From: Microgenomates group bacterium
GTDB taxonomy: Bacteria; Patescibacteriota; Microgenomatia; UBA12405
Direction: 5' to 3'
Length of the DNA stretch: 64,000 bases
Assembly (NCBI GenBank): GCA_049303675.1
Contig: JBAQNJ010000001.1
Span: 71,494 to 135,493, forward strand
In this document: positions 1 to 64,000 of the stretch, in pieces
Layout: every line of letters begins with the position of its first letter
Position numbering within the stretch: the stretch's first letter is position 1
Translations under genes and position numbers: made by a program
Notes under the pieces: model-generated
Told to the model about the DNA's origin: nothing
The model's input: the letters and a program-made list of their open reading frames with translations, nothing else
Database searches by the model: none

Positions 1-2
1 AA

Positions 3-599
3 TTCAACCGCCTTATCCTCCCCAAAAACCCTAGTGAGCTATGCTTGACGGCTATCGATGACAACAACCGTCACACTAACCCGACTTGCTTTCCCCCACC
101 ACCTCCAGTCAATTATTACACCAATATTGGCCCAATTATTCTCCCACCTACTGTGACTATCAACGATGCCAATATTAGAGAAAACAGCACTGTCGCCGCT
201 TCAGGCCAAAGCATCCCTTTTTCGCCAATTAATATTTATTTATATCAGGTCAATGCCCACGCTCCCATTTTTGCCAAACCAGCCCAAGCCTTTGGATTAC
301 CGGTCTTTACCACTACTACCGACGAAGACGGCAATTACGACCTCAATATCCCCACCTCACTCAGTAGCGATTATCGGCTCTTTAGTACTGTCCAATTTGC
401 CACTCTTCCTAGCCCCAAATCCAACACGATTCTCTATACCCTTCCCGCCATATTTAATCTATATATTTATATTCCTCTCTTTATTGTTAGCCTTCTAATT
501 TTTGCCTATGTCCTCTATTTGTATTTTTATCACCCCATCCGCTATCTACCAGCAATATATAGGTACCCCATAGCGCTGCCATTCATAATTCGTAATTAG
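3..599 (+). CDS. Partial (5'-truncated) surface protein C-terminus with a CarboxypepD_reg-like beta-sandwich and a C-terminal TM anchor. Frame 3 is open from the window edge, and the first in-frame start-like codon is TTG at 45.
   Basis: The ORF track gives 45..599, but there is no stop in this frame upstream to position 3. The motif 'TTTDEDGNYDLNIP...Y' is typical of carboxypeptidase-regulatory-like domains. A hydrophobic C-terminal stretch, IPLFIVSLLIFAYVLYLYF, is also present. Confidence 0.45.
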   Translation, partial: FNRLILPKNPSELCLTAIDDNNRHTNPTCFPPPPPVNYYTNIGPIILPPTVTINDANIRENSTVAASGQSIPFSPINIYLYQVNAHAPIFAKPAQAFGLPVFTTTTDEDGNYDLNIPTSLSSDYRLFSTVQFATLPSPKSNTILYTLPAIFNLYIYIPLFIVSLLIFAYVLYLYFYHPIRYLPAIYRYPIALPFIIRN

Positions 600-611
600 T
601 AATTCGTAATT
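587..611. promoter_or_regulatory. Direct-repeat element AATTCGTAATT-N3-AATTCGTAATT, copy 1 of 4 in the locus
   Basis: The 11-mer lies at 587-597 and 601-611. The same element occurs in reverse orientation at 41863-41887 and in this orientation at 42243-42267 and 44246-44270. Confidence 0.5.
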
Positions 612-626
612 GTTGTATTATTAACT

Positions 627-1031
627 ATGCGCTCCTCAATTTATATAATTATATTTCTCATTCTCGCCCTAATCGGCTCCCTCACCCTAGTTCTGCGCAG
701 TACCATATTTGTCGGCAAGGCCACCGGTAGTGCTTCTGTCGCCTCCGGCAACTCCTATCTCTTTGCTTCTCCTCTCCAAGCCAAAGCTGATGGTAGAGAA
801 ATGATTCGCATTACTGCCTTCCTCCTCGACGGTCGGGGAGTCGGTGTCGCCAACCAGACAGTTGATCTTCATACTTCCCCATCTGTCACCATCAAAACCA
901 TCCAAGCAATCACTGACGACAGTGGTAAAGCCGTTTTCGATATTTCCTCATCCCAAATTTCTCAAGTAACCATCTCCGCCAGCCACAACGGCCAAACCCT
1001 CCCCCAAACTGTCAAAGTCACATTTTATTAG
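627..1031 (+). CDS. Small secreted or membrane-anchored protein with a single bacterial Ig-like (Big_1/invasin-like) domain
   Basis: The N-terminus has a hydrophobic signal/TM segment, IYIIIFLILALIGSLTLVL. The Big_1-like pattern 'ASP..AKADG.E.IRITAF..D..G..VAN..V.........TD.SGKA.F...S...VTISA' follows. The protein ends in ..KVTFY and is paralogous to the gene at 6304..6750. Confidence 0.6.
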   Translation: MRSSIYIIIFLILALIGSLTLVLRSTIFVGKATGSASVASGNSYLFASPLQAKADGREMIRITAFLLDGRGVGVANQTVDLHTSPSVTIKTIQAITDDSGKAVFDISSSQISQVTISASHNGQTLPQTVKVTFY

Positions 1032-1070
1032 TATTGATCTCAGTTTTTCAGATCTCAGATATCCTCGTTT

Positions 1071-1662
1071 CAAACCCACCCACTCCAGTTTCACCGGAGC
1101 ACCCTCCTGTAATTTCAAGATTCCAATTTCATTCCAAACCCACCCGCCCTACGGGCACCCTCCCTTGACTAAGGGAGGGCTAAAAAGTTATGAAATTTCA
1201 GATATTCGAATATCTAACTGTTTAAATAAATTACTTTTTGTATTTTCTAAATCAAATAATACCTGTTCATTTTTGTATCTAATTGTTTTTATTCCTCTTT
1301 GGACTAAATATAAATCTCTAAAATGATCACTGTATTTTTTATTATCATGGGAATCACCATCAACTTCTATACACAGTAATAATTTTGAACAATAGAAATC
1401 TAAAATAAATTTTCCAATTGGTTTTTGTCGAGTGAATTTATAGTTTGTTTTTTGATAACTAAGTAATTTCCAAAATATTTTTTCTGCTTGGGTCGGATTT
1501 TTTCTATTATTTCGAGAAAGACATCTCAGTTCTTCTAAATATTTCAAGTTCCCCCGTCTGGTAATAACTTCTATTGGTGAAAAGTGTTTTATAAACTCAT
1601 TATAGCCCTCCCTTAGTCAAGGGAGGGTACTCCGACTTATGTCGGAGTGGGTGGGTTTAGAC
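1071..1662. mobile_element. MITE/REP-like cassette with inverted repeats of 'AAACCCACCC-[small hairpin]-ACCCTCCCTTGACTAAGGGAGGG' bracketing the DUF559 gene. No transposase is present.
   Basis: The left side carries aaacccacccactcc at 1073-1087, aaacccacccgccctacgggc at 1136-1156, and the perfect hairpin ccctcccttgactaagggaggg at 1158-1179. The right side, in reverse orientation, carries hairpin ccctcccttagtcaagggaggg at 1607-1627, hairpin ctccgac-ttat-gtcggag at 1630-1647, and ggagtgggtgggttt at 1644-1658, which is the reverse complement of the left end. Confidence 0.6.
1188..1547 (-). CDS. DUF559 domain protein (Vsr/PD-(D/E)xK endonuclease-like)
   Basis: The translation 'NPTQAEKIFWKLLSYQKTNYKFTRQKPIGKFILDFYCSKLLLCIEVDGDSHD' matches the DUF559 signature (E..LW..L......KFRRQ.PIG.YI.DF.C....L.IE.DG..H). 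The gene is flanked by inverted repeats. Confidence 0.75.
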   Translation of the reverse strand: MKYLEELRCLSRNNRKNPTQAEKIFWKLLSYQKTNYKFTRQKPIGKFILDFYCSKLLLCIEVDGDSHDNKKYSDHFRDLYLVQRGIKTIRYKNEQVLFDLENTKSNLFKQLDIRISEIS

Positions 1663-1674
1663 TATAATTAATCT

Positions 1675-4600
1675 GTGACTCGCCTCTCCTATAAATCACT
1701 TTTTATTATCCTCGTCTTTTTACTCATTCCCATTTTATTTTTATTAAAAATAAATCAAAAAGGCAAAACAGTTTTGGCGGATTGGTGGAATGATAGTTGG
1801 ACCTATCGCCAAGCCATCAATATTTCGACCCACAGTGTCGGTGAAACCAATGTTTACATCACCACTACTATCAATATTGGCACCACCACCAAAGCCCAAA
1901 CCGACGACGGTGATTTTCGTTTTACTACTACCTCCGGCCAACTATTAGACTATTACATATCCTCGGGCGCTGGCACTACAGCCCCTACTTTTCATGTTCT
2001 TATCGATTCTTACCCTGCAGGAGCTCAAACTGTTTATGCCTATTATGGCAATCCCAGCGCCACTAACGGTTTTTCTGCCTCCGATTTTACCACTGCCGCC
2101 AACAATTCCACCATTAGCTCATATTCTACCGAAGAAACCGGAGGAAGTCCCGTCGCCTGGTGGAAATTTGATGAAGGGGTGGGGACAAGTGCCTTCGATT
2201 CTAGTCCCAACCAATTAAATGCTCGACTTTCCGGCTCAACCTTACCCACTTGGACATCTGAAGATCAATGTCTTAGTGGTAAATGCCTTTACTCGTCCGG
2301 TGTTGGTTATATTACTTCTGCCAACAGTTCGGTCAATAATTTTGGTACCAACAGCTTCACCGTCAGCGTTTGGATTAAGCCCCAAGATTTTACCTATCCC
2401 AAAACATCTTTTGCTTTTTTGAAAGGCAATGCACCATACATTCTTGGACCAACACGCGCCGGGTGGTCAATCGCTGATGGTTACACCGCCAGTGGTGCCG
2501 CCATCGTCATTAATGACGGTACCAGTATGGTCAGCACCACCTTAACTTTTAATTCCAGTTCCCGACCTACCGATTTTATTAATAAATGGACCCATTTAAC
2601 TTATGTTTTTAATCGCACTACCAATCTTGTTTATGCCTATGTCAATGGTGTGCAACAAAACAACACCGTTAATATTGCTTCAGTTACTGGATCAATCAGT
2701 AACACCTCTCCGCTCTACGTTGGTTACGGTACTGGCTGGACCTACAAAGGTTTTTTTGACGACGTTCGTCTCTACCCCTACGCCCGCACCGCTACCCAAA
2801 TAAAACAAGATTATAATGCTGGTGTTGCCAATATGGGCGGACAACAAATTAACAAATCATCATCTGACGGTCTGGTCGGTTATTGGAAATTCGATGAAGG
2901 TGTCGGCACCACATCTGCCGATTCATCGGGTAATTCTAATCTCACTACCTTCGGCACCGGCTCTTCCTCACCCGGCTGGATTGGTGGAAAATTTGGTGTT
3001 GGAACAAGCTTCGGAGGTATCAACAAAGTTGACGTTGGATCTGCAAATTCACTAAACATAGTTGGCGACATGACACTATCAATTTGGGTAAACCCAAAAA
3101 ATGCAAGTGGATGGGAAGGTCTCGCTTCAAAATGGGGAGATTCATGGGCTTGGGCACTAGATACAGCTACACATCGTAATGCGTTATACATCAATGGTTG
3201 GAATTACAGCAACTCAAGTATTCCTGCAAACCAATGGAGCCATCTTGCAGTTGTTTACAAAGATTCTGACAATAAAGTATATTTTTATTTAAATGGAGTA
3301 CCAGATGGGACATCAACTCAGTTATCAAACCAAGGCACTTCTGGTATTGTTACTCTTGGATATTGGGGCAATAACTATTTTTATTCTGGACTATTAGACG
3401 AAGTCCGCATCTACAATAAAGCCCTAAATCCCACCGAAATAAAGGCATTATATGAATATGCCCCCGGGCCAGTTGGCTATTGGAAATTCGATGAAGGTGT
3501 CGGTTCTACTGTCTTTGACTCAAGTGGTAATTCAGGCAACGGTGGATGGCAAGGTACCCTAGGAAATCAATGGGCTTCTGGAAAAATCGGCAAAGCCGGA
3601 AATTTTAATGGTAGTAATAACTACCTAAATTTAGGCACTAACCTCGGTAATTATACCGACAATTTTACAGTTTCCTCTTGGATTAAAACTGGTACTAATA
3701 ACGTTCGTATTCTTGGTCGACGGGACACACCTAGCGGCACTCAATATGATTTATATCTTCAAAGCACTACTGGCAAAGCAGCTTTTTTTGATGGCACAAC
3801 CCAATATGCCGGAACATCTAATCTAGCCAATAATCAGTGGCATTTTGTGTCTTGGGTTTTCAATGGCGCTAATTCTAAAATCTATGTTGACGGTATTGCT
3901 GAAGCCACTTTTACAGTCTCCACTACCTCAAAAAATATTAGCACTATCATTGGTGGCTGGGACAATGGAGTCAGTGGACTTTTTAATGGTCTTATGGATG
4001 ACCTTAAAATTTACAACTATGCCCGTACTCCAGAACAAATAATTCAAGATATGTCCGCCAGCGGAGGATCCGCCTTTGGTGGAGGCAACAAATTTGCTTC
4101 ACCTATTGTCTGGTACAAATTTGACGAAGGTTATGGAACTGTCGCCAACAATTCTGGTATCGGTGGAACTATCAACGGCACCCTTAGAACGGGCTCCTCC
4201 TCCCCCACTTGGGTCTCCGGCAAAATCAACAAAGGTTTAAGCTTTGATGGAAGCAATGATTTAATATCAGTAGCCGATAACGCATCTCTAAATACAACCC
4301 AAGATTACAGTATTTCCATGTGGATATATAACCAAGCTGGATCAGCAAATTATCCTACTCTGATAAATCGAGCCTCACAATCGGGAGTTAATGGATTTTT
4401 TTGGATATATACCACCGGAACTAGTGAAACCGATTTAAACTTTCAATATGCCAACGGCAGCAACTATGTTACAGAATTGTTTTCTGGCGCACTTCGACAA
4501 AATGTTTGGGACCATATCAATTTTACATTCAACAATACCACCAAAGAATTAAAATTATACGTCAACGGAAAACAGTTTAGCACCACCAGAACTCTCACAA

Positions 4601-6192
4601 CACCTCTTCCTGTTGATGATGGAATATTATATTTTGGTTCTTATCAAACCAATCCAAATATTTATGCCTTTAAAGGCATAATAGACGAATTTAAACTATA
4701 TAATTATGCCCTAAGTTCGGACGAAATTAAACAAGATTACAACCAAGGCGCCGCCTTTGTTTTTGGTAATTCCTCTCAAACCATCGGTGGTACCACCACC
4801 TCCCTCGACTATTGCATCCCCGGTGACACCTCCCCTTGCGCCGCTCCCATTGCCGAATATAAATTCGACGAAGGTGTAGGCACTACCGCCTTTGATACTA
4901 GTAGTAATAATTGGCCACTTCCCCTAGGCGTCAATACTTCCTCACCTTCATGGACAATTGGCAAAGTCGGTAAAGCACTCTATTTTAATGGTGATGATTA
5001 TGTTGGATATAATGATAATGGAACTATTGCAAGTGATACTGGACCCGTAACCATTAATGCCTGGGTTAAAACTACCTCGAATCAACAAGGTGGTATTGTC
5101 TCCCGATACGGAAATTCGAGCACTTGGACATATAGCCTTTACATGGATTCAAACGGCAAAGCAAACTTTAATCGATCAGCCTCTACTCCCTGGTCAACAA
5201 CCGTAACCAGTAGTCAATCCATCAACAATAACAATTGGAATTTTATCACTGCCAAATACGACGGTATTTCAATGCAGTTATATATTAATAGCATCGCAGA
5301 TAACTCTCTACCGGAAACCCGCAATTCTCAAACACCTGGTCCGTGGTCATTTTGTATCGGCAGTGAACATTATGTATGTTCCAGTACCAATTACCACGGT
5401 CACTTTACTGGTTCTATCGATCAAGTTCGTATCTACAACTACGCCCGCACCCCCGCCCAAATTGCCTACGACTATAACAAAGGCGGTCCAGTTGGATACT
5501 GGAAATTTGATGAATGTCAAGGAATTGTGGCACACAATTCCGCAGACCTCGCCGCAGGCGGGTCAAGTCTTGACGGCATAATCGCCATTGGTGCCAATGG
5601 CACTCAAAATTCCCTCGGCACTTGTCAAGTCGGCACTTCCGCCGCTTGGACCTCTGGCGCCACTGGAAAAATAAATAGTAGTCTCAATTTCGACGGCACC
5701 GATGATTATGTCCAAATCGGAACCTCAAACCCCGTTACCGGTTCAAGTCCATTCACTTTGGCTAGTTGGTTAAAAGTAGGCACCCATTCCAACTATGGCC
5801 TTGCTTTTTATATTGGCGGCGCCACTTCCGGCCAATCCGCCTGGCTTGGTTGGACAACTAGCGTCCAACAAGGTACATCAAATTCAATTGGTGGAGGTTT
5901 TTACGGCACTAATTATGGATCAGGGATAACTGATAATAATTGGCACCACGTAGTTTTGACCTATGCTGGTGGTACAGGAGCTGCAGTTTATCTTTATGTT
6001 GATGGAATTCAAAAAGTCTCTACCACCTACACTGCCAGTTTAGCTGCGACTTCAATAATGATGGGTAAAGCTAATACCGGCACTGCCTATTGGTATAACG
6101 GGCAACTTGACGATGCTCGTGTCTACAATTATGCTCTCACTGCCACTCAAGTCAAAACCCTCTACAACGGCGGCGCCATAAACTTTAGATAG
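1675..6192 (+). CDS. Membrane-anchored giant lectin-like surface protein: N-terminal TM, then a DUF2341-like domain, then six tandem LamG (Laminin_G_3/concanavalin A-like) domains
   Basis: The start codon is GTG. The N-terminal TM segment is LFIILVFLLIPILFLL. The DUF2341-like stretch reads 'W.YR..INI...DGDFRFT..SGQLLDYYI...........VYAYYGNPSA'. Six repeats carry the LamG_3 hallmarks '(V/I)xxWKFDEGxGTxxxDSSGN' ... 'W.H.....N.....LYVNG' ... '(F/L/I)D(D/E)(V/F)R(I/L)YNxAL(S/T)..(E/Q)I' at approximately aa 155, 400, 610, 830, 1060 and 1280. Confidence 0.85.
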   Translation: MTRLSYKSLFIILVFLLIPILFLLKINQKGKTVLADWWNDSWTYRQAINISTHSVGETNVYITTTINIGTTTKAQTDDGDFRFTTTSGQLLDYYISSGAGTTAPTFHVLIDSYPAGAQTVYAYYGNPSATNGFSASDFTTAANNSTISSYSTEETGGSPVAWWKFDEGVGTSAFDSSPNQLNARLSGSTLPTWTSEDQCLSGKCLYSSGVGYITSANSSVNNFGTNSFTVSVWIKPQDFTYPKTSFAFLKGNAPYILGPTRAGWSIADGYTASGAAIVINDGTSMVSTTLTFNSSSRPTDFINKWTHLTYVFNRTTNLVYAYVNGVQQNNTVNIASVTGSISNTSPLYVGYGTGWTYKGFFDDVRLYPYARTATQIKQDYNAGVANMGGQQINKSSSDGLVGYWKFDEGVGTTSADSSGNSNLTTFGTGSSSPGWIGGKFGVGTSFGGINKVDVGSANSLNIVGDMTLSIWVNPKNASGWEGLASKWGDSWAWALDTATHRNALYINGWNYSNSSIPANQWSHLAVVYKDSDNKVYFYLNGVPDGTSTQLSNQGTSGIVTLGYWGNNYFYSGLLDEVRIYNKALNPTEIKALYEYAPGPVGYWKFDEGVGSTVFDSSGNSGNGGWQGTLGNQWASGKIGKAGNFNGSNNYLNLGTNLGNYTDNFTVSSWIKTGTNNVRILGRRDTPSGTQYDLYLQSTTGKAAFFDGTTQYAGTSNLANNQWHFVSWVFNGANSKIYVDGIAEATFTVSTTSKNISTIIGGWDNGVSGLFNGLMDDLKIYNYARTPEQIIQDMSASGGSAFGGGNKFASPIVWYKFDEGYGTVANNSGIGGTINGTLRTGSSSPTWVSGKINKGLSFDGSNDLISVADNASLNTTQDYSISMWIYNQAGSANYPTLINRASQSGVNGFFWIYTTGTSETDLNFQYANGSNYVTELFSGALRQNVWDHINFTFNNTTKELKLYVNGKQFSTTRTLTTPLPVDDGILYFGSYQTNPNIYAFKGIIDEFKLYNYALSSDEIKQDYNQGAAFVFGNSSQTIGGTTTSLDYCIPGDTSPCAAPIAEYKFDEGVGTTAFDTSSNNWPLPLGVNTSSPSWTIGKVGKALYFNGDDYVGYNDNGTIASDTGPVTINAWVKTTSNQQGGIVSRYGNSSTWTYSLYMDSNGKANFNRSASTPWSTTVTSSQSINNNNWNFITAKYDGISMQLYINSIADNSLPETRNSQTPGPWSFCIGSEHYVCSSTNYHGHFTGSIDQVRIYNYARTPAQIAYDYNKGGPVGYWKFDECQGIVAHNSADLAAGGSSLDGIIAIGANGTQNSLGTCQVGTSAAWTSGATGKINSSLNFDGTDDYVQIGTSNPVTGSSPFTLASWLKVGTHSNYGLAFYIGGATSGQSAWLGWTTSVQQGTSNSIGGGFYGTNYGSGITDNNWHHVVLTYAGGTGAAVYLYVDGIQKVSTTYTASLAATSIMMGKANTGTAYWYNGQLDDARVYNYALTATQVKTLYNGGAINFR

Positions 6193-6303
6193 GCTTAGTT
6201 TCCATTAAATATTATCAAAAAAACAAGCTATCACTCATCACCAATATCTGCCAATATATCTATCCCCAATATATCAATTACAACTTTACTAGCTCAAATA
6301 AAA

Positions 6304-6750
6304 CTAATTTCTAAAAGTTACCTTAATCGTTTTGTTCAACGCCGTCCCCTCCACCACTCCTGTTAACTCAAATGTCCCTTCCTTGTTTGATTTAATGGCA
6401 AATGACACCTTACCATCAGTATTGGTCGTCGCTACCGCTGGAATAATATCCTCCATTCCTTCCAACATAACCTGCTTATTGGGAACTCCCTTGCTATTCT
6501 TATCCAAGATAAAGACATTCACAATACAATCATCTGTGCCATTAGCCTTGGCCAATATCTTCTGGCCCAAGATAGTTGAATCGCCCAGAGATACCATAGT
6601 GGCGGGTGCCGCCTTCGTCAGCGTAATCAAAGCTCTTGGCACCACGTAAGCCGCCATAAATACAATAAAGACGATTGCTACTACAATTCCCCCAACCTTT
6701 AGATACAAACCAGTGTTTGAATTCATAAAATATGATACCACAAAAGTCAA
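6304..6750 (-). CDS. Small membrane-anchored Big_1-like Ig-domain protein, paralogous to the gene at 627..1031
   Basis: It has an N-terminal TM segment (IVVAIVFIVFMAAYVV) followed by a single Ig-like domain, and ends in ..KTIKVTFRN just as 627..1031 ends in ..TVKVTFY. It lies convergent with the LamG gene. Confidence 0.6.
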   Translation of the reverse strand: MTFVVSYFMNSNTGLYLKVGGIVVAIVFIVFMAAYVVPRALITLTKAAPATMVSLGDSTILGQKILAKANGTDDCIVNVFILDKNSKGVPNKQVMLEGMEDIIPAVATTNTDGKVSFAIKSNKEGTFELTGVVEGTALNKTIKVTFRN

Positions 6751-7387
6751 TTAACAGAAAAATACTATTATTGCTAATGAAAAAATAATTAATATTTTAC
6801 CGTTAATCAGCCAAAAATAAAATAATCAGGACCCATTCCCCTACTTCCTATTTCACCGTCTATGCTCACTCAATACTAACTATAACACATCAGTTAAACT
6901 CTATCCTAAATAGTCTATCTATATCATCAACTCCCTATCAAAATTAACAACCATAATTTACCTCAATATATCAAATTTTAGTCAAAATACTCCAATTTTA
7001 TCTATCAATTAGTATCATACTATCTTAACCGCACTTCTCCGCAAACAACTATAAATTTAACTATCTAGTTGGCTATTAATAGATATCTATAGCCATACAT
7101 TGATAGTAGAAAAATATTCGTGTAAACAATTGTGAAAGTTAACCGCAGCCACTATACGGGGATAAAACTATATCATCCATACTATCAAAATATATCAGTT
7201 TCTACCTATTTTTAGCCTGTTGACACTCTTTTCCTAATAGTAGATATTTAATATATTAATCATTCAGCTTGATAATTATGTATAAAAAATATAATTCCAA
7301 ACCTAATAATTTATCACCGCTTCTCGAACGGCTCGCCCCCCTTCTTATCGTCGCTGCGTCGTTTGTTTGGCTCTGGAGATAAATTTT

Positions 7388-7951
7388 ATGAACTATCTCC
7401 CCCAGTTTAAAATTTGGCTTGAGCAAAAGGGCTATTCCGACTCTACCAGCCGCAACTATCTCGCCGATCTGGGTAAGTATCTTGAATATATCAATCACCT
7501 TCCCCAACGTGTCTCGATGGACATCTCGTCAGATCCTGAGCCATCCGTTGGGCACATTTTGTCCGCTGACATCGTCGGGCTCTATGTATCCTACCTCACC
7601 GATAAAAACAACTCTTCTCGCTACTTAGCATCCCTCCGTCTGTTTTGCCAGTTTGCCCTCGATCAGCATCTGATAACTCAAAACCCATTTAAGTCAATTT
7701 ACCGTCCCCCTCGATCCCCTGAATTATCCGACCTGGTTACTCAATATGAAACCCACCTCCTCAAGCACAATACCCCTCCAGCCACTATTCGCAACTACAT
7801 CAATGACCTACACCAATATATCAGTTGGTTAGAATCAAAACCCACCCTACCCTCCCTTGAAAAGGGAGGCCAAACTTTTACTTCTTCCGTTACAAGCTCC
7901 CCTTCATCAAGGGGAGATGCCCAAAGGGCAGAGGGGTTTTTTGAATCTTAA
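7388..7951 (+). CDS. Tandem phage-integrase core-binding (N-terminal SAM-like) domains with no catalytic domain. This is most likely the true 5' end of the giant gene, separated from it by a 1-nt frameshift.
   Basis: The first repeat is 'FKIWLEQKGYSDSTSRNYLADLGKYLEYI ... YVSYLTDKNNSSRYLASLRLFCQFALDQHLITQNP', a complete XerD-like core-binding fold. A second copy begins at 'YETHLLKHNTPPATIRNYINDLHQYISWL' and continues in the giant-ORF frame as 'QRLSQYADYLKSQGLSDSSIRRKLSSLSSFQKYLVKKKLINSP'. The ORF track starts at TTG 7367, and the ATG at 7388 is preceded by GGAG. The ORF overlaps 7857..37634 in another frame. Confidence 0.55.
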   Translation: MNYLPQFKIWLEQKGYSDSTSRNYLADLGKYLEYINHLPQRVSMDISSDPEPSVGHILSADIVGLYVSYLTDKNNSSRYLASLRLFCQFALDQHLITQNPFKSIYRPPRSPELSDLVTQYETHLLKHNTPPATIRNYINDLHQYISWLESKPTLPSLEKGGQTFTSSVTSSPSSRGDAQRAEGFFES

Positions 7952-10900
7952 TTCTCAAATCAACCAGCAACGCTTGTCCCAATATGCAGACTACTTAAAA
8001 TCTCAGGGACTTTCTGATTCTTCCATTCGTCGCAAGCTCTCCTCCCTCTCTTCCTTCCAAAAATATTTGGTGAAGAAAAAATTAATTAATTCCCCTGTAC
8101 GGGCAGGTTTTATACCTGCCCCATCCGGGCAACCACAAGGATTGCCCCTACAACCACTAAAATCCAATAAATCATTCCTCCAAAACCACTTTTTCACAAA
8201 ATACCTCCTCGCTGCTTCGATATTAATCTTATTAGGCGGCCTCAGTTATACCCTATACACTCAGGTTTTCAATCGCGCCTCCAAAAACCTCGCTTATTCC
8301 TCTGCCTCTAGTCCCATTACCCCCAATCGAATTTTGTCGTTCCAAGGTCGTCTGACTGACTCCTCCGGAAATCCCATTTCTTCCTCCACCGCCACTGTCT
8401 TCAAACTCTTCAATTCTGGTACCGGTGGTACCGAGCTCTATACTTCCGGCGCCGGCAATAGTCAGGTAGTCGTCCCCGATGAAAATGGAATATTCTCAGT
8501 AGTTATTGGTCGAAGTCATGGTCTAGGTATCCCCGCCTCAGTTTTCTCAGAAAACGCTGATGTCTATCTCGAAATCACTGCCGGTGGGGAAACTATGAAT
8601 CCTCGCCAACAAATAGCTACCGTTGGCTATGCCCTCAACTCTGAAACATTGCAAGGACTACCACCATCTGCTAGCGGTATGAGCAATACAGTGCTAGTTA
8701 TTGATGGCTCTGGCAATCTAAACCTTGGTGAAACCTCCCCTTCAATCATTTCCACCTCAGGTACATTTGGACTCGAAGGTCAAGCTATGTTAATCAAGGC
8801 TAGCGATGGCTCTGGGGGTGATATTACTATCAATCCTGATGCCGCCGGCAAGCTCAAATTAATTACCGAGGGGGCCGGCACTACTGCTGCCGGTGGTTTT
8901 ATCGAAGCTACCAATGCCAATCTGGCCAGCGGCAATTTATTCTCTGGTCTAATTCGCAACGACAATCCCAATTATAATTTTCTCGATTTCTCTAATTACA
9001 ATATCGGCACCACCGCCATTGCTTCGCGCTTTTCAGTCACTGCCAACGGCACTGTCAATGTTGGTACTGGTATAACTACGCCAAAGATTACTATCTCTGT
9101 TGGTGCTTCCAGTAGTTATATTCTTCAGTCAGATGCCTTTGGCAATGCCAGCTGGGTTAACCCTGGATCCGCTGGTATTGGTACCAGCTATGATGCTGGT
9201 GCTGGGTTAACGAAAACAGGCAGTGTTTTTAGTCTCAATGTTGGCTATACCAACACTTGGACTGCACTCCAAAACTTCACCAATATCAACGTTGGTGGTA
9301 CCGCAATCCTCAACAATCTTTTTGCTACTGGTAATGTTGGTATTGGTACCACCGCCCCCACCTACAAGCTTGAATTAGTCGGTGGGGCCTCAATCTTCCG
9401 CATTGGTGATACTAATGGCAATACCTTAGTTGATATCAGTGAAACCAGTGCTCAATTTAATCTTCCCACAACATTTACCTCTACTGGTGATGTCAATATG
9501 GCCAATGATTTAAATTTCACCAATGCCACCGCATCTACTATCCACTCCGCCGCCCCGCTCTACCTCGAAGCCGGCGAATCGTTCAACTCATCTGATTTAA
9601 CTTTCAAAACCTTTAATTCTGGTAATCTCGTATTCGATACTGCTGGTTTTACCTCACTTCAAGCACAAAATTGGACCCTGGCTACCGGTACCACCAATTC
9701 TCTAAATATATCAAACGGCCTCATTTCCGTTGATACACTTAATTCTCGAGTCGGCATTGGCACCACCGCCCCCGGCTATACCCTCAGCGTCGGCGGCACC
9801 ACCTATACCAACAATCTCTTCACCTCCGGCAATGTCGGCATCGGAACAACAGGGCCAAGTGACAAATTACATATTGTAGATGCAACTGCACCAAACATAC
9901 GTTTCCAAATTCAAGGCAATGCAGGTTATTCACAAATTAAAGGCGGTAATGATTTATCTTTTTATACATATAACGCCGGAATTTTTGAAAGATTTAGAAT
10001 CGCCAATGACGGCAATGTTGGGATTGGAACGACTAGCCCTGCAACACTTCTAGAACTATCACATGCTACAACCCCAATACTTAGAGTCGGTAGAAATGAC
10101 ACATTAGTCGCAACAGGAGAAAGTCTTGGTTCTTTGGAATTTTATACAAACGATACTGGTCACGAAGGTGTTGTTGGTAAAATCGAGTCCATTGCTGTTG
10201 GCACAAATGCTCAAGCACATTTAGGATTCTTCACCGGTGGCATCGGCGAAGTTGGAAATCAAGCATTCTTTGAGAAAATGAGACTCACTTATGATGGCAG
10301 TCTCGGTATCGGCACCACTGCTCCATCCAAAAAACTCGATGTCGCCGGTGACATTAACTTAACTGGAACAATATTTTCAAACGGTACTTCCGGTACCTCC
10401 GGTCAAGTGTTAACCAGCACTGGCACTGGTCTAAATTGGGTCAACGCATCATCTGTCGGTGGTACATACGTCTTTGCCAACGGCCTCACCAACACTGGTA
10501 CTTTCGTCGGTCTCGGAGGCACTCTAACTCAAGACGTTCGCCTAAACATCGGCAATACCGAAGTCCTCTTTCTTAAAAATTCAAATGGATATATCGGTGT
10601 TGGGACAACAAATCCAACTTCCGCATTTCAAGTCTATTCTTTAGGTATTAACAATAGCTCTCAAATTGTCCCCGGCGCAGCCGCTGGTAACGTTGATGTC
10701 TCCGGTGGGCTGTGGAGAGTCGCCAATTTAGCCACTGGGAATCATAATGAAACACTTTCTTTTCAATCTGGCAGACAATACACTACCGCAAGCGGAACTA
10801 ACAACGCTATCACTATCAATCCCAGCGTAGTTCCTACTAGTGGCACCTTAGCAGTTTCTATATTCAATTTAGCTCCAACTATAAACCAAACAGGAGGTTC

Positions 10901-13900
10901 GAATGGAATTACCCGAGGCATATATGTCAATCCCACACTTACCTCAGCGGCTGACTTTAGAGCTATTGAAATTGCCAATAATGCTGGATATGGCATATAT
11001 CAGTCAGGTGCAAGTGCAAGTAATTATTTTAATGGCAATGTCGGTATCGGTACTACTGCTCCAACAGGTGCGTTAAATATCAACTCAAACAGCTTTACAC
11101 CAGTACGCTGGGGATCATTATCTGCTGATTACGGTTATTTGACATTTAGTAGTAATTTAGCTAGAGTTGGAAGTTTAGTTGGATCAGATCTTTCTTTAGA
11201 AGCAAACGCCCAACCAGTTATCAGATTAACCACCACCGGCAATGTCGGCATTGGCAACACCAACCCAAGTGCAAAACTAGAAATATCAACCAACGGCTCT
11301 AATACCCCAGGGACAAACCAACATCTAGTTTTTTCCACTACTCCAGGAATTCCCCTTTTTGGATTCAGAATGGACGCCAGCAACGATCATTTAATAATAG
11401 ACAAAAGTTGGTCATCATGGGGCACTCCCGCATTGGCAATTAATAGAAATACAGGTAATCTCGGTATCGGCACCACTGCACCAAGTAAAAAACTCGATGT
11501 TGCTGGTGACATCAATTTAACCGGGACAATTTTTTCAAATGGCACCTCTGGTACCTCCGGACAAGTCTTAACCAGCACCGGCACTGCTCTCCAATGGGTC
11601 AACGCTTCTTCTGTAGGTGGAACTTTTGTTTTTGCCAATGGTCTTACCAACAATGGCACTTTCGTTGGACTGGGTGGAACCCTGACCACCGACACTCGCC
11701 TAAATATCGGCAATACCGAAGTATTATTTTTTAAAAATTCAAATGGGTACGTGGGTATCGGTACCACCTCCCCCTCCAAAAAACTCGATGTCGCTGGTGA
11801 TATCAATTTAACTGGTACCATTTTCACCACCGGTACCTCTGGAACTAGTGGTCAAGTTCTTTCCTCTACCGGCACTGGCTTACAATGGGTCAATGCATCA
11901 GGCCTCGGCCAAACTTATTCCCCCACCAACGGTTTATCAGAAATTTCTACAAACGTCTTTGGACTAGGTGGCACATTAACTCAAAATACTCAAATTGGAA
12001 CATCATCTTTTAGCCTATCATTAGGCATCAATACAACAACACCCACTTTGTATCTATCATCAAGTGGAAATATTGGATTGGGGACAACTGGACCTGGTGG
12101 AATAATACCAAATGGATTTACATCAACAAACTCATCTATTTTAGAAATTAAATCAAAGGCAAATAATAGTGATGTAGGAATATTCTTACGTGATCCAAAT
12201 AGTAGTAGTTATGTTGGTATGGATATATGGGCAAGTAATAATAATGGCCGCAATTACATTGATAATCGTTATAACGATCCTGGAGCATTAACAATATTTA
12301 GAATGAGAACAACTGGAACTCCGGTCAACGCAATGTCTATTTCAGGAAGTGGCAATGTCGGCATCGGGACCACCGCTCCTTCCAAAAAACTCGATGTCGC
12401 TGGTGACATCAATCTAACTGGCACCATTTTCTCCAATGGCACCTCCGGCACCTCTGGTCAAATCCTCTCTTCCACTGGTACAGGATTATCTTGGATCAAT
12501 GCATCATCTGTTGGTGGCACTTACGTCTTTGCCAACGGCCTCACCAACAATGGCACTTTTGTCGGTCTCGGTGGCACATTAACTCAAGATGTTCGCCTAA
12601 ACATCGGCAACACCGAAGTTTTATTTTTCAAAAATTCAAATGGGTATGTTGGTATTGGTACATCTAACCCAACTGACAATCTCACCATTGTTCCCGGCGC
12701 CGCCAAAGGTATCACCATCCGCGAGTCAGATAATGGCAACACCGCTTTAACACTCTACGCAGGTAGCCAATCAGGCGTCTTCGAAGGCCTCAGTAACGGA
12801 GTTAAAACTTTTTCTCTAAACAGCTATTCAGGGTCAAATAGCTTTATTAATGTACTTAATTTTGGTATTGGCATAACTGACCCTCTCTACAAACTTCATG
12901 TCAATGGCGATGCCCTTATCTCCACCCGTCTCGGCATCGGCGCCACCAATCCTCTCTACACCCTCAATGCCGGCGGCACTGCTTCTTTTACCAATCTCTT
13001 CGCTTCCGGTAACGTTGGCATTGGGACGACAAATCCTGGAGCTAGATTACAAGTAGTTGGTGGAGGAGTAAACTCCTTACCCGCAACATCAGGTTCTACA
13101 CAAGGAACAGGGTTGGTTGCCAGATTTGGAGGCAATGCAAGTTTAATCGACGCAGTAGTAGACATTGGATGGGGAGCAAGCGGCGCCACATGGGGATCTT
13201 GGATACAAGCTACAAATAAAGCAAGTTTAAATGTCAACTATGATTTATTACTCAATCCAAACGGTGGCAACGTCGGCATCGGCACTACTAATCCAACAAG
13301 CAAACTATTTGTTTTGGATAATACCGATGCCGTTGCTGCCACTATCCAGAATGCATTCTACGAACAACTAAATCTCAAAGGTACCGACCCTACCAGAAGT
13401 GGTGGTCTACGCATCGAAAATGCAGGTGGAAAACTGGCATTCTTAAATTTATCCGGTGGTTCAGCCACAGTTCCAACTAACACCCTCATGCTCACTAATT
13501 ACGACGCTGGTGGCGGCATTATGTTTGGTACAGGCTACTTCAACCCTCTGATGACCATTCTAAACGGTGGCAATGTCGGTATTGGTACCTCTGCTCCTGC
13601 CTACACTCTTGATGTTGGCGGTTCCGGTAACATCAATCTCACAGGCACCATTTTCTCAAATGGCACCTCTGGCACCTCTGGTCAAGTTCTCTCCTCTACT
13701 GGCACTGGTTTACAATGGGTATCAGCCACCGGCCTCGGTCAAACCTATTCTGCCGACAACGGTCTTCATATGACGGGTAATGTAGTTGGACTAGGTGGTA
13801 CTTTGACTGAAAATACACGTATAAATATCGGCAATACCGAGATTTTATACCTTAGCACCAATGGCAATGTTGGGATTGGAACAACAAGTCCAACCGGAAA

Positions 13901-16900
13901 GTTAGAAATTAACTCCCAAGGATCCGGTGCAGCCAACACTTTGGTGTTAAATAGCAATGGTACACCAGAACCAAGTCTTCACTTTCGATATCCAAGTTAC
14001 CCATCTTCATCATTTAGAATGGTGGCAGGTTCATATCGACTTCAATTCCAATACAATACTGGAACTGACGCCACACCAGTCTGGGCACAAGGATTTAATA
14101 TGGCCAAAACCGGTGGTATCGCTATTGGATCCGGATATGCTTCATATGACCCCGGTAATGGAAATATGATTATCAGTGGCAATGTCGGTATCGGCACCAC
14201 CGCTCCATCAGCAAAACTCGATGTCAATGGTAATGTTCGATTAGTTGGCAACCTTGCCTCTGATGCCTTTTACAACAGTACCGACGACGGCCTCATATCC
14301 TATTTTCCCTTCTCTGAAGGAGTTGGCGCAACCAGTTATGACAAAAGTCGTTCTGGTTTGAATGCTCAATTTGTAAACTCCCCTTCCTGGTCAAACGGAA
14401 ATTTTGGCAATGCTATTGTTCTCAGTTCTGGAACTAGTCAATATGCCACTGTTGCCAGCGCCACTTCAAATACCAATTTAACTTTCACCGGTTGGGTCAA
14501 CACCACAGACAGTAGCATTATGAACATCGTTAGTGGAAACGGAGTCTACGGTTATATTAGCCTTAATGCCGGCCAATTTAGAGTATATGATGGAACCGCC
14601 TGGAGATCCTCATCCACTTTTGTTAATGACGGAAATTGGCATTATGTTGCATTTACTTTTAATGGAACTACAAAGGATTTTAAATTATATGTTGATGGTA
14701 AACTAGAAAATTCCACCACCGGAACGTCAACATATTCCAATGGTCAATTGACTCATATCGGAGTTTTTGTCACCCCGACCCAAAGATTCTTCAACGGTTC
14801 TCTTGACGAACTTCGCTCCTACAGCCGAATTCTCACTGATAGTGAAATCAGAAACCAATACAACCAAGGACTCGGAGCAAGTTCTCCCTATACTGCCTCA
14901 AATGGTAACTTTAGCATTGGTACCACCGTTTCCACCTACAAATTAAATGTTGCCGGTGATATTAACTTAACCGGCACTATTTTCTCAAATGGCACCTCTG
15001 GCACCTCTGGTCAAATCTTAACCAGTACCGGTACAGGTCTCAATTGGGTCAATGCATCATCTGTTGGTGGTACCTACGTCTTTGCTAACGGCCTCACCAA
15101 CAATGGCACTTTTGTCGGCCTCGGTGGCACTCTAACTCAAGATGTTCGCCTAAACATAGGCAACACCGAAGTCCTCTTTCTAAAAAATTCAAATGGGTAT
15201 GTTGGCATTGGGACAACCAACCCAGGTGCAAAATTAGATGTACAGGGTGGAAATATATACTTAAATAGCAGTTATTCCTTAATTTTTAAAGATACTTCTA
15301 ACTTTAATTATGGTGGAATTACATCAGATTTAGGAACAGGGGCATTGCTTTTAAAAGGTGGTAATAGTTTAACAACTGGAATTGCTATAGATAATTCAGG
15401 AAATGTTGGAGTTGGCTATATAAATCCAGGAACCGCAAAATTAGCAATAAATGGCAATGTCGGCATTGGCACCACTGCTCCTGGCAAAAAGTTAGAAGTA
15501 TACAGTAATAGTGATTATCAATTATTACTTAGTGGGTGGAATCCAACCCAGGGAGCTGGCGCCGGTAATGGAGCATTATTACTCGGCAATGTCACCGCCT
15601 ACCAAGGTCGAATTCATTATGACGGTGTTAATACTGGTTATTTGTACATTGACAATAGTTGGAATAATGACAATGGTGATATTCGATTTAGAACCAAAAC
15701 CGCCAGTACCGCAATTGAAGCTCTTACTATCAAGGGTTCAGGCAATGTCGGTATTGGCACAACTTCTCCTATTGGTAAATTTGATGTCCGACAAACTGAC
15801 GGATTAACTTTTGGTACTATTGCCAACTTTCTAAATCCTGCCAATGGTTCCCAAGCTACCATGGTCCTTGGGTCCGGAGCTTCAGGAACTGGTAGTTCTG
15901 GTCAATCCACCTTTTATCTTGCCGATAGAGGTACAAACAAATGGGGTATGCAACTTGAATACACTACAGGAGACTTTAAAATTATCGACGCAGACTCAAG
16001 TACAAATCCTTTCACTATCAAAAATGGTGCACCCAGCAACACTCTATTTTTGGGTTCTACTGGCAATCTTGGTATAGGCACAACCAATCCAGGGTATAAA
16101 TTAGATGTTGCCGGATCCATACATGTAACATCGACGAGTGGAATCTACGGAGGAAATGGTAATTCACATTTATATTTAAGTGATTCACAGACTGCAATTG
16201 GATTTAACAACCAAAGCTCCGAAATACAATTTACCAGTAACAACATGTCTTTTTATACTAACAGCGCTCTTGCAATGCAAATTAATTCTTCCGGCAATCT
16301 CGGCATTGGTACCACCTCTCCTACTCAAAAACTTGATGTTAATGGATCAGTCAATATTGGTGGATCGATGACAATTGGTGGATTAGGTATTGATGTTGGC
16401 ACTACAGCTCTGTTTATCGATTCAAATGGTTTAATTACCAAACGAGGATTAGGTTCTGGTGCCTTTTCTGATGGAATTGGTACCACTTATTCCTTCACCA
16501 ACGGTCTCACCAATACCTCAAACACTATCAGTCTTGGTGGAACTCTAACCCAAGATGTTCGCCTAAACATAGGCAACACCGAAGTTTTATTTTTGAAAAA
16601 TTCAAACGGGTATGTTGGTATTGGCACAACGAATCCTTCTCTAAAACTTACTATTGGCCGACAAGCAGCAATGGAATCATCATACAAAAGCTATAGCACG
16701 AGTGATCAGTCAGGTCTTGAATATTATTTAATTAATTCGTCACCATATCAAAGAACATTAGATATCGTAGCCAACGGAGGTCCTGTGGGTGGTGGAGATG
16801 GTGGTTCAGAAATTAGATTTTTAACAAATCCAGGGACCTCGAACACAGCTGTTGAACGACTTAAAATATCCAGAGACGGCAATGTCGGCATCGGCAACAC

Positions 16901-19900
16901 TGCCCCAACATATGGATTTCAGGTCGGTGCGAGCGACTTATTTGTCGATACTGTTAACCATGTTGCATCAATTGGCATCGCACCAAGTAGTTCCTATCGA
17001 CTACGTTTAGTCAGCGGAATATTACGTTTTGATGGTAGCGGCGAAATTCAGATGAGTGGTGGCGGTAATTGGACAGGTAGCGGTACACTAACCATGAAAC
17101 CAAGTTCTGGAGATGTAATTTTGAACCCAACTTTAGGCAATATAGGTATTGGAGGTTCCTCTCCTGTTGCGAAATTGAGTGTCGTCGGTGCCGGGTCATC
17201 TAACATTGCTGTGTTTGAAGGTTCTGGCAATGTCGGCATCGGCACCACTGCTCCATCCAAAAAATTAGACATTGCTGGCGACATCAACCTCACTGGCACA
17301 ATTTTTTCCAATGGAACAAGTGGTACCTCCGGTCAAGTTCTCTCCTCTACTGGCACTGGATTACAATGGGTATCAGCCACCGGTCTTGGTCAAACCTATT
17401 CCGCCGACAACGGTCTCCATATGACGGGTAATGTGGTAGGTTTGGGTGGAACAATTACATCAAATACTAACCTAACTATAGGCAATACTAGCATATTGTA
17501 TATCGATGGAACCAGTGGATATATTGGAGTTGGAACTGTAACTCCTAGCCAACTTATTCACATCAAAGGTACAGGAATTGCCACCTACAACAATTTTTCT
17601 ATCGGTGGAACTATCAATGGCACCACACTATTTACTGGCGATTCTGCCAACAGTCAAACTGGATTTATTGGTCGTGGTGGTGGCAGTGTTGGGTTGACAA
17701 TTCCCACCCTGGGAACCTATGGCTCAGTTGGTTTAGTAGGTGCAGCTGGTGGTAATACTGGCGGTAGAGCTCATGTTGGTGTTTATGGATTTTCTACTAT
17801 AAATCAACAATTGGGTGGCAATAGTGCCAACAATAGTTCAGGTGGATATTTTCTCAGTACTATTGGTTCAACCGTAGTCGATTTTAATGGTTCACTTTTT
17901 GGCGTTCGAGCTAAAGCAGATACGTCAGCTGGTACGTCAACTGGAGGTGGGGTTTACGGAGTGTACAGTCAGGGTGTCGGACAAGCCAACAATACAGTTT
18001 ATGGTGGTTATTTCTCTGCTACTGGTGGTACCGATAATTTTGCTATTTACACCGATACCGCCAAATCATATTTTGGTGGCAATGTGGGTATCGGTACTAC
18101 TGCTCCAACAGGTGCATTAAATATCAACTCAAACAGTTTTACACCAGTACGCTGGGGATCATTATCTGCTGATTACGGTTATTTGACATTTAGTAGTAAC
18201 TTAGCTAGGGTTGGAAGTTTAGTTGGATCAGATCTTTCTTTAGAAGCAAACGCCCAACCAGTTATCAGATTAACTACCACCGGCAATGTCGGTATCGGCA
18301 CCACTGCTCCAACTCAAAAACTTGACATCAATGGATCAGTAAACATTGGTGGATCAATGACAATTGGAGGACTAGGAATTGATGTTGGTACTACAGCCTT
18401 ATTCATCGACGCAAATGGTTTAATAACCAAAAGAGCCCTCGGCTCCGGTGCATTTTCTGATGGTGTTGGTACTACCTACTCATTCACCAACGGTTTAACC
18501 AATACCTCAAACACTATCAGTCTCGGTGGCACCCTGACCCAAGATGTCCGTCTAAACATAGGCAATACCGAAGTATTATTCTTAAAAAATTCAAATGGTA
18601 ATGTCGGTATTGGAACGACTAATCCAAATTCAACTCTTGACATATTCAATGCAAATTCCAGTGCTACTCTCACTAATTTTACCCAAGCTATTGATAAATC
18701 AATCTTAAATCTTGTGACTACTTATTCCAACATGACATATACCGGCGGTATCTTTTGGTCTACTTCAAATCAACAACCCACAAAACCTAAAGCAGGTATT
18801 TGGACACTAAACGATGGGGTTAACGGTACTTCACTTTATCTAGGTACCTCCAATAGTTATGCCGCCGGTATCACTAATCAAGCTTTAACCATTAATCCAT
18901 CTGGCAATGTCGGTATTGGGACAACGAATCCAAGTCAAAAATTACATATATATAGTGGTTCTTCAGGTTTAACCCCAATTGGTGGACCATTAGTTCTAGA
19001 AAGTAACACACACCAATACATGAGTATTATTGGCCCTGCTAATACCCAACAGGCGATCATATTTGGTGGAGGTGGCAATAATGACGCCAGAATTTCATGG
19101 GAAGATGGTACGCGAGGTGATTATCTAGCTTTAGGTAGTTCAACACAGTTGATATTAAAATCTGATAGCAATGTCGGCATCGGCACCACTGCTCCATCCC
19201 AAAAACTTGATGTCAATGGTAGTGTCAACATTGGTGGTTCAATGACTCTAACCGGTTCAGCAATCGGTACAGGAACCACCGCTCTATTTGTTGATAGCAA
19301 TGGTTTAATTACTAAACGAGGTCTCGGTTCTGGTGCCTTTTCTGACGGTATTGGTACTACATACTCTTTCACCAACGGTCTCACCAACACCTCAAACACC
19401 ATCAGTCTCGGTGGAGCCCTCACCACTGACACTCGCCTAAACATCGGCAACACTGAAGTATTATTCTTAAAAAATTCAAATGGATTTGTTGGCATTGGGA
19501 CAACCAATCCCACCGCCAAACTCGACATTGTTCAGACGCCCGCTATCGATGGCTCTGAGTTCCTTCGACTCTCTGGAGACCGTATCTGGACTTTCCGTCA
19601 ATCAAAAACTGGATCTTCATCGCAATTAGAATTAGCCGATCTGAGTGGAACTAAAAATTTCATCATTAGTACTCTTGGCAATGTTGGTATTGGAACAACC
19701 AATCCCCAAATGAAATTGGATGTTACCAGTAGCACTGATGCCACTGTGGGGATTAATGCAGGTAATGATGCCTATTTATATCTCGACCGAGGTAGTGCGG
19801 CATCCTATCAGACTGCAACTTTCCTGCGAGACGCAGGTGCCGGTAAATGGATGTATGGACAAAGAACACTTGGCAGCAATCTCTTCTCGTTTTATAGCTA

Positions 19901-22900
19901 CGGCACCTCTAGTGATGTAGTCGCTATTGATTATTCCACCGGTAATCTGGGCATCGGCACTACCAATCCAACACAAAAATTGGAGGTCAATGGTAGTGTC
20001 AACATTGGTGGTTCAATGACTCTAACCGGTTCAGCAATCGGTACAGGAACCACCGCTCTATTTGTTGATAGCAATGGTTTAATTACTAAACGAGGTCTCG
20101 GATCTGGTGCATTTTCTGATGGTGTTGGTACTACTTATTCTTTCACCAACGGTTTAACCAATAGTTCAAACACTATCAGTCTCGGTGGAACATTGACTCA
20201 AGACGTCCGTCTAAATATCGGCAATACCGAAGTTCTCTTTTTAAAGAATTCAAATGGGTTTGTCGGCATTGGGACGACTAGTCCGGGATCTAAATTGGAT
20301 GTAAGATTATCGGGCGCAACAACCGGATCAGTGATGTATTTTGGAAATATTACAGATGGAGTATATGGCGGGCTTGGTTTCTCATCGACGGGAACAAGTA
20401 GAATGTATTTAGGATATGGTGGAAATGAACAAATATCTCTTACTAGTAGCAATGTCGGTATCGGAACAACCAATCCAGGAGCTAAGCTCGACATTGAAAT
20501 GGGAACAGATAGGTCCGATACTCCTGGCTCTTCTCTTGCACTTCGTATCTCTGCCGGTTCCGCAACCCAAGCATTTGGATTAAGAGTTAATCAATCAGGA
20601 AATCAAAATTTAAATCTTGATAGATATTACGGAGGGGCATGGTCAAGTGCATTAACCATAGAAAGAAGCAACGGCAATGTCGGTATCGGAACAACAAATC
20701 CAGCTAGTAAACTAACTATTTTGGGTGGAGATATCGCCTTAAGAGAAGATGATGATGGCAATGATGCCGTTAGCATACAATCATCAACAGTCTCTGGATG
20801 GATGTACTTAAAATCGGGAGGAGCAAATACTGTCTTGCTTGCTGGCGCAGCTGATAGCTATATCAATGGAGGTAATCTCGGCATCGGTACTACTGCTCCG
20901 ACCCAAAAACTCGACGTCAATGGTAGTGTCAATATTGGTGGATCACTCAGTATTGGCTCAACATTCCTCGTCACCAATCTTAATGCCGATTATTTAGATG
21001 GATTACATTCCTCTTCCTTTTTACAAGTTGGTGGTACTGGTTTTTTCAGCGTTGCCCGCAATGGTTTACAAAGTATTGGTAACACCGGCATCGGTTTGGG
21101 TGGAACATTGACCCAAGACACTTTCATAAATACATCAAGCTATTCTCTTTCCTTCCTCGGTTTGGGCGACAGTCAATCATTATTTATTGGCACCAGTGGT
21201 TATGTCGGCATTGGCACCACCAACCCTGAACAAAAATTATCCGTCGTCGGTAACGCTTTTATTTATGATAATAACTATCTAGGCGCTGAACTAGTTGATA
21301 GTTGGACCAATCATGCGTCATTTAATTACGAAACATTTACTTCATCTGGTTCCGACATTACCTCAGCCATAAACACTTCAGGTAACGGTATCGCTTATAA
21401 AATAATAACTATTGGCCAGGGTCGACGATATCAAGCCACCTTTAATTTAACCTTAAACAGTGGTGCCTACCCTTCATTCCGATCTGCTACTGCACCTGGT
21501 AGTGGCGCCCAAATAACAACAACAACTGTCGGTGGTCTAAATACAATCGAATGGACATCAATTAGAAGCGGAAGTGAATACATTACTTTTAGCGCCGGTA
21601 GCTCAAGTGACTTTTCCGTCTCCGGATTTTCACTCAAAGAAGTCGTCGGAGGTGACATTAATGTCGCTGGTTTATATACTGGTGGTGGCACCTCGGGTCT
21701 CAAAATTTTGGCCAATGGCAATGTTGGAATCGGCAACACTTTACCTACCAAATCCCTCGATATCACCGGTGATATCAATTTAACCGGTACTATTTTTACC
21801 ACTGGCACCTCGGGTTCCAGTGGACAAGTACTGACCTCCACTGGTACAGGATTATCGTGGCTCACCGTTGCCGGTCTGGGTCAAACCTATTCAGCCAACA
21901 ACGGTCTATCTATAGTTGGCAATGTCATCGGTCTGGGTGGTACTCTTACCCAAAATACTAAAATTGGCACTTCCGATTTTTCCCTTACCTTCCTTGGTTT
22001 AGGTAACACCGTTGGTTTTTCTCAAGCCAATAATGGTTTTGTCGGTATCGGCACCTCTGATCCTACCAACTGGCTTACCATTGCTAGCAATGACACTATC
22101 TCTAGTCAAATAAGTCTGCGTAGTACTCGTGCTGCCATCGTCGCCGGCAATATTATTGGTGGTATTGATTTTAATAGTAATGACACCCAATTTGCAGTTG
22201 GTGGTACCAAAGTCGCCTCCATCCAAGCAATTGCCAGTTCTACCCACTCCACCGCCAGTTTTAATACCGATTTAACATTTAATGTAATTTCTGGTACTAC
22301 TCCCGACGAAGCCATGAGAATTTCTGCCAACGGTAATATTGGCATAGGCATTACATCTCCGACTGCTGCTCTTCATATCGTTGGACAAAATGCCATTGAT
22401 ACTGCTTTAGTTGCTGGAACTACTGCACCATACGCAGTTAATTTTGTGGGGGGAATTGGTGCAAGTAACACCCGAACTACCAATGCTAATGGCGGAATTG
22501 GTGGAGGTTTATTATTTACCGGTGGTGTTGGTGGTATTGCCGGTGTGGCGACTACTGCATCAATTGGTGGTGGAGGAGGACCTATTACTCTCGTCACCGG
22601 CAACGGTGGATTTGCCAGCGTTCCTGGCACAGGCACCAACGCCGGTGGTCCTGGCGGTGTCTTTTCAATTACTACCGGTATTGGTGGCTCAGCCGACGGT
22701 GCTACTACTGGGACCAATACTGGTGGTAATGGTGGTGCTATTACTCTAACTACCGGTGCCGGTGGTATTGGTGGCACAAATTCCGGCACTGGAAATGTTA
22801 CCGGTGGCAACGGTGGTGCTTATACTCTGACTCTTGGTAACGGTGCCGCCACTGCCTCAATTGGAGTTACTAGTTTAAGCCGACTTATTGGTGGCGCTGG

Positions 22901-25900
22901 TGGCGCCTTAACTTTTACACTTGCCAGTGGTGGTGCTGTTTCTGGAATTGGCAATAGTACTAACGTCGCCGGGGCAGCCGGAGCTTTTACTATTACTGGT
23001 GGCGCCGGTGGAGCAGCCTCGGTTGGAGGAACAGGTTCAAACACAGCTGGAAGCGGTAGTGCTTTTAGCTGGATAGCTGGTGTTGGAGGTTCTGCTTTTG
23101 GCGCCACTTCAGGTATAAATCAAGCTGGGGTTGGTGGTGCTATTACTTTAACCGCTGGACTAGGTGGATTTGCTTCAGGTCTTGATAATGTGGGAAGTAC
23201 AATGGTTAGCAACCGTGCTTCTGGCGCGGGTGGAGCAATAACTATCACCACTGGTGCTGGTCAAATTGGCTTTACCGGTAGCAATAGTGGTGCTCTCACC
23301 CTAGCTACCGGTGCTGCTGGTGTTGGTATTACCGGTGCCAACAGTATTTTAGGTGGATCAAGTGGTGCCCTAAATATCAACGTCGCTGCCGGTGGTGCTG
23401 CCAATGGTGTTGGCTCTAGTTTGTCAGGTCGAATCATTGGTGGTGCAGCTGGATTGTTAACTATGAATTTAGGTGCCGGCGGTGCTGCTACCGGTATCGG
23501 CAATAGTACCAACACTGGTGGCAATGCCGCTGGTTTTACTATTACAGGTGGCGCTGGTGGAGCAGTTTCAGTGGGAGGTACTGGTAATAATAACGGTGGT
23601 ATCGGCTCAGCTTTCTCATGGACATCCGGTGCCGGTGGTGCCGCTTCAGGCTTAACTTCAGGTATAAATACTGCCGGTGCTGGTGGTGCTATTGCTATCA
23701 CTTCTGGTGCAGGAGGTATTGGTTCAGGTAACGGTAACGTTGGTCAAACTATGACTAGTGGTCGTTTTTCCGGTGCCGGTGGTGCCATTTCCATTACCAC
23801 AGGTGCCGGTCAAATTGGCTTTACAGGTAGCAACAGCGGTACCATAACTATCGCTACCGGTGCTGCCGGTGTCGGTATCACTGGTGCCAACAGTATAGTT
23901 GGTGGATCAAGTGGACTCTTATTCATAGGTGCCTCTGCCGGCGGTGCTGCTACCGGTGTTGGCTCAAGTATTTCTGGTCGCATTATCGGTGGCGCCAGCG
24001 GAGGTGTGACCATCGATCCAGGTCTAGGTGGCGCTGCCACGGGTATTGGCGATAGTAGCAATACTGGCGGAAATGCAGGCGTAATTACCATTACTGCCCG
24101 TGCCGGTGGTGCCTCATCCGTCGGCGGTACTGGTACTAACAATGGCGGCATTGGTAGTGCTTTCTTATGGACTGCTGGTACTGGCGGTGCCGCCAATGGC
24201 AACACGACTGGTTTCAATACCGGCGGTGCCGGTGGTGCAATAGCTTTAACTAGTGGTGCCGGTGGTGTAGGTGGTACCAATGCGGTTGGTGCTACCGCCG
24301 CCGTCACTGGTGGTGCTGGAGGTTCATACACGCTCACTGTCGGTGCTGGTGGTGCAGTTGCCAGTGTTGGTGTTACCAGTCTTGGTCGATTAATTGGTGG
24401 TGCTGGTGGTGGTATGACTTTTACCCTCAGTAACGGTGGTGCCGTGTCAGGAATTGGCAATAGTACCAATACCGGCGGTGCTGCTGGTGGTTTTACAATT
24501 AGTGGTGGTGCCGGTGGAGCAGCCTCGGTTGGAGGAACAGGTTCAAATACAGCTGGAGCTGGAAGTGCCTTTTCTTGGACTGCTGGTACTGGTGGTGCCG
24601 CTTCAGGCGCCACCTCAGGCATAAACCAAGCCGGTGCCGGTGGTGCTATCGTCATAACCGGTGGTCTTGGTGGTGCAGCTTCAGGTTTGGACAACATTGG
24701 TAGCACTATGGTTAGTGGTCGTGTTTCTGGAGTTGGTGGAGCAATTTCCATCACCACTGGTGCCGGTCAGGTTGGATTTACTGGTAGCAACAGCGGTGCC
24801 CTCACCCTAGCTACCGGTGCTGCTGGTGTTGGTATTACCGGTGCCAACAGTATTTTGGGTGGATCTAGTGGCGCTCTCAACATCAATGTTGCCGCTGGTG
24901 GTGCTGCCAACAGTGTTGGTGTCACCTTATCTGGCCGGGTTATCGGCGGTGCGGCAGGCTTACTAAGTATGAATCTTGGTGCTGGTGGTGCTGCTACCGG
25001 TATTGGCAATAGTAGTAATATTGGTGGCAATGCTGCCAACTTTACTATCACTGGCAATGCTGGTGGAGCCTCCTCTGTTGGTGGTACAGGGACAAATACT
25101 GGTGGTGTAGGTTCAGTTTTCTCTTGGACAGCCGGCAACGGCGGTGCCGCCAATGGCAATACCACTGGCTTTAACACTGGTGGTAACGGTGGAGGCATAA
25201 CTTTAACCAGTGGTTCCGGTGGTATTGGTGGCACCAATACAGTTGGTGCTACTGCTACAGTAACTGGCGGTACTGGTGGCGCATATGTCTTAACTCTTGG
25301 CAATGGTGGCGCTGTCGCTTCGGTTGGAGTGACTAGTCTTGGTCGGTTAATTGGTGGTGGAAGTGGCTCCCTTAATCTAAATCTTGGTGCTGGTGGTGCA
25401 GTTTCAGGGATTGGAAATAGTACCAATACCGCCGGTACCGCCGGTACTTTCAATATCGTTGGTGGTGCCGGTGGTGCTGCCTCAGTCGGTGGTACGGGTT
25501 CAAATACAGCTGGAAGCGGTAGTGCTTTTCAATGGGTAGCCGGTACAGGTGGTTCTGCCTCGGGTGCCACTTCAGGGATCAATACTGCCGGTGCCGGTGG
25601 TGCTATTACTATTACTGGTGGTCTTGGTGGTGCTGCCACCGGTCTTGACAATCTTGGTACAACTATGGTCAGCAATCGTTTTGCTGGTAATGGTGGTGCC
25701 ATTACCATTACCTCCGGTGCCGGTCAAGTTGGTTTTACTGGTAGCAATGGTGGACTATTTACAATTGCCACTGGTGCAGCTGGTGTCGGTATTACTGGTG
25801 CAAATAGCATTACTGGTGGTGCTGGTGGTACTTTTAACTTTACTACTGCTGCCGGTGGTGCTGCCAACAGTGTTGGAGTCACCCTTTCCGGTCGTGTTAT

Positions 25901-28900
25901 TGGTGGCGCAGGTGGTGTAAATCTATTTACTTTGGGTGCCGGTGGTGCCGCCACCGGTATTGGTAATAGTAGCAATATTGGTGGAAATGCAGGTTCTTTG
26001 ACTTTCACTGGTGGCGTAGGCGGCGCATCATCAGTCGGTGGAACAGGTACAAACACTGGTGGTATCGGTTCAGTTTTTTCCTGGACAGCCGGTAACGGTG
26101 GTGCCGCCAATGGTGTCACAACCGGATTTAACACTGGCGGTGCTGGTGGAGGTATTGCTCTAACCACAGGTACTGGTGGAATCGGTGGAACAGTTGTTGC
26201 TGGAAGCTTGGCCACTTCCACCGGTGGTGCTGGCGGTGCCTACACCATCACCACTGGTGCCGGTGGTGCTGTTGCCTCGGTTGGTGTAACCAGTTTAGGT
26301 AGGATAATCGGTGGAAACAGCAGTGCCCTTACTTTTACTATGGGCAATGGTGGTGCAGTATCTGGTATTGGTAGCAGTACCAATACCTCAGGTAGTGCTG
26401 GCAACTTTGTTATCACTGGTGGTGCTGGCGGTGCCAATTCGGTCGGCGGTACCGGCAACAATACCAGTGGTACCGGTAGTGCCTTTACCTGGACTGCCGG
26501 CAACGGTGGTGCTATAACTGGTGCGACCACAGGTTCAAATATTGCTGGTGCTGGTGGTGCTATTACTATCAAGGCTGGAACTGGCGGTGCCGCCTCGGCT
26601 GGGACTACCAATGTTGGTGGTGCCGGTGGATTTTTATATCTCTCGGCAGGTTTGGGTGGAGTTGGTACTGGTGGTACTTCGGGTACCGGTGGTTCCATTA
26701 TTTTCCAAACCGGCTCAGCCACTACCTATTCCGACCGCATGGCCATCACTGCTAATGGAAATGTTGGGATTGGAACAACTGGCCCTGAGACAAAGTTGCA
26801 AGTCTCTAACGGCGAAATATTAATTGCAGGTTCATCAGGTATCGGCACTCAAAACGGCGCTATTGCTTTTGGTTCGTTATCAGGAGGAACAGCCTTAAAC
26901 TACCAAAGTCGTATTGAAAGTTATGTACCAGCAGGATCGGCTGGCGTTGATTATACCGATCTTAGATTTATAACCAGCTATGGCGCCAAATACGAGAGGA
27001 TGCGAATCAGTGCTTTTGGTTATCTCGGCATCGGCACCACTACTCCCACCAAAAAACTCGACGTCGCCGGTGATATAAATCTTACCGGTACCATTTTTAC
27101 CACTGGTACCTCGGGTACCTCGGGTCAAATCCTCTCCTCCACTGGTACTGGACTATCGTGGATCAACGCCTCAGGTGTTGGCACCACCAAAACTTACTAT
27201 GCCGGATCAGGGTTATCACTTGATATCGGCAACACATTTACCCTAAATTTAGGCAGTAGTAACACATGGACCGCTCTCCAAACCTTTAGTGGCAATTTTG
27301 CCGTCGGCTCCTCCGCCCTCGTTTCTAATTTAAATTCTCAATATTTAAACTTCCATGATGAAACTTATTTCTTAAACATTGGCAATTCTGGTGACTTTAT
27401 TCGAAATCAATTTGCCGCAGATCAAACAGCTAATTTAAGAATAAGTGGTTCCGCTATGTTTGGAGGTAATGTCGGAATTGGCACAACTAACGCTCTCTAC
27501 AAACTAAATGTCGGCGGTACCGCCAACTTCACCAATCTCTTTGCCAGTGGCAATGTCGGTATTGGGACTACAGATCCAACTGAAAAATTAACAGTTAATG
27601 GTCGAATAAAAAGTGATACCACTACTGGATTTATTATAAATAGACCTGCCGTCACAGATCGCAACATCACTATCTACACCACAGGAGGCAGTACCGATTG
27701 GGTAGTCGGCTCTGTCGAGTCTGATCAATTTCCTAGCAGTGATGGAACCGAATTTATGATTGGTACCAACGTCAATAATTCAAAATTATGGATCAACTCC
27801 TCTGGCTCTGTCGGTATCGGCACTACTTCCCCTCTCTACAAACTCGATGTCAATGGTGTAGCCAATGTTACTCAATTAGGTATTGGTGGTACATCTACAG
27901 CTAAATTTAATGTAGTTGGTAATGGTAATATCACTACTTCCTTAACTGTTGGTACTTCACTTTCAGTTACTGGTAATGTCAGTATTGGTGGATCTCTCAC
28001 TGCTGCTTCCCTCCCCGTTGGAGTTGGTACTTCAATTCTTTACATCAGTTCAACTGGAGTTGTCACTAAGGGTCTAAGTATCGGCACCACTTATGCTGCC
28101 GACAATGGCCTTCATATGACAGGAAATATCATTGGTTTAGGTGGGACATTAAACGCAAATACATCTATTGGTACTTCATCTTTTAGCCTAAATATAGGTC
28201 AAGGCAACACTCAAGCGTTATTTATCTCTTCCAGTGGCAATGTTGGAATTGGGACTACTGCACCATCGGGTAAATTTACTGTCGTCGGTAATCAAGGTGA
28301 CTCTCGTTCAGTTTCTATTGACAATCGTGAAATAAAGTTCCGTGGTGACACCGTTGCCCACATGTCAATTTTAGGTCCTGACACAGGTAAATCATTTATT
28401 ACATTTCAGAATACAAGTAACGGTCCATCACTTGGAACCACAGGTCCTGATTTATTAACTATTCTAAGTACTGGTAATGTTGGCATCGGAACGACAAATC
28501 CAACTGCCAAACTAGACATTGCCTCGGGAAATCTCGGACTTATTATCGGTGCAGATGTTAATGCTGACACCAGAACAACAAATACTCGAAAATTTGCCAG
28601 AGTCGGTATTCCTCATTACGATCTCAGCCAAGAAGAAGCAATCGCTTTTTCAATGGATTCTAACTTAGCATTAACAGCCATCAACTTTGGGGGTGGAGCC
28701 GCAACATATAACTCTGCAACTGAGCTGAACTTTTTTACCGGAGCAACTACAACAACACTTGCTGGTACTAATCGTATGAAAATAGATAGCACCGGTAATG
28801 TCGGTATCGGCACCACCGCTCCCACTCAAAAACTCGATGTCAATGGTAGTGTCAATATTGGTGGATCGTTGTCAATCGGCTCCACTTATCTTGTCACCAA

Positions 28901-31900
28901 TCTAAATTCTGACTATCTTGATGGTCAACACAGTAGCTACTTTGTCAATATTGGTCAGACAGGTTCATTTATCACTACTCTCAATGAAGGTATTGGTATT
29001 AGTATCACTGGCTCAGGAATTGGTCGAACCATCGCTCTAGCCAACACCACTGTTACCGCTGGTTCCTACGGCTCCGGTTCATCTATTCCTACCTTCACCG
29101 TTGATGCCCAAGGTCGGTTAACCGCTGCTGGTTCGGTTGCCAATATTGGTACTACCTATTCCGCCGACAACGGTCTCCATATGACCGGAAATGTTATTGG
29201 ATTGGGTGGTTCGTTAACTGAAGCTACTAGACTAAATATCGGCAATACTGAGGTTTTGTATTTATCAGCCTCAGGTAATGTCGGTATTGGCACCACCAAT
29301 CCACTTACCACATTACAGTCAAATGGTTCATTTTCCGTTACTGGTGGTAGTGCTTTTGCTGCTGGAGTCGAAGGACTATTAGCCAAATACAGTAGTAGTA
29401 CCAGTTACATTCAAAGTCAATTAACTGGTACTGGTATGCGAAATCTTGAAATCCATGCTAGTTCTATGGTCTTCAAAACCGGAGTTGGATCAACTGCAAG
29501 TACCAAAATGATAATTGATTCATCTGGCAATGTCGGCATTGGGACAACCTCTCCCACCCAAAAACTTGATGTAAACGGATCAGTTAATATTGGTGGTTCA
29601 CTCTCTATTACCGGTAGTGCTGTTGGTGTCGGCACTTCCATCCTTTACATTGATGCCAATGGTGTGGTTACTAAAGGATTAAGTATTGGCACCACCTATG
29701 CTGCTGACAATGGTCTTCATATGACTGGAAATATCATAGGTCTAGGTGGAACACTCATTGAAAATACAACCATTGGAACTTCTTCATTTGGTCTTGGTAT
29801 TGGTACTGCAGGTAATGCCCTTTACAATTTATCTGTTGGTGGAACTGCTAGCTTTACTAATCTCTTTGCCAGTGGCAATGTCGGGATTGGGGCGACTAAT
29901 CCAGGACAAAAGTTGTATGTTAGTGGTAATACAATTATTACTGGAAATATCGGTGTTGGGACAGTAACTAATGCCACCTCCAAACTACATATAGAAGCTG
30001 CAAATGCCGCTACTTTATATGGAGGCAACCCTGTTGGTAATCAAGGCATATCCGTTATTAACAGCAATGACTCCCTCGGGACACCTTATGGTATCGAGTT
30101 TGGTGGTTATCATGGTTACACAAACAGCGGAATATATGGTGTCATGGACTCATCAGCTGGTGCTACTACTGGAGATATTGCATTCGCCCTAAGAAAACTT
30201 ACTTCTGATACAAACTTTACCGAAGCAATGAGAGTAACGCACGAAGGCAACGTTGGCATTGGTACAACAGGTCCATCTGAATTACTTGATATTAATGGAA
30301 ATCTTATTACTGATGGAATACTTAAATTCAATGAATCAGGTAGAAACAGTAATTTTGAAGGTCAAATATATTACACCTCCGGTGCGGATTGGTTTTTTGG
30401 CAATCGTTACAATTTAGATACTGCCAATATTTATTTCCAAACCAAAACTAGTGGAACACCTGTTAATGCACTTTCTATTTTAGGTAGCGGTAACGTTGGC
30501 ATCGGCACTTCTACTCCATCCCAGCTCCTCGATGTCAACGGATCAGTCAACATTGGTGGTTCATTATCTATCACTGGCAGTGCTGTTGGTGTTGGCACTT
30601 CTATTCTGTATATTGATGCCAATGGTGTGGTTACCAAGGGATTAAGTATCGGCACCACCTATGCAGCTGACAATGGTCTTCATATAACCGGAAATACTAT
30701 TGGTCTTGGTGGAACATTAATTGAAAATACTCAAATAGGCACCTCATCTTTTCATCTCGACTTCATTGGTTTAGGAGGGACACAAAGTCTCCATATTGAT
30801 GAAAGTGGAAACATTGGATTAGGTGGCACAGGCACAGCTGGTACCAAATTTGAGATTACTGATCCCAATCAAACATCATTTAATGGTCTAAGAATTACTA
30901 ACAATAATCCAACATCTGCTGGTGGAAATTCAGCCAACTTGGTTTTCCGAGTCAACAACAACAATGGAGTCGGTGGATATTACGGAGAACTTACTTCAGT
31001 TTCAGCAATCACTGACAATATCGGCGGAGGCGCTCGTGGTACGGCAATGGCATTTTCTGTCTCAGTACCACAGTCAAATCCATCAACCTTATACGAAGTC
31101 TTTAGAGTCTCAAGTCAAGGTAAATTTGGAATCGGCACAACTAGTCCCCAATATGCTCTCCACGTCGGTGGTACAGGCGACGCTTTAATATCCACCCGCC
31201 TCGGCATCGGTTCCACCAACGTACTTTATGCCCTAAATGTAGGCAATACAGCCAATTTTGCCAATCTATTTACTACTAGCAGTGTCAATATTGGTGGGTC
31301 ACTTACCGCGGCTTCCTTACCTGCTGGTATTGGTACTTCTATCCTTTACATTGATGCAAATGGTGTGGTTACCAAAGGTCTAAATGTCGGTACTACCTAC
31401 TCTGCCGACAATGGTCTCCATATGACGGGAAATACTATTGGTTTAGGTGGGACATTAATTGAAAATACAACCATTGGTACTTCATCATTCGGTTTAGGTA
31501 TCGGAGTTACAGGTAATGCCCTTTACAATTTGTCTGTTGGCGCCACAACATCATTAGTTAATTTATTTGCTAGTGGTAATGTTGGTATTGGAACTACAAA
31601 TCCTGGGGTCAAGTTGGATGTATCAGGAGCCTTAACTTCTGCAAATTATCCTCAAAATCTTATTCTAAGAGATACCGCTGGGTTTGCTCAGAATGTAGGT
31701 GGTGGTATAGGATTCTTTGGCAAATACAACACTGCGGGAGACTATGCAGGGTACGCTGCTGTTCAAGGCGTAAAGGAGAATGCGACTGATGGAAATTATG
31801 CTGGTGCTTTACGGTTAATGACAAGAGTAAATTTAGGCGGTTCTTACACAGAACGGGTACGAATTTCGAGTACAGGTAATGTCGGCATCGGTACTTCCTC

Positions 31901-34900
31901 CCCCACTCAACTTCTCGATATCAACGGTTCTGTCAACATTGGTGGTTCACTCTCTATCACTGGTAGTGCTGTTGGTATTGGCACTTCCATCCTTTACATT
32001 GATGCCAATGGTGTGGTTACCAAGGGTTTAAATGTCGGTACTACCTACTCTGCTGACAATGGTCTCCATATGACTGGAAATGTTATTGGATTGGGTGGTT
32101 CGTTAACCGAAGCTACTAGACTAAATATCGGCAATACCGAGGTATTGTATATTTCTTCAAACGGCAATGTCGGTATTGGCACCACCAATCCACTTACTAC
32201 TCTTCAATCTAATGGTACTTTTTCTGTCACCGGTGGTAGTGCTTTTGCCAGTGGAGTCGAAGGACTTTTAGCCAAATATTCTGGTAGTACCAGTTATCTT
32301 CAAAGTCAATTAACTGGTACTGGTATGCGAAATCTTGAAATCCATGCGAGTTCTATGATCTTCAGAACTGGAGTTGGTGCTACCACCAGCACCCGAATGA
32401 CAATCAATTCTTCTGGCTATGTCGGTATCGGCACCACTGCCCCTTCTCAATTCCTCGATGTCAACGGATCAGTCAACATTGGTGGTTCACTCAGCATTGG
32501 TTCAACATTTTTAGTCACCAATCTCAATGCTGACATGATTGATGGCTTACATTCCTCCTCACTGGGTTGGGTAGCCAATGTCGGTACCAGCAATTTGACT
32601 TTAAATACCGGTTCTTCGCTTTCATTTGTCGGTGTTGGTATCTCAGTAACCATGGTGGGTAACACCATGACCTTTACTAGTACCAGTATCGGCACAACCT
32701 ATTCCGCTGACAATGGTTTACACATGACTGGAAATATAGTTGGTTTAGGTGGAACCTTGACCGAATTAACAAAAATTGATCAAAATGGTAACAATTTAGG
32801 TTTCTTTGGCACCGGCAACATTGGAATCGGAACTACCAGTCCCATAGCTGGATCCAAGCTTGATGTTCGCGGTCGGATTACTACCGCCACCAACGACTAC
32901 ATCGCAGGTTCCACCGGTTCACAATTATTCGCCGAAATGGGTGCCACCAATGGTGATACTTATGGAAAACTTCAAGCTTATATTACTGGTGCCACCGCTT
33001 ATGGCAATATTGCCATCAACCCTCTCGGTGGCAAAGTCGGCATCGGTACCACTTCCCCCACTCAAAAACTTGATGTCAACGGTAGTGTCAATATTGGTGG
33101 GTCACTCTCAATCACCGGTTCTGGAGTTGGTGTTGGTACCTCTGTTATGTACATTGATAATAATGGTCTATTAACCAAGGGTATATTATCCGCCACCAAC
33201 GGTCTAAATTTCACCTCAGGTGCCTTTGGTCTCGGTGGCACTCTCACCCAAAACACTCGCCTAACTGTCGGTGACACCACCGTCATGTTTATGAATTCCA
33301 CCTCCGGTTATGTCGGCATCGGCACCACCAGCCCACAAGCCAATTTGGAAATTCCGGGAACTTTCATGGTCAGCTACCCTCCAGTTCCCAATGCCTACAA
33401 TTTAAAAATCGAGTCTTTTTATACCGGTATCGCCAGTGCTGTTAGTTACCGATTTATTACCAAAAGCACTGTCGGCGGTACCAACACCTCACTAACTTTG
33501 GGCTATCAAGGCAACATTGGCGTCGGTTACACCATGCCTGTTGCTAGGCTTCATGTTGTCGGTACTGGTTCATCAAATATTGCTATTTTTGATGGGTCTG
33601 GCAATGTCGGTATTGGCACTACCAATCCCACCTACAAACTCGATGTCGTTGGTGACATTAATCTAACCAGCACAATTTTTGCCAATGGCACCTCCGGCGC
33701 TCCAGGCCAAGTCCTTTCCTCCACTGGCGTCGGTTTGTCATGGATAAATGTCTCCTCGGGAACTACTTATGCCTTTACCAACGGTCTCACCAATACATCA
33801 AACACTATCAGCCTCGGCGGTACTCTGACCTCCAACACCAAATTCAGCGTCGGCAATACCGCCGCTCTATTTGTCAATTCCACTAACGGTTATGTTGGCA
33901 TCGGTAGTAGCGATCCCATCAGTGCCCTGACTGTCAACGGTACTATCTCCGCCAACAAATTTGCCAGTATCACTGATTTCTCCCGCTATTTCATTGACCC
34001 CGCCAACACCTCCGATGTCAATGGTTCCATCGCCCTTCATGCCAATGGTTCCCTGCTCTTCAACGTCGAAACTGTCGGCAATACCCAAGTCGCCGTTGTC
34101 GGCACTACTTCCACTCGTCTCAAAAGTTATTCCAACGGTTTTGGAATAGACACCAATATCGGTACTCTTGGAGTTGGTGCCACTATCAACTGGTCCACCG
34201 CCCTCTTTGTCGGTAGTAGTGGTTACATCGGTATTGGCACCACCAATCCTACCGCTCAACTAGAAATAGCCGGTTCTAGCTCCACTATCTCCAATTCTAG
34301 TGGTGATATCACCATCAATTCCGCTTCCAATCTCATTTCCTTCTCCGGTGACAATATTGGCAATATCTTAAATGGTTATTTCTCCGGTTCTGTCGGTGTC
34401 GGTACTTCATCCCCCACCGCCAGTTTACATGTTGTTGGGGCTGGGTCATCAGCCATCGCTGTATTTGAAGGTTCAGGCAACGTCGGTATTGGCACCGCCA
34501 ATCCAACAGCAAAATTGGTAATTAGTGGCACCAATGGCACTCTCCGGTTCAACCCCAGCCAGGGAACCTCGGGTGAAATTCCCTCTGGTACTTTACTTAG
34601 CTCCGATTCTGACAACCTTACCTTAGTACCAGCCGAAAATACCGGAACTACCGGCAAAAAACTTAGTTTAGAATATTTCAATCAAACTGGTTGGTATTCT
34701 GGTCTTGAGCTTGCCAATGTCGCCAGTGGCTATGGCAATTTAGTCCTCATGAAAACCGGTGGCAATGTTGGTATTGGTATCACGGATCCAACAAGTAAAC
34801 TCCATATTAGTATTGGCACCACCGCTAGCCCAATTACTGGTGGTGGTGACGGAATTAATATCACAAATACCGACACAACTGCCAACTCAAAGAGTAGAAT

Positions 34901-37634
34901 TCTTTTCCTAGCAAATGACGATGGCGGAACAGGCAGACACAGTGGAGCTATAGTTATGGGTAAAGAATCAAATTGGGTCGCCGCCTCGGCAAATTATCCT
35001 GCCTACCTTTCTTTGTGGACACGACCTTCTGCTGGCGATGAAACAGAAAGACTCAGAATTACCAGCACAGGTAATGTCGGTATCGGAACAACGAATCCAG
35101 CTCAACCTCTCCACCTATACAAAGACAACGGCTCTACTGCTGGAATTGCCTATCCTCTTCGCATCGATAGCACCACCAGCGCCTCCGGCAATCTAAATGG
35201 TTCTGGACTTGAATTTTTCTGGGCAACCAGAAGTTCCGGTGCTATTGAAACTATGCGTACAAATCCTGCGGGCGATTATGGCACTGCACTTATCTTCAAA
35301 AACAATGCCGCCGGTTCCTCAGGTGGCACCACCGCCGGCTTATCCGAGCGTATGAGAATCGATACCGCCGGCAATGTTGGTATCGGCACCACATCACCAA
35401 TCTCCAAGTTACATGTCGAAGGTGCAGGTGAAAGCGGCAACCCCACCGTCGGCGGAGTCAAGAGTGCCACACTTAGCGTCATCTCCACCGACAACCTTGG
35501 TGGCTACGGAGGAGGCATTGAATTTGGCGGTAAAAACGGCCAGACATTCGCCGGCATCAAGTCAGCCATTAGCGATGGTACCAGTAACGGAACTGGTCAA
35601 CTATATATATCCAGTCGAGTTCTCACCAGCGACGCCTATATGACCCCAGTAGTAACGATCAGGAATAGTGGCAATGTCGGTATCGGTACAACAGAACCTG
35701 CCTACAAACTCGACGTCAACGGTTCAGTAAATTTTGGCGTTGGTACCAGCTTCTTTATCACCAACATTGGTGTCACCACAACTGGTACTTACTATCGTAT
35801 GTTAATTCAAAGTGACGGTCGCGTTGTCAAACGAGGAGCATCTGGCGCCGATATCGCCGAAAGATATCTATCTACTGATACCACTTTAAAACCAGGTGAT
35901 TTGGTAGTTATTGACAATCAAACCTCAGAAAATATCTCAAAATCAAGCCAATCTTATCAAAATTCACTCATGGGTATAATCTCCACCAATCCTTGGGACA
36001 CCATGAACGATGCCCTCATGGACAATCCAAATGCAAAATCTGTCGGTATTTTGGGTAAACTTCCCACCATTGTCACCACTTCTTTGGATAATCCCATCCA
36101 AATCACCGATCCAATTACCTCTTCCAGTATCCCCGGAACCGGTATGAAACTCACCAAAGCCGGCTATATTGTTGGACGTGCTCTCGAATCCACCCAAAAC
36201 TGGAATAGTCAAATCTGTCCTGCAGTAAATTCAATCAATGACATCGTTTGGCCCGACGATGATGGTACCAATCAAAATCATCCCTGTTTTAGTCTTCCCA
36301 ACAACACTTTTGTTGGTAAGATTTTAGTCTACGTTCAATCCAGTTGGTATGACCCCGATACCCAAATTACTGACACTGGCGATATCAATATTAATTACAA
36401 TATTTCCGATTCAGTCCTCGCCAGTTTAGGTTACAATGGTAGCAAAAATGAAATTGAAAATGCCGTCTACAGTGTCCACGATTCAAATGGCAATGTTATT
36501 ACTAAAATGGCTCAATTTGCCCAGATCTCTGTCGCCAAAGTCAAAGCCGGTCTAATTACTACCACCAATTTAATCGCCAAAAACATTGTCGCCGACTCCA
36601 CCAAATCCAAGATTGTCAAAACCGACCTCCTAACTCCTCTTGATGAAATTACTGATACTATCATTGTCGATGGCAATCTCACTGCCCAAAAAATCGGTGC
36701 TTCCGAAGCTTCTTTCTCCACTGTCTATGCTGATCAAATTATTAATCCTGAAGGCAATATTTCCGATGTTATGGCCAGCAAAATTGCTGCTCTGCGTAGC
36801 GAAATCCAAGCCACCATTGCTGGAATTGGTGCTACTACAGCCGAATCAACGCCCTCTGCTCTCGTCGCCGACATGCCCAATTGGACCTTTGATTCCGGCA
36901 CCTCCCTCACCCAAATCAACGGCTCCATGTCTCTCTCCGACAATCTAGTTATTGGTGGCCAACTCAATGTCCTCGGTAATACGCAGCTCGCCAATGCCTT
37001 TATTACCGGCACCTTCACCGCTGGTGAAATCGCCATCAAAGACAACTTTATCGAGACTACTGCTACCACTCTCTTTATCCAACCCAGTGGCATGGGTTCA
37101 GTCAATCTGATGAACAACACCCTCGTTATTGCCGAAAATGGTGAAGTTACCCTCAATGGCAATCTCAACATTTCGGGCAAATTAACTGCCTCTGAGGCCA
37201 CCGTTTCCGGTAGCCTCTTTGCCAATCTCATCAACGCTGATGAAATCAATACTAAGAAATTAACCGCCGAGAGCATCAATGTCTCTACCGACAGTGCCTC
37301 CGTCATTATTGCCGACGGCGGCTTTGCCCAATTGGCCACCTCCTCCGCCACCGTCGCCTCCAATGCCACCGCCGGCACTGCCATTCTGCCTGCCGGCAAG
37401 ACTGAACTCGTCATTCACAATTCCAAAATATCTCCCAACTCCATGGTCTACCTCACCCCAGTTGGCTCCACCAACAATCAAGTGATTTACCTCAAATCCA
37501 AGTTTATTTCACCTACCCCAACTGCAGTGGAATCTACCGATTCTGCCGCCACAATTGAGCCATCCAATTTCACCATCGCCCTCGACCAACCTCTCACCTC
37601 CGATATTAATATTAATTGGTGGATCATAAACTAA
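7857..37634 (+). CDS. Giant (9925-aa as called, about 10,080 aa if joined to 7388..7951) TM-anchored fibrous surface protein. It carries about 80 tail-fibre-like 'GNVGIGTTxPxxKLDV' modules, an embedded LamG domain, a Gly/Ala-rich beta-helix-like tandem-repeat core, and a C-terminal domain ending in WWIIN.
   Basis: An uninterrupted 29,778-nt ORF. The TM helix is 'YLLAASILILLGGLSYTLYTQVF' at about 8200-8270. Modules of roughly 110-125 aa recur in three subfamilies. Examples are 'GNVGIGTTAPSKKLDVAGDINLTGTIFSNGTSGTSGQVL.STGTGL.WVNASSVGGTYVFANGLTN.GTFVGLGGTLTQDVRLNIGNTEVLFLKNSNGYVGIG' and 'KLDVNGSVNIGGS..I.G..IG.GT..L.ID.NG...K'. A LamG_3 domain lies at about 14230-14900 ('FPFSEGVGATSYDKS..N' ... 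'WHYVAFTFNG..KDFKLYVDG' ... 'LDELRSYSRILTDSEI'). Gly/Ala-rich repeats occupy 22400-26720. Confidence 0.9.
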   Translation: MKREAKLLLLPLQAPLHQGEMPKGQRGFLNLNSQINQQRLSQYADYLKSQGLSDSSIRRKLSSLSSFQKYLVKKKLINSPVRAGFIPAPSGQPQGLPLQPLKSNKSFLQNHFFTKYLLAASILILLGGLSYTLYTQVFNRASKNLAYSSASSPITPNRILSFQGRLTDSSGNPISSSTATVFKLFNSGTGGTELYTSGAGNSQVVVPDENGIFSVVIGRSHGLGIPASVFSENADVYLEITAGGETMNPRQQIATVGYALNSETLQGLPPSASGMSNTVLVIDGSGNLNLGETSPSIISTSGTFGLEGQAMLIKASDGSGGDITINPDAAGKLKLITEGAGTTAAGGFIEATNANLASGNLFSGLIRNDNPNYNFLDFSNYNIGTTAIASRFSVTANGTVNVGTGITTPKITISVGASSSYILQSDAFGNASWVNPGSAGIGTSYDAGAGLTKTGSVFSLNVGYTNTWTALQNFTNINVGGTAILNNLFATGNVGIGTTAPTYKLELVGGASIFRIGDTNGNTLVDISETSAQFNLPTTFTSTGDVNMANDLNFTNATASTIHSAAPLYLEAGESFNSSDLTFKTFNSGNLVFDTAGFTSLQAQNWTLATGTTNSLNISNGLISVDTLNSRVGIGTTAPGYTLSVGGTTYTNNLFTSGNVGIGTTGPSDKLHIVDATAPNIRFQIQGNAGYSQIKGGNDLSFYTYNAGIFERFRIANDGNVGIGTTSPATLLELSHATTPILRVGRNDTLVATGESLGSLEFYTNDTGHEGVVGKIESIAVGTNAQAHLGFFTGGIGEVGNQAFFEKMRLTYDGSLGIGTTAPSKKLDVAGDINLTGTIFSNGTSGTSGQVLTSTGTGLNWVNASSVGGTYVFANGLTNTGTFVGLGGTLTQDVRLNIGNTEVLFLKNSNGYIGVGTTNPTSAFQVYSLGINNSSQIVPGAAAGNVDVSGGLWRVANLATGNHNETLSFQSGRQYTTASGTNNAITINPSVVPTSGTLAVSIFNLAPTINQTGGSNGITRGIYVNPTLTSAADFRAIEIANNAGYGIYQSGASASNYFNGNVGIGTTAPTGALNINSNSFTPVRWGSLSADYGYLTFSSNLARVGSLVGSDLSLEANAQPVIRLTTTGNVGIGNTNPSAKLEISTNGSNTPGTNQHLVFSTTPGIPLFGFRMDASNDHLIIDKSWSSWGTPALAINRNTGNLGIGTTAPSKKLDVAGDINLTGTIFSNGTSGTSGQVLTSTGTALQWVNASSVGGTFVFANGLTNNGTFVGLGGTLTTDTRLNIGNTEVLFFKNSNGYVGIGTTSPSKKLDVAGDINLTGTIFTTGTSGTSGQVLSSTGTGLQWVNASGLGQTYSPTNGLSEISTNVFGLGGTLTQNTQIGTSSFSLSLGINTTTPTLYLSSSGNIGLGTTGPGGIIPNGFTSTNSSILEIKSKANNSDVGIFLRDPNSSSYVGMDIWASNNNGRNYIDNRYNDPGALTIFRMRTTGTPVNAMSISGSGNVGIGTTAPSKKLDVAGDINLTGTIFSNGTSGTSGQILSSTGTGLSWINASSVGGTYVFANGLTNNGTFVGLGGTLTQDVRLNIGNTEVLFFKNSNGYVGIGTSNPTDNLTIVPGAAKGITIRESDNGNTALTLYAGSQSGVFEGLSNGVKTFSLNSYSGSNSFINVLNFGIGITDPLYKLHVNGDALISTRLGIGATNPLYTLNAGGTASFTNLFASGNVGIGTTNPGARLQVVGGGVNSLPATSGSTQGTGLVARFGGNASLIDAVVDIGWGASGATWGSWIQATNKASLNVNYDLLLNPNGGNVGIGTTNPTSKLFVLDNTDAVAATIQNAFYEQLNLKGTDPTRSGGLRIENAGGKLAFLNLSGGSATVPTNTLMLTNYDAGGGIMFGTGYFNPLMTILNGGNVGIGTSAPAYTLDVGGSGNINLTGTIFSNGTSGTSGQVLSSTGTGLQWVSATGLGQTYSADNGLHMTGNVVGLGGTLTENTRINIGNTEILYLSTNGNVGIGTTSPTGKLEINSQGSGAANTLVLNSNGTPEPSLHFRYPSYPSSSFRMVAGSYRLQFQYNTGTDATPVWAQGFNMAKTGGIAIGSGYASYDPGNGNMIISGNVGIGTTAPSAKLDVNGNVRLVGNLASDAFYNSTDDGLISYFPFSEGVGATSYDKSRSGLNAQFVNSPSWSNGNFGNAIVLSSGTSQYATVASATSNTNLTFTGWVNTTDSSIMNIVSGNGVYGYISLNAGQFRVYDGTAWRSSSTFVNDGNWHYVAFTFNGTTKDFKLYVDGKLENSTTGTSTYSNGQLTHIGVFVTPTQRFFNGSLDELRSYSRILTDSEIRNQYNQGLGASSPYTASNGNFSIGTTVSTYKLNVAGDINLTGTIFSNGTSGTSGQILTSTGTGLNWVNASSVGGTYVFANGLTNNGTFVGLGGTLTQDVRLNIGNTEVLFLKNSNGYVGIGTTNPGAKLDVQGGNIYLNSSYSLIFKDTSNFNYGGITSDLGTGALLLKGGNSLTTGIAIDNSGNVGVGYINPGTAKLAINGNVGIGTTAPGKKLEVYSNSDYQLLLSGWNPTQGAGAGNGALLLGNVTAYQGRIHYDGVNTGYLYIDNSWNNDNGDIRFRTKTASTAIEALTIKGSGNVGIGTTSPIGKFDVRQTDGLTFGTIANFLNPANGSQATMVLGSGASGTGSSGQSTFYLADRGTNKWGMQLEYTTGDFKIIDADSSTNPFTIKNGAPSNTLFLGSTGNLGIGTTNPGYKLDVAGSIHVTSTSGIYGGNGNSHLYLSDSQTAIGFNNQSSEIQFTSNNMSFYTNSALAMQINSSGNLGIGTTSPTQKLDVNGSVNIGGSMTIGGLGIDVGTTALFIDSNGLITKRGLGSGAFSDGIGTTYSFTNGLTNTSNTISLGGTLTQDVRLNIGNTEVLFLKNSNGYVGIGTTNPSLKLTIGRQAAMESSYKSYSTSDQSGLEYYLINSSPYQRTLDIVANGGPVGGGDGGSEIRFLTNPGTSNTAVERLKISRDGNVGIGNTAPTYGFQVGASDLFVDTVNHVASIGIAPSSSYRLRLVSGILRFDGSGEIQMSGGGNWTGSGTLTMKPSSGDVILNPTLGNIGIGGSSPVAKLSVVGAGSSNIAVFEGSGNVGIGTTAPSKKLDIAGDINLTGTIFSNGTSGTSGQVLSSTGTGLQWVSATGLGQTYSADNGLHMTGNVVGLGGTITSNTNLTIGNTSILYIDGTSGYIGVGTVTPSQLIHIKGTGIATYNNFSIGGTINGTTLFTGDSANSQTGFIGRGGGSVGLTIPTLGTYGSVGLVGAAGGNTGGRAHVGVYGFSTINQQLGGNSANNSSGGYFLSTIGSTVVDFNGSLFGVRAKADTSAGTSTGGGVYGVYSQGVGQANNTVYGGYFSATGGTDNFAIYTDTAKSYFGGNVGIGTTAPTGALNINSNSFTPVRWGSLSADYGYLTFSSNLARVGSLVGSDLSLEANAQPVIRLTTTGNVGIGTTAPTQKLDINGSVNIGGSMTIGGLGIDVGTTALFIDANGLITKRALGSGAFSDGVGTTYSFTNGLTNTSNTISLGGTLTQDVRLNIGNTEVLFLKNSNGNVGIGTTNPNSTLDIFNANSSATLTNFTQAIDKSILNLVTTYSNMTYTGGIFWSTSNQQPTKPKAGIWTLNDGVNGTSLYLGTSNSYAAGITNQALTINPSGNVGIGTTNPSQKLHIYSGSSGLTPIGGPLVLESNTHQYMSIIGPANTQQAIIFGGGGNNDARISWEDGTRGDYLALGSSTQLILKSDSNVGIGTTAPSQKLDVNGSVNIGGSMTLTGSAIGTGTTALFVDSNGLITKRGLGSGAFSDGIGTTYSFTNGLTNTSNTISLGGALTTDTRLNIGNTEVLFLKNSNGFVGIGTTNPTAKLDIVQTPAIDGSEFLRLSGDRIWTFRQSKTGSSSQLELADLSGTKNFIISTLGNVGIGTTNPQMKLDVTSSTDATVGINAGNDAYLYLDRGSAASYQTATFLRDAGAGKWMYGQRTLGSNLFSFYSYGTSSDVVAIDYSTGNLGIGTTNPTQKLEVNGSVNIGGSMTLTGSAIGTGTTALFVDSNGLITKRGLGSGAFSDGVGTTYSFTNGLTNSSNTISLGGTLTQDVRLNIGNTEVLFLKNSNGFVGIGTTSPGSKLDVRLSGATTGSVMYFGNITDGVYGGLGFSSTGTSRMYLGYGGNEQISLTSSNVGIGTTNPGAKLDIEMGTDRSDTPGSSLALRISAGSATQAFGLRVNQSGNQNLNLDRYYGGAWSSALTIERSNGNVGIGTTNPASKLTILGGDIALREDDDGNDAVSIQSSTVSGWMYLKSGGANTVLLAGAADSYINGGNLGIGTTAPTQKLDVNGSVNIGGSLSIGSTFLVTNLNADYLDGLHSSSFLQVGGTGFFSVARNGLQSIGNTGIGLGGTLTQDTFINTSSYSLSFLGLGDSQSLFIGTSGYVGIGTTNPEQKLSVVGNAFIYDNNYLGAELVDSWTNHASFNYETFTSSGSDITSAINTSGNGIAYKIITIGQGRRYQATFNLTLNSGAYPSFRSATAPGSGAQITTTTVGGLNTIEWTSIRSGSEYITFSAGSSSDFSVSGFSLKEVVGGDINVAGLYTGGGTSGLKILANGNVGIGNTLPTKSLDITGDINLTGTIFTTGTSGSSGQVLTSTGTGLSWLTVAGLGQTYSANNGLSIVGNVIGLGGTLTQNTKIGTSDFSLTFLGLGNTVGFSQANNGFVGIGTSDPTNWLTIASNDTISSQISLRSTRAAIVAGNIIGGIDFNSNDTQFAVGGTKVASIQAIASSTHSTASFNTDLTFNVISGTTPDEAMRISANGNIGIGITSPTAALHIVGQNAIDTALVAGTTAPYAVNFVGGIGASNTRTTNANGGIGGGLLFTGGVGGIAGVATTASIGGGGGPITLVTGNGGFASVPGTGTNAGGPGGVFSITTGIGGSADGATTGTNTGGNGGAITLTTGAGGIGGTNSGTGNVTGGNGGAYTLTLGNGAATASIGVTSLSRLIGGAGGALTFTLASGGAVSGIGNSTNVAGAAGAFTITGGAGGAASVGGTGSNTAGSGSAFSWIAGVGGSAFGATSGINQAGVGGAITLTAGLGGFASGLDNVGSTMVSNRASGAGGAITITTGAGQIGFTGSNSGALTLATGAAGVGITGANSILGGSSGALNINVAAGGAANGVGSSLSGRIIGGAAGLLTMNLGAGGAATGIGNSTNTGGNAAGFTITGGAGGAVSVGGTGNNNGGIGSAFSWTSGAGGAASGLTSGINTAGAGGAIAITSGAGGIGSGNGNVGQTMTSGRFSGAGGAISITTGAGQIGFTGSNSGTITIATGAAGVGITGANSIVGGSSGLLFIGASAGGAATGVGSSISGRIIGGASGGVTIDPGLGGAATGIGDSSNTGGNAGVITITARAGGASSVGGTGTNNGGIGSAFLWTAGTGGAANGNTTGFNTGGAGGAIALTSGAGGVGGTNAVGATAAVTGGAGGSYTLTVGAGGAVASVGVTSLGRLIGGAGGGMTFTLSNGGAVSGIGNSTNTGGAAGGFTISGGAGGAASVGGTGSNTAGAGSAFSWTAGTGGAASGATSGINQAGAGGAIVITGGLGGAASGLDNIGSTMVSGRVSGVGGAISITTGAGQVGFTGSNSGALTLATGAAGVGITGANSILGGSSGALNINVAAGGAANSVGVTLSGRVIGGAAGLLSMNLGAGGAATGIGNSSNIGGNAANFTITGNAGGASSVGGTGTNTGGVGSVFSWTAGNGGAANGNTTGFNTGGNGGGITLTSGSGGIGGTNTVGATATVTGGTGGAYVLTLGNGGAVASVGVTSLGRLIGGGSGSLNLNLGAGGAVSGIGNSTNTAGTAGTFNIVGGAGGAASVGGTGSNTAGSGSAFQWVAGTGGSASGATSGINTAGAGGAITITGGLGGAATGLDNLGTTMVSNRFAGNGGAITITSGAGQVGFTGSNGGLFTIATGAAGVGITGANSITGGAGGTFNFTTAAGGAANSVGVTLSGRVIGGAGGVNLFTLGAGGAATGIGNSSNIGGNAGSLTFTGGVGGASSVGGTGTNTGGIGSVFSWTAGNGGAANGVTTGFNTGGAGGGIALTTGTGGIGGTVVAGSLATSTGGAGGAYTITTGAGGAVASVGVTSLGRIIGGNSSALTFTMGNGGAVSGIGSSTNTSGSAGNFVITGGAGGANSVGGTGNNTSGTGSAFTWTAGNGGAITGATTGSNIAGAGGAITIKAGTGGAASAGTTNVGGAGGFLYLSAGLGGVGTGGTSGTGGSIIFQTGSATTYSDRMAITANGNVGIGTTGPETKLQVSNGEILIAGSSGIGTQNGAIAFGSLSGGTALNYQSRIESYVPAGSAGVDYTDLRFITSYGAKYERMRISAFGYLGIGTTTPTKKLDVAGDINLTGTIFTTGTSGTSGQILSSTGTGLSWINASGVGTTKTYYAGSGLSLDIGNTFTLNLGSSNTWTALQTFSGNFAVGSSALVSNLNSQYLNFHDETYFLNIGNSGDFIRNQFAADQTANLRISGSAMFGGNVGIGTTNALYKLNVGGTANFTNLFASGNVGIGTTDPTEKLTVNGRIKSDTTTGFIINRPAVTDRNITIYTTGGSTDWVVGSVESDQFPSSDGTEFMIGTNVNNSKLWINSSGSVGIGTTSPLYKLDVNGVANVTQLGIGGTSTAKFNVVGNGNITTSLTVGTSLSVTGNVSIGGSLTAASLPVGVGTSILYISSTGVVTKGLSIGTTYAADNGLHMTGNIIGLGGTLNANTSIGTSSFSLNIGQGNTQALFISSSGNVGIGTTAPSGKFTVVGNQGDSRSVSIDNREIKFRGDTVAHMSILGPDTGKSFITFQNTSNGPSLGTTGPDLLTILSTGNVGIGTTNPTAKLDIASGNLGLIIGADVNADTRTTNTRKFARVGIPHYDLSQEEAIAFSMDSNLALTAINFGGGAATYNSATELNFFTGATTTTLAGTNRMKIDSTGNVGIGTTAPTQKLDVNGSVNIGGSLSIGSTYLVTNLNSDYLDGQHSSYFVNIGQTGSFITTLNEGIGISITGSGIGRTIALANTTVTAGSYGSGSSIPTFTVDAQGRLTAAGSVANIGTTYSADNGLHMTGNVIGLGGSLTEATRLNIGNTEVLYLSASGNVGIGTTNPLTTLQSNGSFSVTGGSAFAAGVEGLLAKYSSSTSYIQSQLTGTGMRNLEIHASSMVFKTGVGSTASTKMIIDSSGNVGIGTTSPTQKLDVNGSVNIGGSLSITGSAVGVGTSILYIDANGVVTKGLSIGTTYAADNGLHMTGNIIGLGGTLIENTTIGTSSFGLGIGTAGNALYNLSVGGTASFTNLFASGNVGIGATNPGQKLYVSGNTIITGNIGVGTVTNATSKLHIEAANAATLYGGNPVGNQGISVINSNDSLGTPYGIEFGGYHGYTNSGIYGVMDSSAGATTGDIAFALRKLTSDTNFTEAMRVTHEGNVGIGTTGPSELLDINGNLITDGILKFNESGRNSNFEGQIYYTSGADWFFGNRYNLDTANIYFQTKTSGTPVNALSILGSGNVGIGTSTPSQLLDVNGSVNIGGSLSITGSAVGVGTSILYIDANGVVTKGLSIGTTYAADNGLHITGNTIGLGGTLIENTQIGTSSFHLDFIGLGGTQSLHIDESGNIGLGGTGTAGTKFEITDPNQTSFNGLRITNNNPTSAGGNSANLVFRVNNNNGVGGYYGELTSVSAITDNIGGGARGTAMAFSVSVPQSNPSTLYEVFRVSSQGKFGIGTTSPQYALHVGGTGDALISTRLGIGSTNVLYALNVGNTANFANLFTTSSVNIGGSLTAASLPAGIGTSILYIDANGVVTKGLNVGTTYSADNGLHMTGNTIGLGGTLIENTTIGTSSFGLGIGVTGNALYNLSVGATTSLVNLFASGNVGIGTTNPGVKLDVSGALTSANYPQNLILRDTAGFAQNVGGGIGFFGKYNTAGDYAGYAAVQGVKENATDGNYAGALRLMTRVNLGGSYTERVRISSTGNVGIGTSSPTQLLDINGSVNIGGSLSITGSAVGIGTSILYIDANGVVTKGLNVGTTYSADNGLHMTGNVIGLGGSLTEATRLNIGNTEVLYISSNGNVGIGTTNPLTTLQSNGTFSVTGGSAFASGVEGLLAKYSGSTSYLQSQLTGTGMRNLEIHASSMIFRTGVGATTSTRMTINSSGYVGIGTTAPSQFLDVNGSVNIGGSLSIGSTFLVTNLNADMIDGLHSSSLGWVANVGTSNLTLNTGSSLSFVGVGISVTMVGNTMTFTSTSIGTTYSADNGLHMTGNIVGLGGTLTELTKIDQNGNNLGFFGTGNIGIGTTSPIAGSKLDVRGRITTATNDYIAGSTGSQLFAEMGATNGDTYGKLQAYITGATAYGNIAINPLGGKVGIGTTSPTQKLDVNGSVNIGGSLSITGSGVGVGTSVMYIDNNGLLTKGILSATNGLNFTSGAFGLGGTLTQNTRLTVGDTTVMFMNSTSGYVGIGTTSPQANLEIPGTFMVSYPPVPNAYNLKIESFYTGIASAVSYRFITKSTVGGTNTSLTLGYQGNIGVGYTMPVARLHVVGTGSSNIAIFDGSGNVGIGTTNPTYKLDVVGDINLTSTIFANGTSGAPGQVLSSTGVGLSWINVSSGTTYAFTNGLTNTSNTISLGGTLTSNTKFSVGNTAALFVNSTNGYVGIGSSDPISALTVNGTISANKFASITDFSRYFIDPANTSDVNGSIALHANGSLLFNVETVGNTQVAVVGTTSTRLKSYSNGFGIDTNIGTLGVGATINWSTALFVGSSGYIGIGTTNPTAQLEIAGSSSTISNSSGDITINSASNLISFSGDNIGNILNGYFSGSVGVGTSSPTASLHVVGAGSSAIAVFEGSGNVGIGTANPTAKLVISGTNGTLRFNPSQGTSGEIPSGTLLSSDSDNLTLVPAENTGTTGKKLSLEYFNQTGWYSGLELANVASGYGNLVLMKTGGNVGIGITDPTSKLHISIGTTASPITGGGDGINITNTDTTANSKSRILFLANDDGGTGRHSGAIVMGKESNWVAASANYPAYLSLWTRPSAGDETERLRITSTGNVGIGTTNPAQPLHLYKDNGSTAGIAYPLRIDSTTSASGNLNGSGLEFFWATRSSGAIETMRTNPAGDYGTALIFKNNAAGSSGGTTAGLSERMRIDTAGNVGIGTTSPISKLHVEGAGESGNPTVGGVKSATLSVISTDNLGGYGGGIEFGGKNGQTFAGIKSAISDGTSNGTGQLYISSRVLTSDAYMTPVVTIRNSGNVGIGTTEPAYKLDVNGSVNFGVGTSFFITNIGVTTTGTYYRMLIQSDGRVVKRGASGADIAERYLSTDTTLKPGDLVVIDNQTSENISKSSQSYQNSLMGIISTNPWDTMNDALMDNPNAKSVGILGKLPTIVTTSLDNPIQITDPITSSSIPGTGMKLTKAGYIVGRALESTQNWNSQICPAVNSINDIVWPDDDGTNQNHPCFSLPNNTFVGKILVYVQSSWYDPDTQITDTGDININYNISDSVLASLGYNGSKNEIENAVYSVHDSNGNVITKMAQFAQISVAKVKAGLITTTNLIAKNIVADSTKSKIVKTDLLTPLDEITDTIIVDGNLTAQKIGASEASFSTVYADQIINPEGNISDVMASKIAALRSEIQATIAGIGATTAESTPSALVADMPNWTFDSGTSLTQINGSMSLSDNLVIGGQLNVLGNTQLANAFITGTFTAGEIAIKDNFIETTATTLFIQPSGMGSVNLMNNTLVIAENGEVTLNGNLNISGKLTASEATVSGSLFANLINADEINTKKLTAESINVSTDSASVIIADGGFAQLATSSATVASNATAGTAILPAGKTELVIHNSKISPNSMVYLTPVGSTNNQVIYLKSKFISPTPTAVESTDSAATIEPSNFTIALDQPLTSDININWWIIN
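9300..22390 (+). repeat. First array of tail-fibre-like 'GNVGIGTT(A/N/S)P..KLDV' modules within the giant CDS. Several are near-identical at the DNA level, for example 11041-11260 against 18094-18310 at about 97% identity.
   Basis: The motif recurs about 45 times. Stretches of more than 200 nt are near-identical between distant copies. Confidence 0.85.
22400..26720 (+). repeat. Gly/Ala/Thr/Ser-rich coding tandem repeats inside the giant CDS, about 9 units with a period of roughly 480 nt and two alternating subtypes. The region is locally GC-richer.
   Basis: The unit 'GVTSL(S/G)R(L/I)IGG.GG.(L/M)TFTL..GGAVSGIGNSTN..G.AG.FTI.GGAGGA.SVGGTG.N..G.GSAF.W.AG.GG.A.G.TSGIN.AG.GGAI.(L/I)T.G.GG' recurs at about 22862, 24373, 25330 and 26285. 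An alternating 'G(V/S)(T/S)LSGR(V/I)IGGA.G.L.MNLGAGGAATGIGNS.N.GGNA' unit recurs at about 23420, 23960, 24920 and 25880. Confidence 0.85.
26720..35700 (+). repeat. Second array of 'GNVGIGTT.P..KLDV' modules within the giant CDS. It includes a segmental duplication, with about 29150-29500 matching 32030-32380 at about 90% nucleotide identity.
   Basis: The 'SVNIGGSLSITGSAVGVGTSILYIDANGVVTKGL(S/N)(I/V)GTTY(A/S)ADNGLHMTGN.IGLGG(T/S)L.E' units recur at about 27960, 29560, 30530, 31290, 31900 and 33060. Confidence 0.8.
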
Positions 37635-40570
37635 TGAATCTAAAATATATTTTTATTATCGGCGTTTTACTATCTCTAATATTTATATTAATTACAATTA
37701 ATCGACCAACAGTACCCAAAACTTCCTTTCCTACCATCAATGACACCAATTTAATAATCGCCACCGGCAAATACGCCTACAAAAATCAAAATTCCGATAC
37801 CAATACTTTTTTTGCCTCCAATCCAACCGTCAAAGATTCTATCCGTTTTGTAAATCGCCAGTCAGCCATTTCTTTTTTTACCAACTCCCGCCAATCTTTT
37901 GCCACCGCCAACTCATCAACCCCCACAGTTTCAGCCAATACTATTACTTATCCCCATATTTTTCCCGATACCGACCTTCGCTATACCAATACTACTTCGC
38001 GTCTTTTGGAAGAATTTATTGTCTATTCTCCGACCTCTGCTATCAAAATGACCAAAATTGATCAAACAGTAAATCTGACCAACATTGATCAATATCAACA
38101 AAATAATCACCAAATTGATTTTTATCATCAAGGCCAAATTGTCGCCAGTGTCCCCCGCCCAGTTATGTATGAGTTAAATAACAAAAAAAAACTATCTTAC
38201 GGTATAAATTATACTATCAATGCCATCACCAATACCAAGTTGACGGTCTCCAAAAATATTGATCAAGAAGGTCTAAATTGGCTCAACGACCCAAAACGCA
38301 ATTACCCCATTGTCATTGACTTAGTCATCGATAACGCCGACACCGCCTCCAATTGGGTCAGTTCCAATAGTACATCTTTGACCGTCTCTCAAGAAACCAC
38401 TATCAAGCAAGAAGGCACTGGTTCAGTTAAATTAGTCTCCACCACCCCGTTTGGTAACGGTAGTGACGGGTCATGTACTATTAGTAGCAATTTTAATATT
38501 AATACCGGCAGTTGTGTCGGGCGGTCATCTGCCGATGCTGTTGTTTACAATTCCACTGTCAATACTGGTGTTGGTAGTAGTTCCATAATATTATCAGCAG
38601 GTGCCACCGGTATCAGTGTTGGTGACGAAGTTCTGGTTATCGACATGATGGGGGTTGGCACTACCACCAATGTCGGCAAATACCAATTTCTCACCGTCAG
38701 TGCTGTCGGTCAATCTCTCCTAACTTTTGGCTCAACTCTCACCAATGCCTATTACGGAGGCACCGATGTTGTTATGGTTCAACGCATCCCCCAATACACC
38801 AACGTTACTATCAACACTGGAATTACTCTAACTTCAAACTCTTGGAACAACACCACTGGCGGCATTATTGCCTTCAGGGTTAGTGGTACTACTACCAACA
38901 ACGGAATTATATTTGCCACCGGTATCGGCTATACAACGGCAGTATCTGACACCACCGGTTATCAGGGTCAATCTCGACCTGGATCAGGTAGTATGACTAC
39001 AGTTGCCAACGACGGAGGTGGGGGCGGGGGTGATAGTGATGGATCCATTTGTCCAGCGTCAGGTATAGGCGCAGGTGGAGGAGGAGGCTATGGATCAGTC
39101 GGTACCGGTGGATCAAGTAACTCGCCAGGTGTTTCGGGTCAAGGTGGCAAATCATATGGCAGTACAACACTCTCCACTATACATCTTGGTTCAGCCGGTG
39201 GCACCGGTACAAAATGTAATGGTGCCAGCGCCCCGTGTTCATCAGGTAATGGTAAAGGTGCTAATGGAGGTGGCATAATTTTTATTGGGACCCAAACCAT
39301 GGCCAATGCCGGAACCATTATCGCTGATGGTGGTTACAGTAACAATACCTCCACTGGTGGTGGTGGTGGTTCTGGTTCAGGTGGTTCCATATATATCAAC
39401 AGTATTGGTGTCACACTAGGCACAACTAGTGCCATCGGCGGTAGTGTCGGTGGCCTTATTTGCTCGGGTCCCGCTGGAGGACTTGGAGGTGACGGCCGTA
39501 TTCGCGTCGAAGCCAATACTATCAATGGTTCGTCAACTCCGACTGCCTCGACCGGTTCTACCAGTTACACCAGTGAAACTGCCACCCGCACCACATCATC
39601 TACTGATTTATCTACATACCCATCACTAACTTTTTGGATACGATCTGATCATGTGGGTCAATACATTACTTTTCAGTTTGGTGAAACACTCTCAACCGAA
39701 AACACTTTTCCTGTTACCATAAATTATGCCAATACTTGGGAAAAAAAATCAATTAACATTTCTAACATTTCCTCCACTGCCCGTGATGCCGTCACCAAAT
39801 TTGCCTTCAAAGTCGGTTCTGTTAGTAGTACTGTCTATTTTGATGATATTCGTACCAACCATAGTTCAAATTCACCCACTCTCGTCTCTCCCAGTATTGG
39901 TTCTACCAATGTTTCTCAAGTTCCTAGTTTCAAAATGGTCGCCACCGATACAGATTCCGACGACCTTCAATACAAAATCAATCTCTGTACCGATTCCAAC
40001 CTTATTTCAAATTGTACTACCATAAATGCCACCAATACAGGTTGGAGCGGTGCCGATGTCGGCACCTCATCTTTTAGTTCTGGCACCACCGCCACCTACG
40101 TTATTCCAATAGGTTCATCGCTAGCTTTGGATACTACTTATTATTGGAATTCCGCTGCCATCGACCCTGCCGGTTCAAATAATTGGAGTAATTATTCTTC
40201 TACCAGTTATTTTAGTACCGATACCACACCCGCTGCTCCCACTTCCTGTATTGTCGATCAGGCCAACTATCCTGCCTCTTATACCCTCCGTTGGTCCGAT
40301 CTCTCTACTGATGAAATTGGCTTCGAGGTCTTTCGTAAGAAAAATGCCATTGGCTCCAGTCTTGTCTCCACCACCGGTGTTGGAATTACCGGCTACGTCG
40401 ATACCGATATCCAAAGTGGCAATACTTACAACTATCTCGTTCGTTCCAAGAAGACTACAGTTGGTAATTTTACTGCCTACTCTAACTATTGTACGTCTGT
40501 TCTTCTCAATCCCAACTCTGGTCTATTCCAGTTTCGGGGACTCAAAATGGAAGGTCTCAAAATTCAATAA
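37616..40570 (+). CDS. Membrane-anchored Gly-rich (beta-helix/PMP-like) surface protein with a C-terminal fibronectin type III-like domain, translationally coupled to the giant gene
   Basis: The giant ORF stop TAA at 37632-37634 overlaps an ATG at 37634-37636 (TAATG), which is in frame with the track start at 37616, so the start may be 37634 (MNLKY..). The N-terminal TM helix is 'IFIIGVLLSLIFILITI'. The Gly-rich segment 'GGGGGGDSDGS...GGGGGYGSVGTGGSS...GGGIIFIGTQTMANAGTIIADGGYSNNTSTGGGGGSGSGGSIYINS' is present. The FN3-like C-terminus reads 'TPAAPTSCIVDQANYPASYTLRWSDLSTDEIGFEVFRKK....GNTYNYLVRS'. Confidence 0.8.
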   Translation: MVDHKLMNLKYIFIIGVLLSLIFILITINRPTVPKTSFPTINDTNLIIATGKYAYKNQNSDTNTFFASNPTVKDSIRFVNRQSAISFFTNSRQSFATANSSTPTVSANTITYPHIFPDTDLRYTNTTSRLLEEFIVYSPTSAIKMTKIDQTVNLTNIDQYQQNNHQIDFYHQGQIVASVPRPVMYELNNKKKLSYGINYTINAITNTKLTVSKNIDQEGLNWLNDPKRNYPIVIDLVIDNADTASNWVSSNSTSLTVSQETTIKQEGTGSVKLVSTTPFGNGSDGSCTISSNFNINTGSCVGRSSADAVVYNSTVNTGVGSSSIILSAGATGISVGDEVLVIDMMGVGTTTNVGKYQFLTVSAVGQSLLTFGSTLTNAYYGGTDVVMVQRIPQYTNVTINTGITLTSNSWNNTTGGIIAFRVSGTTTNNGIIFATGIGYTTAVSDTTGYQGQSRPGSGSMTTVANDGGGGGGDSDGSICPASGIGAGGGGGYGSVGTGGSSNSPGVSGQGGKSYGSTTLSTIHLGSAGGTGTKCNGASAPCSSGNGKGANGGGIIFIGTQTMANAGTIIADGGYSNNTSTGGGGGSGSGGSIYINSIGVTLGTTSAIGGSVGGLICSGPAGGLGGDGRIRVEANTINGSSTPTASTGSTSYTSETATRTTSSTDLSTYPSLTFWIRSDHVGQYITFQFGETLSTENTFPVTINYANTWEKKSINISNISSTARDAVTKFAFKVGSVSSTVYFDDIRTNHSSNSPTLVSPSIGSTNVSQVPSFKMVATDTDSDDLQYKINLCTDSNLISNCTTINATNTGWSGADVGTSSFSSGTTATYVIPIGSSLALDTTYYWNSAAIDPAGSNNWSNYSSTSYFSTDTTPAAPTSCIVDQANYPASYTLRWSDLSTDEIGFEVFRKKNAIGSSLVSTTGVGITGYVDTDIQSGNTYNYLVRSKKTTVGNFTAYSNYCTSVLLNPNSGLFQFRGLKMEGLKIQ

Positions 40571-40572
40571 TA

Positions 40573-40627
40573 ACTATTTTTTACTGTTAACTGTTTACTG
40601 TTAACTGTTAACAGTTTACTATTAATC
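40573..40627. promoter_or_regulatory. Intergenic tandem or palindromic 'TACTGTTAACTGTT' repeats, including the 16-bp palindrome AAACTGTTAACAGTTT
   Basis: The sequence is tttttactgttaactgtttactgttaactgttaacagtttactatt. It lies between the 984-aa and TPR genes. Related words occur at 47417-47445, 48738-48766 and 58296-58320. Confidence 0.4.
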
Positions 40628-40628
40628 T

Positions 40629-41864
40629 ATGTCCCTCGATCTCACTCCCGACCAACAACAGCAACTCCGTGACCTTGGGATTAATATATCCCAATCTACT
40701 ACAAATATATCAAATGAAATCAAAACCACTCATATTTCTCCCCCATCTACTGGCCAAATTTTACCTCCCACCATAGTTAGCAGTCAGTCAAATCGACTGC
40801 TGCCACTGCTATCTATTTCCGGTCTTACCCTCATTTCTTTCGGTGGACTAATATTATTCAAGACCAAATCAAATCAGCAAATTCCCAGTCCACTAATCAC
40901 TGATCACTCATCACCAATCACTGCTCCGACGCCCACCCAAGTCCCCAAATCCATCCAACACTATTTGCTTACCTCACAACAATACTTTACGCAGGCTCTT
41001 ACCGAGCAATCAAATCAACAAAAGGATCAATTGGCCACTCTGCTCAACCAAGCAATAACCACCGCTACCGCTGCCATCACCGATTTCCCCTCTGACTATC
41101 GTGGCTACGAGCAACGTGGTCGCATTTACCAAAGTCTCATTGATTCCCAACCCCAGACTCTCTCCCTAGCTATCACCGATCTCACTCACGCCTCTACTCT
41201 CAATCCCAACTCTGCCGAAATTACTCGTACTCTGGCAACTCTCTATGCTCGTCAGGGCAATGCACAGAGTACTATCAACTATCTTGCCCAAACCGTCAGC
41301 CTCGAGCCCACTAGGGCCCAAAATTTTTATGATTTAGCCCGTATTCAGCAACAAGTCGGCCAGCTCCCTGCCGCTCTCGACACCTACAATCGTCTTATTT
41401 CCCTAGTTTCCGATCCCACTCAACGCACCCAAATAGAATCCGAAAAATCAGCCATCGAACGCCTCATTTCCCAATCTTCAAATAATAAAAATCCAGTTTC
41501 TAGTTTCCAGAATCCAGTTTCCCCTTCCCCAACCGCTCCTCCACAAACAGAAGGCTCCCTTATTCAGGCCGATGCTGGTACAGGATTAATTATCGCCGCT
41601 CCTGAAACTAGCAAAGATATTTCTGTTCACAATCTAGTCGATTCCAATTCTCTCTCCGGTACCGCCACTCTTCCGGCCAACCAATTATCTCTTACAATTT
41701 CTAATGACAAAATCACTTCCACCTCCCAAGTCTATCTCACAGTTGTTAAAGGTGGCAAAAATCTCTCTCTCCAAGTTCTCAGCAAATCCCTCGGTTCCTT
41801 TGTTGTCGGTCTCGATTCTCCTACTACCGAAAATATCGAGTTCAAGTGGTGGATCATAAATTAA
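40629..41864 (+). CDS. TM-anchored TPR-repeat protein whose C-terminal ~100-aa domain is shared with the giant protein and ends in ...KWWIIN
   Basis: The TM segment is 'LLPLLSISGLTLISFGGLILF'. TPR-like helices include 'YEQRGRIYQSLIDSQ', 'EITRTLATLYARQGNAQSTINYLAQTVSLEP' and 'FYDLARIQQQVGQLPAALDTYNRLISL'. The C-terminus aligns with the giant's: 'AD.G.......S..SGTA.LPA..L.L.I.N.KI...S.VYLT.V.......L......G.F..(G/A)LD.P...(E/D)I.(F/I).WWIIN'. Confidence 0.75.
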   Translation: MSLDLTPDQQQQLRDLGINISQSTTNISNEIKTTHISPPSTGQILPPTIVSSQSNRLLPLLSISGLTLISFGGLILFKTKSNQQIPSPLITDHSSPITAPTPTQVPKSIQHYLLTSQQYFTQALTEQSNQQKDQLATLLNQAITTATAAITDFPSDYRGYEQRGRIYQSLIDSQPQTLSLAITDLTHASTLNPNSAEITRTLATLYARQGNAQSTINYLAQTVSLEPTRAQNFYDLARIQQQVGQLPAALDTYNRLISLVSDPTQRTQIESEKSAIERLISQSSNNKNPVSSFQNPVSPSPTAPPQTEGSLIQADAGTGLIIAAPETSKDISVHNLVDSNSLSGTATLPANQLSLTISNDKITSTSQVYLTVVKGGKNLSLQVLSKSLGSFVVGLDSPTTENIEFKWWIIN

Positions 41865-41891
41865 TTACGAATTAAAAATTACGAATTTCAA

Positions 41892-42251
41892 GTGAAGGAT
41901 AACATTCTTCTAAATAAATCATTCAATTTTGCCATCAGAATTGTTAATGTTTACAAACATCTAAAATATAAGAAATATGAATCAATTCTCTCAAAACAAT
42001 TATTAAGAAGTGGTACTTCTATCGGCGCCAATATCGAAGAGGCCATTGGGGGACAATCAGAAAATGATTTTTCTTCTAAATTATCAGTAGCTTACAAAGA
42101 AGCTCCAGAAAGCAACTATTGGATAAAATTACTAGCTAATACCGGCTATTTATCAAATTCCGAAGCTCAGTCTCTGACCAATGATATTACCGAAATACTC
42201 AAGATAATTGGCAAAATACAACTAACTATCAAGTCAAAACGTAATTCGTAA
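41892..42251 (+). CDS. Four-helix-bundle protein of the 23S rRNA-intervening-sequence protein family (TIGR02436-like)
   Basis: The start codon is GTG. The sequence 'KQLLRSGTSIGANIEEAIGGQSENDFSSKLSVAYKEAPESNYWIKLLANTGYL' matches the family core (QL.RS..SI..NI.EG.GR.S..DF..FL.IA.GS..E....L.LA..LGYI). Confidence 0.75.
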   Translation: MKDNILLNKSFNFAIRIVNVYKHLKYKKYESILSKQLLRSGTSIGANIEEAIGGQSENDFSSKLSVAYKEAPESNYWIKLLANTGYLSNSEAQSLTNDITEILKIIGKIQLTIKSKRNS

Positions 42252-42254
42252 TTT

Positions 42255-44231
42255 TTAATTCGTAATTATTTTTGTTGGTACCGCGCTTGGTTCCGGCGAC
42301 ACCACCGCTGCCGGTGGATTTAGTTCTCCATTTGGATTAGCCACTACCGATTTGGCATTCCCTGTTGGTAATGGTTTTGAAGTCTCCAGCGTCTCTGCTA
42401 CTTTCTTTTGTTCTTCCTGCCTCACAGCCGCTTTTTTATTGGCTTCATCGAGTTCCTTTACCCATGTCGCCAATTCCTTGCTGGCAATTTCATAATCACC
42501 TGAGTCTATTGGCACCAGAGTAATTGCTTGTTGTAATCTCGCTACCGCCTCTGTCAATTTGCCCAATTGTTTGGCACTATGCGCCCAGTTGTACCAACCA
42601 TTAGCATAATTATTTTTGTTTAGCAGTACCGCCTCAAACACTCTATCCGCTTCATCATATCTCCCCGAGGCATATACCAATCCCCCCAGCTCCAATCTTG
42701 ATGTTGCATTTACCGGTTCCATCATCACCGCTTGTTCATAGGCTTGAAAAGTCCAGTCAGCCGCTCCATCCACCACTCCAATCAATTGTCTATATATCAC
42801 CGCCAGATTCAGCCAATAAGTCGGATTGTTTTTGTCGAGACTAATTGCCGCCTTGGCCTCGTTAACTGATTGCTGAATTAGTCCTGACGCCTTCTGTTTG
42901 TCATCATTCGTCAGTTCTTTATTTGCTAGCACCGCCCCTGCCATAGTCAAATAAGTCCCTGAAATTGACTTATGATAATCAGCCATCTTCGGCAACTGCT
43001 CTATTGCTTTCAACTGCCAATCGATATTTGGTTCCAGTATTGACTGACGTACGAGATACTCTCCTCTAACTATTTTATACATTCCATAGCCACCGCCTAG
43101 ACCGATCAGCATTACCATTCCCATTATCAATATTTTCCCCATGTCTAGGCTCTGCTTTTCCACATAAATTGTTAGACTTGTTTTTATTTCTCTATTCTCC
43201 ATCCCCGCCACCAGCCAAAATAGCAGCCACACTCCCATAAAATGATAAGGCAATATTACTACTGCCAACCCAGCCAAAATCAACCAAACTCCCCTAAAAT
43301 CTTTTTTTTGTTTAGCGACATTACTCGCCATCAATATACCAATACCCAATCCTCCCAAGCCCATTTCCGTCCAAAAGTGTAACAGGCCTACTGACGAAAA
43401 CTTAAACCAGTTTGCCCAAAATGGAGTCAAATTATAACTCGCCGGTCGATAGGCAAAAAACGCTTCTACAAAATTCCCCGACCCCACCCCCCACAAGGGT
43501 ACCCTCTTAAATGACTCCACCATAATTACCCATGATGTTTGCCAATCAAGTAGCGCCATCCCTCCCGTTTTTGTCAATCGAAAGACATCGACCATCGCCA
43601 CTAATAAAAGAAACGCGGCTACTCCCGCCTCCCACCAGTAATTATCTTCATTTTTCAATTTCCTATACAATCTTTTTCCCCATTCCACCACCAAAAATAT
43701 TATTAAAATAATTTCATTATAAAGTGATCCGGTAATTGACCAGTTCGAGGTAATGTTAAAAACTGGATTATTTTTTGGCCATATAATCGGCAATTTTGAC
43801 GATGGCCATAAAAACACAGTTATTGCCAACATTCCCGATACTATTCCAGCAGCTGTCAACCAATTTAGTTGCTGTTTTCGATCTGTCTCAGTTTGTAACC
43901 AGATAAATAGCCACAGCCACCAAGCACTCAGTGTTCCCACTCCTCCAAAATCAGTTACCGATCTCATTTTGACACCGGCTTCCATTTTCCACCACCATTG
44001 TATCCATGTCCACAACACCAATGCCCCCATCAACCACCACATTTTATTTACTTTTACTTTTTCTTCTCGGCCACTAATTAGGTTCCCCCCCCATATCAAC
44101 AATCCTAGTAGGGCACTAGTCATCAATATCCAGTTTTTGCCAAAACCAAATGAATCGACCACTATCGGTAAAAATGATATTGGCAATACCAACATCATCA
44201 ACCGCACATAATATTTCAGTACAGTATCCAT
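42255..44231 (-). CDS. Polytopic membrane protein of the Wzy_C family (O-antigen ligase / O-oligosaccharyltransferase-like) with a C-terminal TPR domain
   Basis: More than 10 predicted TM helices are present. The Wzy_C-like core reads 'PLWGVGSGNFVEAFFAYRP.....HFWTEMGLGGLG'. The C-terminal TPR segment reads 'YWLNLAVIYRQLIGVVDGAADWTFQAYEQAVMMEPVN....YNWAHSAKQLGKLTEAVARLQQAITLVP'. It is a tandem paralog of 44258..46228. Confidence 0.7.
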   Translation of the reverse strand: MDTVLKYYVRLMMLVLPISFLPIVVDSFGFGKNWILMTSALLGLLIWGGNLISGREEKVKVNKMWWLMGALVLWTWIQWWWKMEAGVKMRSVTDFGGVGTLSAWWLWLFIWLQTETDRKQQLNWLTAAGIVSGMLAITVFLWPSSKLPIIWPKNNPVFNITSNWSITGSLYNEIILIIFLVVEWGKRLYRKLKNEDNYWWEAGVAAFLLLVAMVDVFRLTKTGGMALLDWQTSWVIMVESFKRVPLWGVGSGNFVEAFFAYRPASYNLTPFWANWFKFSSVGLLHFWTEMGLGGLGIGILMASNVAKQKKDFRGVWLILAGLAVVILPYHFMGVWLLFWLVAGMENREIKTSLTIYVEKQSLDMGKILIMGMVMLIGLGGGYGMYKIVRGEYLVRQSILEPNIDWQLKAIEQLPKMADYHKSISGTYLTMAGAVLANKELTNDDKQKASGLIQQSVNEAKAAISLDKNNPTYWLNLAVIYRQLIGVVDGAADWTFQAYEQAVMMEPVNATSRLELGGLVYASGRYDEADRVFEAVLLNKNNYANGWYNWAHSAKQLGKLTEAVARLQQAITLVPIDSGDYEIASKELATWVKELDEANKKAAVRQEEQKKVAETLETSKPLPTGNAKSVVANPNGELNPPAAVVSPEPSAVPTKIITN

Positions 44232-44257
44232 CCTATTTATTTCGTAATTCGTAATTT

Positions 44258-46228
44258 TTAATTCGTAATTTCCTTTGTCGGCTCTGGCGACACTACTGCC
44301 GCTGGAGGGTTCAATTCACCACTAGGCGCTGGAATTACCGCCTTACCAGTGGGCAACGGTTTCGGAGTCTCCAGTGTTTCTGCCTGCTTGGCCGCCTGTT
44401 GTGCCGCCACTTTTTTAGTTAATTCTTCCAATTGTTTTTTCCAATCCATCAACTCTTTATTGGCTTTTTCAAAGTCACCCGAATCAGCTGGCACTAGGGC
44501 CACTGCCTGAGCTAGCCTATCGACGGCATCTGGCAATCTATTGAGTTTATACGCAGTATAAGCCCAGTTATACCACGCATTAGCAAAATCATTTTTACTC
44601 ATTACTACCGCCTCAAAAACTCTATCGGCCTCGTCATATCGTCCAGCAGCAAAGAGTAGTCCTCCCATTTCCAATCTCGAGACTGGATTAGCTGGTTCCA
44701 GTGCTACCGCTTGTTGATATGCTTGGAAGCTCCAGTCAGCTGAGCCATCAACTACACCCACAATTTGTCGATAAATCGAAGCCAAATTGAGCCAATAACT
44801 CGAGTTATTGCCCTCGAGAGCAATCGCTGATTTCCCCTCACGCACTGCCTGCTGCACCAACACCGATGCCTTTTGCTTATCTTCATCAGTCATTTCCTTG
44901 TTAGCCAAGAGAACACTGGCCAACGACAAATTGGTTTGAGAATAAACCCTTCGATATTCCGCCATCATTGGCAGCATTCCAATTGCCTTAATTTGCAGAT
45001 TGTATGTTCCTCCACCATCATTTTTAGCCGCTGCCACCATCGACTGTCTCATATATATTTCCCCCGATATTATCCTATACATCCAGTAGCCACCACCTCC
45101 AATCACCAACAATAAAAATATCTCCACCGCCCAAATTGCCACATCCACCTTATTTTCCGCCACCGCCACCCCCAATTCAATTTTTTTTGATTTACTTTCA
45201 ATTCCAGCCAATAGCCACATCATCAACCAGATAGTTACAAAATTAACTGGCAATAACACCACCGACAATCCCCACCCAATCAGTCGCCATCCCTCAAAAT
45301 CCTTCTTTTGACCCCATATTTTTATGCCCATCAACACTCCCAATCCCAGCCCCACCAGTCCCAATTCAGTCCACAAATTCAATATTCCATTTGAGGCAAA
45401 TTTGAATCCATTTGCCCAATATTTAGTCAAATTGTAGCTTACCGGTCTCCATGAGAAGAATGCCTCGCTAAAATTCCCCGCCCCCACACCCCAAATTGGG
45501 CTAGTTTTTAGGGCCTCAACTGCCACCACCCACGAAGTCCTGCCGTCCAAATTCACCCAGCCTGTCTTATACATTCGAAAAGCTCCCAACATTAACACCA
45601 GCGACAGGACGGCTATCACCACTGCTTCTTTAATATAATCTTGTTCTCCTCTTAATCTATCCGTCAGCCTCTTTCCCCACTCCACCACCAAAAACAGCAT
45701 CAACAACACTTCGTTTAACAGTGATCCAGCAATCGACCAGCCAGCCGCAATGTTTACCAGTGGATTGTCTTTTGGCCATACTATAGGTAGTTTTGATACT
45801 GGCCACAAGAATAATCCCAATGACAATACTCCGGCTATCAATCCAGCAGCCGTCAACCAGTTTAGTTGCTGTTTTCGATCTGTCTCAGTTTGTAACCAGA
45901 TAAATAGCCACAGCCACCAAGCACTCAGTGTTCCCACTCCTCCAAAATCAGTTACCGATCTCATTTTGACACCTGGACTCAATCTCATCCACCATCCCAA
46001 CCACGCCACAACCACCATCATTCCCAAAATCCACCAGACATTATTTACTTTTATCTCTCTCTCTTTATCTACTGCTACATTTATACCCCACAATAATATT
46101 CCCACTAGGGCTCCCACCATCAATATCCAATTTTTCCCTAGCCCAAATGAATCGACCACTATCGGTAAAAATGATATTGGTAACACCAGCATCATTGCTC
46201 GGACATAGTATTTGAATATATTTTTCAT
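44258..46228 (-). CDS. Wzy_C-family (O-antigen ligase-like) membrane protein with a C-terminal TPR domain, paralogous to 42255..44231
   Basis: It has the same architecture, with core 'PIWGVGAGNFSEAFFSWRP ... LWTELGLVGLGLGVL' and TPRs at the C-terminus. Blocks of nucleotide identity to the paralog include 43860-43990 against 45850-45980, which are essentially identical. Confidence 0.7.
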   Translation of the reverse strand: MKNIFKYYVRAMMLVLPISFLPIVVDSFGLGKNWILMVGALVGILLWGINVAVDKEREIKVNNVWWILGMMVVVAWLGWWMRLSPGVKMRSVTDFGGVGTLSAWWLWLFIWLQTETDRKQQLNWLTAAGLIAGVLSLGLFLWPVSKLPIVWPKDNPLVNIAAGWSIAGSLLNEVLLMLFLVVEWGKRLTDRLRGEQDYIKEAVVIAVLSLVLMLGAFRMYKTGWVNLDGRTSWVVAVEALKTSPIWGVGAGNFSEAFFSWRPVSYNLTKYWANGFKFASNGILNLWTELGLVGLGLGVLMGIKIWGQKKDFEGWRLIGWGLSVVLLPVNFVTIWLMMWLLAGIESKSKKIELGVAVAENKVDVAIWAVEIFLLLVIGGGGYWMYRIISGEIYMRQSMVAAAKNDGGGTYNLQIKAIGMLPMMAEYRRVYSQTNLSLASVLLANKEMTDEDKQKASVLVQQAVREGKSAIALEGNNSSYWLNLASIYRQIVGVVDGSADWSFQAYQQAVALEPANPVSRLEMGGLLFAAGRYDEADRVFEAVVMSKNDFANAWYNWAYTAYKLNRLPDAVDRLAQAVALVPADSGDFEKANKELMDWKKQLEELTKKVAAQQAAKQAETLETPKPLPTGKAVIPAPSGELNPPAAVVSPEPTKEITN

Positions 46229-46287
46229 AATTCAGATTATCAAACCCTCGACAGTCCAACAACCCATCAAGACAACTTTTTCCCGCA

Positions 46288-47382
46288 CTATTTCAGCACG
46301 CTTAGTGGATCCATCTTACCTCCATCAGTTCTTTTTACCTCAAAATGCAAATGTGTCCCCGTCGACCGTCCTGTACTTCCCATTGTCCCCAGCTTCTGAC
46401 CCTGCGACACCTTGTCACCTGCCTTAACTATCACCGAATTATTCAACATGTGTGCATATAGGGTTTGGTAGCCATTTCCGTGGTCAATGATCACATAATT
46501 TCCATACCCACCCCCGTTCCAACCCGCCACAATCACTGTTCCTCCCTGCGCTGCCACAATTGGTGGATTCGAGTGATTAGCAATGTCTACTGCCTGATGA
46601 TACCAATAATATTTTTGACTAATTACTCCATTTGTTGGCCAGATAAAGTTACCCTCTCCCTTCACTCCAGGTATTGGCGCCACTCTCTGAGTTGCAATTC
46701 TTGGCGTATCCACCGATATTTCGTTAGGCTTAATACCATCAGGAATAATCAATTCTTGACCAGCCAACAGAGCAAAGGTTTCATCATTGGCAAAAGTGTT
46801 AAAAGGATAATCAATTATACCCTGTGCATCCACCTGCATTTTTTTTGCGATACTATAAATGGTTTCCCCTCGAGACACTCTGTAGCGCACTCCAGTCACT
46901 GGCAATATTCTCAATAGTTGTTTTGGTTTCAAGTTAGCCGCCGATTTCAAATTGTTCTCCCAGACAATTGTGTCAATGCTCACTCCAAACTTTTGAGCAA
47001 TCGATGACACCGTATCTCCATCTTGAACTCGATACTCCGTTACTTCACCTTTCAATGAATCCGAGATCAATGTTCCAGCAGCTGCATTGTTATCTGTTGC
47101 CATAATTAAATATCCACTTCCCCCAGTATCACTTCTATTTCCATTTATCATCTCTTCAATTTTTCCCGAAAACACGATTGCTCCAAAAAACAATCCGGCC
47201 ATGCTCACATTGACAAAACTCTGAGAGAATCTCCCCCGTTGCCGATACATCAGTCTCGACACCACTTTCTTTATCTCATCAGTCCAACCCAGAAATACTT
47301 TTCCCACCCACCCCCAATACTCTGCCTGTAATTTTACAAATTTAGAAAACTGCTCCCACTCTTTTTTAATATCTTCTTTCAT
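46288..47382 (-). CDS. Cell-wall hydrolase with 2x LysM and an M23 (lysostaphin-like) metallopeptidase domain, N-terminally TM-anchored
   Basis: The LysM motifs are 'YRVQDGDTVSSIAQKFGVSIDTIVWENNL' and 'YRVSRGETIYSIAKKMQVDAQGI'. The M23 motifs are 'HQAVDIA', 'GNYVIIDHGNGYQTLYAHM' and 'GSTGRSTGTHLHFEV'. Confidence 0.9.
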   Translation of the reverse strand: MKEDIKKEWEQFSKFVKLQAEYWGWVGKVFLGWTDEIKKVVSRLMYRQRGRFSQSFVNVSMAGLFFGAIVFSGKIEEMINGNRSDTGGSGYLIMATDNNAAAGTLISDSLKGEVTEYRVQDGDTVSSIAQKFGVSIDTIVWENNLKSAANLKPKQLLRILPVTGVRYRVSRGETIYSIAKKMQVDAQGIIDYPFNTFANDETFALLAGQELIIPDGIKPNEISVDTPRIATQRVAPIPGVKGEGNFIWPTNGVISQKYYWYHQAVDIANHSNPPIVAAQGGTVIVAGWNGGGYGNYVIIDHGNGYQTLYAHMLNNSVIVKAGDKVSQGQKLGTMGSTGRSTGTHLHFEVKRTDGGKMDPLSVLK

Positions 47383-47439
47383 TAACGTATTAGAATTTTA
47401 CCAAATACTAATTACTGTTCACTAATCACTGATCACTAT

Positions 47440-48819
47440 CTACTTTTTCCCAATTTTCATCAAAAACTCCTCATTATATTTTGTCTTTCTCATTTGTTCA
47501 ATTACCACCTCACCCACATCCTCTCTATCGCCGAGAGCATCAAACATTCTTCTCATTCCCATCACTTGCCCCAACACTTTGGGATCGAGCAAAAATTCTT
47601 CTTTTCTAGTTCCCGATCCTTGCAAGTTAACGGCAGGGAAAATCCTTCTCTCGGCCAACTTCCTCTCCAACTTCATTTCCATATTACCAGTACCCTTGAA
47701 TTCCTCAAAAATCAGTTCATCCATTTTCGAGCCAGTATCGACCAGAGCTGTGCCGATAATTGTCAACGATCCCCCGTTTTCAATCTTCCGAGCAGCCCCA
47801 AAAAATCTCTTCGATGGATACAATGCCGCCGGATCAAATCCTCCTGAGAGTGTTCTTCCCGAAGATGGGATAGCCAAGTTGTAGGCCCGAGCCAATCTGG
47901 TAATCGAGTCAAACACAATAAATACATCTTTACCCAATTCCACCAATCTCTTGGCTCTTTCAATAGCAATTTCGGCCGCTCTTGTTTGATCTTCTGGTTT
48001 TTGGTCAAAGTGCGAAGCGACTACTTCCCCTTTTATAAACCTCTGCATGTCCGTCACCTCTTCAGGCCGCTCTCCCACCAATACTGCCATCAAATGCACC
48101 TCTGGATGATTGGCAGCTACTCCCGCCGCAATTTCTTTAAGTAATGTTGTCTTACCCGCCTTTGGTGGCGACAAAATCATTCCTCTTTGTCCAAACCCAA
48201 TTGGACAAAATAAATCAATTATTCTAGTAGAGAGTACTTCTGAATCAAATTCCAACTTAGCCTGTTTTTGGGGATAAATTGGTACCAAGTCTTTAAAGTC
48301 TGGCCGGTTAACTGCCGAGGCCAATTCCATCCCATTTACCTTGTCTATCCTCACCATCGACCAATGTTTTTCGTTGTGTCCAGGAGCCTTGGAGACGCCA
48401 GTAATCATGTCTCCAGGTCGGAGGCTATAGCGTCTTATTTGCATCGCCGCCAAAAACGAATCTTTGGGCGATGGTGTAAATTTAGGTCTAATATATCCCT
48501 GACCGTCTGGTCCAATATCCAGCGCTCCCACCACCATTTCCATTTTTACACCTGCTACTTGAGGTTGGGTTTGAACTTGAGGTGGTGCCACCTGAACTTT
48601 CTGTATTTCAACTCTACTTGATGTTGGAACTGGCTCTATTTTTGTTTCTAGTTTCTCGTTTCCAGTTTCTTTATTTTGTATTTCCACCCTACTCGTTTCT
48701 TTGACTACTGGTTTAATTTCTTCTGCCTTCGGCTGTTCACTGTTAACTGTCAACTGTTCACTAACTATTGGTGTCGCCACGACATCCGTCACGACTGGTT
48801 CGGTTTTTTTCTTGACCAT
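47440..48819 (-). CDS. rho: Transcription termination factor Rho
   Basis: The Walker A motif is 'LSPPKAGKTTLLKEIA'. The sequence 'LMAVLVGERPEEVTDMQRFIKGEVVASHFDQ', 'DSITRLARAYN' and the downstream region track Rho closely. An N-terminal low-complexity extension is present. Confidence 0.95.
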   Translation of the reverse strand: MVKKKTEPVVTDVVATPIVSEQLTVNSEQPKAEEIKPVVKETSRVEIQNKETGNEKLETKIEPVPTSSRVEIQKVQVAPPQVQTQPQVAGVKMEMVVGALDIGPDGQGYIRPKFTPSPKDSFLAAMQIRRYSLRPGDMITGVSKAPGHNEKHWSMVRIDKVNGMELASAVNRPDFKDLVPIYPQKQAKLEFDSEVLSTRIIDLFCPIGFGQRGMILSPPKAGKTTLLKEIAAGVAANHPEVHLMAVLVGERPEEVTDMQRFIKGEVVASHFDQKPEDQTRAAEIAIERAKRLVELGKDVFIVFDSITRLARAYNLAIPSSGRTLSGGFDPAALYPSKRFFGAARKIENGGSLTIIGTALVDTGSKMDELIFEEFKGTGNMEMKLERKLAERRIFPAVNLQGSGTRKEEFLLDPKVLGQVMGMRRMFDALGDREDVGEVVIEQMRKTKYNEEFLMKIGKK

Positions 48820-49613
48820 TGGTTACAAAAATAAATAAAATTGGAAATTAATACAAATATATACCTAAAATTACATGGAAAATAGATCTGCTTTCTCGGG
48901 GAACAAGTTATTCTATCAACCTCCATCTTTCTTGTCAAGAACCCCAAAGTTGAAAGCGATGCTCCTGCCCCCATGCATCGCTCTCAACTTTAATGTCCTG
49001 TCTCACCCGCCGTAGTCCCGCAGCTGCGGGACGAAGGATGGCATGTGTCGCTCTCAATCCTATTAACATTCTTTTTACCCCAAAAATCCGCCCCAAAAAT
49101 ATTTGCATTTTTGGCGCTTCTCCTCTATTGTTAAGAGGAAGAAACAACCATATACGTGTTCCACCTGCTTTGAGAATATCGATATAGTTGTTTCTTTTTC
49201 GTTTTTTTCGCAGAAATTTAAAACGCAGTGTCTAAATTTCTCCGAAAAACACAATCCGCCGAAGCCTTGGCGTAGGTGGATCTCCCTATTTCAAATTGTT
49301 AATGTTTTTGTTTAAAAATTTAAAATTTTAAATTAAAAATTACGCTATAAGATCAGTCTCCCTCCCAATTTCGCCATCTCTTTCACTTGCTTAGCACCCC
49401 AGTTCTCCGTTTTCCCTCTTTTAAAAAACTCTTTGATCTTTTTTAGCATTAATTTAATATAACTCTTTTTTCACCTCTGTCCATACCCTATATAAATTTA
49501 CTTGTCATTTTTATCATATCCCATATTTTTTTGTTTCTACAAATTAGGTTCACTTTCACCCCTTTTCCCCACAATTTTAGTCGCTGTGGATAACTTTGTG
49601 TTATACTATTTTA

Positions 49614-49966
49614 TGGCAGCAGAAAATACTGTTACTACGATTCACTTTACTCGATTCCCCAGTTCTCCCTATCCTCGAGATATCATTTGCAACGTGCCAC
49701 TTTCAATCAAATTACGAGATCAAGGTTATATTCCCAAACCTACAGCCGATTTATTACAACAGCTTGGTATTATCGATGTCTTTGATGCCGCCGCCAACCA
49801 GGTCACTGGCGTCGAACTCAGACATGCTATTTTGACTTCAGTTGGTACCGATATTATAATGACTGGTTTGGTCACTATTCATACAGGACACGAGATTATT
49901 CTTCGTACTCCAGCTGCCGTGCCAGAAATCAGAGTTCATATTTCTCGTAAAGTTGTCAATAAATAA
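49614..49966 (+). CDS. Hypothetical protein. The track ORF runs 49502..49966, and the start at ATG 49614 (MAAENT..) is more likely.
   Basis: The ORF is clean with a plausible start. No family is recognised from sequence alone. Confidence 0.5.
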
Positions 49967-50192
49967 TGATATGTCCAATCCTCCCGAAACACTCACTATT
50001 CCTACACCTAGAGGCAAAATAGCTGTCGATAGAAGTGAATATCTCGATGCTGGCAAAGACCCCGATCTCCTCCGCGCCGCCACCCAAGCAGCCAGAGAAC
50101 GAGAAAACCGAATTTTTTATGTCACCACCGTCTTACTAAATATCCCTAGGCAGCTTTACCATGGTAAAGCTATTGAAAAAGAAGTCGAATAG
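49953..50192 (+). CDS. Small hypothetical protein (79 aa)
   Basis: ORF only. It is followed by a repeated approximately 40-bp element. Confidence 0.35.
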   Translation: MSINNDMSNPPETLTIPTPRGKIAVDRSEYLDAGKDPDLLRAATQAARERENRIFYVTTVLLNIPRQLYHGKAIEKEVE

Positions 50193-50264
50193 CCATATCT
50201 TTCTTCTACCACACTATAACTCTATAGTTCATGCATCCTCCAAATTTTTTGTTATAATATACCT

Positions 50265-50519
50265 ATGACCCATGTTGACATCACTTCTTCCAACCTATCC
50301 GACCGTTTAAGTCTAGACACCACCACTCCCAATCTCCCTTTCCCTGTATCCCAAGTCGAAGTCTTTGCTGGCTTTGCTCGTGTCACTTTCTCCCCAGAAG
50401 CTACAGTCTTTTCCGCCAGCGAACATCGCAACCCCGACAATAGTGTCAACCTTAGTGCTGGCTGTAGTCTCTATGCCACCATCCTCCCAGACATTTCCCT
50501 CCGAGTCCAAATCTCTTAG
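50265..50519 (+). CDS. Small hypothetical protein (84 aa)
   Basis: ORF only. It is followed by the same repeated element as 49953..50192. Confidence 0.35.
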   Translation: MTHVDITSSNLSDRLSLDTTTPNLPFPVSQVEVFAGFARVTFSPEATVFSASEHRNPDNSVNLSAGCSLYATILPDISLRVQIS

Positions 50520-50775
50520 CACAGCCATATCAAACTCTACCTCACTATAACTTTATAGTTTTTTCTATCTCTATTTCTTTCTCCTCAGCCCTTACTGCCA
50601 ATCGAAGGAACCATTCCATATCATTAAGATCGCCATCATCTTGGGCTTCTTTGGCAATATTTAACAAGTCATCACTAGTATATGTATATATTTCCATAAA
50701 ATGTTAATATGTAACTAATCGCTAATATATCAAATACTCCCCATTATTCCAAATTTATGTTATACATATATACAT

Positions 50776-51303
50776 ATGAAGATGTTTTTTACAGCCTCCT
50801 ACAAGCACAAGGCCACTTATCAAAAGTATTACGATTTGGTACTCAAGACGATTCAATCACAATCAGTCGAACTCCGCTCACCCGAGCTCGACTCCAGTTT
50901 TTCCTCACCTACCTCTACCAATCACTATCAATCTATAAAGCAAGGTATCACTTGGGCTGACGCTGTAATTTTTGAAATTTCTCATGCCGGCTTTCAGCTT
51001 GGCCACGAGGCTACCCTCGCTATTCAAAACAAAAAACATGTTTTATGTCTTTCGATCCACGAAGATTATTCCAAAAGAATTATCAACCGCTATTTTCATG
51101 GCGCCAAATATTCCGAATTAAATATTGACGATATCATTTCTGATTTTATCAGTAGCCTCCGCCACCACCAATTCGACCAACGCTTCAATTGTTTCCTCTC
51201 CCAAAAACAGTTGGAAAAGGTAGGTCTAAATGCCACCAAACTCGGTCTCACTAAATCAGATTACATCCGCCAACTCATCGATTCCCAATCCAAAATTTTA
51301 TGA
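50776..51303 (+). CDS. Nucleoside 2-deoxyribosyltransferase-like (SLOG/Rossmann-like) domain fused to a C-terminal ribbon-helix-helix (CopG-like) motif
   Basis: The N-terminal region 'FFTASY.......Y....L..I.......SPE........ADAVIFEIS...FQLGHEATLAIQNKKHVLCL' resembles the Nuc_deoxyrib_tr fold. The C-terminal 'LSQKQLEKVGLNATKLGLTKSDYIRQLID' resembles an RHH motif. Confidence 0.45.
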   Translation: MKMFFTASYKHKATYQKYYDLVLKTIQSQSVELRSPELDSSFSSPTSTNHYQSIKQGITWADAVIFEISHAGFQLGHEATLAIQNKKHVLCLSIHEDYSKRIINRYFHGAKYSELNIDDIISDFISSLRHHQFDQRFNCFLSQKQLEKVGLNATKLGLTKSDYIRQLIDSQSKIL

Positions 51304-51379
51304 CCTGAAGTGGTCTTTTTCTAGCGACTTTGAGCCTGCGTTGCAGACCTCACCGGAGCGAGAAAAATGGCCACAAAGG

Positions 51380-52696
51380 TCAAACCAAATTTTTCAGTTC
51401 CCTTATACTATATATAGTCGGCATCACTCGACCCATAGCTTTTGCCTCTTTCTCTCTCTTTTCCCAACCGCGTACTCGTTTAACTTCTCCGAGTAAACTC
51501 ACTTCACCAACAAGTACAGTTTTATTTTTTAATGCTTTTTCCTTATAACTACTATACATTGCTGATAAAATTGCCAGATCACACCCCGTATCATCTAGTC
51601 TAATTCCCCCCGTCACTGATACATAGACATCATATTTATAAAGTGGCATCGACAACACTTTTTGAGCTACCGCCACTAGCAGTCTCCCTCGATTATTATC
51701 AATTCCCGAAAAAACCCTAGTTGGCATTGGCGCAAAGCTTTCTGTTACTAGTACCTGTATTTCCACCATCATCGGCCGAGTTCCTTCCATCACCACGGTT
51801 ATCGCTGATCCTATTTTTGCATCTCCATTTCCCATCGCTCTCATATCCTCCTCTCTGACATCTGACAGTCCGACATCTGACATCTTAAATATCCCCACTT
51901 CATCTGTTGGCCCAAACCGATTTTTATTGACCCGCAAAATCCGCAGGTCCCCATTCTTCTCCCCTTCAAAATAGAGGACCGTATCCACCATATGTTCCAG
52001 CAGTTTTGGTCCGGCGATATCCCCTTCCTTAGTTACATGACCAACAATAAAAATTGCTACCTCTGTTTTCTTGGCCAGCTCCACCAATCTAAAAGTCGAC
52101 TCCCTTATTTGGTTAACTGATCCAAAAGACCCGAGCGACCCCGTCCCACTGGCAGTCGACTCGACCAACATCGTCTGAATCGAGTCGACTACCACAATTT
52201 TGTATACATTTTGTGTTCGTTCAATAGTTTGAACAATATCTTCTACGGCATTTGTTTCCAATACATCGAATCCTTCCGCCTTAATACCCAATCTCTTCAC
52301 TCTCAAGTTAATCTGTTCCGCTGATTCCTCCCCTGCCACATACAATCCTCCTACTTTACCCACTAGTTGCGTCAAAAGTGTGCTTTTCCCGATCCCCGGC
52401 TCTCCGGCAAACAGTACTACTGATCCCTGTACAATTCCTTTACCCAATACTCTATCAAATTCTGGTATGTTCGACGAAAATATATTATCACTCTTCCCTT
52501 CAATCACCTTTAATTCACTCAGTTTTTTAACACTAGTACTTTCTGACTTTCCAACTTTACGAACTTTATAACTTGATGAACTTTTAACTTCTTTAAGTGA
52601 ATTCCATTCTCCACATGCGCTACATTGTCCATTCCATTTAGTAAACTCATTCCCACAATTAGAACAGACAAATATTATTTCTGTATTTTTTTTCAT
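51380..52696 (-). CDS. radA: DNA repair protein RadA (Sms)
   Basis: The zinc finger is 'CSNCGNEFTKWNGQCSACGEWNS'. The Walker A motif is 'GEPGIGKSTLL'. The 'KNRFGPTDEVGIFKM' motif and a Lon-like C-terminal domain are present. The track start at 52729 overlaps the upstream gene, so the ATG at 52696 (MKKNTEII..) is preferred. Confidence 0.95.
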   Translation of the reverse strand: MKKNTEIIFVCSNCGNEFTKWNGQCSACGEWNSLKEVKSSSSYKVRKVGKSESTSVKKLSELKVIEGKSDNIFSSNIPEFDRVLGKGIVQGSVVLFAGEPGIGKSTLLTQLVGKVGGLYVAGEESAEQINLRVKRLGIKAEGFDVLETNAVEDIVQTIERTQNVYKIVVVDSIQTMLVESTASGTGSLGSFGSVNQIRESTFRLVELAKKTEVAIFIVGHVTKEGDIAGPKLLEHMVDTVLYFEGEKNGDLRILRVNKNRFGPTDEVGIFKMSDVGLSDVREEDMRAMGNGDAKIGSAITVVMEGTRPMMVEIQVLVTESFAPMPTRVFSGIDNNRGRLLVAVAQKVLSMPLYKYDVYVSVTGGIRLDDTGCDLAILSAMYSSYKEKALKNKTVLVGEVSLLGEVKRVRGWEKREKEAKAMGRVMPTIYSIRELKNLV

Positions 52697-52980
52697 CTTA
52701 TTTTTAGTATCCGCTTTCCCAGTTTCCAAGAAAGCACAATTAAACCCAATTCATACGCCGAAATTAGTATACCAGCTACCACAGCATTCAAACTTATCTT
52801 AGCAAAAAGCCATATTAGTGGCATTACCGGTGTCCAACTAAGTACATACCATACCCATCCCATATTCCCCATTTGTTTCCACATATCCCAAGTATCAATC
52901 TTGAATATTATCGACACCCAAGAGAATACGAATGGTCCAAATATAATAATCAGAAATGATATTAGTCCCACTTTCTTCAT
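52693..52980 (-). CDS. Small integral membrane protein (3 TM)
   Basis: The sequence is hydrophobic: 'GLISFLIIIFGPFVFSWVSIIF', 'WVWYVLSWTPVMPLIWLF' and 'AVVAGILISAYELGLIVL'. Its stop overlaps the radA start. Confidence 0.5.
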   Translation of the reverse strand: MKKVGLISFLIIIFGPFVFSWVSIIFKIDTWDMWKQMGNMGWVWYVLSWTPVMPLIWLFAKISLNAVVAGILISAYELGLIVLSWKLGKRILKIR

Positions 52981-53098
52981 ACTCCAATTTTCTCATGTTT
53001 TATTCCAGTTTCTTGTTTCTAGTTACTAGTTTCTTATCATTATCATCAATCCTCCCGCCTCTAGTGAAGTCTCTTGTTTTTATGCCTATAAATAGGCA

Positions 53099-53629
53099 TT
53101 AAGGTACACACACTTCAATCTTCTGAGCTTGCGACTGGTAGCAGACCTCAACTCCATCTATTGTTTGGGTCAATGACAGTTCCCCAGTTTTCAATTTAGT
53201 CGCAACTGGCAACTTGTCAAGATACGCTTGTAGCCGCCCATCTTCGTCTAGTTTGGAAAACCAATCTTCCTGCGTCACACTACCAGTTCTATATCCCACC
53301 TTATTTCCCCAAGGATATTTATCATATTTAGCAAAGTACCGCTCTGAGGCATACACCATCTCCATGGCATTATTCCTCGTGGCCATATCTGCCGCTTTAT
53401 CCATCTGCAATCGTGGGTTCACCCCCGCCAATACCCCTACCACCATTATGCCTACAATTGCCAGAAAAATAAGTGATGTTGGTAAGGCCACCAATAGTTT
53501 TACCCACATTGGCCATTTCATCCACACAAACATCAATATCAATCCCACCGGATATACCAAAATTAACAGTAGCACTACAATAATTGTTTTAGTATCCTCA
53601 CTCAGTCCTGTATTTTGATTATTTTCCAT
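53099..53629 (-). CDS. Hypothetical membrane protein (2 TM N-terminus, soluble C-terminal domain)
   Basis: ORF containing 'IIVVLLLILVYPVGLILMFVW' and 'LLVALPTSLIFLAIVGIMVVGVLAGV'. Confidence 0.55.
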   Translation of the reverse strand: MENNQNTGLSEDTKTIIVVLLLILVYPVGLILMFVWMKWPMWVKLLVALPTSLIFLAIVGIMVVGVLAGVNPRLQMDKAADMATRNNAMEMVYASERYFAKYDKYPWGNKVGYRTGSVTQEDWFSKLDEDGRLQAYLDKLPVATKLKTGELSLTQTIDGVEVCYQSQAQKIEVCVP

Positions 53630-53826
53630 AATTAAATATAGACCAATATTCTATTTTTGCAAAATTTCAGTTTTTTGTACTTGTTCAGTAGGTACTTTAT
53701 TTTCCACTTTTCTCACTTCTATCGGTTTTCCTAATAAATCCACTTCTCCCTTCATAATCCGCTCAAACTCTTCCTTACTCATTCTAAATTGTTTGGGTAC
53801 TTCACCTGTCCATATAAACATATTTT

Positions 53827-54129
53827 TTATCTCACAATATCTTCATCAATCGGCCCGTCTAAAATTGCATTTTGTATTACTCCATCACATCCAACCGACT
53901 TTTCACACTCTTTGCGTACCGATACGCCATATTCGTCATTTATTGCCCCTATCCCATTTCCACTCACTATTACTACTCTTTTACAAAAATCTCCAATAAG
54001 CACTGGTGCGACATTACCTGATTTTACACAATAGACACAACTCTCGGGTCTTTTTTCATTTTCTCCAAATCCAGGATGCCATCCTCCCACTCCTACTGCC
54101 ATATTATTCGGTGTTATCATTATTAACAA
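53827..54129 (-). CDS. Hypothetical protein (100 aa). A further 44-aa ORF lies directly downstream at about 53696-53830.
   Basis: ORF only. It contains Cys pairs 'CVYC' and 'C..VGC'. Confidence 0.35.
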   Translation of the reverse strand: MLIMITPNNMAVGVGGWHPGFGENEKRPESCVYCVKSGNVAPVLIGDFCKRVVIVSGNGIGAINDEYGVSVRKECEKSVGCDGVIQNAILDGPIDEDIVR

Positions 54130-54310
54130 AAGCTCTAGAATCTGGTTTTGTTACCTCCATCTCCACCAATACCGGTGTCCCATTGGCCCGAATTATTGTT
54201 TTAACAGGAACTGCTCTCACCTGCAAATCTACACTCCCAGTATTCAGTGAATTTTTTCCACTATGTTCCAGTTGAACAGATGGTGGTTGGTAGTTTATAT
54301 TTGCAGCCAT
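54104..54310 (-). CDS. Hypothetical small protein (68 aa)
   Basis: ORF only. Confidence 0.3.
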   Translation of the reverse strand: MAANINYQPPSVQLEHSGKNSLNTGSVDLQVRAVPVKTIIRANGTPVLVEMEVTKPDSRAFVNNDNTE

Positions 54311-54312
54311 CT

Positions 54313-54498
54313 TTATTTTTCCTTTTTTTCTTCAACTCTTAATTCATTACTTTCTTCACTAGCAGGATATGTCCCAACATATTGTTCCTCAATTTGTCTG
54401 GCATGTATAGGCTTAATCCATTCCATCAATATATCAGTCGCCTTATCTCTAATTTCTCGTGCTGTTTTTGGTTCTGTTTTTTGTTTTGTTTCTGTCAT
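54313..54498 (-). CDS. Hypothetical small protein (61 aa) with a leaderless-type promoter
   Basis: On the coding strand, GGTGTATAATACGGCAT lies immediately 5' of the ATG. Confidence 0.4.
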   Translation of the reverse strand: MTETKQKTEPKTAREIRDKATDILMEWIKPIHARQIEEQYVGTYPASEESNELRVEEKKEK

Positions 54499-54506
54499 AT
54501 GCCGTA

Positions 54507-54746
54507 TTATACACCTTTTCTTAATTTAACTGATTCGCCAATTGCTTGCATTACTTTACCACCAGCTCTGTTTACACACGCGACTACATCCCGTTGACTT
54601 ACAAACTCAACATGGGCAACTCCCCGAACCGTCACTCCATCAGCCACCAAATTCAAACGCCCTCTTTGCTTTTTTGTTAATCCAATATTTTCCTCATTGG
54701 CCAATATCAACAAAGCATGTGCTACTGCCGGCTTTAGATAATCCAT
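54507..54746 (-). CDS. Hypothetical small protein (79 aa) with a leaderless-type promoter
   Basis: On the coding strand, GGTGTATAATACGGC lies immediately 5' of the ATG. Confidence 0.4.
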   Translation of the reverse strand: MDYLKPAVAHALLILANEENIGLTKKQRGRLNLVADGVTVRGVAHVEFVSQRDVVACVNRAGGKVMQAIGESVKLRKGV

Positions 54747-54865
54747 GCCGTATTATACACCAAATAAATTTTGTTTTAATCCATTTATCATCCTTGTTTG
54801 TATATATTTATTAAATTCTGTTAAATTTTTAAATTATTACTTTATATCTGCTATCATTAATTATC

Positions 54866-55981
54866 GTGATAAACACCAAAGATATTATCCAAAGCTCAGC
54901 CCCTACGGCCAACATCGCCGTCAACAGCACCCCTATTGTCTCTGCCCCCCGCTCCACTTCTCCCCCCACTCCGACTTCAACCCATTCCCCCCCCGAATTC
55001 GACTACGATATCCGTCGACCTTTGGCCATTGGGATTCTCCTCTGGTTAATCGCCGTCGATTTTATCTACAAAATTATTTCCTCTGGTCTTGCTGTGATTA
55101 CTCTTACCGCCACCTTTAGGGCCAATCATGCCCTAGGTCACCTCTTTGAAATGTCTCCGTTACTTTGTTTTTCCACTCTTTTTTTTGCCATACTTACCAT
55201 ATTTATTTTGTTTGTTATTTTTAAAACGCATGGTTATTCCCGTTCCGATTATTATCTACTCTTTGGTAGTTCTCTCATAATTCCCCCAATTTATTCTCTA
55301 TTTGTTTATTTTTTACTCTCCGTCACCACTAAAACTTCGTTTTTCTTAGCCATTTTTCAAGAATCAAATCTTCTTTTTTTATTAATAGTTATTATCTTGT
55401 TTTTCTCTTCCCGCAAATTTGCCACATACTCTACCCCTTTTAGCGACAATTCCACAGTCATTTTTGCCCTACTTAGCTCCATTATCGTTTTCCCTAGTTT
55501 TTTCTTTACTTACTCACTTATCAACACCAGTCTCAATCCCGACCTAAAACTTGCCTCTATCCAATCCATCGCCGGCCATAAAATATATTCCCCTTCTACA
55601 CTCCCTCTCAACCTCCGTCCTGATACTACCTTTTATATCGATGACAAAAAGGACAATAATTTAATCAATCCCATCATCAAAATTGCCTACACTACCTCCT
55701 ATTCTACTGCTATTGCCAAACGTCCCATAGTCATGGTTAGCCAAACCAAAGTCGGTCCTCAGTTTGATTTAGACAACTACCTTACTTCTATTGCGCCCAA
55801 TTCCTCATCTGAAAATATTGTTCTAGAAAAGGCCCTCGATCAAAAAGCTATCGCCAAGAACAGTAACTTTATTACTCATCTTGGTTTTATTACTCCTGAT
55901 TTTATTCTCATTACCCTTAGCACCCCTAGTCCCGAAATTACTCTTAGCAATCTCACCACTATTGCCCAATCTCTCAATTAA
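54866..55981 (+). CDS. Polytopic integral membrane protein, hypothetical
   Basis: At least 6 hydrophobic helices are present, including 'LAIGILLWLIAVDFIYKII', 'LLCFSTLFFAILTIFILFVIF', 'LLFGSSLIIPPIYSLFVYFLL', 'LLFLLIVIILFF' and 'VIFALLSSIIVFPSFFF'. The true start may be internal. Confidence 0.55.
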   Translation: MINTKDIIQSSAPTANIAVNSTPIVSAPRSTSPPTPTSTHSPPEFDYDIRRPLAIGILLWLIAVDFIYKIISSGLAVITLTATFRANHALGHLFEMSPLLCFSTLFFAILTIFILFVIFKTHGYSRSDYYLLFGSSLIIPPIYSLFVYFLLSVTTKTSFFLAIFQESNLLFLLIVIILFFSSRKFATYSTPFSDNSTVIFALLSSIIVFPSFFFTYSLINTSLNPDLKLASIQSIAGHKIYSPSTLPLNLRPDTTFYIDDKKDNNLINPIIKIAYTTSYSTAIAKRPIVMVSQTKVGPQFDLDNYLTSIAPNSSSENIVLEKALDQKAIAKNSNFITHLGFITPDFILITLSTPSPEITLSNLTTIAQSLN

Positions 55982-56002
55982 AACCTTGTGGACTTTACAA
56001 AC

Positions 56003-57139
56003 TTATTTGTAAATAATATTTTTTTTGTCAGTGGCTACTATACCTAAGCTAATTTTTCTCTTAGGTACATCGATACTTTCAATATAGACCTGGACTTTTT
56101 GTCCCTCTTTTACTTCAGTTCCCCCTGTCAGTTTGGAGATATGAATCAGTCCCTCTACACCAGCTTCCAGTCGGACCAGTGCTCCAAACGAAGCCAATCG
56201 GACCACTACTCCTTCTACTTCCTTATCTTTGGGATACTTATCCTCAATTTTCATCCATGGATCATTGCCCAGTCTTTTGATGGAAAATTGCAATCTACCC
56301 TCAGATTTATTAATCAATTTTACCTGAATCTTATCCTTTGACTTATATCTCGAACCGACCTCATCCACCTTCTCCCATGAAATTTCTGAGATATGCACCA
56401 GACCCTCGAGGTTCAGTCGAATGTCCCCCTTCTCCAAAATTATTCGCACAAATAGGCCAAAAGGTTCTACTCGGACTACTTCAGCCTCAAACACATCATC
56501 AATTTTCAGTGCCTCCATAGCATCCACTTCCTCACCTACCTTACCAGGTTCCGATACTAGTCTCTCTGAGAAAACTAATCTATTTTTAGCTTGATCTACT
56601 TCCAGTACTTTCACTTTTACCTTTTTACCAATCATTTTGTCTGGTTCACCGTCATATTTCTTCCCAATCTGTGATCCGGGGATAAATCCAAAAAATCCAA
56701 ATGGCGCCACTACCACTGCTCCACCCCGATTAAGTTCACGGGCAAATACCGTCAATTCTCCCCCACTATTTTCTTTTTCTTTAAAATAATTCCAGCCATA
56801 GCCTGAAGCAGCCCCACGAATCGATACCAAAATTTGACCCTTGTCATTTTCAGGCTGTTTTACCTGAACTTCAATTTCATCACCTACTTTTAGATCAGCT
56901 GCATAATCTTTGACAAATTCAAACTCTTTACCTGCTACGATCGCATCAGTTTTACCCCCGATATCAATATAGACACCCTTGTTTTTAATTGCTGTTATTT
57001 TTCCCTTTACTTCCTGTCCTTTTTTAAATCCGCTCAGTGCTACCCCCTCATATTTCAAGAGATCTTCCATTGAAGTTATCTCACTACTCATTTTTTGACT
57101 TTTAACTTTTGTTTTTTTAACTTTCTCTTTCTTAGCCAT
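56003..57139 (-). CDS. rpsA: 30S ribosomal protein S1 (4 S1 domains)
   Basis: Repeated S1 folds are 'GQEVKGKITAIKNKGVYIDIGGKTDAIV', 'VAPFGFFGFIPGSQIG...GKKVKVKVLEVDQAKNRLVFS', 'VFEAEVVRVEPFGLFVRI...EGLVHISEISWEKV...KIQVKLINKSEGRLQFSIK' and 'EVEGVVVRLASFGALVRLEAGVEGLIHISKL...GQKVQVYIESIDVPKRKISLG'. Confidence 0.9.
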   Translation of the reverse strand: MAKKEKVKKTKVKSQKMSSEITSMEDLLKYEGVALSGFKKGQEVKGKITAIKNKGVYIDIGGKTDAIVAGKEFEFVKDYAADLKVGDEIEVQVKQPENDKGQILVSIRGAASGYGWNYFKEKENSGGELTVFARELNRGGAVVVAPFGFFGFIPGSQIGKKYDGEPDKMIGKKVKVKVLEVDQAKNRLVFSERLVSEPGKVGEEVDAMEALKIDDVFEAEVVRVEPFGLFVRIILEKGDIRLNLEGLVHISEISWEKVDEVGSRYKSKDKIQVKLINKSEGRLQFSIKRLGNDPWMKIEDKYPKDKEVEGVVVRLASFGALVRLEAGVEGLIHISKLTGGTEVKEGQKVQVYIESIDVPKRKISLGIVATDKKNIIYK

Positions 57140-57226
57140 ATGTTATAAAAAAAACTCCGTTTTAGTGGAGTTTATACGGGATTGGTTACCCTAAATAAAC
57201 AAATAATTTAAAACTTTAGTAGTATA

Positions 57227-57460
57227 TCACAAACTATCTTCTCTCTCAGTATAAGTCACCATCCACACGGGTGCCTTCACCTCTCCACCCCGTACCACAA
57301 AAGTTGAACTTCCTCTGGTTATCATCAGGTTTTCCATCATATCACCAATACTCATATTTTTCGTACCTCCCCATCTAAGACAATCAACTCCTCCCTTTTT
57401 GTTCATTCTCCCGATCAGATCATATGTAATTATCCTTCTAGTTTCTACAACTTCTGACAT
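57227..57460 (-). CDS. Hypothetical small protein (77 aa)
   Basis: ORF only. A further approximately 58-aa minus-strand ORF lies at about 57483-57659. Confidence 0.3.
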   Translation of the reverse strand: MSEVVETRRIITYDLIGRMNKKGGVDCLRWGGTKNMSIGDMMENLMITRGSSTFVVRGGEVKAPVWMVTYTEREDSL

Positions 57461-57715
57461 ATGCCAATTTTATCACAAAAATATCTATGGCAAAAAGCTC
57501 GCCAATATTTCCAAGTCTCGTTCTCTAATTTCAGTTTCAGTCAATTTAGTCACTTTTTTATCACCTCTCTCAACCGGACCTTTTACAGTATAAGTAATAT
57601 CTGTTCCCTCAATCACCCCTCTCATTGTATAAGTCATAGATTTTTCACCAGTTTCAGACATTCCCTATTGTACCACAATAATTTCCAATATTTAGTAAAT
57701 AACTTAATTATCAAG

Positions 57716-58198
57716 TTATCTTTTTCGATGCAATGAATTCAAATCACGACTAGAACCTAGCAGTCCACTACATATTCTTGGATAAATTTCCTCTGTATAA
57801 GCCTGTACTATCTCTTCATCTTCCATATACTCATCCACACTTCGACCGCCGACTTTTTTTGTTCTCATCCTATTTAATACCATACTAGACTCAACCAATT
57901 CATGCACCAAAGATTTTGGATTTTTAGGTGAATTTCTTGGTAGTTTTATAGCTATTATGCCATCATCACACACCACGCCCTCTGCAGTATCAGCCTCAAC
58001 CTCGAGATAGTGGTGCCAACAAGGACCATCCCGATACAACACCGAAATAGTCAGATCTGGACCATTACCACCAAATACTAAACGAGAAGTTTCACAAGCA
58101 ACCGCTCTCATTTCATCATCTGCACCCAGAGATCCTGCACTTTCCAAGTATAGTCTTACTCTGGGGTTAGGAATTAATTCCATTACTTTCATAAACAA
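57716..58198 (-). CDS. Hypothetical protein (160 aa)
   Basis: ORF only. Confidence 0.4.
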   Translation of the reverse strand: MFMKVMELIPNPRVRLYLESAGSLGADDEMRAVACETSRLVFGGNGPDLTISVLYRDGPCWHHYLEVEADTAEGVVCDDGIIAIKLPRNSPKNPKSLVHELVESSMVLNRMRTKKVGGRSVDEYMEDEEIVQAYTEEIYPRICSGLLGSSRDLNSLHRKR

Positions 58199-58233
58199 CC
58201 GAAATTATATCCTATAATTAATTATTAGTCAAC

Positions 58234-58262
58234 AAAAAATCCCCCAAAAACGGAGGATTTTT
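58234..58262 (-). terminator. Putative intrinsic terminator downstream of the 5S rRNA
   Basis: The minus strand reads AAATCCTCCG-TTTTT-GGGGGATTTTTTG, a 7-bp stem with one G.U pair followed by a T-run. Confidence 0.45.
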
Positions 58263-58338
58263 ATTTTAAACAATCTATCAAATTTTTGTTTTTCTGTTAA
58301 CTGTAACCTGTTAACCGTCAACTATTTAATTCCTCAAT

Positions 58339-58455
58339 TCCGGCCACGACTTATTTTCATAGCTCTTTGCAGAGCAACTATTGTCAGCGCTGAAACGTTT
58401 CACTTCTCTGTTCGGAATGGGAAAAGGTGGTTCCATCTCGCTCTAGTGACCGGAA
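58339..58455 (-). rRNA. rrf: 5S ribosomal RNA
   Basis: The reverse complement reads ...TTCCGGTCACTAGAGCGAGATGGAACCACCTTTTCCCATTCCGAACAGAGAAGTGAAACGTTTCAGCGCTGACAATAGTTG...GTGGCCGGAA. This matches the conserved 5S core (CCCAT(G/T)CCGAAC.CAGAAGTGAAAC). Confidence 0.85.
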
Positions 58456-58671
58456 TTCAAGAATCAAATTGTAAAAGAAAGTTTATTTAAATATATTCAA
58501 TCTTTCTTAAGTCTCCCTTGTCAAAGGGAGATTTAGAGGGATTGTAAATTGACTCCTAAATTGAGTTGCCTTGTCCTCCGTAGCTTTAGCGAAGGAGGAT
58601 CGAAATCCACTTCACCAAAACTACAAAAGACAAAAAAATATTGAGAAATTTTTGTTTAATCTTCTCTTTGG

Positions 58672-61845
<3,174 letters not shown>

Positions 61846-62122
61846 CAATATTCATCCCGACTTACGTCGGGATTTGACAACTCAATTTAGTCGTCAATTT
61901 ATATGGAAACAACCAATCTATTACTCATAGATCTCCAGTGACGGCAGTCGTTTCCATAATATATTTTTTAGAACGTTTTCCGGACAAAGGGAAAACGTCC
62001 CTTCTTTCTTTTTTCGATAGATTGTTAAAGTATGACCCCGATTTTCATCGGGACGAACCATATCTCTTTCTTTGCTCCTATCTTTGAAGATTGAAGTCTG
62101 AAGATTAATGACTGATTCTGTG

Positions 62123-62195
62123 TGGACCTGAGGGGACTCGAACCCCTGACCCCTTCATTGCAAATGAAGTGCTCTACCAACTGAGCCACAGGCCC
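62123..62195 (-). tRNA. tRNA-Ala (anticodon UGC), with no encoded CCA
   Basis: The reverse complement reads GGGCCTGTGGCTCAGTTGGTAGAGCACTTCATTTGCAATGAAGGGGTCAGGGGTTCGAGTCCCCTCAGGTCCA. It forms a cloverleaf with anticodon loop TTTGCAA and carries the G3:U70 alanine identity pair. Confidence 0.9.
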
Positions 62196-62432
62196 TCAAA
62201 ATTCAAAACCTGCTTCTAGTTGTCCTGCTCCAGCAGGTGAAAATCCATATTTAAAAGAACAAAAAAAGCCGACAGCTAAACGCTTCGGCGTGTTGGACAC
62301 ATCACAACTTTGTACTCAAATTGACGCTATTCCCTCCTTGTTACAAAGTTGTATACTGTTCCGAACAGTTTGCTTCAGCATTTAAGTGTTGATATTCTAC
62401 CTAATCCCTATTCACAAATCAATAGGTTAATT

Positions 62433-63023
62433 TTATTGATTTTTTGTCCTTTCTACGCAAATTATTGCTCCAATCTTATCTCCTTCATTCATATGTACTT
62501 TTACTTTTTCCTTATAATCTTCTACATCATGAACATAAAAAAGATGTGACCCTTCTACACCAGCATGATATGACAACACCAAAAAAGGTGGTTTAAAACC
62601 AGTTTCAGAGTTTACTTCTACAAAAGGCAATTCTTCTAGCTCCTTATATATTTTTTTAACATTTTGCACTGTTGAAGTATTAGTATGTATAGCCCTAACA
62701 TCAATCAACTTTTCATGAAGATAAGGAACTAAAAACAGTAAAGTCATTGCTAAACCTTGACCGGGAGCACCTTCTGCCCCCCCCACAAGTTCTTTTTCAA
62801 AATTTACAAAGTCATCTAGTCCTCGTCTAAATCTTTTAAATTCATCTTCTCCAAATCCACCAGGTGCAATTAAATGACTAAATGCATCTTGGATCGCGAA
62901 AAAGATACAATTATTACCATTTTTATATGGAACTGGTAAATTAATAATTTTATCAACCTTGTCTCCCCAGATAATTTTTCCGACTCCCACAATTTTATCC
63001 ATTACCATACCCCATTTTATCAT
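62433..63023 (-). CDS. Hypothetical protein (196 aa)
   Basis: ORF only. Confidence 0.4.
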   Translation of the reverse strand: MIKWGMVMDKIVGVGKIIWGDKVDKIINLPVPYKNGNNCIFFAIQDAFSHLIAPGGFGEDEFKRFRRGLDDFVNFEKELVGGAEGAPGQGLAMTLLFLVPYLHEKLIDVRAIHTNTSTVQNVKKIYKELEELPFVEVNSETGFKPPFLVLSYHAGVEGSHLFYVHDVEDYKEKVKVHMNEGDKIGAIICVERTKNQ

Positions 63024-63054
63024 TTCACCTCTTTCTGCAAATCAATAGCAGTTT

Positions 63055-63405
63055 TCAAATATGAATCTGCTCACATCTCTCAAAATCTTCACTATCAATT
63101 TTTAGGACTGCTCCCGTTATCGCATCCAGTACAAATCTTCCAGCTTCATCCGCCCCCAGAACCAGAGAATAATAGTCATGATTCAAAAAACAGGGATTAC
63201 CCTCGATTATTTTGCCGGCTACTTCTTTACCTTCAATTATTACCACTCCTCCTATTGCCTTACGAGGGTTCAGCATCACCATATCATCATTCCCCAATGA
63301 ATTCCGCCACAAATACACTGTCTCTTTAGTATTATTTACCCCATTATATTCAGCCATCAAGGGCTTCAGGCTATTTACCATTTCCACAATTTCTTGGGAT
63401 ACCAT
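63055..63405 (-). CDS. Hypothetical protein (116 aa)
   Basis: ORF only. Confidence 0.35.
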   Translation of the reverse strand: MVSQEIVEMVNSLKPLMAEYNGVNNTKETVYLWRNSLGNDDMVMLNPRKAIGGVVIIEGKEVAGKIIEGNPCFLNHDYYSLVLGADEAGRFVLDAITGAVLKIDSEDFERCEQIHI

Positions 63406-63422
63406 AACCGAATTTTATCACA

Positions 63423-63929
63423 CTAACTCCTACTTCTCATTCCCATTAACTCTTTAAATTGATTTTGTACCCACTCAATTCGTTCATTTTCTGGCATTTT
63501 TTCATTACCTGCCACCACTATCACCTGACCATGTTCAACCATCTTTTTTTCCAAAATCTCCAAATCAAACTCATTATATTTTCCCCTCATTTTCTTTAAA
63601 TATTTTTTCTTACCATCCTCAGAAGTTTTTACCTGTACTCTAATTCTTCCCCCATCTTCTCTCGAAGTCACCATCAAATCACAACCACCAGTCCGATCCT
63701 TAAATTCATCAGCCTTTATTACCCCCAATCCATCAATTGCCGACAATGCTTTCATTGCAATTTCTTCAGACTGTTTTCCAATCAAAGCATATTTTTCCAG
63801 ATTATCTTGTATTTTTCGCGGATCTTCTCCCCGTCTCATGGCATCTAACATCGCTTCCAAATGCCTATTTTCTTCTCTATTTTTAATATTATGTAATTCT
63901 TTTCTCTGATTTGGGCTATATTTACTCAT
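63423..63929 (-). CDS. Hypothetical protein (168 aa), charged and Lys/Glu-rich
   Basis: ORF only. Confidence 0.4.
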   Translation of the reverse strand: MSKYSPNQRKELHNIKNREENRHLEAMLDAMRRGEDPRKIQDNLEKYALIGKQSEEIAMKALSAIDGLGVIKADEFKDRTGGCDLMVTSREDGGRIRVQVKTSEDGKKKYLKKMRGKYNEFDLEILEKKMVEHGQVIVVAGNEKMPENERIEWVQNQFKELMGMRSRS

Positions 63930-64000
63930 TTTCGTGATTTTACCACTTCCATCACTATTGGTACTACCGATACCAGTATTATTCCCACCACCAGATAATG

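Follow-up and report, generated by a model that had tools for sequence, protein, structure and literature searches.

A short open reading frame (ORF1) in the window, i.e., the whole stretch of 64,000 nt analyzed here, ends just past a G4T6 tract, and one base out of register with it runs the frame of a giant surface-protein gene. The question raised by this locus is whether the junction interrupts one gene or separates two. An earlier note on this DNA had joined the two frames into a single giant protein and offered three causes for the frame change: a sequencing or assembly indel, a pseudogenising or slipped-strand (phase-variable) mutation, or a programmed frameshift. We compared the junction with other assemblies and with the corresponding loci of related species, and examined the protein domain that lies across it. 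From the sequence comparisons it is very likely that ORF1 and the giant gene form two conserved genes, each with its own initiation, and their history is best read as an ancient fission that cut the second SAM-like domain, the two parts having been kept as a translationally coupled pair.

Reading Frames at the Junction

The G4 run occupies positions 7933-7936 and is followed directly by the T6 run; the sequence at about 7930-7950 is cag agg ggt ttt ttg aat ctt aat. ORF1, which has a GGAG element 9 nt upstream of its ATG (7388), ends in gag ggg ttt ttt gaa tct taa (AEGFFES*), and the giant frame, open from 7857 to its stop at 37632-37634, is +1 relative to ORF1. Removal of one T from the T6 run gives a single 10,081-codon ORF reading ...AEGFLNLNSQINQQRLSQYADYLK, in agreement with the earlier observation that the two ORFs lie one base apart and are fused by a T deletion. 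T6 runs occur 47 times in the 64-kb window and the one at the junction is unremarkable. The coordinates of the features are listed in Table 1.

Table 1. Coordinates of ORF1, the giant gene, and associated sequence features in the window.
Feature	Position	Strand	Remarks
Promoter-like site	7220..7248	+	TTGACA-17-GATATT upstream of ORF1; 10/12 consensus, consensus match only; candidate operon promoter
ORF1	7388..7951	+	187 aa; SAM-like domain 1 (aa 7-93), first half of domain 2 (aa ~113-152), lineage-specific tail
Half-domain 2a	7724..7840	+	Helices 1-2 of second core-binding/SAM-like domain, at ORF1 3' end; from Pfam and model
Lineage-specific insertion	7841..7936 (approximate bounds)	+	96 nt, 32 codons, in frame; ends in CAGAGGGG; directly upstream of TTG
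Alternative in-frame ATG	7917..7919	+	Picked by gene callers; inside lineage-specific insertion; would add 8 residues
SD-like GAGGGG	7931..7936	+	Includes G4; 4-6 nt upstream of TTG 7941
T6 run	7937..7942	+	Four spacer T's and first two bases of putative TTG start; not a conserved slippery site
TTG at conserved start position of giant gene	7941..7943	+	Codon -14 from anchor Tyr of YADYLK
Giant gene	7941..37634	+	9,897 codons from TTG 7941; G-, T-, S-, N-rich
ORF1 stop TAA	7949..7951	+	Closes the 11-nt overlap with giant gene (TTGAATCTTAA)
Half-domain 2b	7956..8081	+	Helices 3-4, giant protein aa 6-47; profile positions 42-83 of 83; pLDDT >90
Predicted TM helix (signal anchor)	8187..8273	+	Giant protein aa ~83-111; helix 267-295 in joined model; sequence FTKYLLAASILILLGGLSYTLYTQ
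TAATG stop/start overlap	37632..37636	+	Giant gene and next gene (~978 aa, N-terminal hydrophobic segment)

A sequencing or assembly error would explain a one-base shift most directly: the frame changes at a homopolymer, an error-prone class of sequence, and homopolymer indels are common in long-read assemblies. However, the exact 187-residue ORF1 protein with the FFES* end was called in three assemblies, namely a 998-kb MAG contig from NCBI (GCA_049287145.1) and two Logan assemblies that derive from separate runs, and all three are identical to the window, with T6 at the junction and 0 mismatches over up to 6.5 kb. The same architecture is moreover found in 53 other genomes from many projects (see below). 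The probability that the indel suspected earlier is an artifact is therefore vanishingly small. A pattern with 3-9 bases replacing the T-run gave 0 matches in the JGI metagenome contigs, a collection that does not contain this organism, so that the result carries no information on length heterogeneity.

A Core-Binding Domain Divided Between Two Reading Frames

Pfam searches of ORF1 detected a complete SAM-like domain at aa 7-93, followed at aa 122-152 by a match to positions 7-37 only of the Phage_int_SAM_4 profile. The N-terminus of the giant ORF (its first ~55 residues) matches only positions 42-83 of Phage_int_SAM_1. In the joined product, Phage_int_SAM_4 positions 7-83 are matched as one stretch (aa 122-232), and after removal of the insert the match to Phage_int_SAM_1 covers positions 2-83 of 83 (E = 1e-13); the joined N-terminus matches PF02899 (6.4e-15), PF13102 (2e-11), and PF13495 (1.3e-07). 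Because the half-profiles join into one Pfam match, the complementarity between ORF1 and the giant ORF is real and not due to chance. The profile match across the junction confirms the earlier proposal that the ORF pair makes up a second tyrosine-recombinase core-binding (SAM-like) domain. The absence of a catalytic domain, also claimed earlier, holds for the Pfam search of ORF1 and the whole 9,897-residue giant protein, neither of which gave a match to the integrase catalytic domain (PF00589, R-H-R-Y active site).

We obtained an AlphaFold2 model of the artificially fused N-terminal chain (32-sequence alignment, mean pLDDT 80). Domain 1 was predicted with pLDDT 88-98 except for one internal loop, both halves of domain 2 with pLDDT >90 (the half 2a helices at 113-126 and 131-150), and the insertion as a disordered loop at aa ~151-176. 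The best Foldseek matches in the PDB were XerD (1a0p), the integron integrase IntI (2a3v), XerA, and an isolated integrase N-domain (3nrw, TM 0.71). The probability was 1.00 for XerD, IntI, and 3nrw; the E-values, at 0.075 or above, were weak, a consequence of the several domains and disordered loops in the query, and only ranking and probability were used. Pfam and the helix of the joined model also agree with the earlier description of a TM helix and a huge ectodomain after the SAM-like domains. The only Pfam matches in the giant protein were the SAM half-domain and a sub-threshold Laminin_G_2 (20.2 bits vs. a curated cut-off of 22.9), and the search therefore added nothing on function.

The likeness to tyrosine recombinases (XerD/phage integrase) thus consists of the profiles of the N-terminal core-binding SAM-like domain (PF02899, PF13495, PF13102) and the predicted fold. 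In contrast to a recombinase, the locus encodes two tandem copies of the domain, the second of them split, without a catalytic domain, and these domains are predicted to lie on the cytoplasmic side, as the N-terminus of a giant surface protein anchored in the membrane. The label 'site-specific integrase' on fused homologs is misleading because a catalytic domain is missing and the protein is a membrane-anchored surface protein.

Distribution and Conservation of the Split

Screening of the GTDB representatives, one genome per species, yielded 434 relatives, and 80 loci were fetched for analysis, the split state being judged by tblastn frame analysis and junction inspection. Domain 2 is split at the same point in 53 distinct loci with ~50-66% protein identity, and ~20 of the fetched loci, mostly of the Collierbacteria type, are fused. 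The offset of the giant-gene frame is +1 in 43 of the split loci, -1 in 7, and zero in the remaining 3 (L012, L013, and L023), where one or two in-frame stops interrupt the reading (...VTK*QRVYS-MDLNKLFNQS...). Among database homologs of the giant protein, the nearest ones (54-66% identity) without exception start at the half-domain, as the giant ORF does, and three related contigs carry an upstream ORF of 124-153 aa with a SAM match that overlaps the giant gene, the latter again at +1. Remoter homologs (P0001, P0016, and others) have two full SAM-like domains, the TM helix, and the ectodomain in one chain. The earlier note had suggested a comparison of orthologs and had named separate genes among them as evidence against a frameshift; two separate genes are indeed present at 53 loci. 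The organism itself belongs to the CPR/Patescibacteria, Microgenomates group, and its closest relatives are labelled Shapirobacteria or Woesebacteria.

In a neighbor-joining tree built on the conserved ectodomain start, nearly all split loci (49) fall into one clade, to which the window belongs and in which 49 of 50 loci are split. The single fused locus of this clade, L011 (= P0001), is nested inside it and probably represents a re-fusion. Most loci of the sister clade are fused, and three further split loci (L056, L077, and L080) are found there. In close species pairs, the Nei-Gojobori dN/dS of the upstream ORF was 0.04-0.23, that of half 2a 0.05-0.20, that of half 2b 0.05-0.27, and that of the ectodomain start 0.03-0.11; the values for the two half-domains point to purifying selection on both. 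Half 2a (with a ...TIRNYINDL.QYI.W motif) and half 2b rank among the best-conserved parts. The locus hence shows the marks of gene fission, i.e., fused orthologs in outgroups, a clade-wide split state, and purifying selection on both fragments.

These results bear on two explanations in which the split would be a defect. The first holds that a slipped-strand indel in the T6 run recently switched off or truncated a continuous gene, which would make the locus either a pseudogene or one of the contingency type. Genes of surface fibres are among the usual targets of phase variation, and the homopolymer is located exactly at the frame change. Against a recent event of this kind, the split is common to 53 species-level genomes, the closest relatives share it and keep the +1 transition without G4T6, the T6 run is short, common, and identical in three assemblies, and both ORFs are intact and under purifying selection. 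The pseudogenising or slipped-strand switch proposed earlier is thus very unlikely. The second explanation accepts two genes and regards ORF1 (or half 2a) as a decaying, functionless remnant beside a giant protein that works alone with a vestigial half-domain. Half of a four-helix bundle is not expected to fold alone, which would suit a remnant, as would the 32-codon insertion of hairpin-derived sequence gained by ORF1 in the window. However, halves 2a and 2b are among the best-conserved parts (dN/dS 0.05-0.27), ORF1 has been lost in no locus, and insertions always keep the ORF1 frame up to the stop beside the start. A remnant is highly improbable given this pattern of conservation.

Origin of the G4T6 Tract

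Alignment with the closest relatives (L047, L007, L004, L017, and L021) showed that the 96-nt insertion is absent from them; the T-run and the G4T6 tract are absent as well, and the +1 transition is kept. The insertion is composed of three hairpins, at 7851-7869 and 7897-7916 (perfect 8-bp stems) and at 7919-7929 (GCCC/GGGC), and its RNA fold has z = -3.1. An intrinsic terminator at the last of these, GCCC-AAA-GGGC...GGGGTTTTTT, was considered and rejected; the site was not called by the terminator scan and the stem is weak. Since the insertion is in frame for ORF1, ORF1 still stops at the TAA that overlaps the start of the giant gene. The G4T6 tract can accordingly be read as an SD-like GAGGGG, a four-T spacer, and the first two bases of a TTG start; the sequence CAGAGGG(G)TTT also precedes the start in L012, L013, L023, L024, L038, and L049. 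As judged from the alignment, the tract is not the cause of the frame change, because the closest relatives without it share the +1 transition.

Initiation of the Giant Gene

To locate the start of the giant gene, we anchored the loci on the conserved Tyr of Y-A-x-Y-L-K (YADYLK in the window). An NTG codon is present at codon -14 from this Tyr (in a few loci at -12 to -17, with small indels) in 53/53 split loci: ATG in 23, TTG in 17, GTG in 8, and CTG in 5. In the same genes, NTG accounts for 2.4% of all codons and for 15% of the Leu/Val/Met codons (P ~1e-44), and any NTG within the same six-codon window was found in only 5 of 20 fused loci, which served as a control. The conserved NTG is often the sole NTG in the open part of the frame. 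A stop codon stands directly before it in L024, L037, and L038, and one codon earlier in L018. The giant gene therefore probably starts at the conserved NTG, which is TTG 7941 in the window, and not at the ATG 7917 chosen by gene callers, although use of ATG 7917 in its place is conceivable. The giant protein had earlier been taken to start at 7388; this start is not supported, as the downstream gene has its own conserved start position in every split locus.

In 46 of the 53 loci the upstream stop is located at -4 to +20 nt from the NTG, and this conserved co-location of stop and start is the criterion of the 'translational coupling' class of conserved frame transitions described by Antonov et al. 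(2013) (PMC3711429). Overlaps of 11 and 14 nt are the most frequent (NTG-AAT-CTT-AA); classic overlaps are also seen, with ATGA in L037 and L052, TAATG in L034, and TTGA in L028. An SD-like motif precedes the start in only 9/53 split loci, and initiation would therefore depend heavily on coupling. Other genes of the window are seldom preceded by SD motifs, too, and SD-driven independent initiation was rejected as a general mechanism in favor of coupling. The main loose end of the two-gene reading is provided by L021, L022, and L043, three of the five CTG loci, in which CTG is the sole NTG in the open frame, so that these loci must rely on a non-canonical start, relaxed re-initiation, or some frameshifting.

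Programmed recoding would offer a different route across the junction: a +1 ribosomal frameshift near GGG-UUU-UUU-GAA-UCU-UAA, or slippage of RNA polymerase on the T-run, would yield a fusion of ~10,080 residues as the sole or an additional product. The giant frame is at +1 in 43/53 split loci, an SD-like G-rich element precedes the 0-frame stop in the window in a loosely prfB-like manner, a Pfam domain straddles the junction, CUU-UAA is found before the stop in L006 and L027, and coupling and frameshifting may coexist (PMC3711429). The comparative data nevertheless fit recoding poorly. The last sense codon is diverse (UCU, CAA, ACU, AAU, AAC, AAA, GUU, CUU, and others), leaving no conserved slippery motif, and the stop itself varies among TAA, TGA, and TAG. 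A -1 shift would be required in seven loci, and the in-frame stops of three others could not be bypassed by any frameshift. The overlap of just 11 nt in L024 and L038 holds no codon able to re-pair. The T-run is absent from the closest relatives. Efficient transcriptional slippage is known from tracts of usually 8 or more, and T6 is shorter. Recoding also leaves the conserved NTG unexplained. With -1 and in-frame-stop loci that a +1 shift cannot repair, and a start conserved in 53/53 split vs. 5/20 fused loci, the programmed frameshift suggested in the earlier note is improbable; it may still occur as a minor extra route in the window, but it accounts for none of the comparative patterns.

Two further explanations were considered and rejected. 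A prfB-like or Euplotes-like shift at the stop does not agree with the unconserved pre-stop codon or with the loci of zero and -1 offset. Stop-codon reassignment is contradicted by upstream stops of all three kinds (TAA, TGA, and TAG) and by the in-frame cases, in which TGA or TAG-TGA is followed by an SD-like motif and ATG; use of code 25 is not known from Microgenomates. As far as these sequence comparisons go, the candidacy of the junction for frameshifting or phase variation is explained away.

Proposed Origin and Function of the Gene Pair

Returning to gene fission followed by coupling, we propose the following course of events. The first step was probably a frameshift mutation of one base in an ancestor of the Shapirobacteria-type clade, and the cut would have fallen within the second SAM-like domain, between its second and third helices. 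A nearby NTG at the split point would have permitted re-initiation, and the arrangement would then have been fixed as a coupled pair. In the window, the giant gene would initiate at its own conserved start, TTG 7941, after GAGGGG and the T spacer. ORF1 ends 8 nt past the first base of this TTG, leaving an 11-nt stop/start overlap (TTGAATCTTAA), and ribosomes finishing ORF1 could therefore re-initiate on the giant gene; the pair would thus be translationally coupled and expressed from one operon. The terminator scan called no terminator-like site between ORF1 and the giant gene. The TAATG at the 3' end of the giant gene, to judge from its stop/start overlap with the next gene, represents a second coupled junction in the same operon.

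At the protein level, the soluble ORF1 product, carrying one and a half domains, may dock on the ~45-residue cytoplasmic half-domain of the membrane-anchored giant protein and rebuild the four-helix domain non-covalently by fragment complementation. We rate such trans-complementation of the half-domains at about even chances of being correct. More tentatively, and with a lesser chance of being right than wrong, the ORF1 protein and the 45-residue stub could form an obligate two-chain domain, a detachable adaptor linking the fibre to DNA or a cytoplasmic partner, coupled by the stop/start overlap and perhaps accompanied by a rare +1 tethered isoform.

Comparison With Known Systems

The pair resembles the coupled overlapping genes of the literature (PMC3711429) in that both genes are on the same strand with no terminator between them, stop and start are co-located in 46/53 loci, the arrangement is conserved across many genomes, and the downstream RBS is weak or absent at most loci. 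In contrast to ATGA/TAATG-type pairs, the boundary lies here inside a single Pfam domain, and the commonest overlap is 11-14 nt, not 1 or 4 nt. Split protein genes are known from symbionts with reduced genomes, e.g., Nanoarchaeum equitans. The likeness to these is in the fused orthologs of sister lineages, the purifying selection on both pieces, and a host that is ultrasmall, with a reduced genome, and presumably episymbiotic. Unlike the symbiont split genes, the two pieces are adjacent and overlapping, the cut runs through a four-helix domain of ~85 residues and not between domains or large enzyme lobes, and one piece is the N-terminus of a surface protein of ~9,900 residues.

The +1 frameshift of prfB (RF2) shares with the window the +1 relation, a nearby downstream 0-frame stop, and a G-rich SD-like element a few nt upstream. 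However, the locus studied here has no conserved shift site of the CUU-UGA type and no autoregulatory logic, its downstream frame has its own conserved start, and relatives have -1 or 0 offsets. As in homopolymer contingency loci, a homopolymer is found at a frame change before a surface-protein gene, but the present tract is short, does not vary among three assemblies, is confined to one lineage, and did not cause the frame change.

Gene fission is a familiar process, as is translational coupling. The unusual feature here is that the cut falls within one domain of ~85 residues, at the beginning of a gene for a giant surface protein, and has persisted in no fewer than 53 species. In the literature searched, neither SAM-like N-termini of CPR giant proteins nor the mid-domain split seen here was described. 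A Pfam domain lying across a frame transition is normally taken as evidence of a true frameshift, and the division of a single Pfam domain between two genes was explicitly assumed not to occur, in the same work that showed coupling and recoding to be compatible (PMC3711429); the present locus is a clear counter-example to the rule of thumb that a Pfam domain in this position is proof of a frameshift. For annotation, giant CPR surface-protein genes of this type should not be ORF-joined with the upstream gene, flagged as pseudogenes, or named integrases. The gene pair further provides the giant surface-protein family of Microgenomates-group CPR bacteria with a predicted conserved small cytoplasmic partner protein, and the split is a natural handle on the role of tandem recombinase-type core-binding domains without a catalytic domain.

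Hairpin copies and peptide modules

One hairpin, CCCTCCCTT-loop-AAGGGAGGG, recurs in the window, with copies in two intergenic regions and within the 96-nt insertion of ORF1, the short gene preceding the giant surface-protein gene. The prefix AAACCCACCC is common to the hairpin copies at ~1135 and 7838 (positions 7841-7850 compared with ~1135-1146). This recurrence and the common prefix suggest a small repeated palindromic element that can insert into coding sequence and be translated. Hairpin-derived peptide modules also occur in the linkers of homologous proteins, at positions that differ between proteins; examples are ...RGDAQRAEGF, ...RGAVHRTEGF, ...KGDIRRTERF, and VRAGFIPAP, the last encoded by GGGCAGGT-TTTAT-ACCTGCCC. 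These modules look like mobile palindromic DNA whose in-frame presence is tolerated in disordered linkers. The features are listed in the table.

Features of the window and locations of related peptide modules
Feature	Position	Strand	Remark
Hairpin copies	1158-1179, 1606-1627, 7851-7869		
Small Big_1/Invasin_D3 protein gene	6304-6750	-	about 140-150 aa; divergent, upstream of ORF1
Hairpin-derived peptide modules	8090-8160		also linkers of homologs P0003, P0004, P0010, P0011 and junctions of related loci L024, L038, L043, L049
TAATG overlap	37632-37636	+	giant-gene stop TAA/next-gene ATG
Tandem paralog 1	42255-44231	-	658 aa; TPR repeats by Pfam scan, which covered this first paralog
Tandem paralog 2	44258-46228	-	656 aa
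5S rRNA	58338-58454		
23S rRNA gene	58643-61844	-	3,202 nt
tRNA-Ala(TGC)	62122-62195		

Junction variants in related loci

Two related loci, L009 (~2930-2990) and L014, carry tandem heptamers at the ORF1/giant junction, in which AGAAATT is repeated with a TAG in each. This is another type of insertion at the same gene boundary and, in contrast to the T6 run, the heptamer array is a plausible slipped-strand tract. The locus L011 (JAHIEZ010000055.1; protein P0001) has the sole fused gene nested in a clade that is otherwise all split, and it is devoid of the M-N-L-N start motif; it looks like a secondary re-fusion.

Neighboring genes

The Big_1/Invasin_D3 gene is syntenic in all three related contigs examined (L004, L005, and L006). 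On the 3' side, the TAA stop of the giant gene and the ATG start of the gene that follows overlap, so the operon has a second junction of the stop/start-overlap type. The product of that following gene is about 978 aa, begins with a hydrophobic segment (MNLKYIFIIGVLLSL at the N-terminus), and gave no Pfam match. Opposite each tandem paralog lies a 152-aa ORF on the other strand, equal in size in both.

Set against a 2,925-position model, the 23S rRNA gene has an excess of about 280 nt. The rRNA genes of CPR bacteria typically contain insertions.

Strand composition and record labels

GC skew on the + strand is strongly negative (-0.3 to -0.4) over the whole window, especially at 40-58 kb, and is independent of ORF strand. 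A similar disparity in strand composition has been reported for a Microgenomates genome (PMC7143001).

Among the related CPR contigs, many belong to MAGs whose labels read 'uncultured Gammaproteobacteria/Pseudomonadales', Methanoperedens, Bathyarchaeia, Spirochaetia, or Vitreimonas. Such entries in the public collection probably reflect mis-binning or mislabelling.
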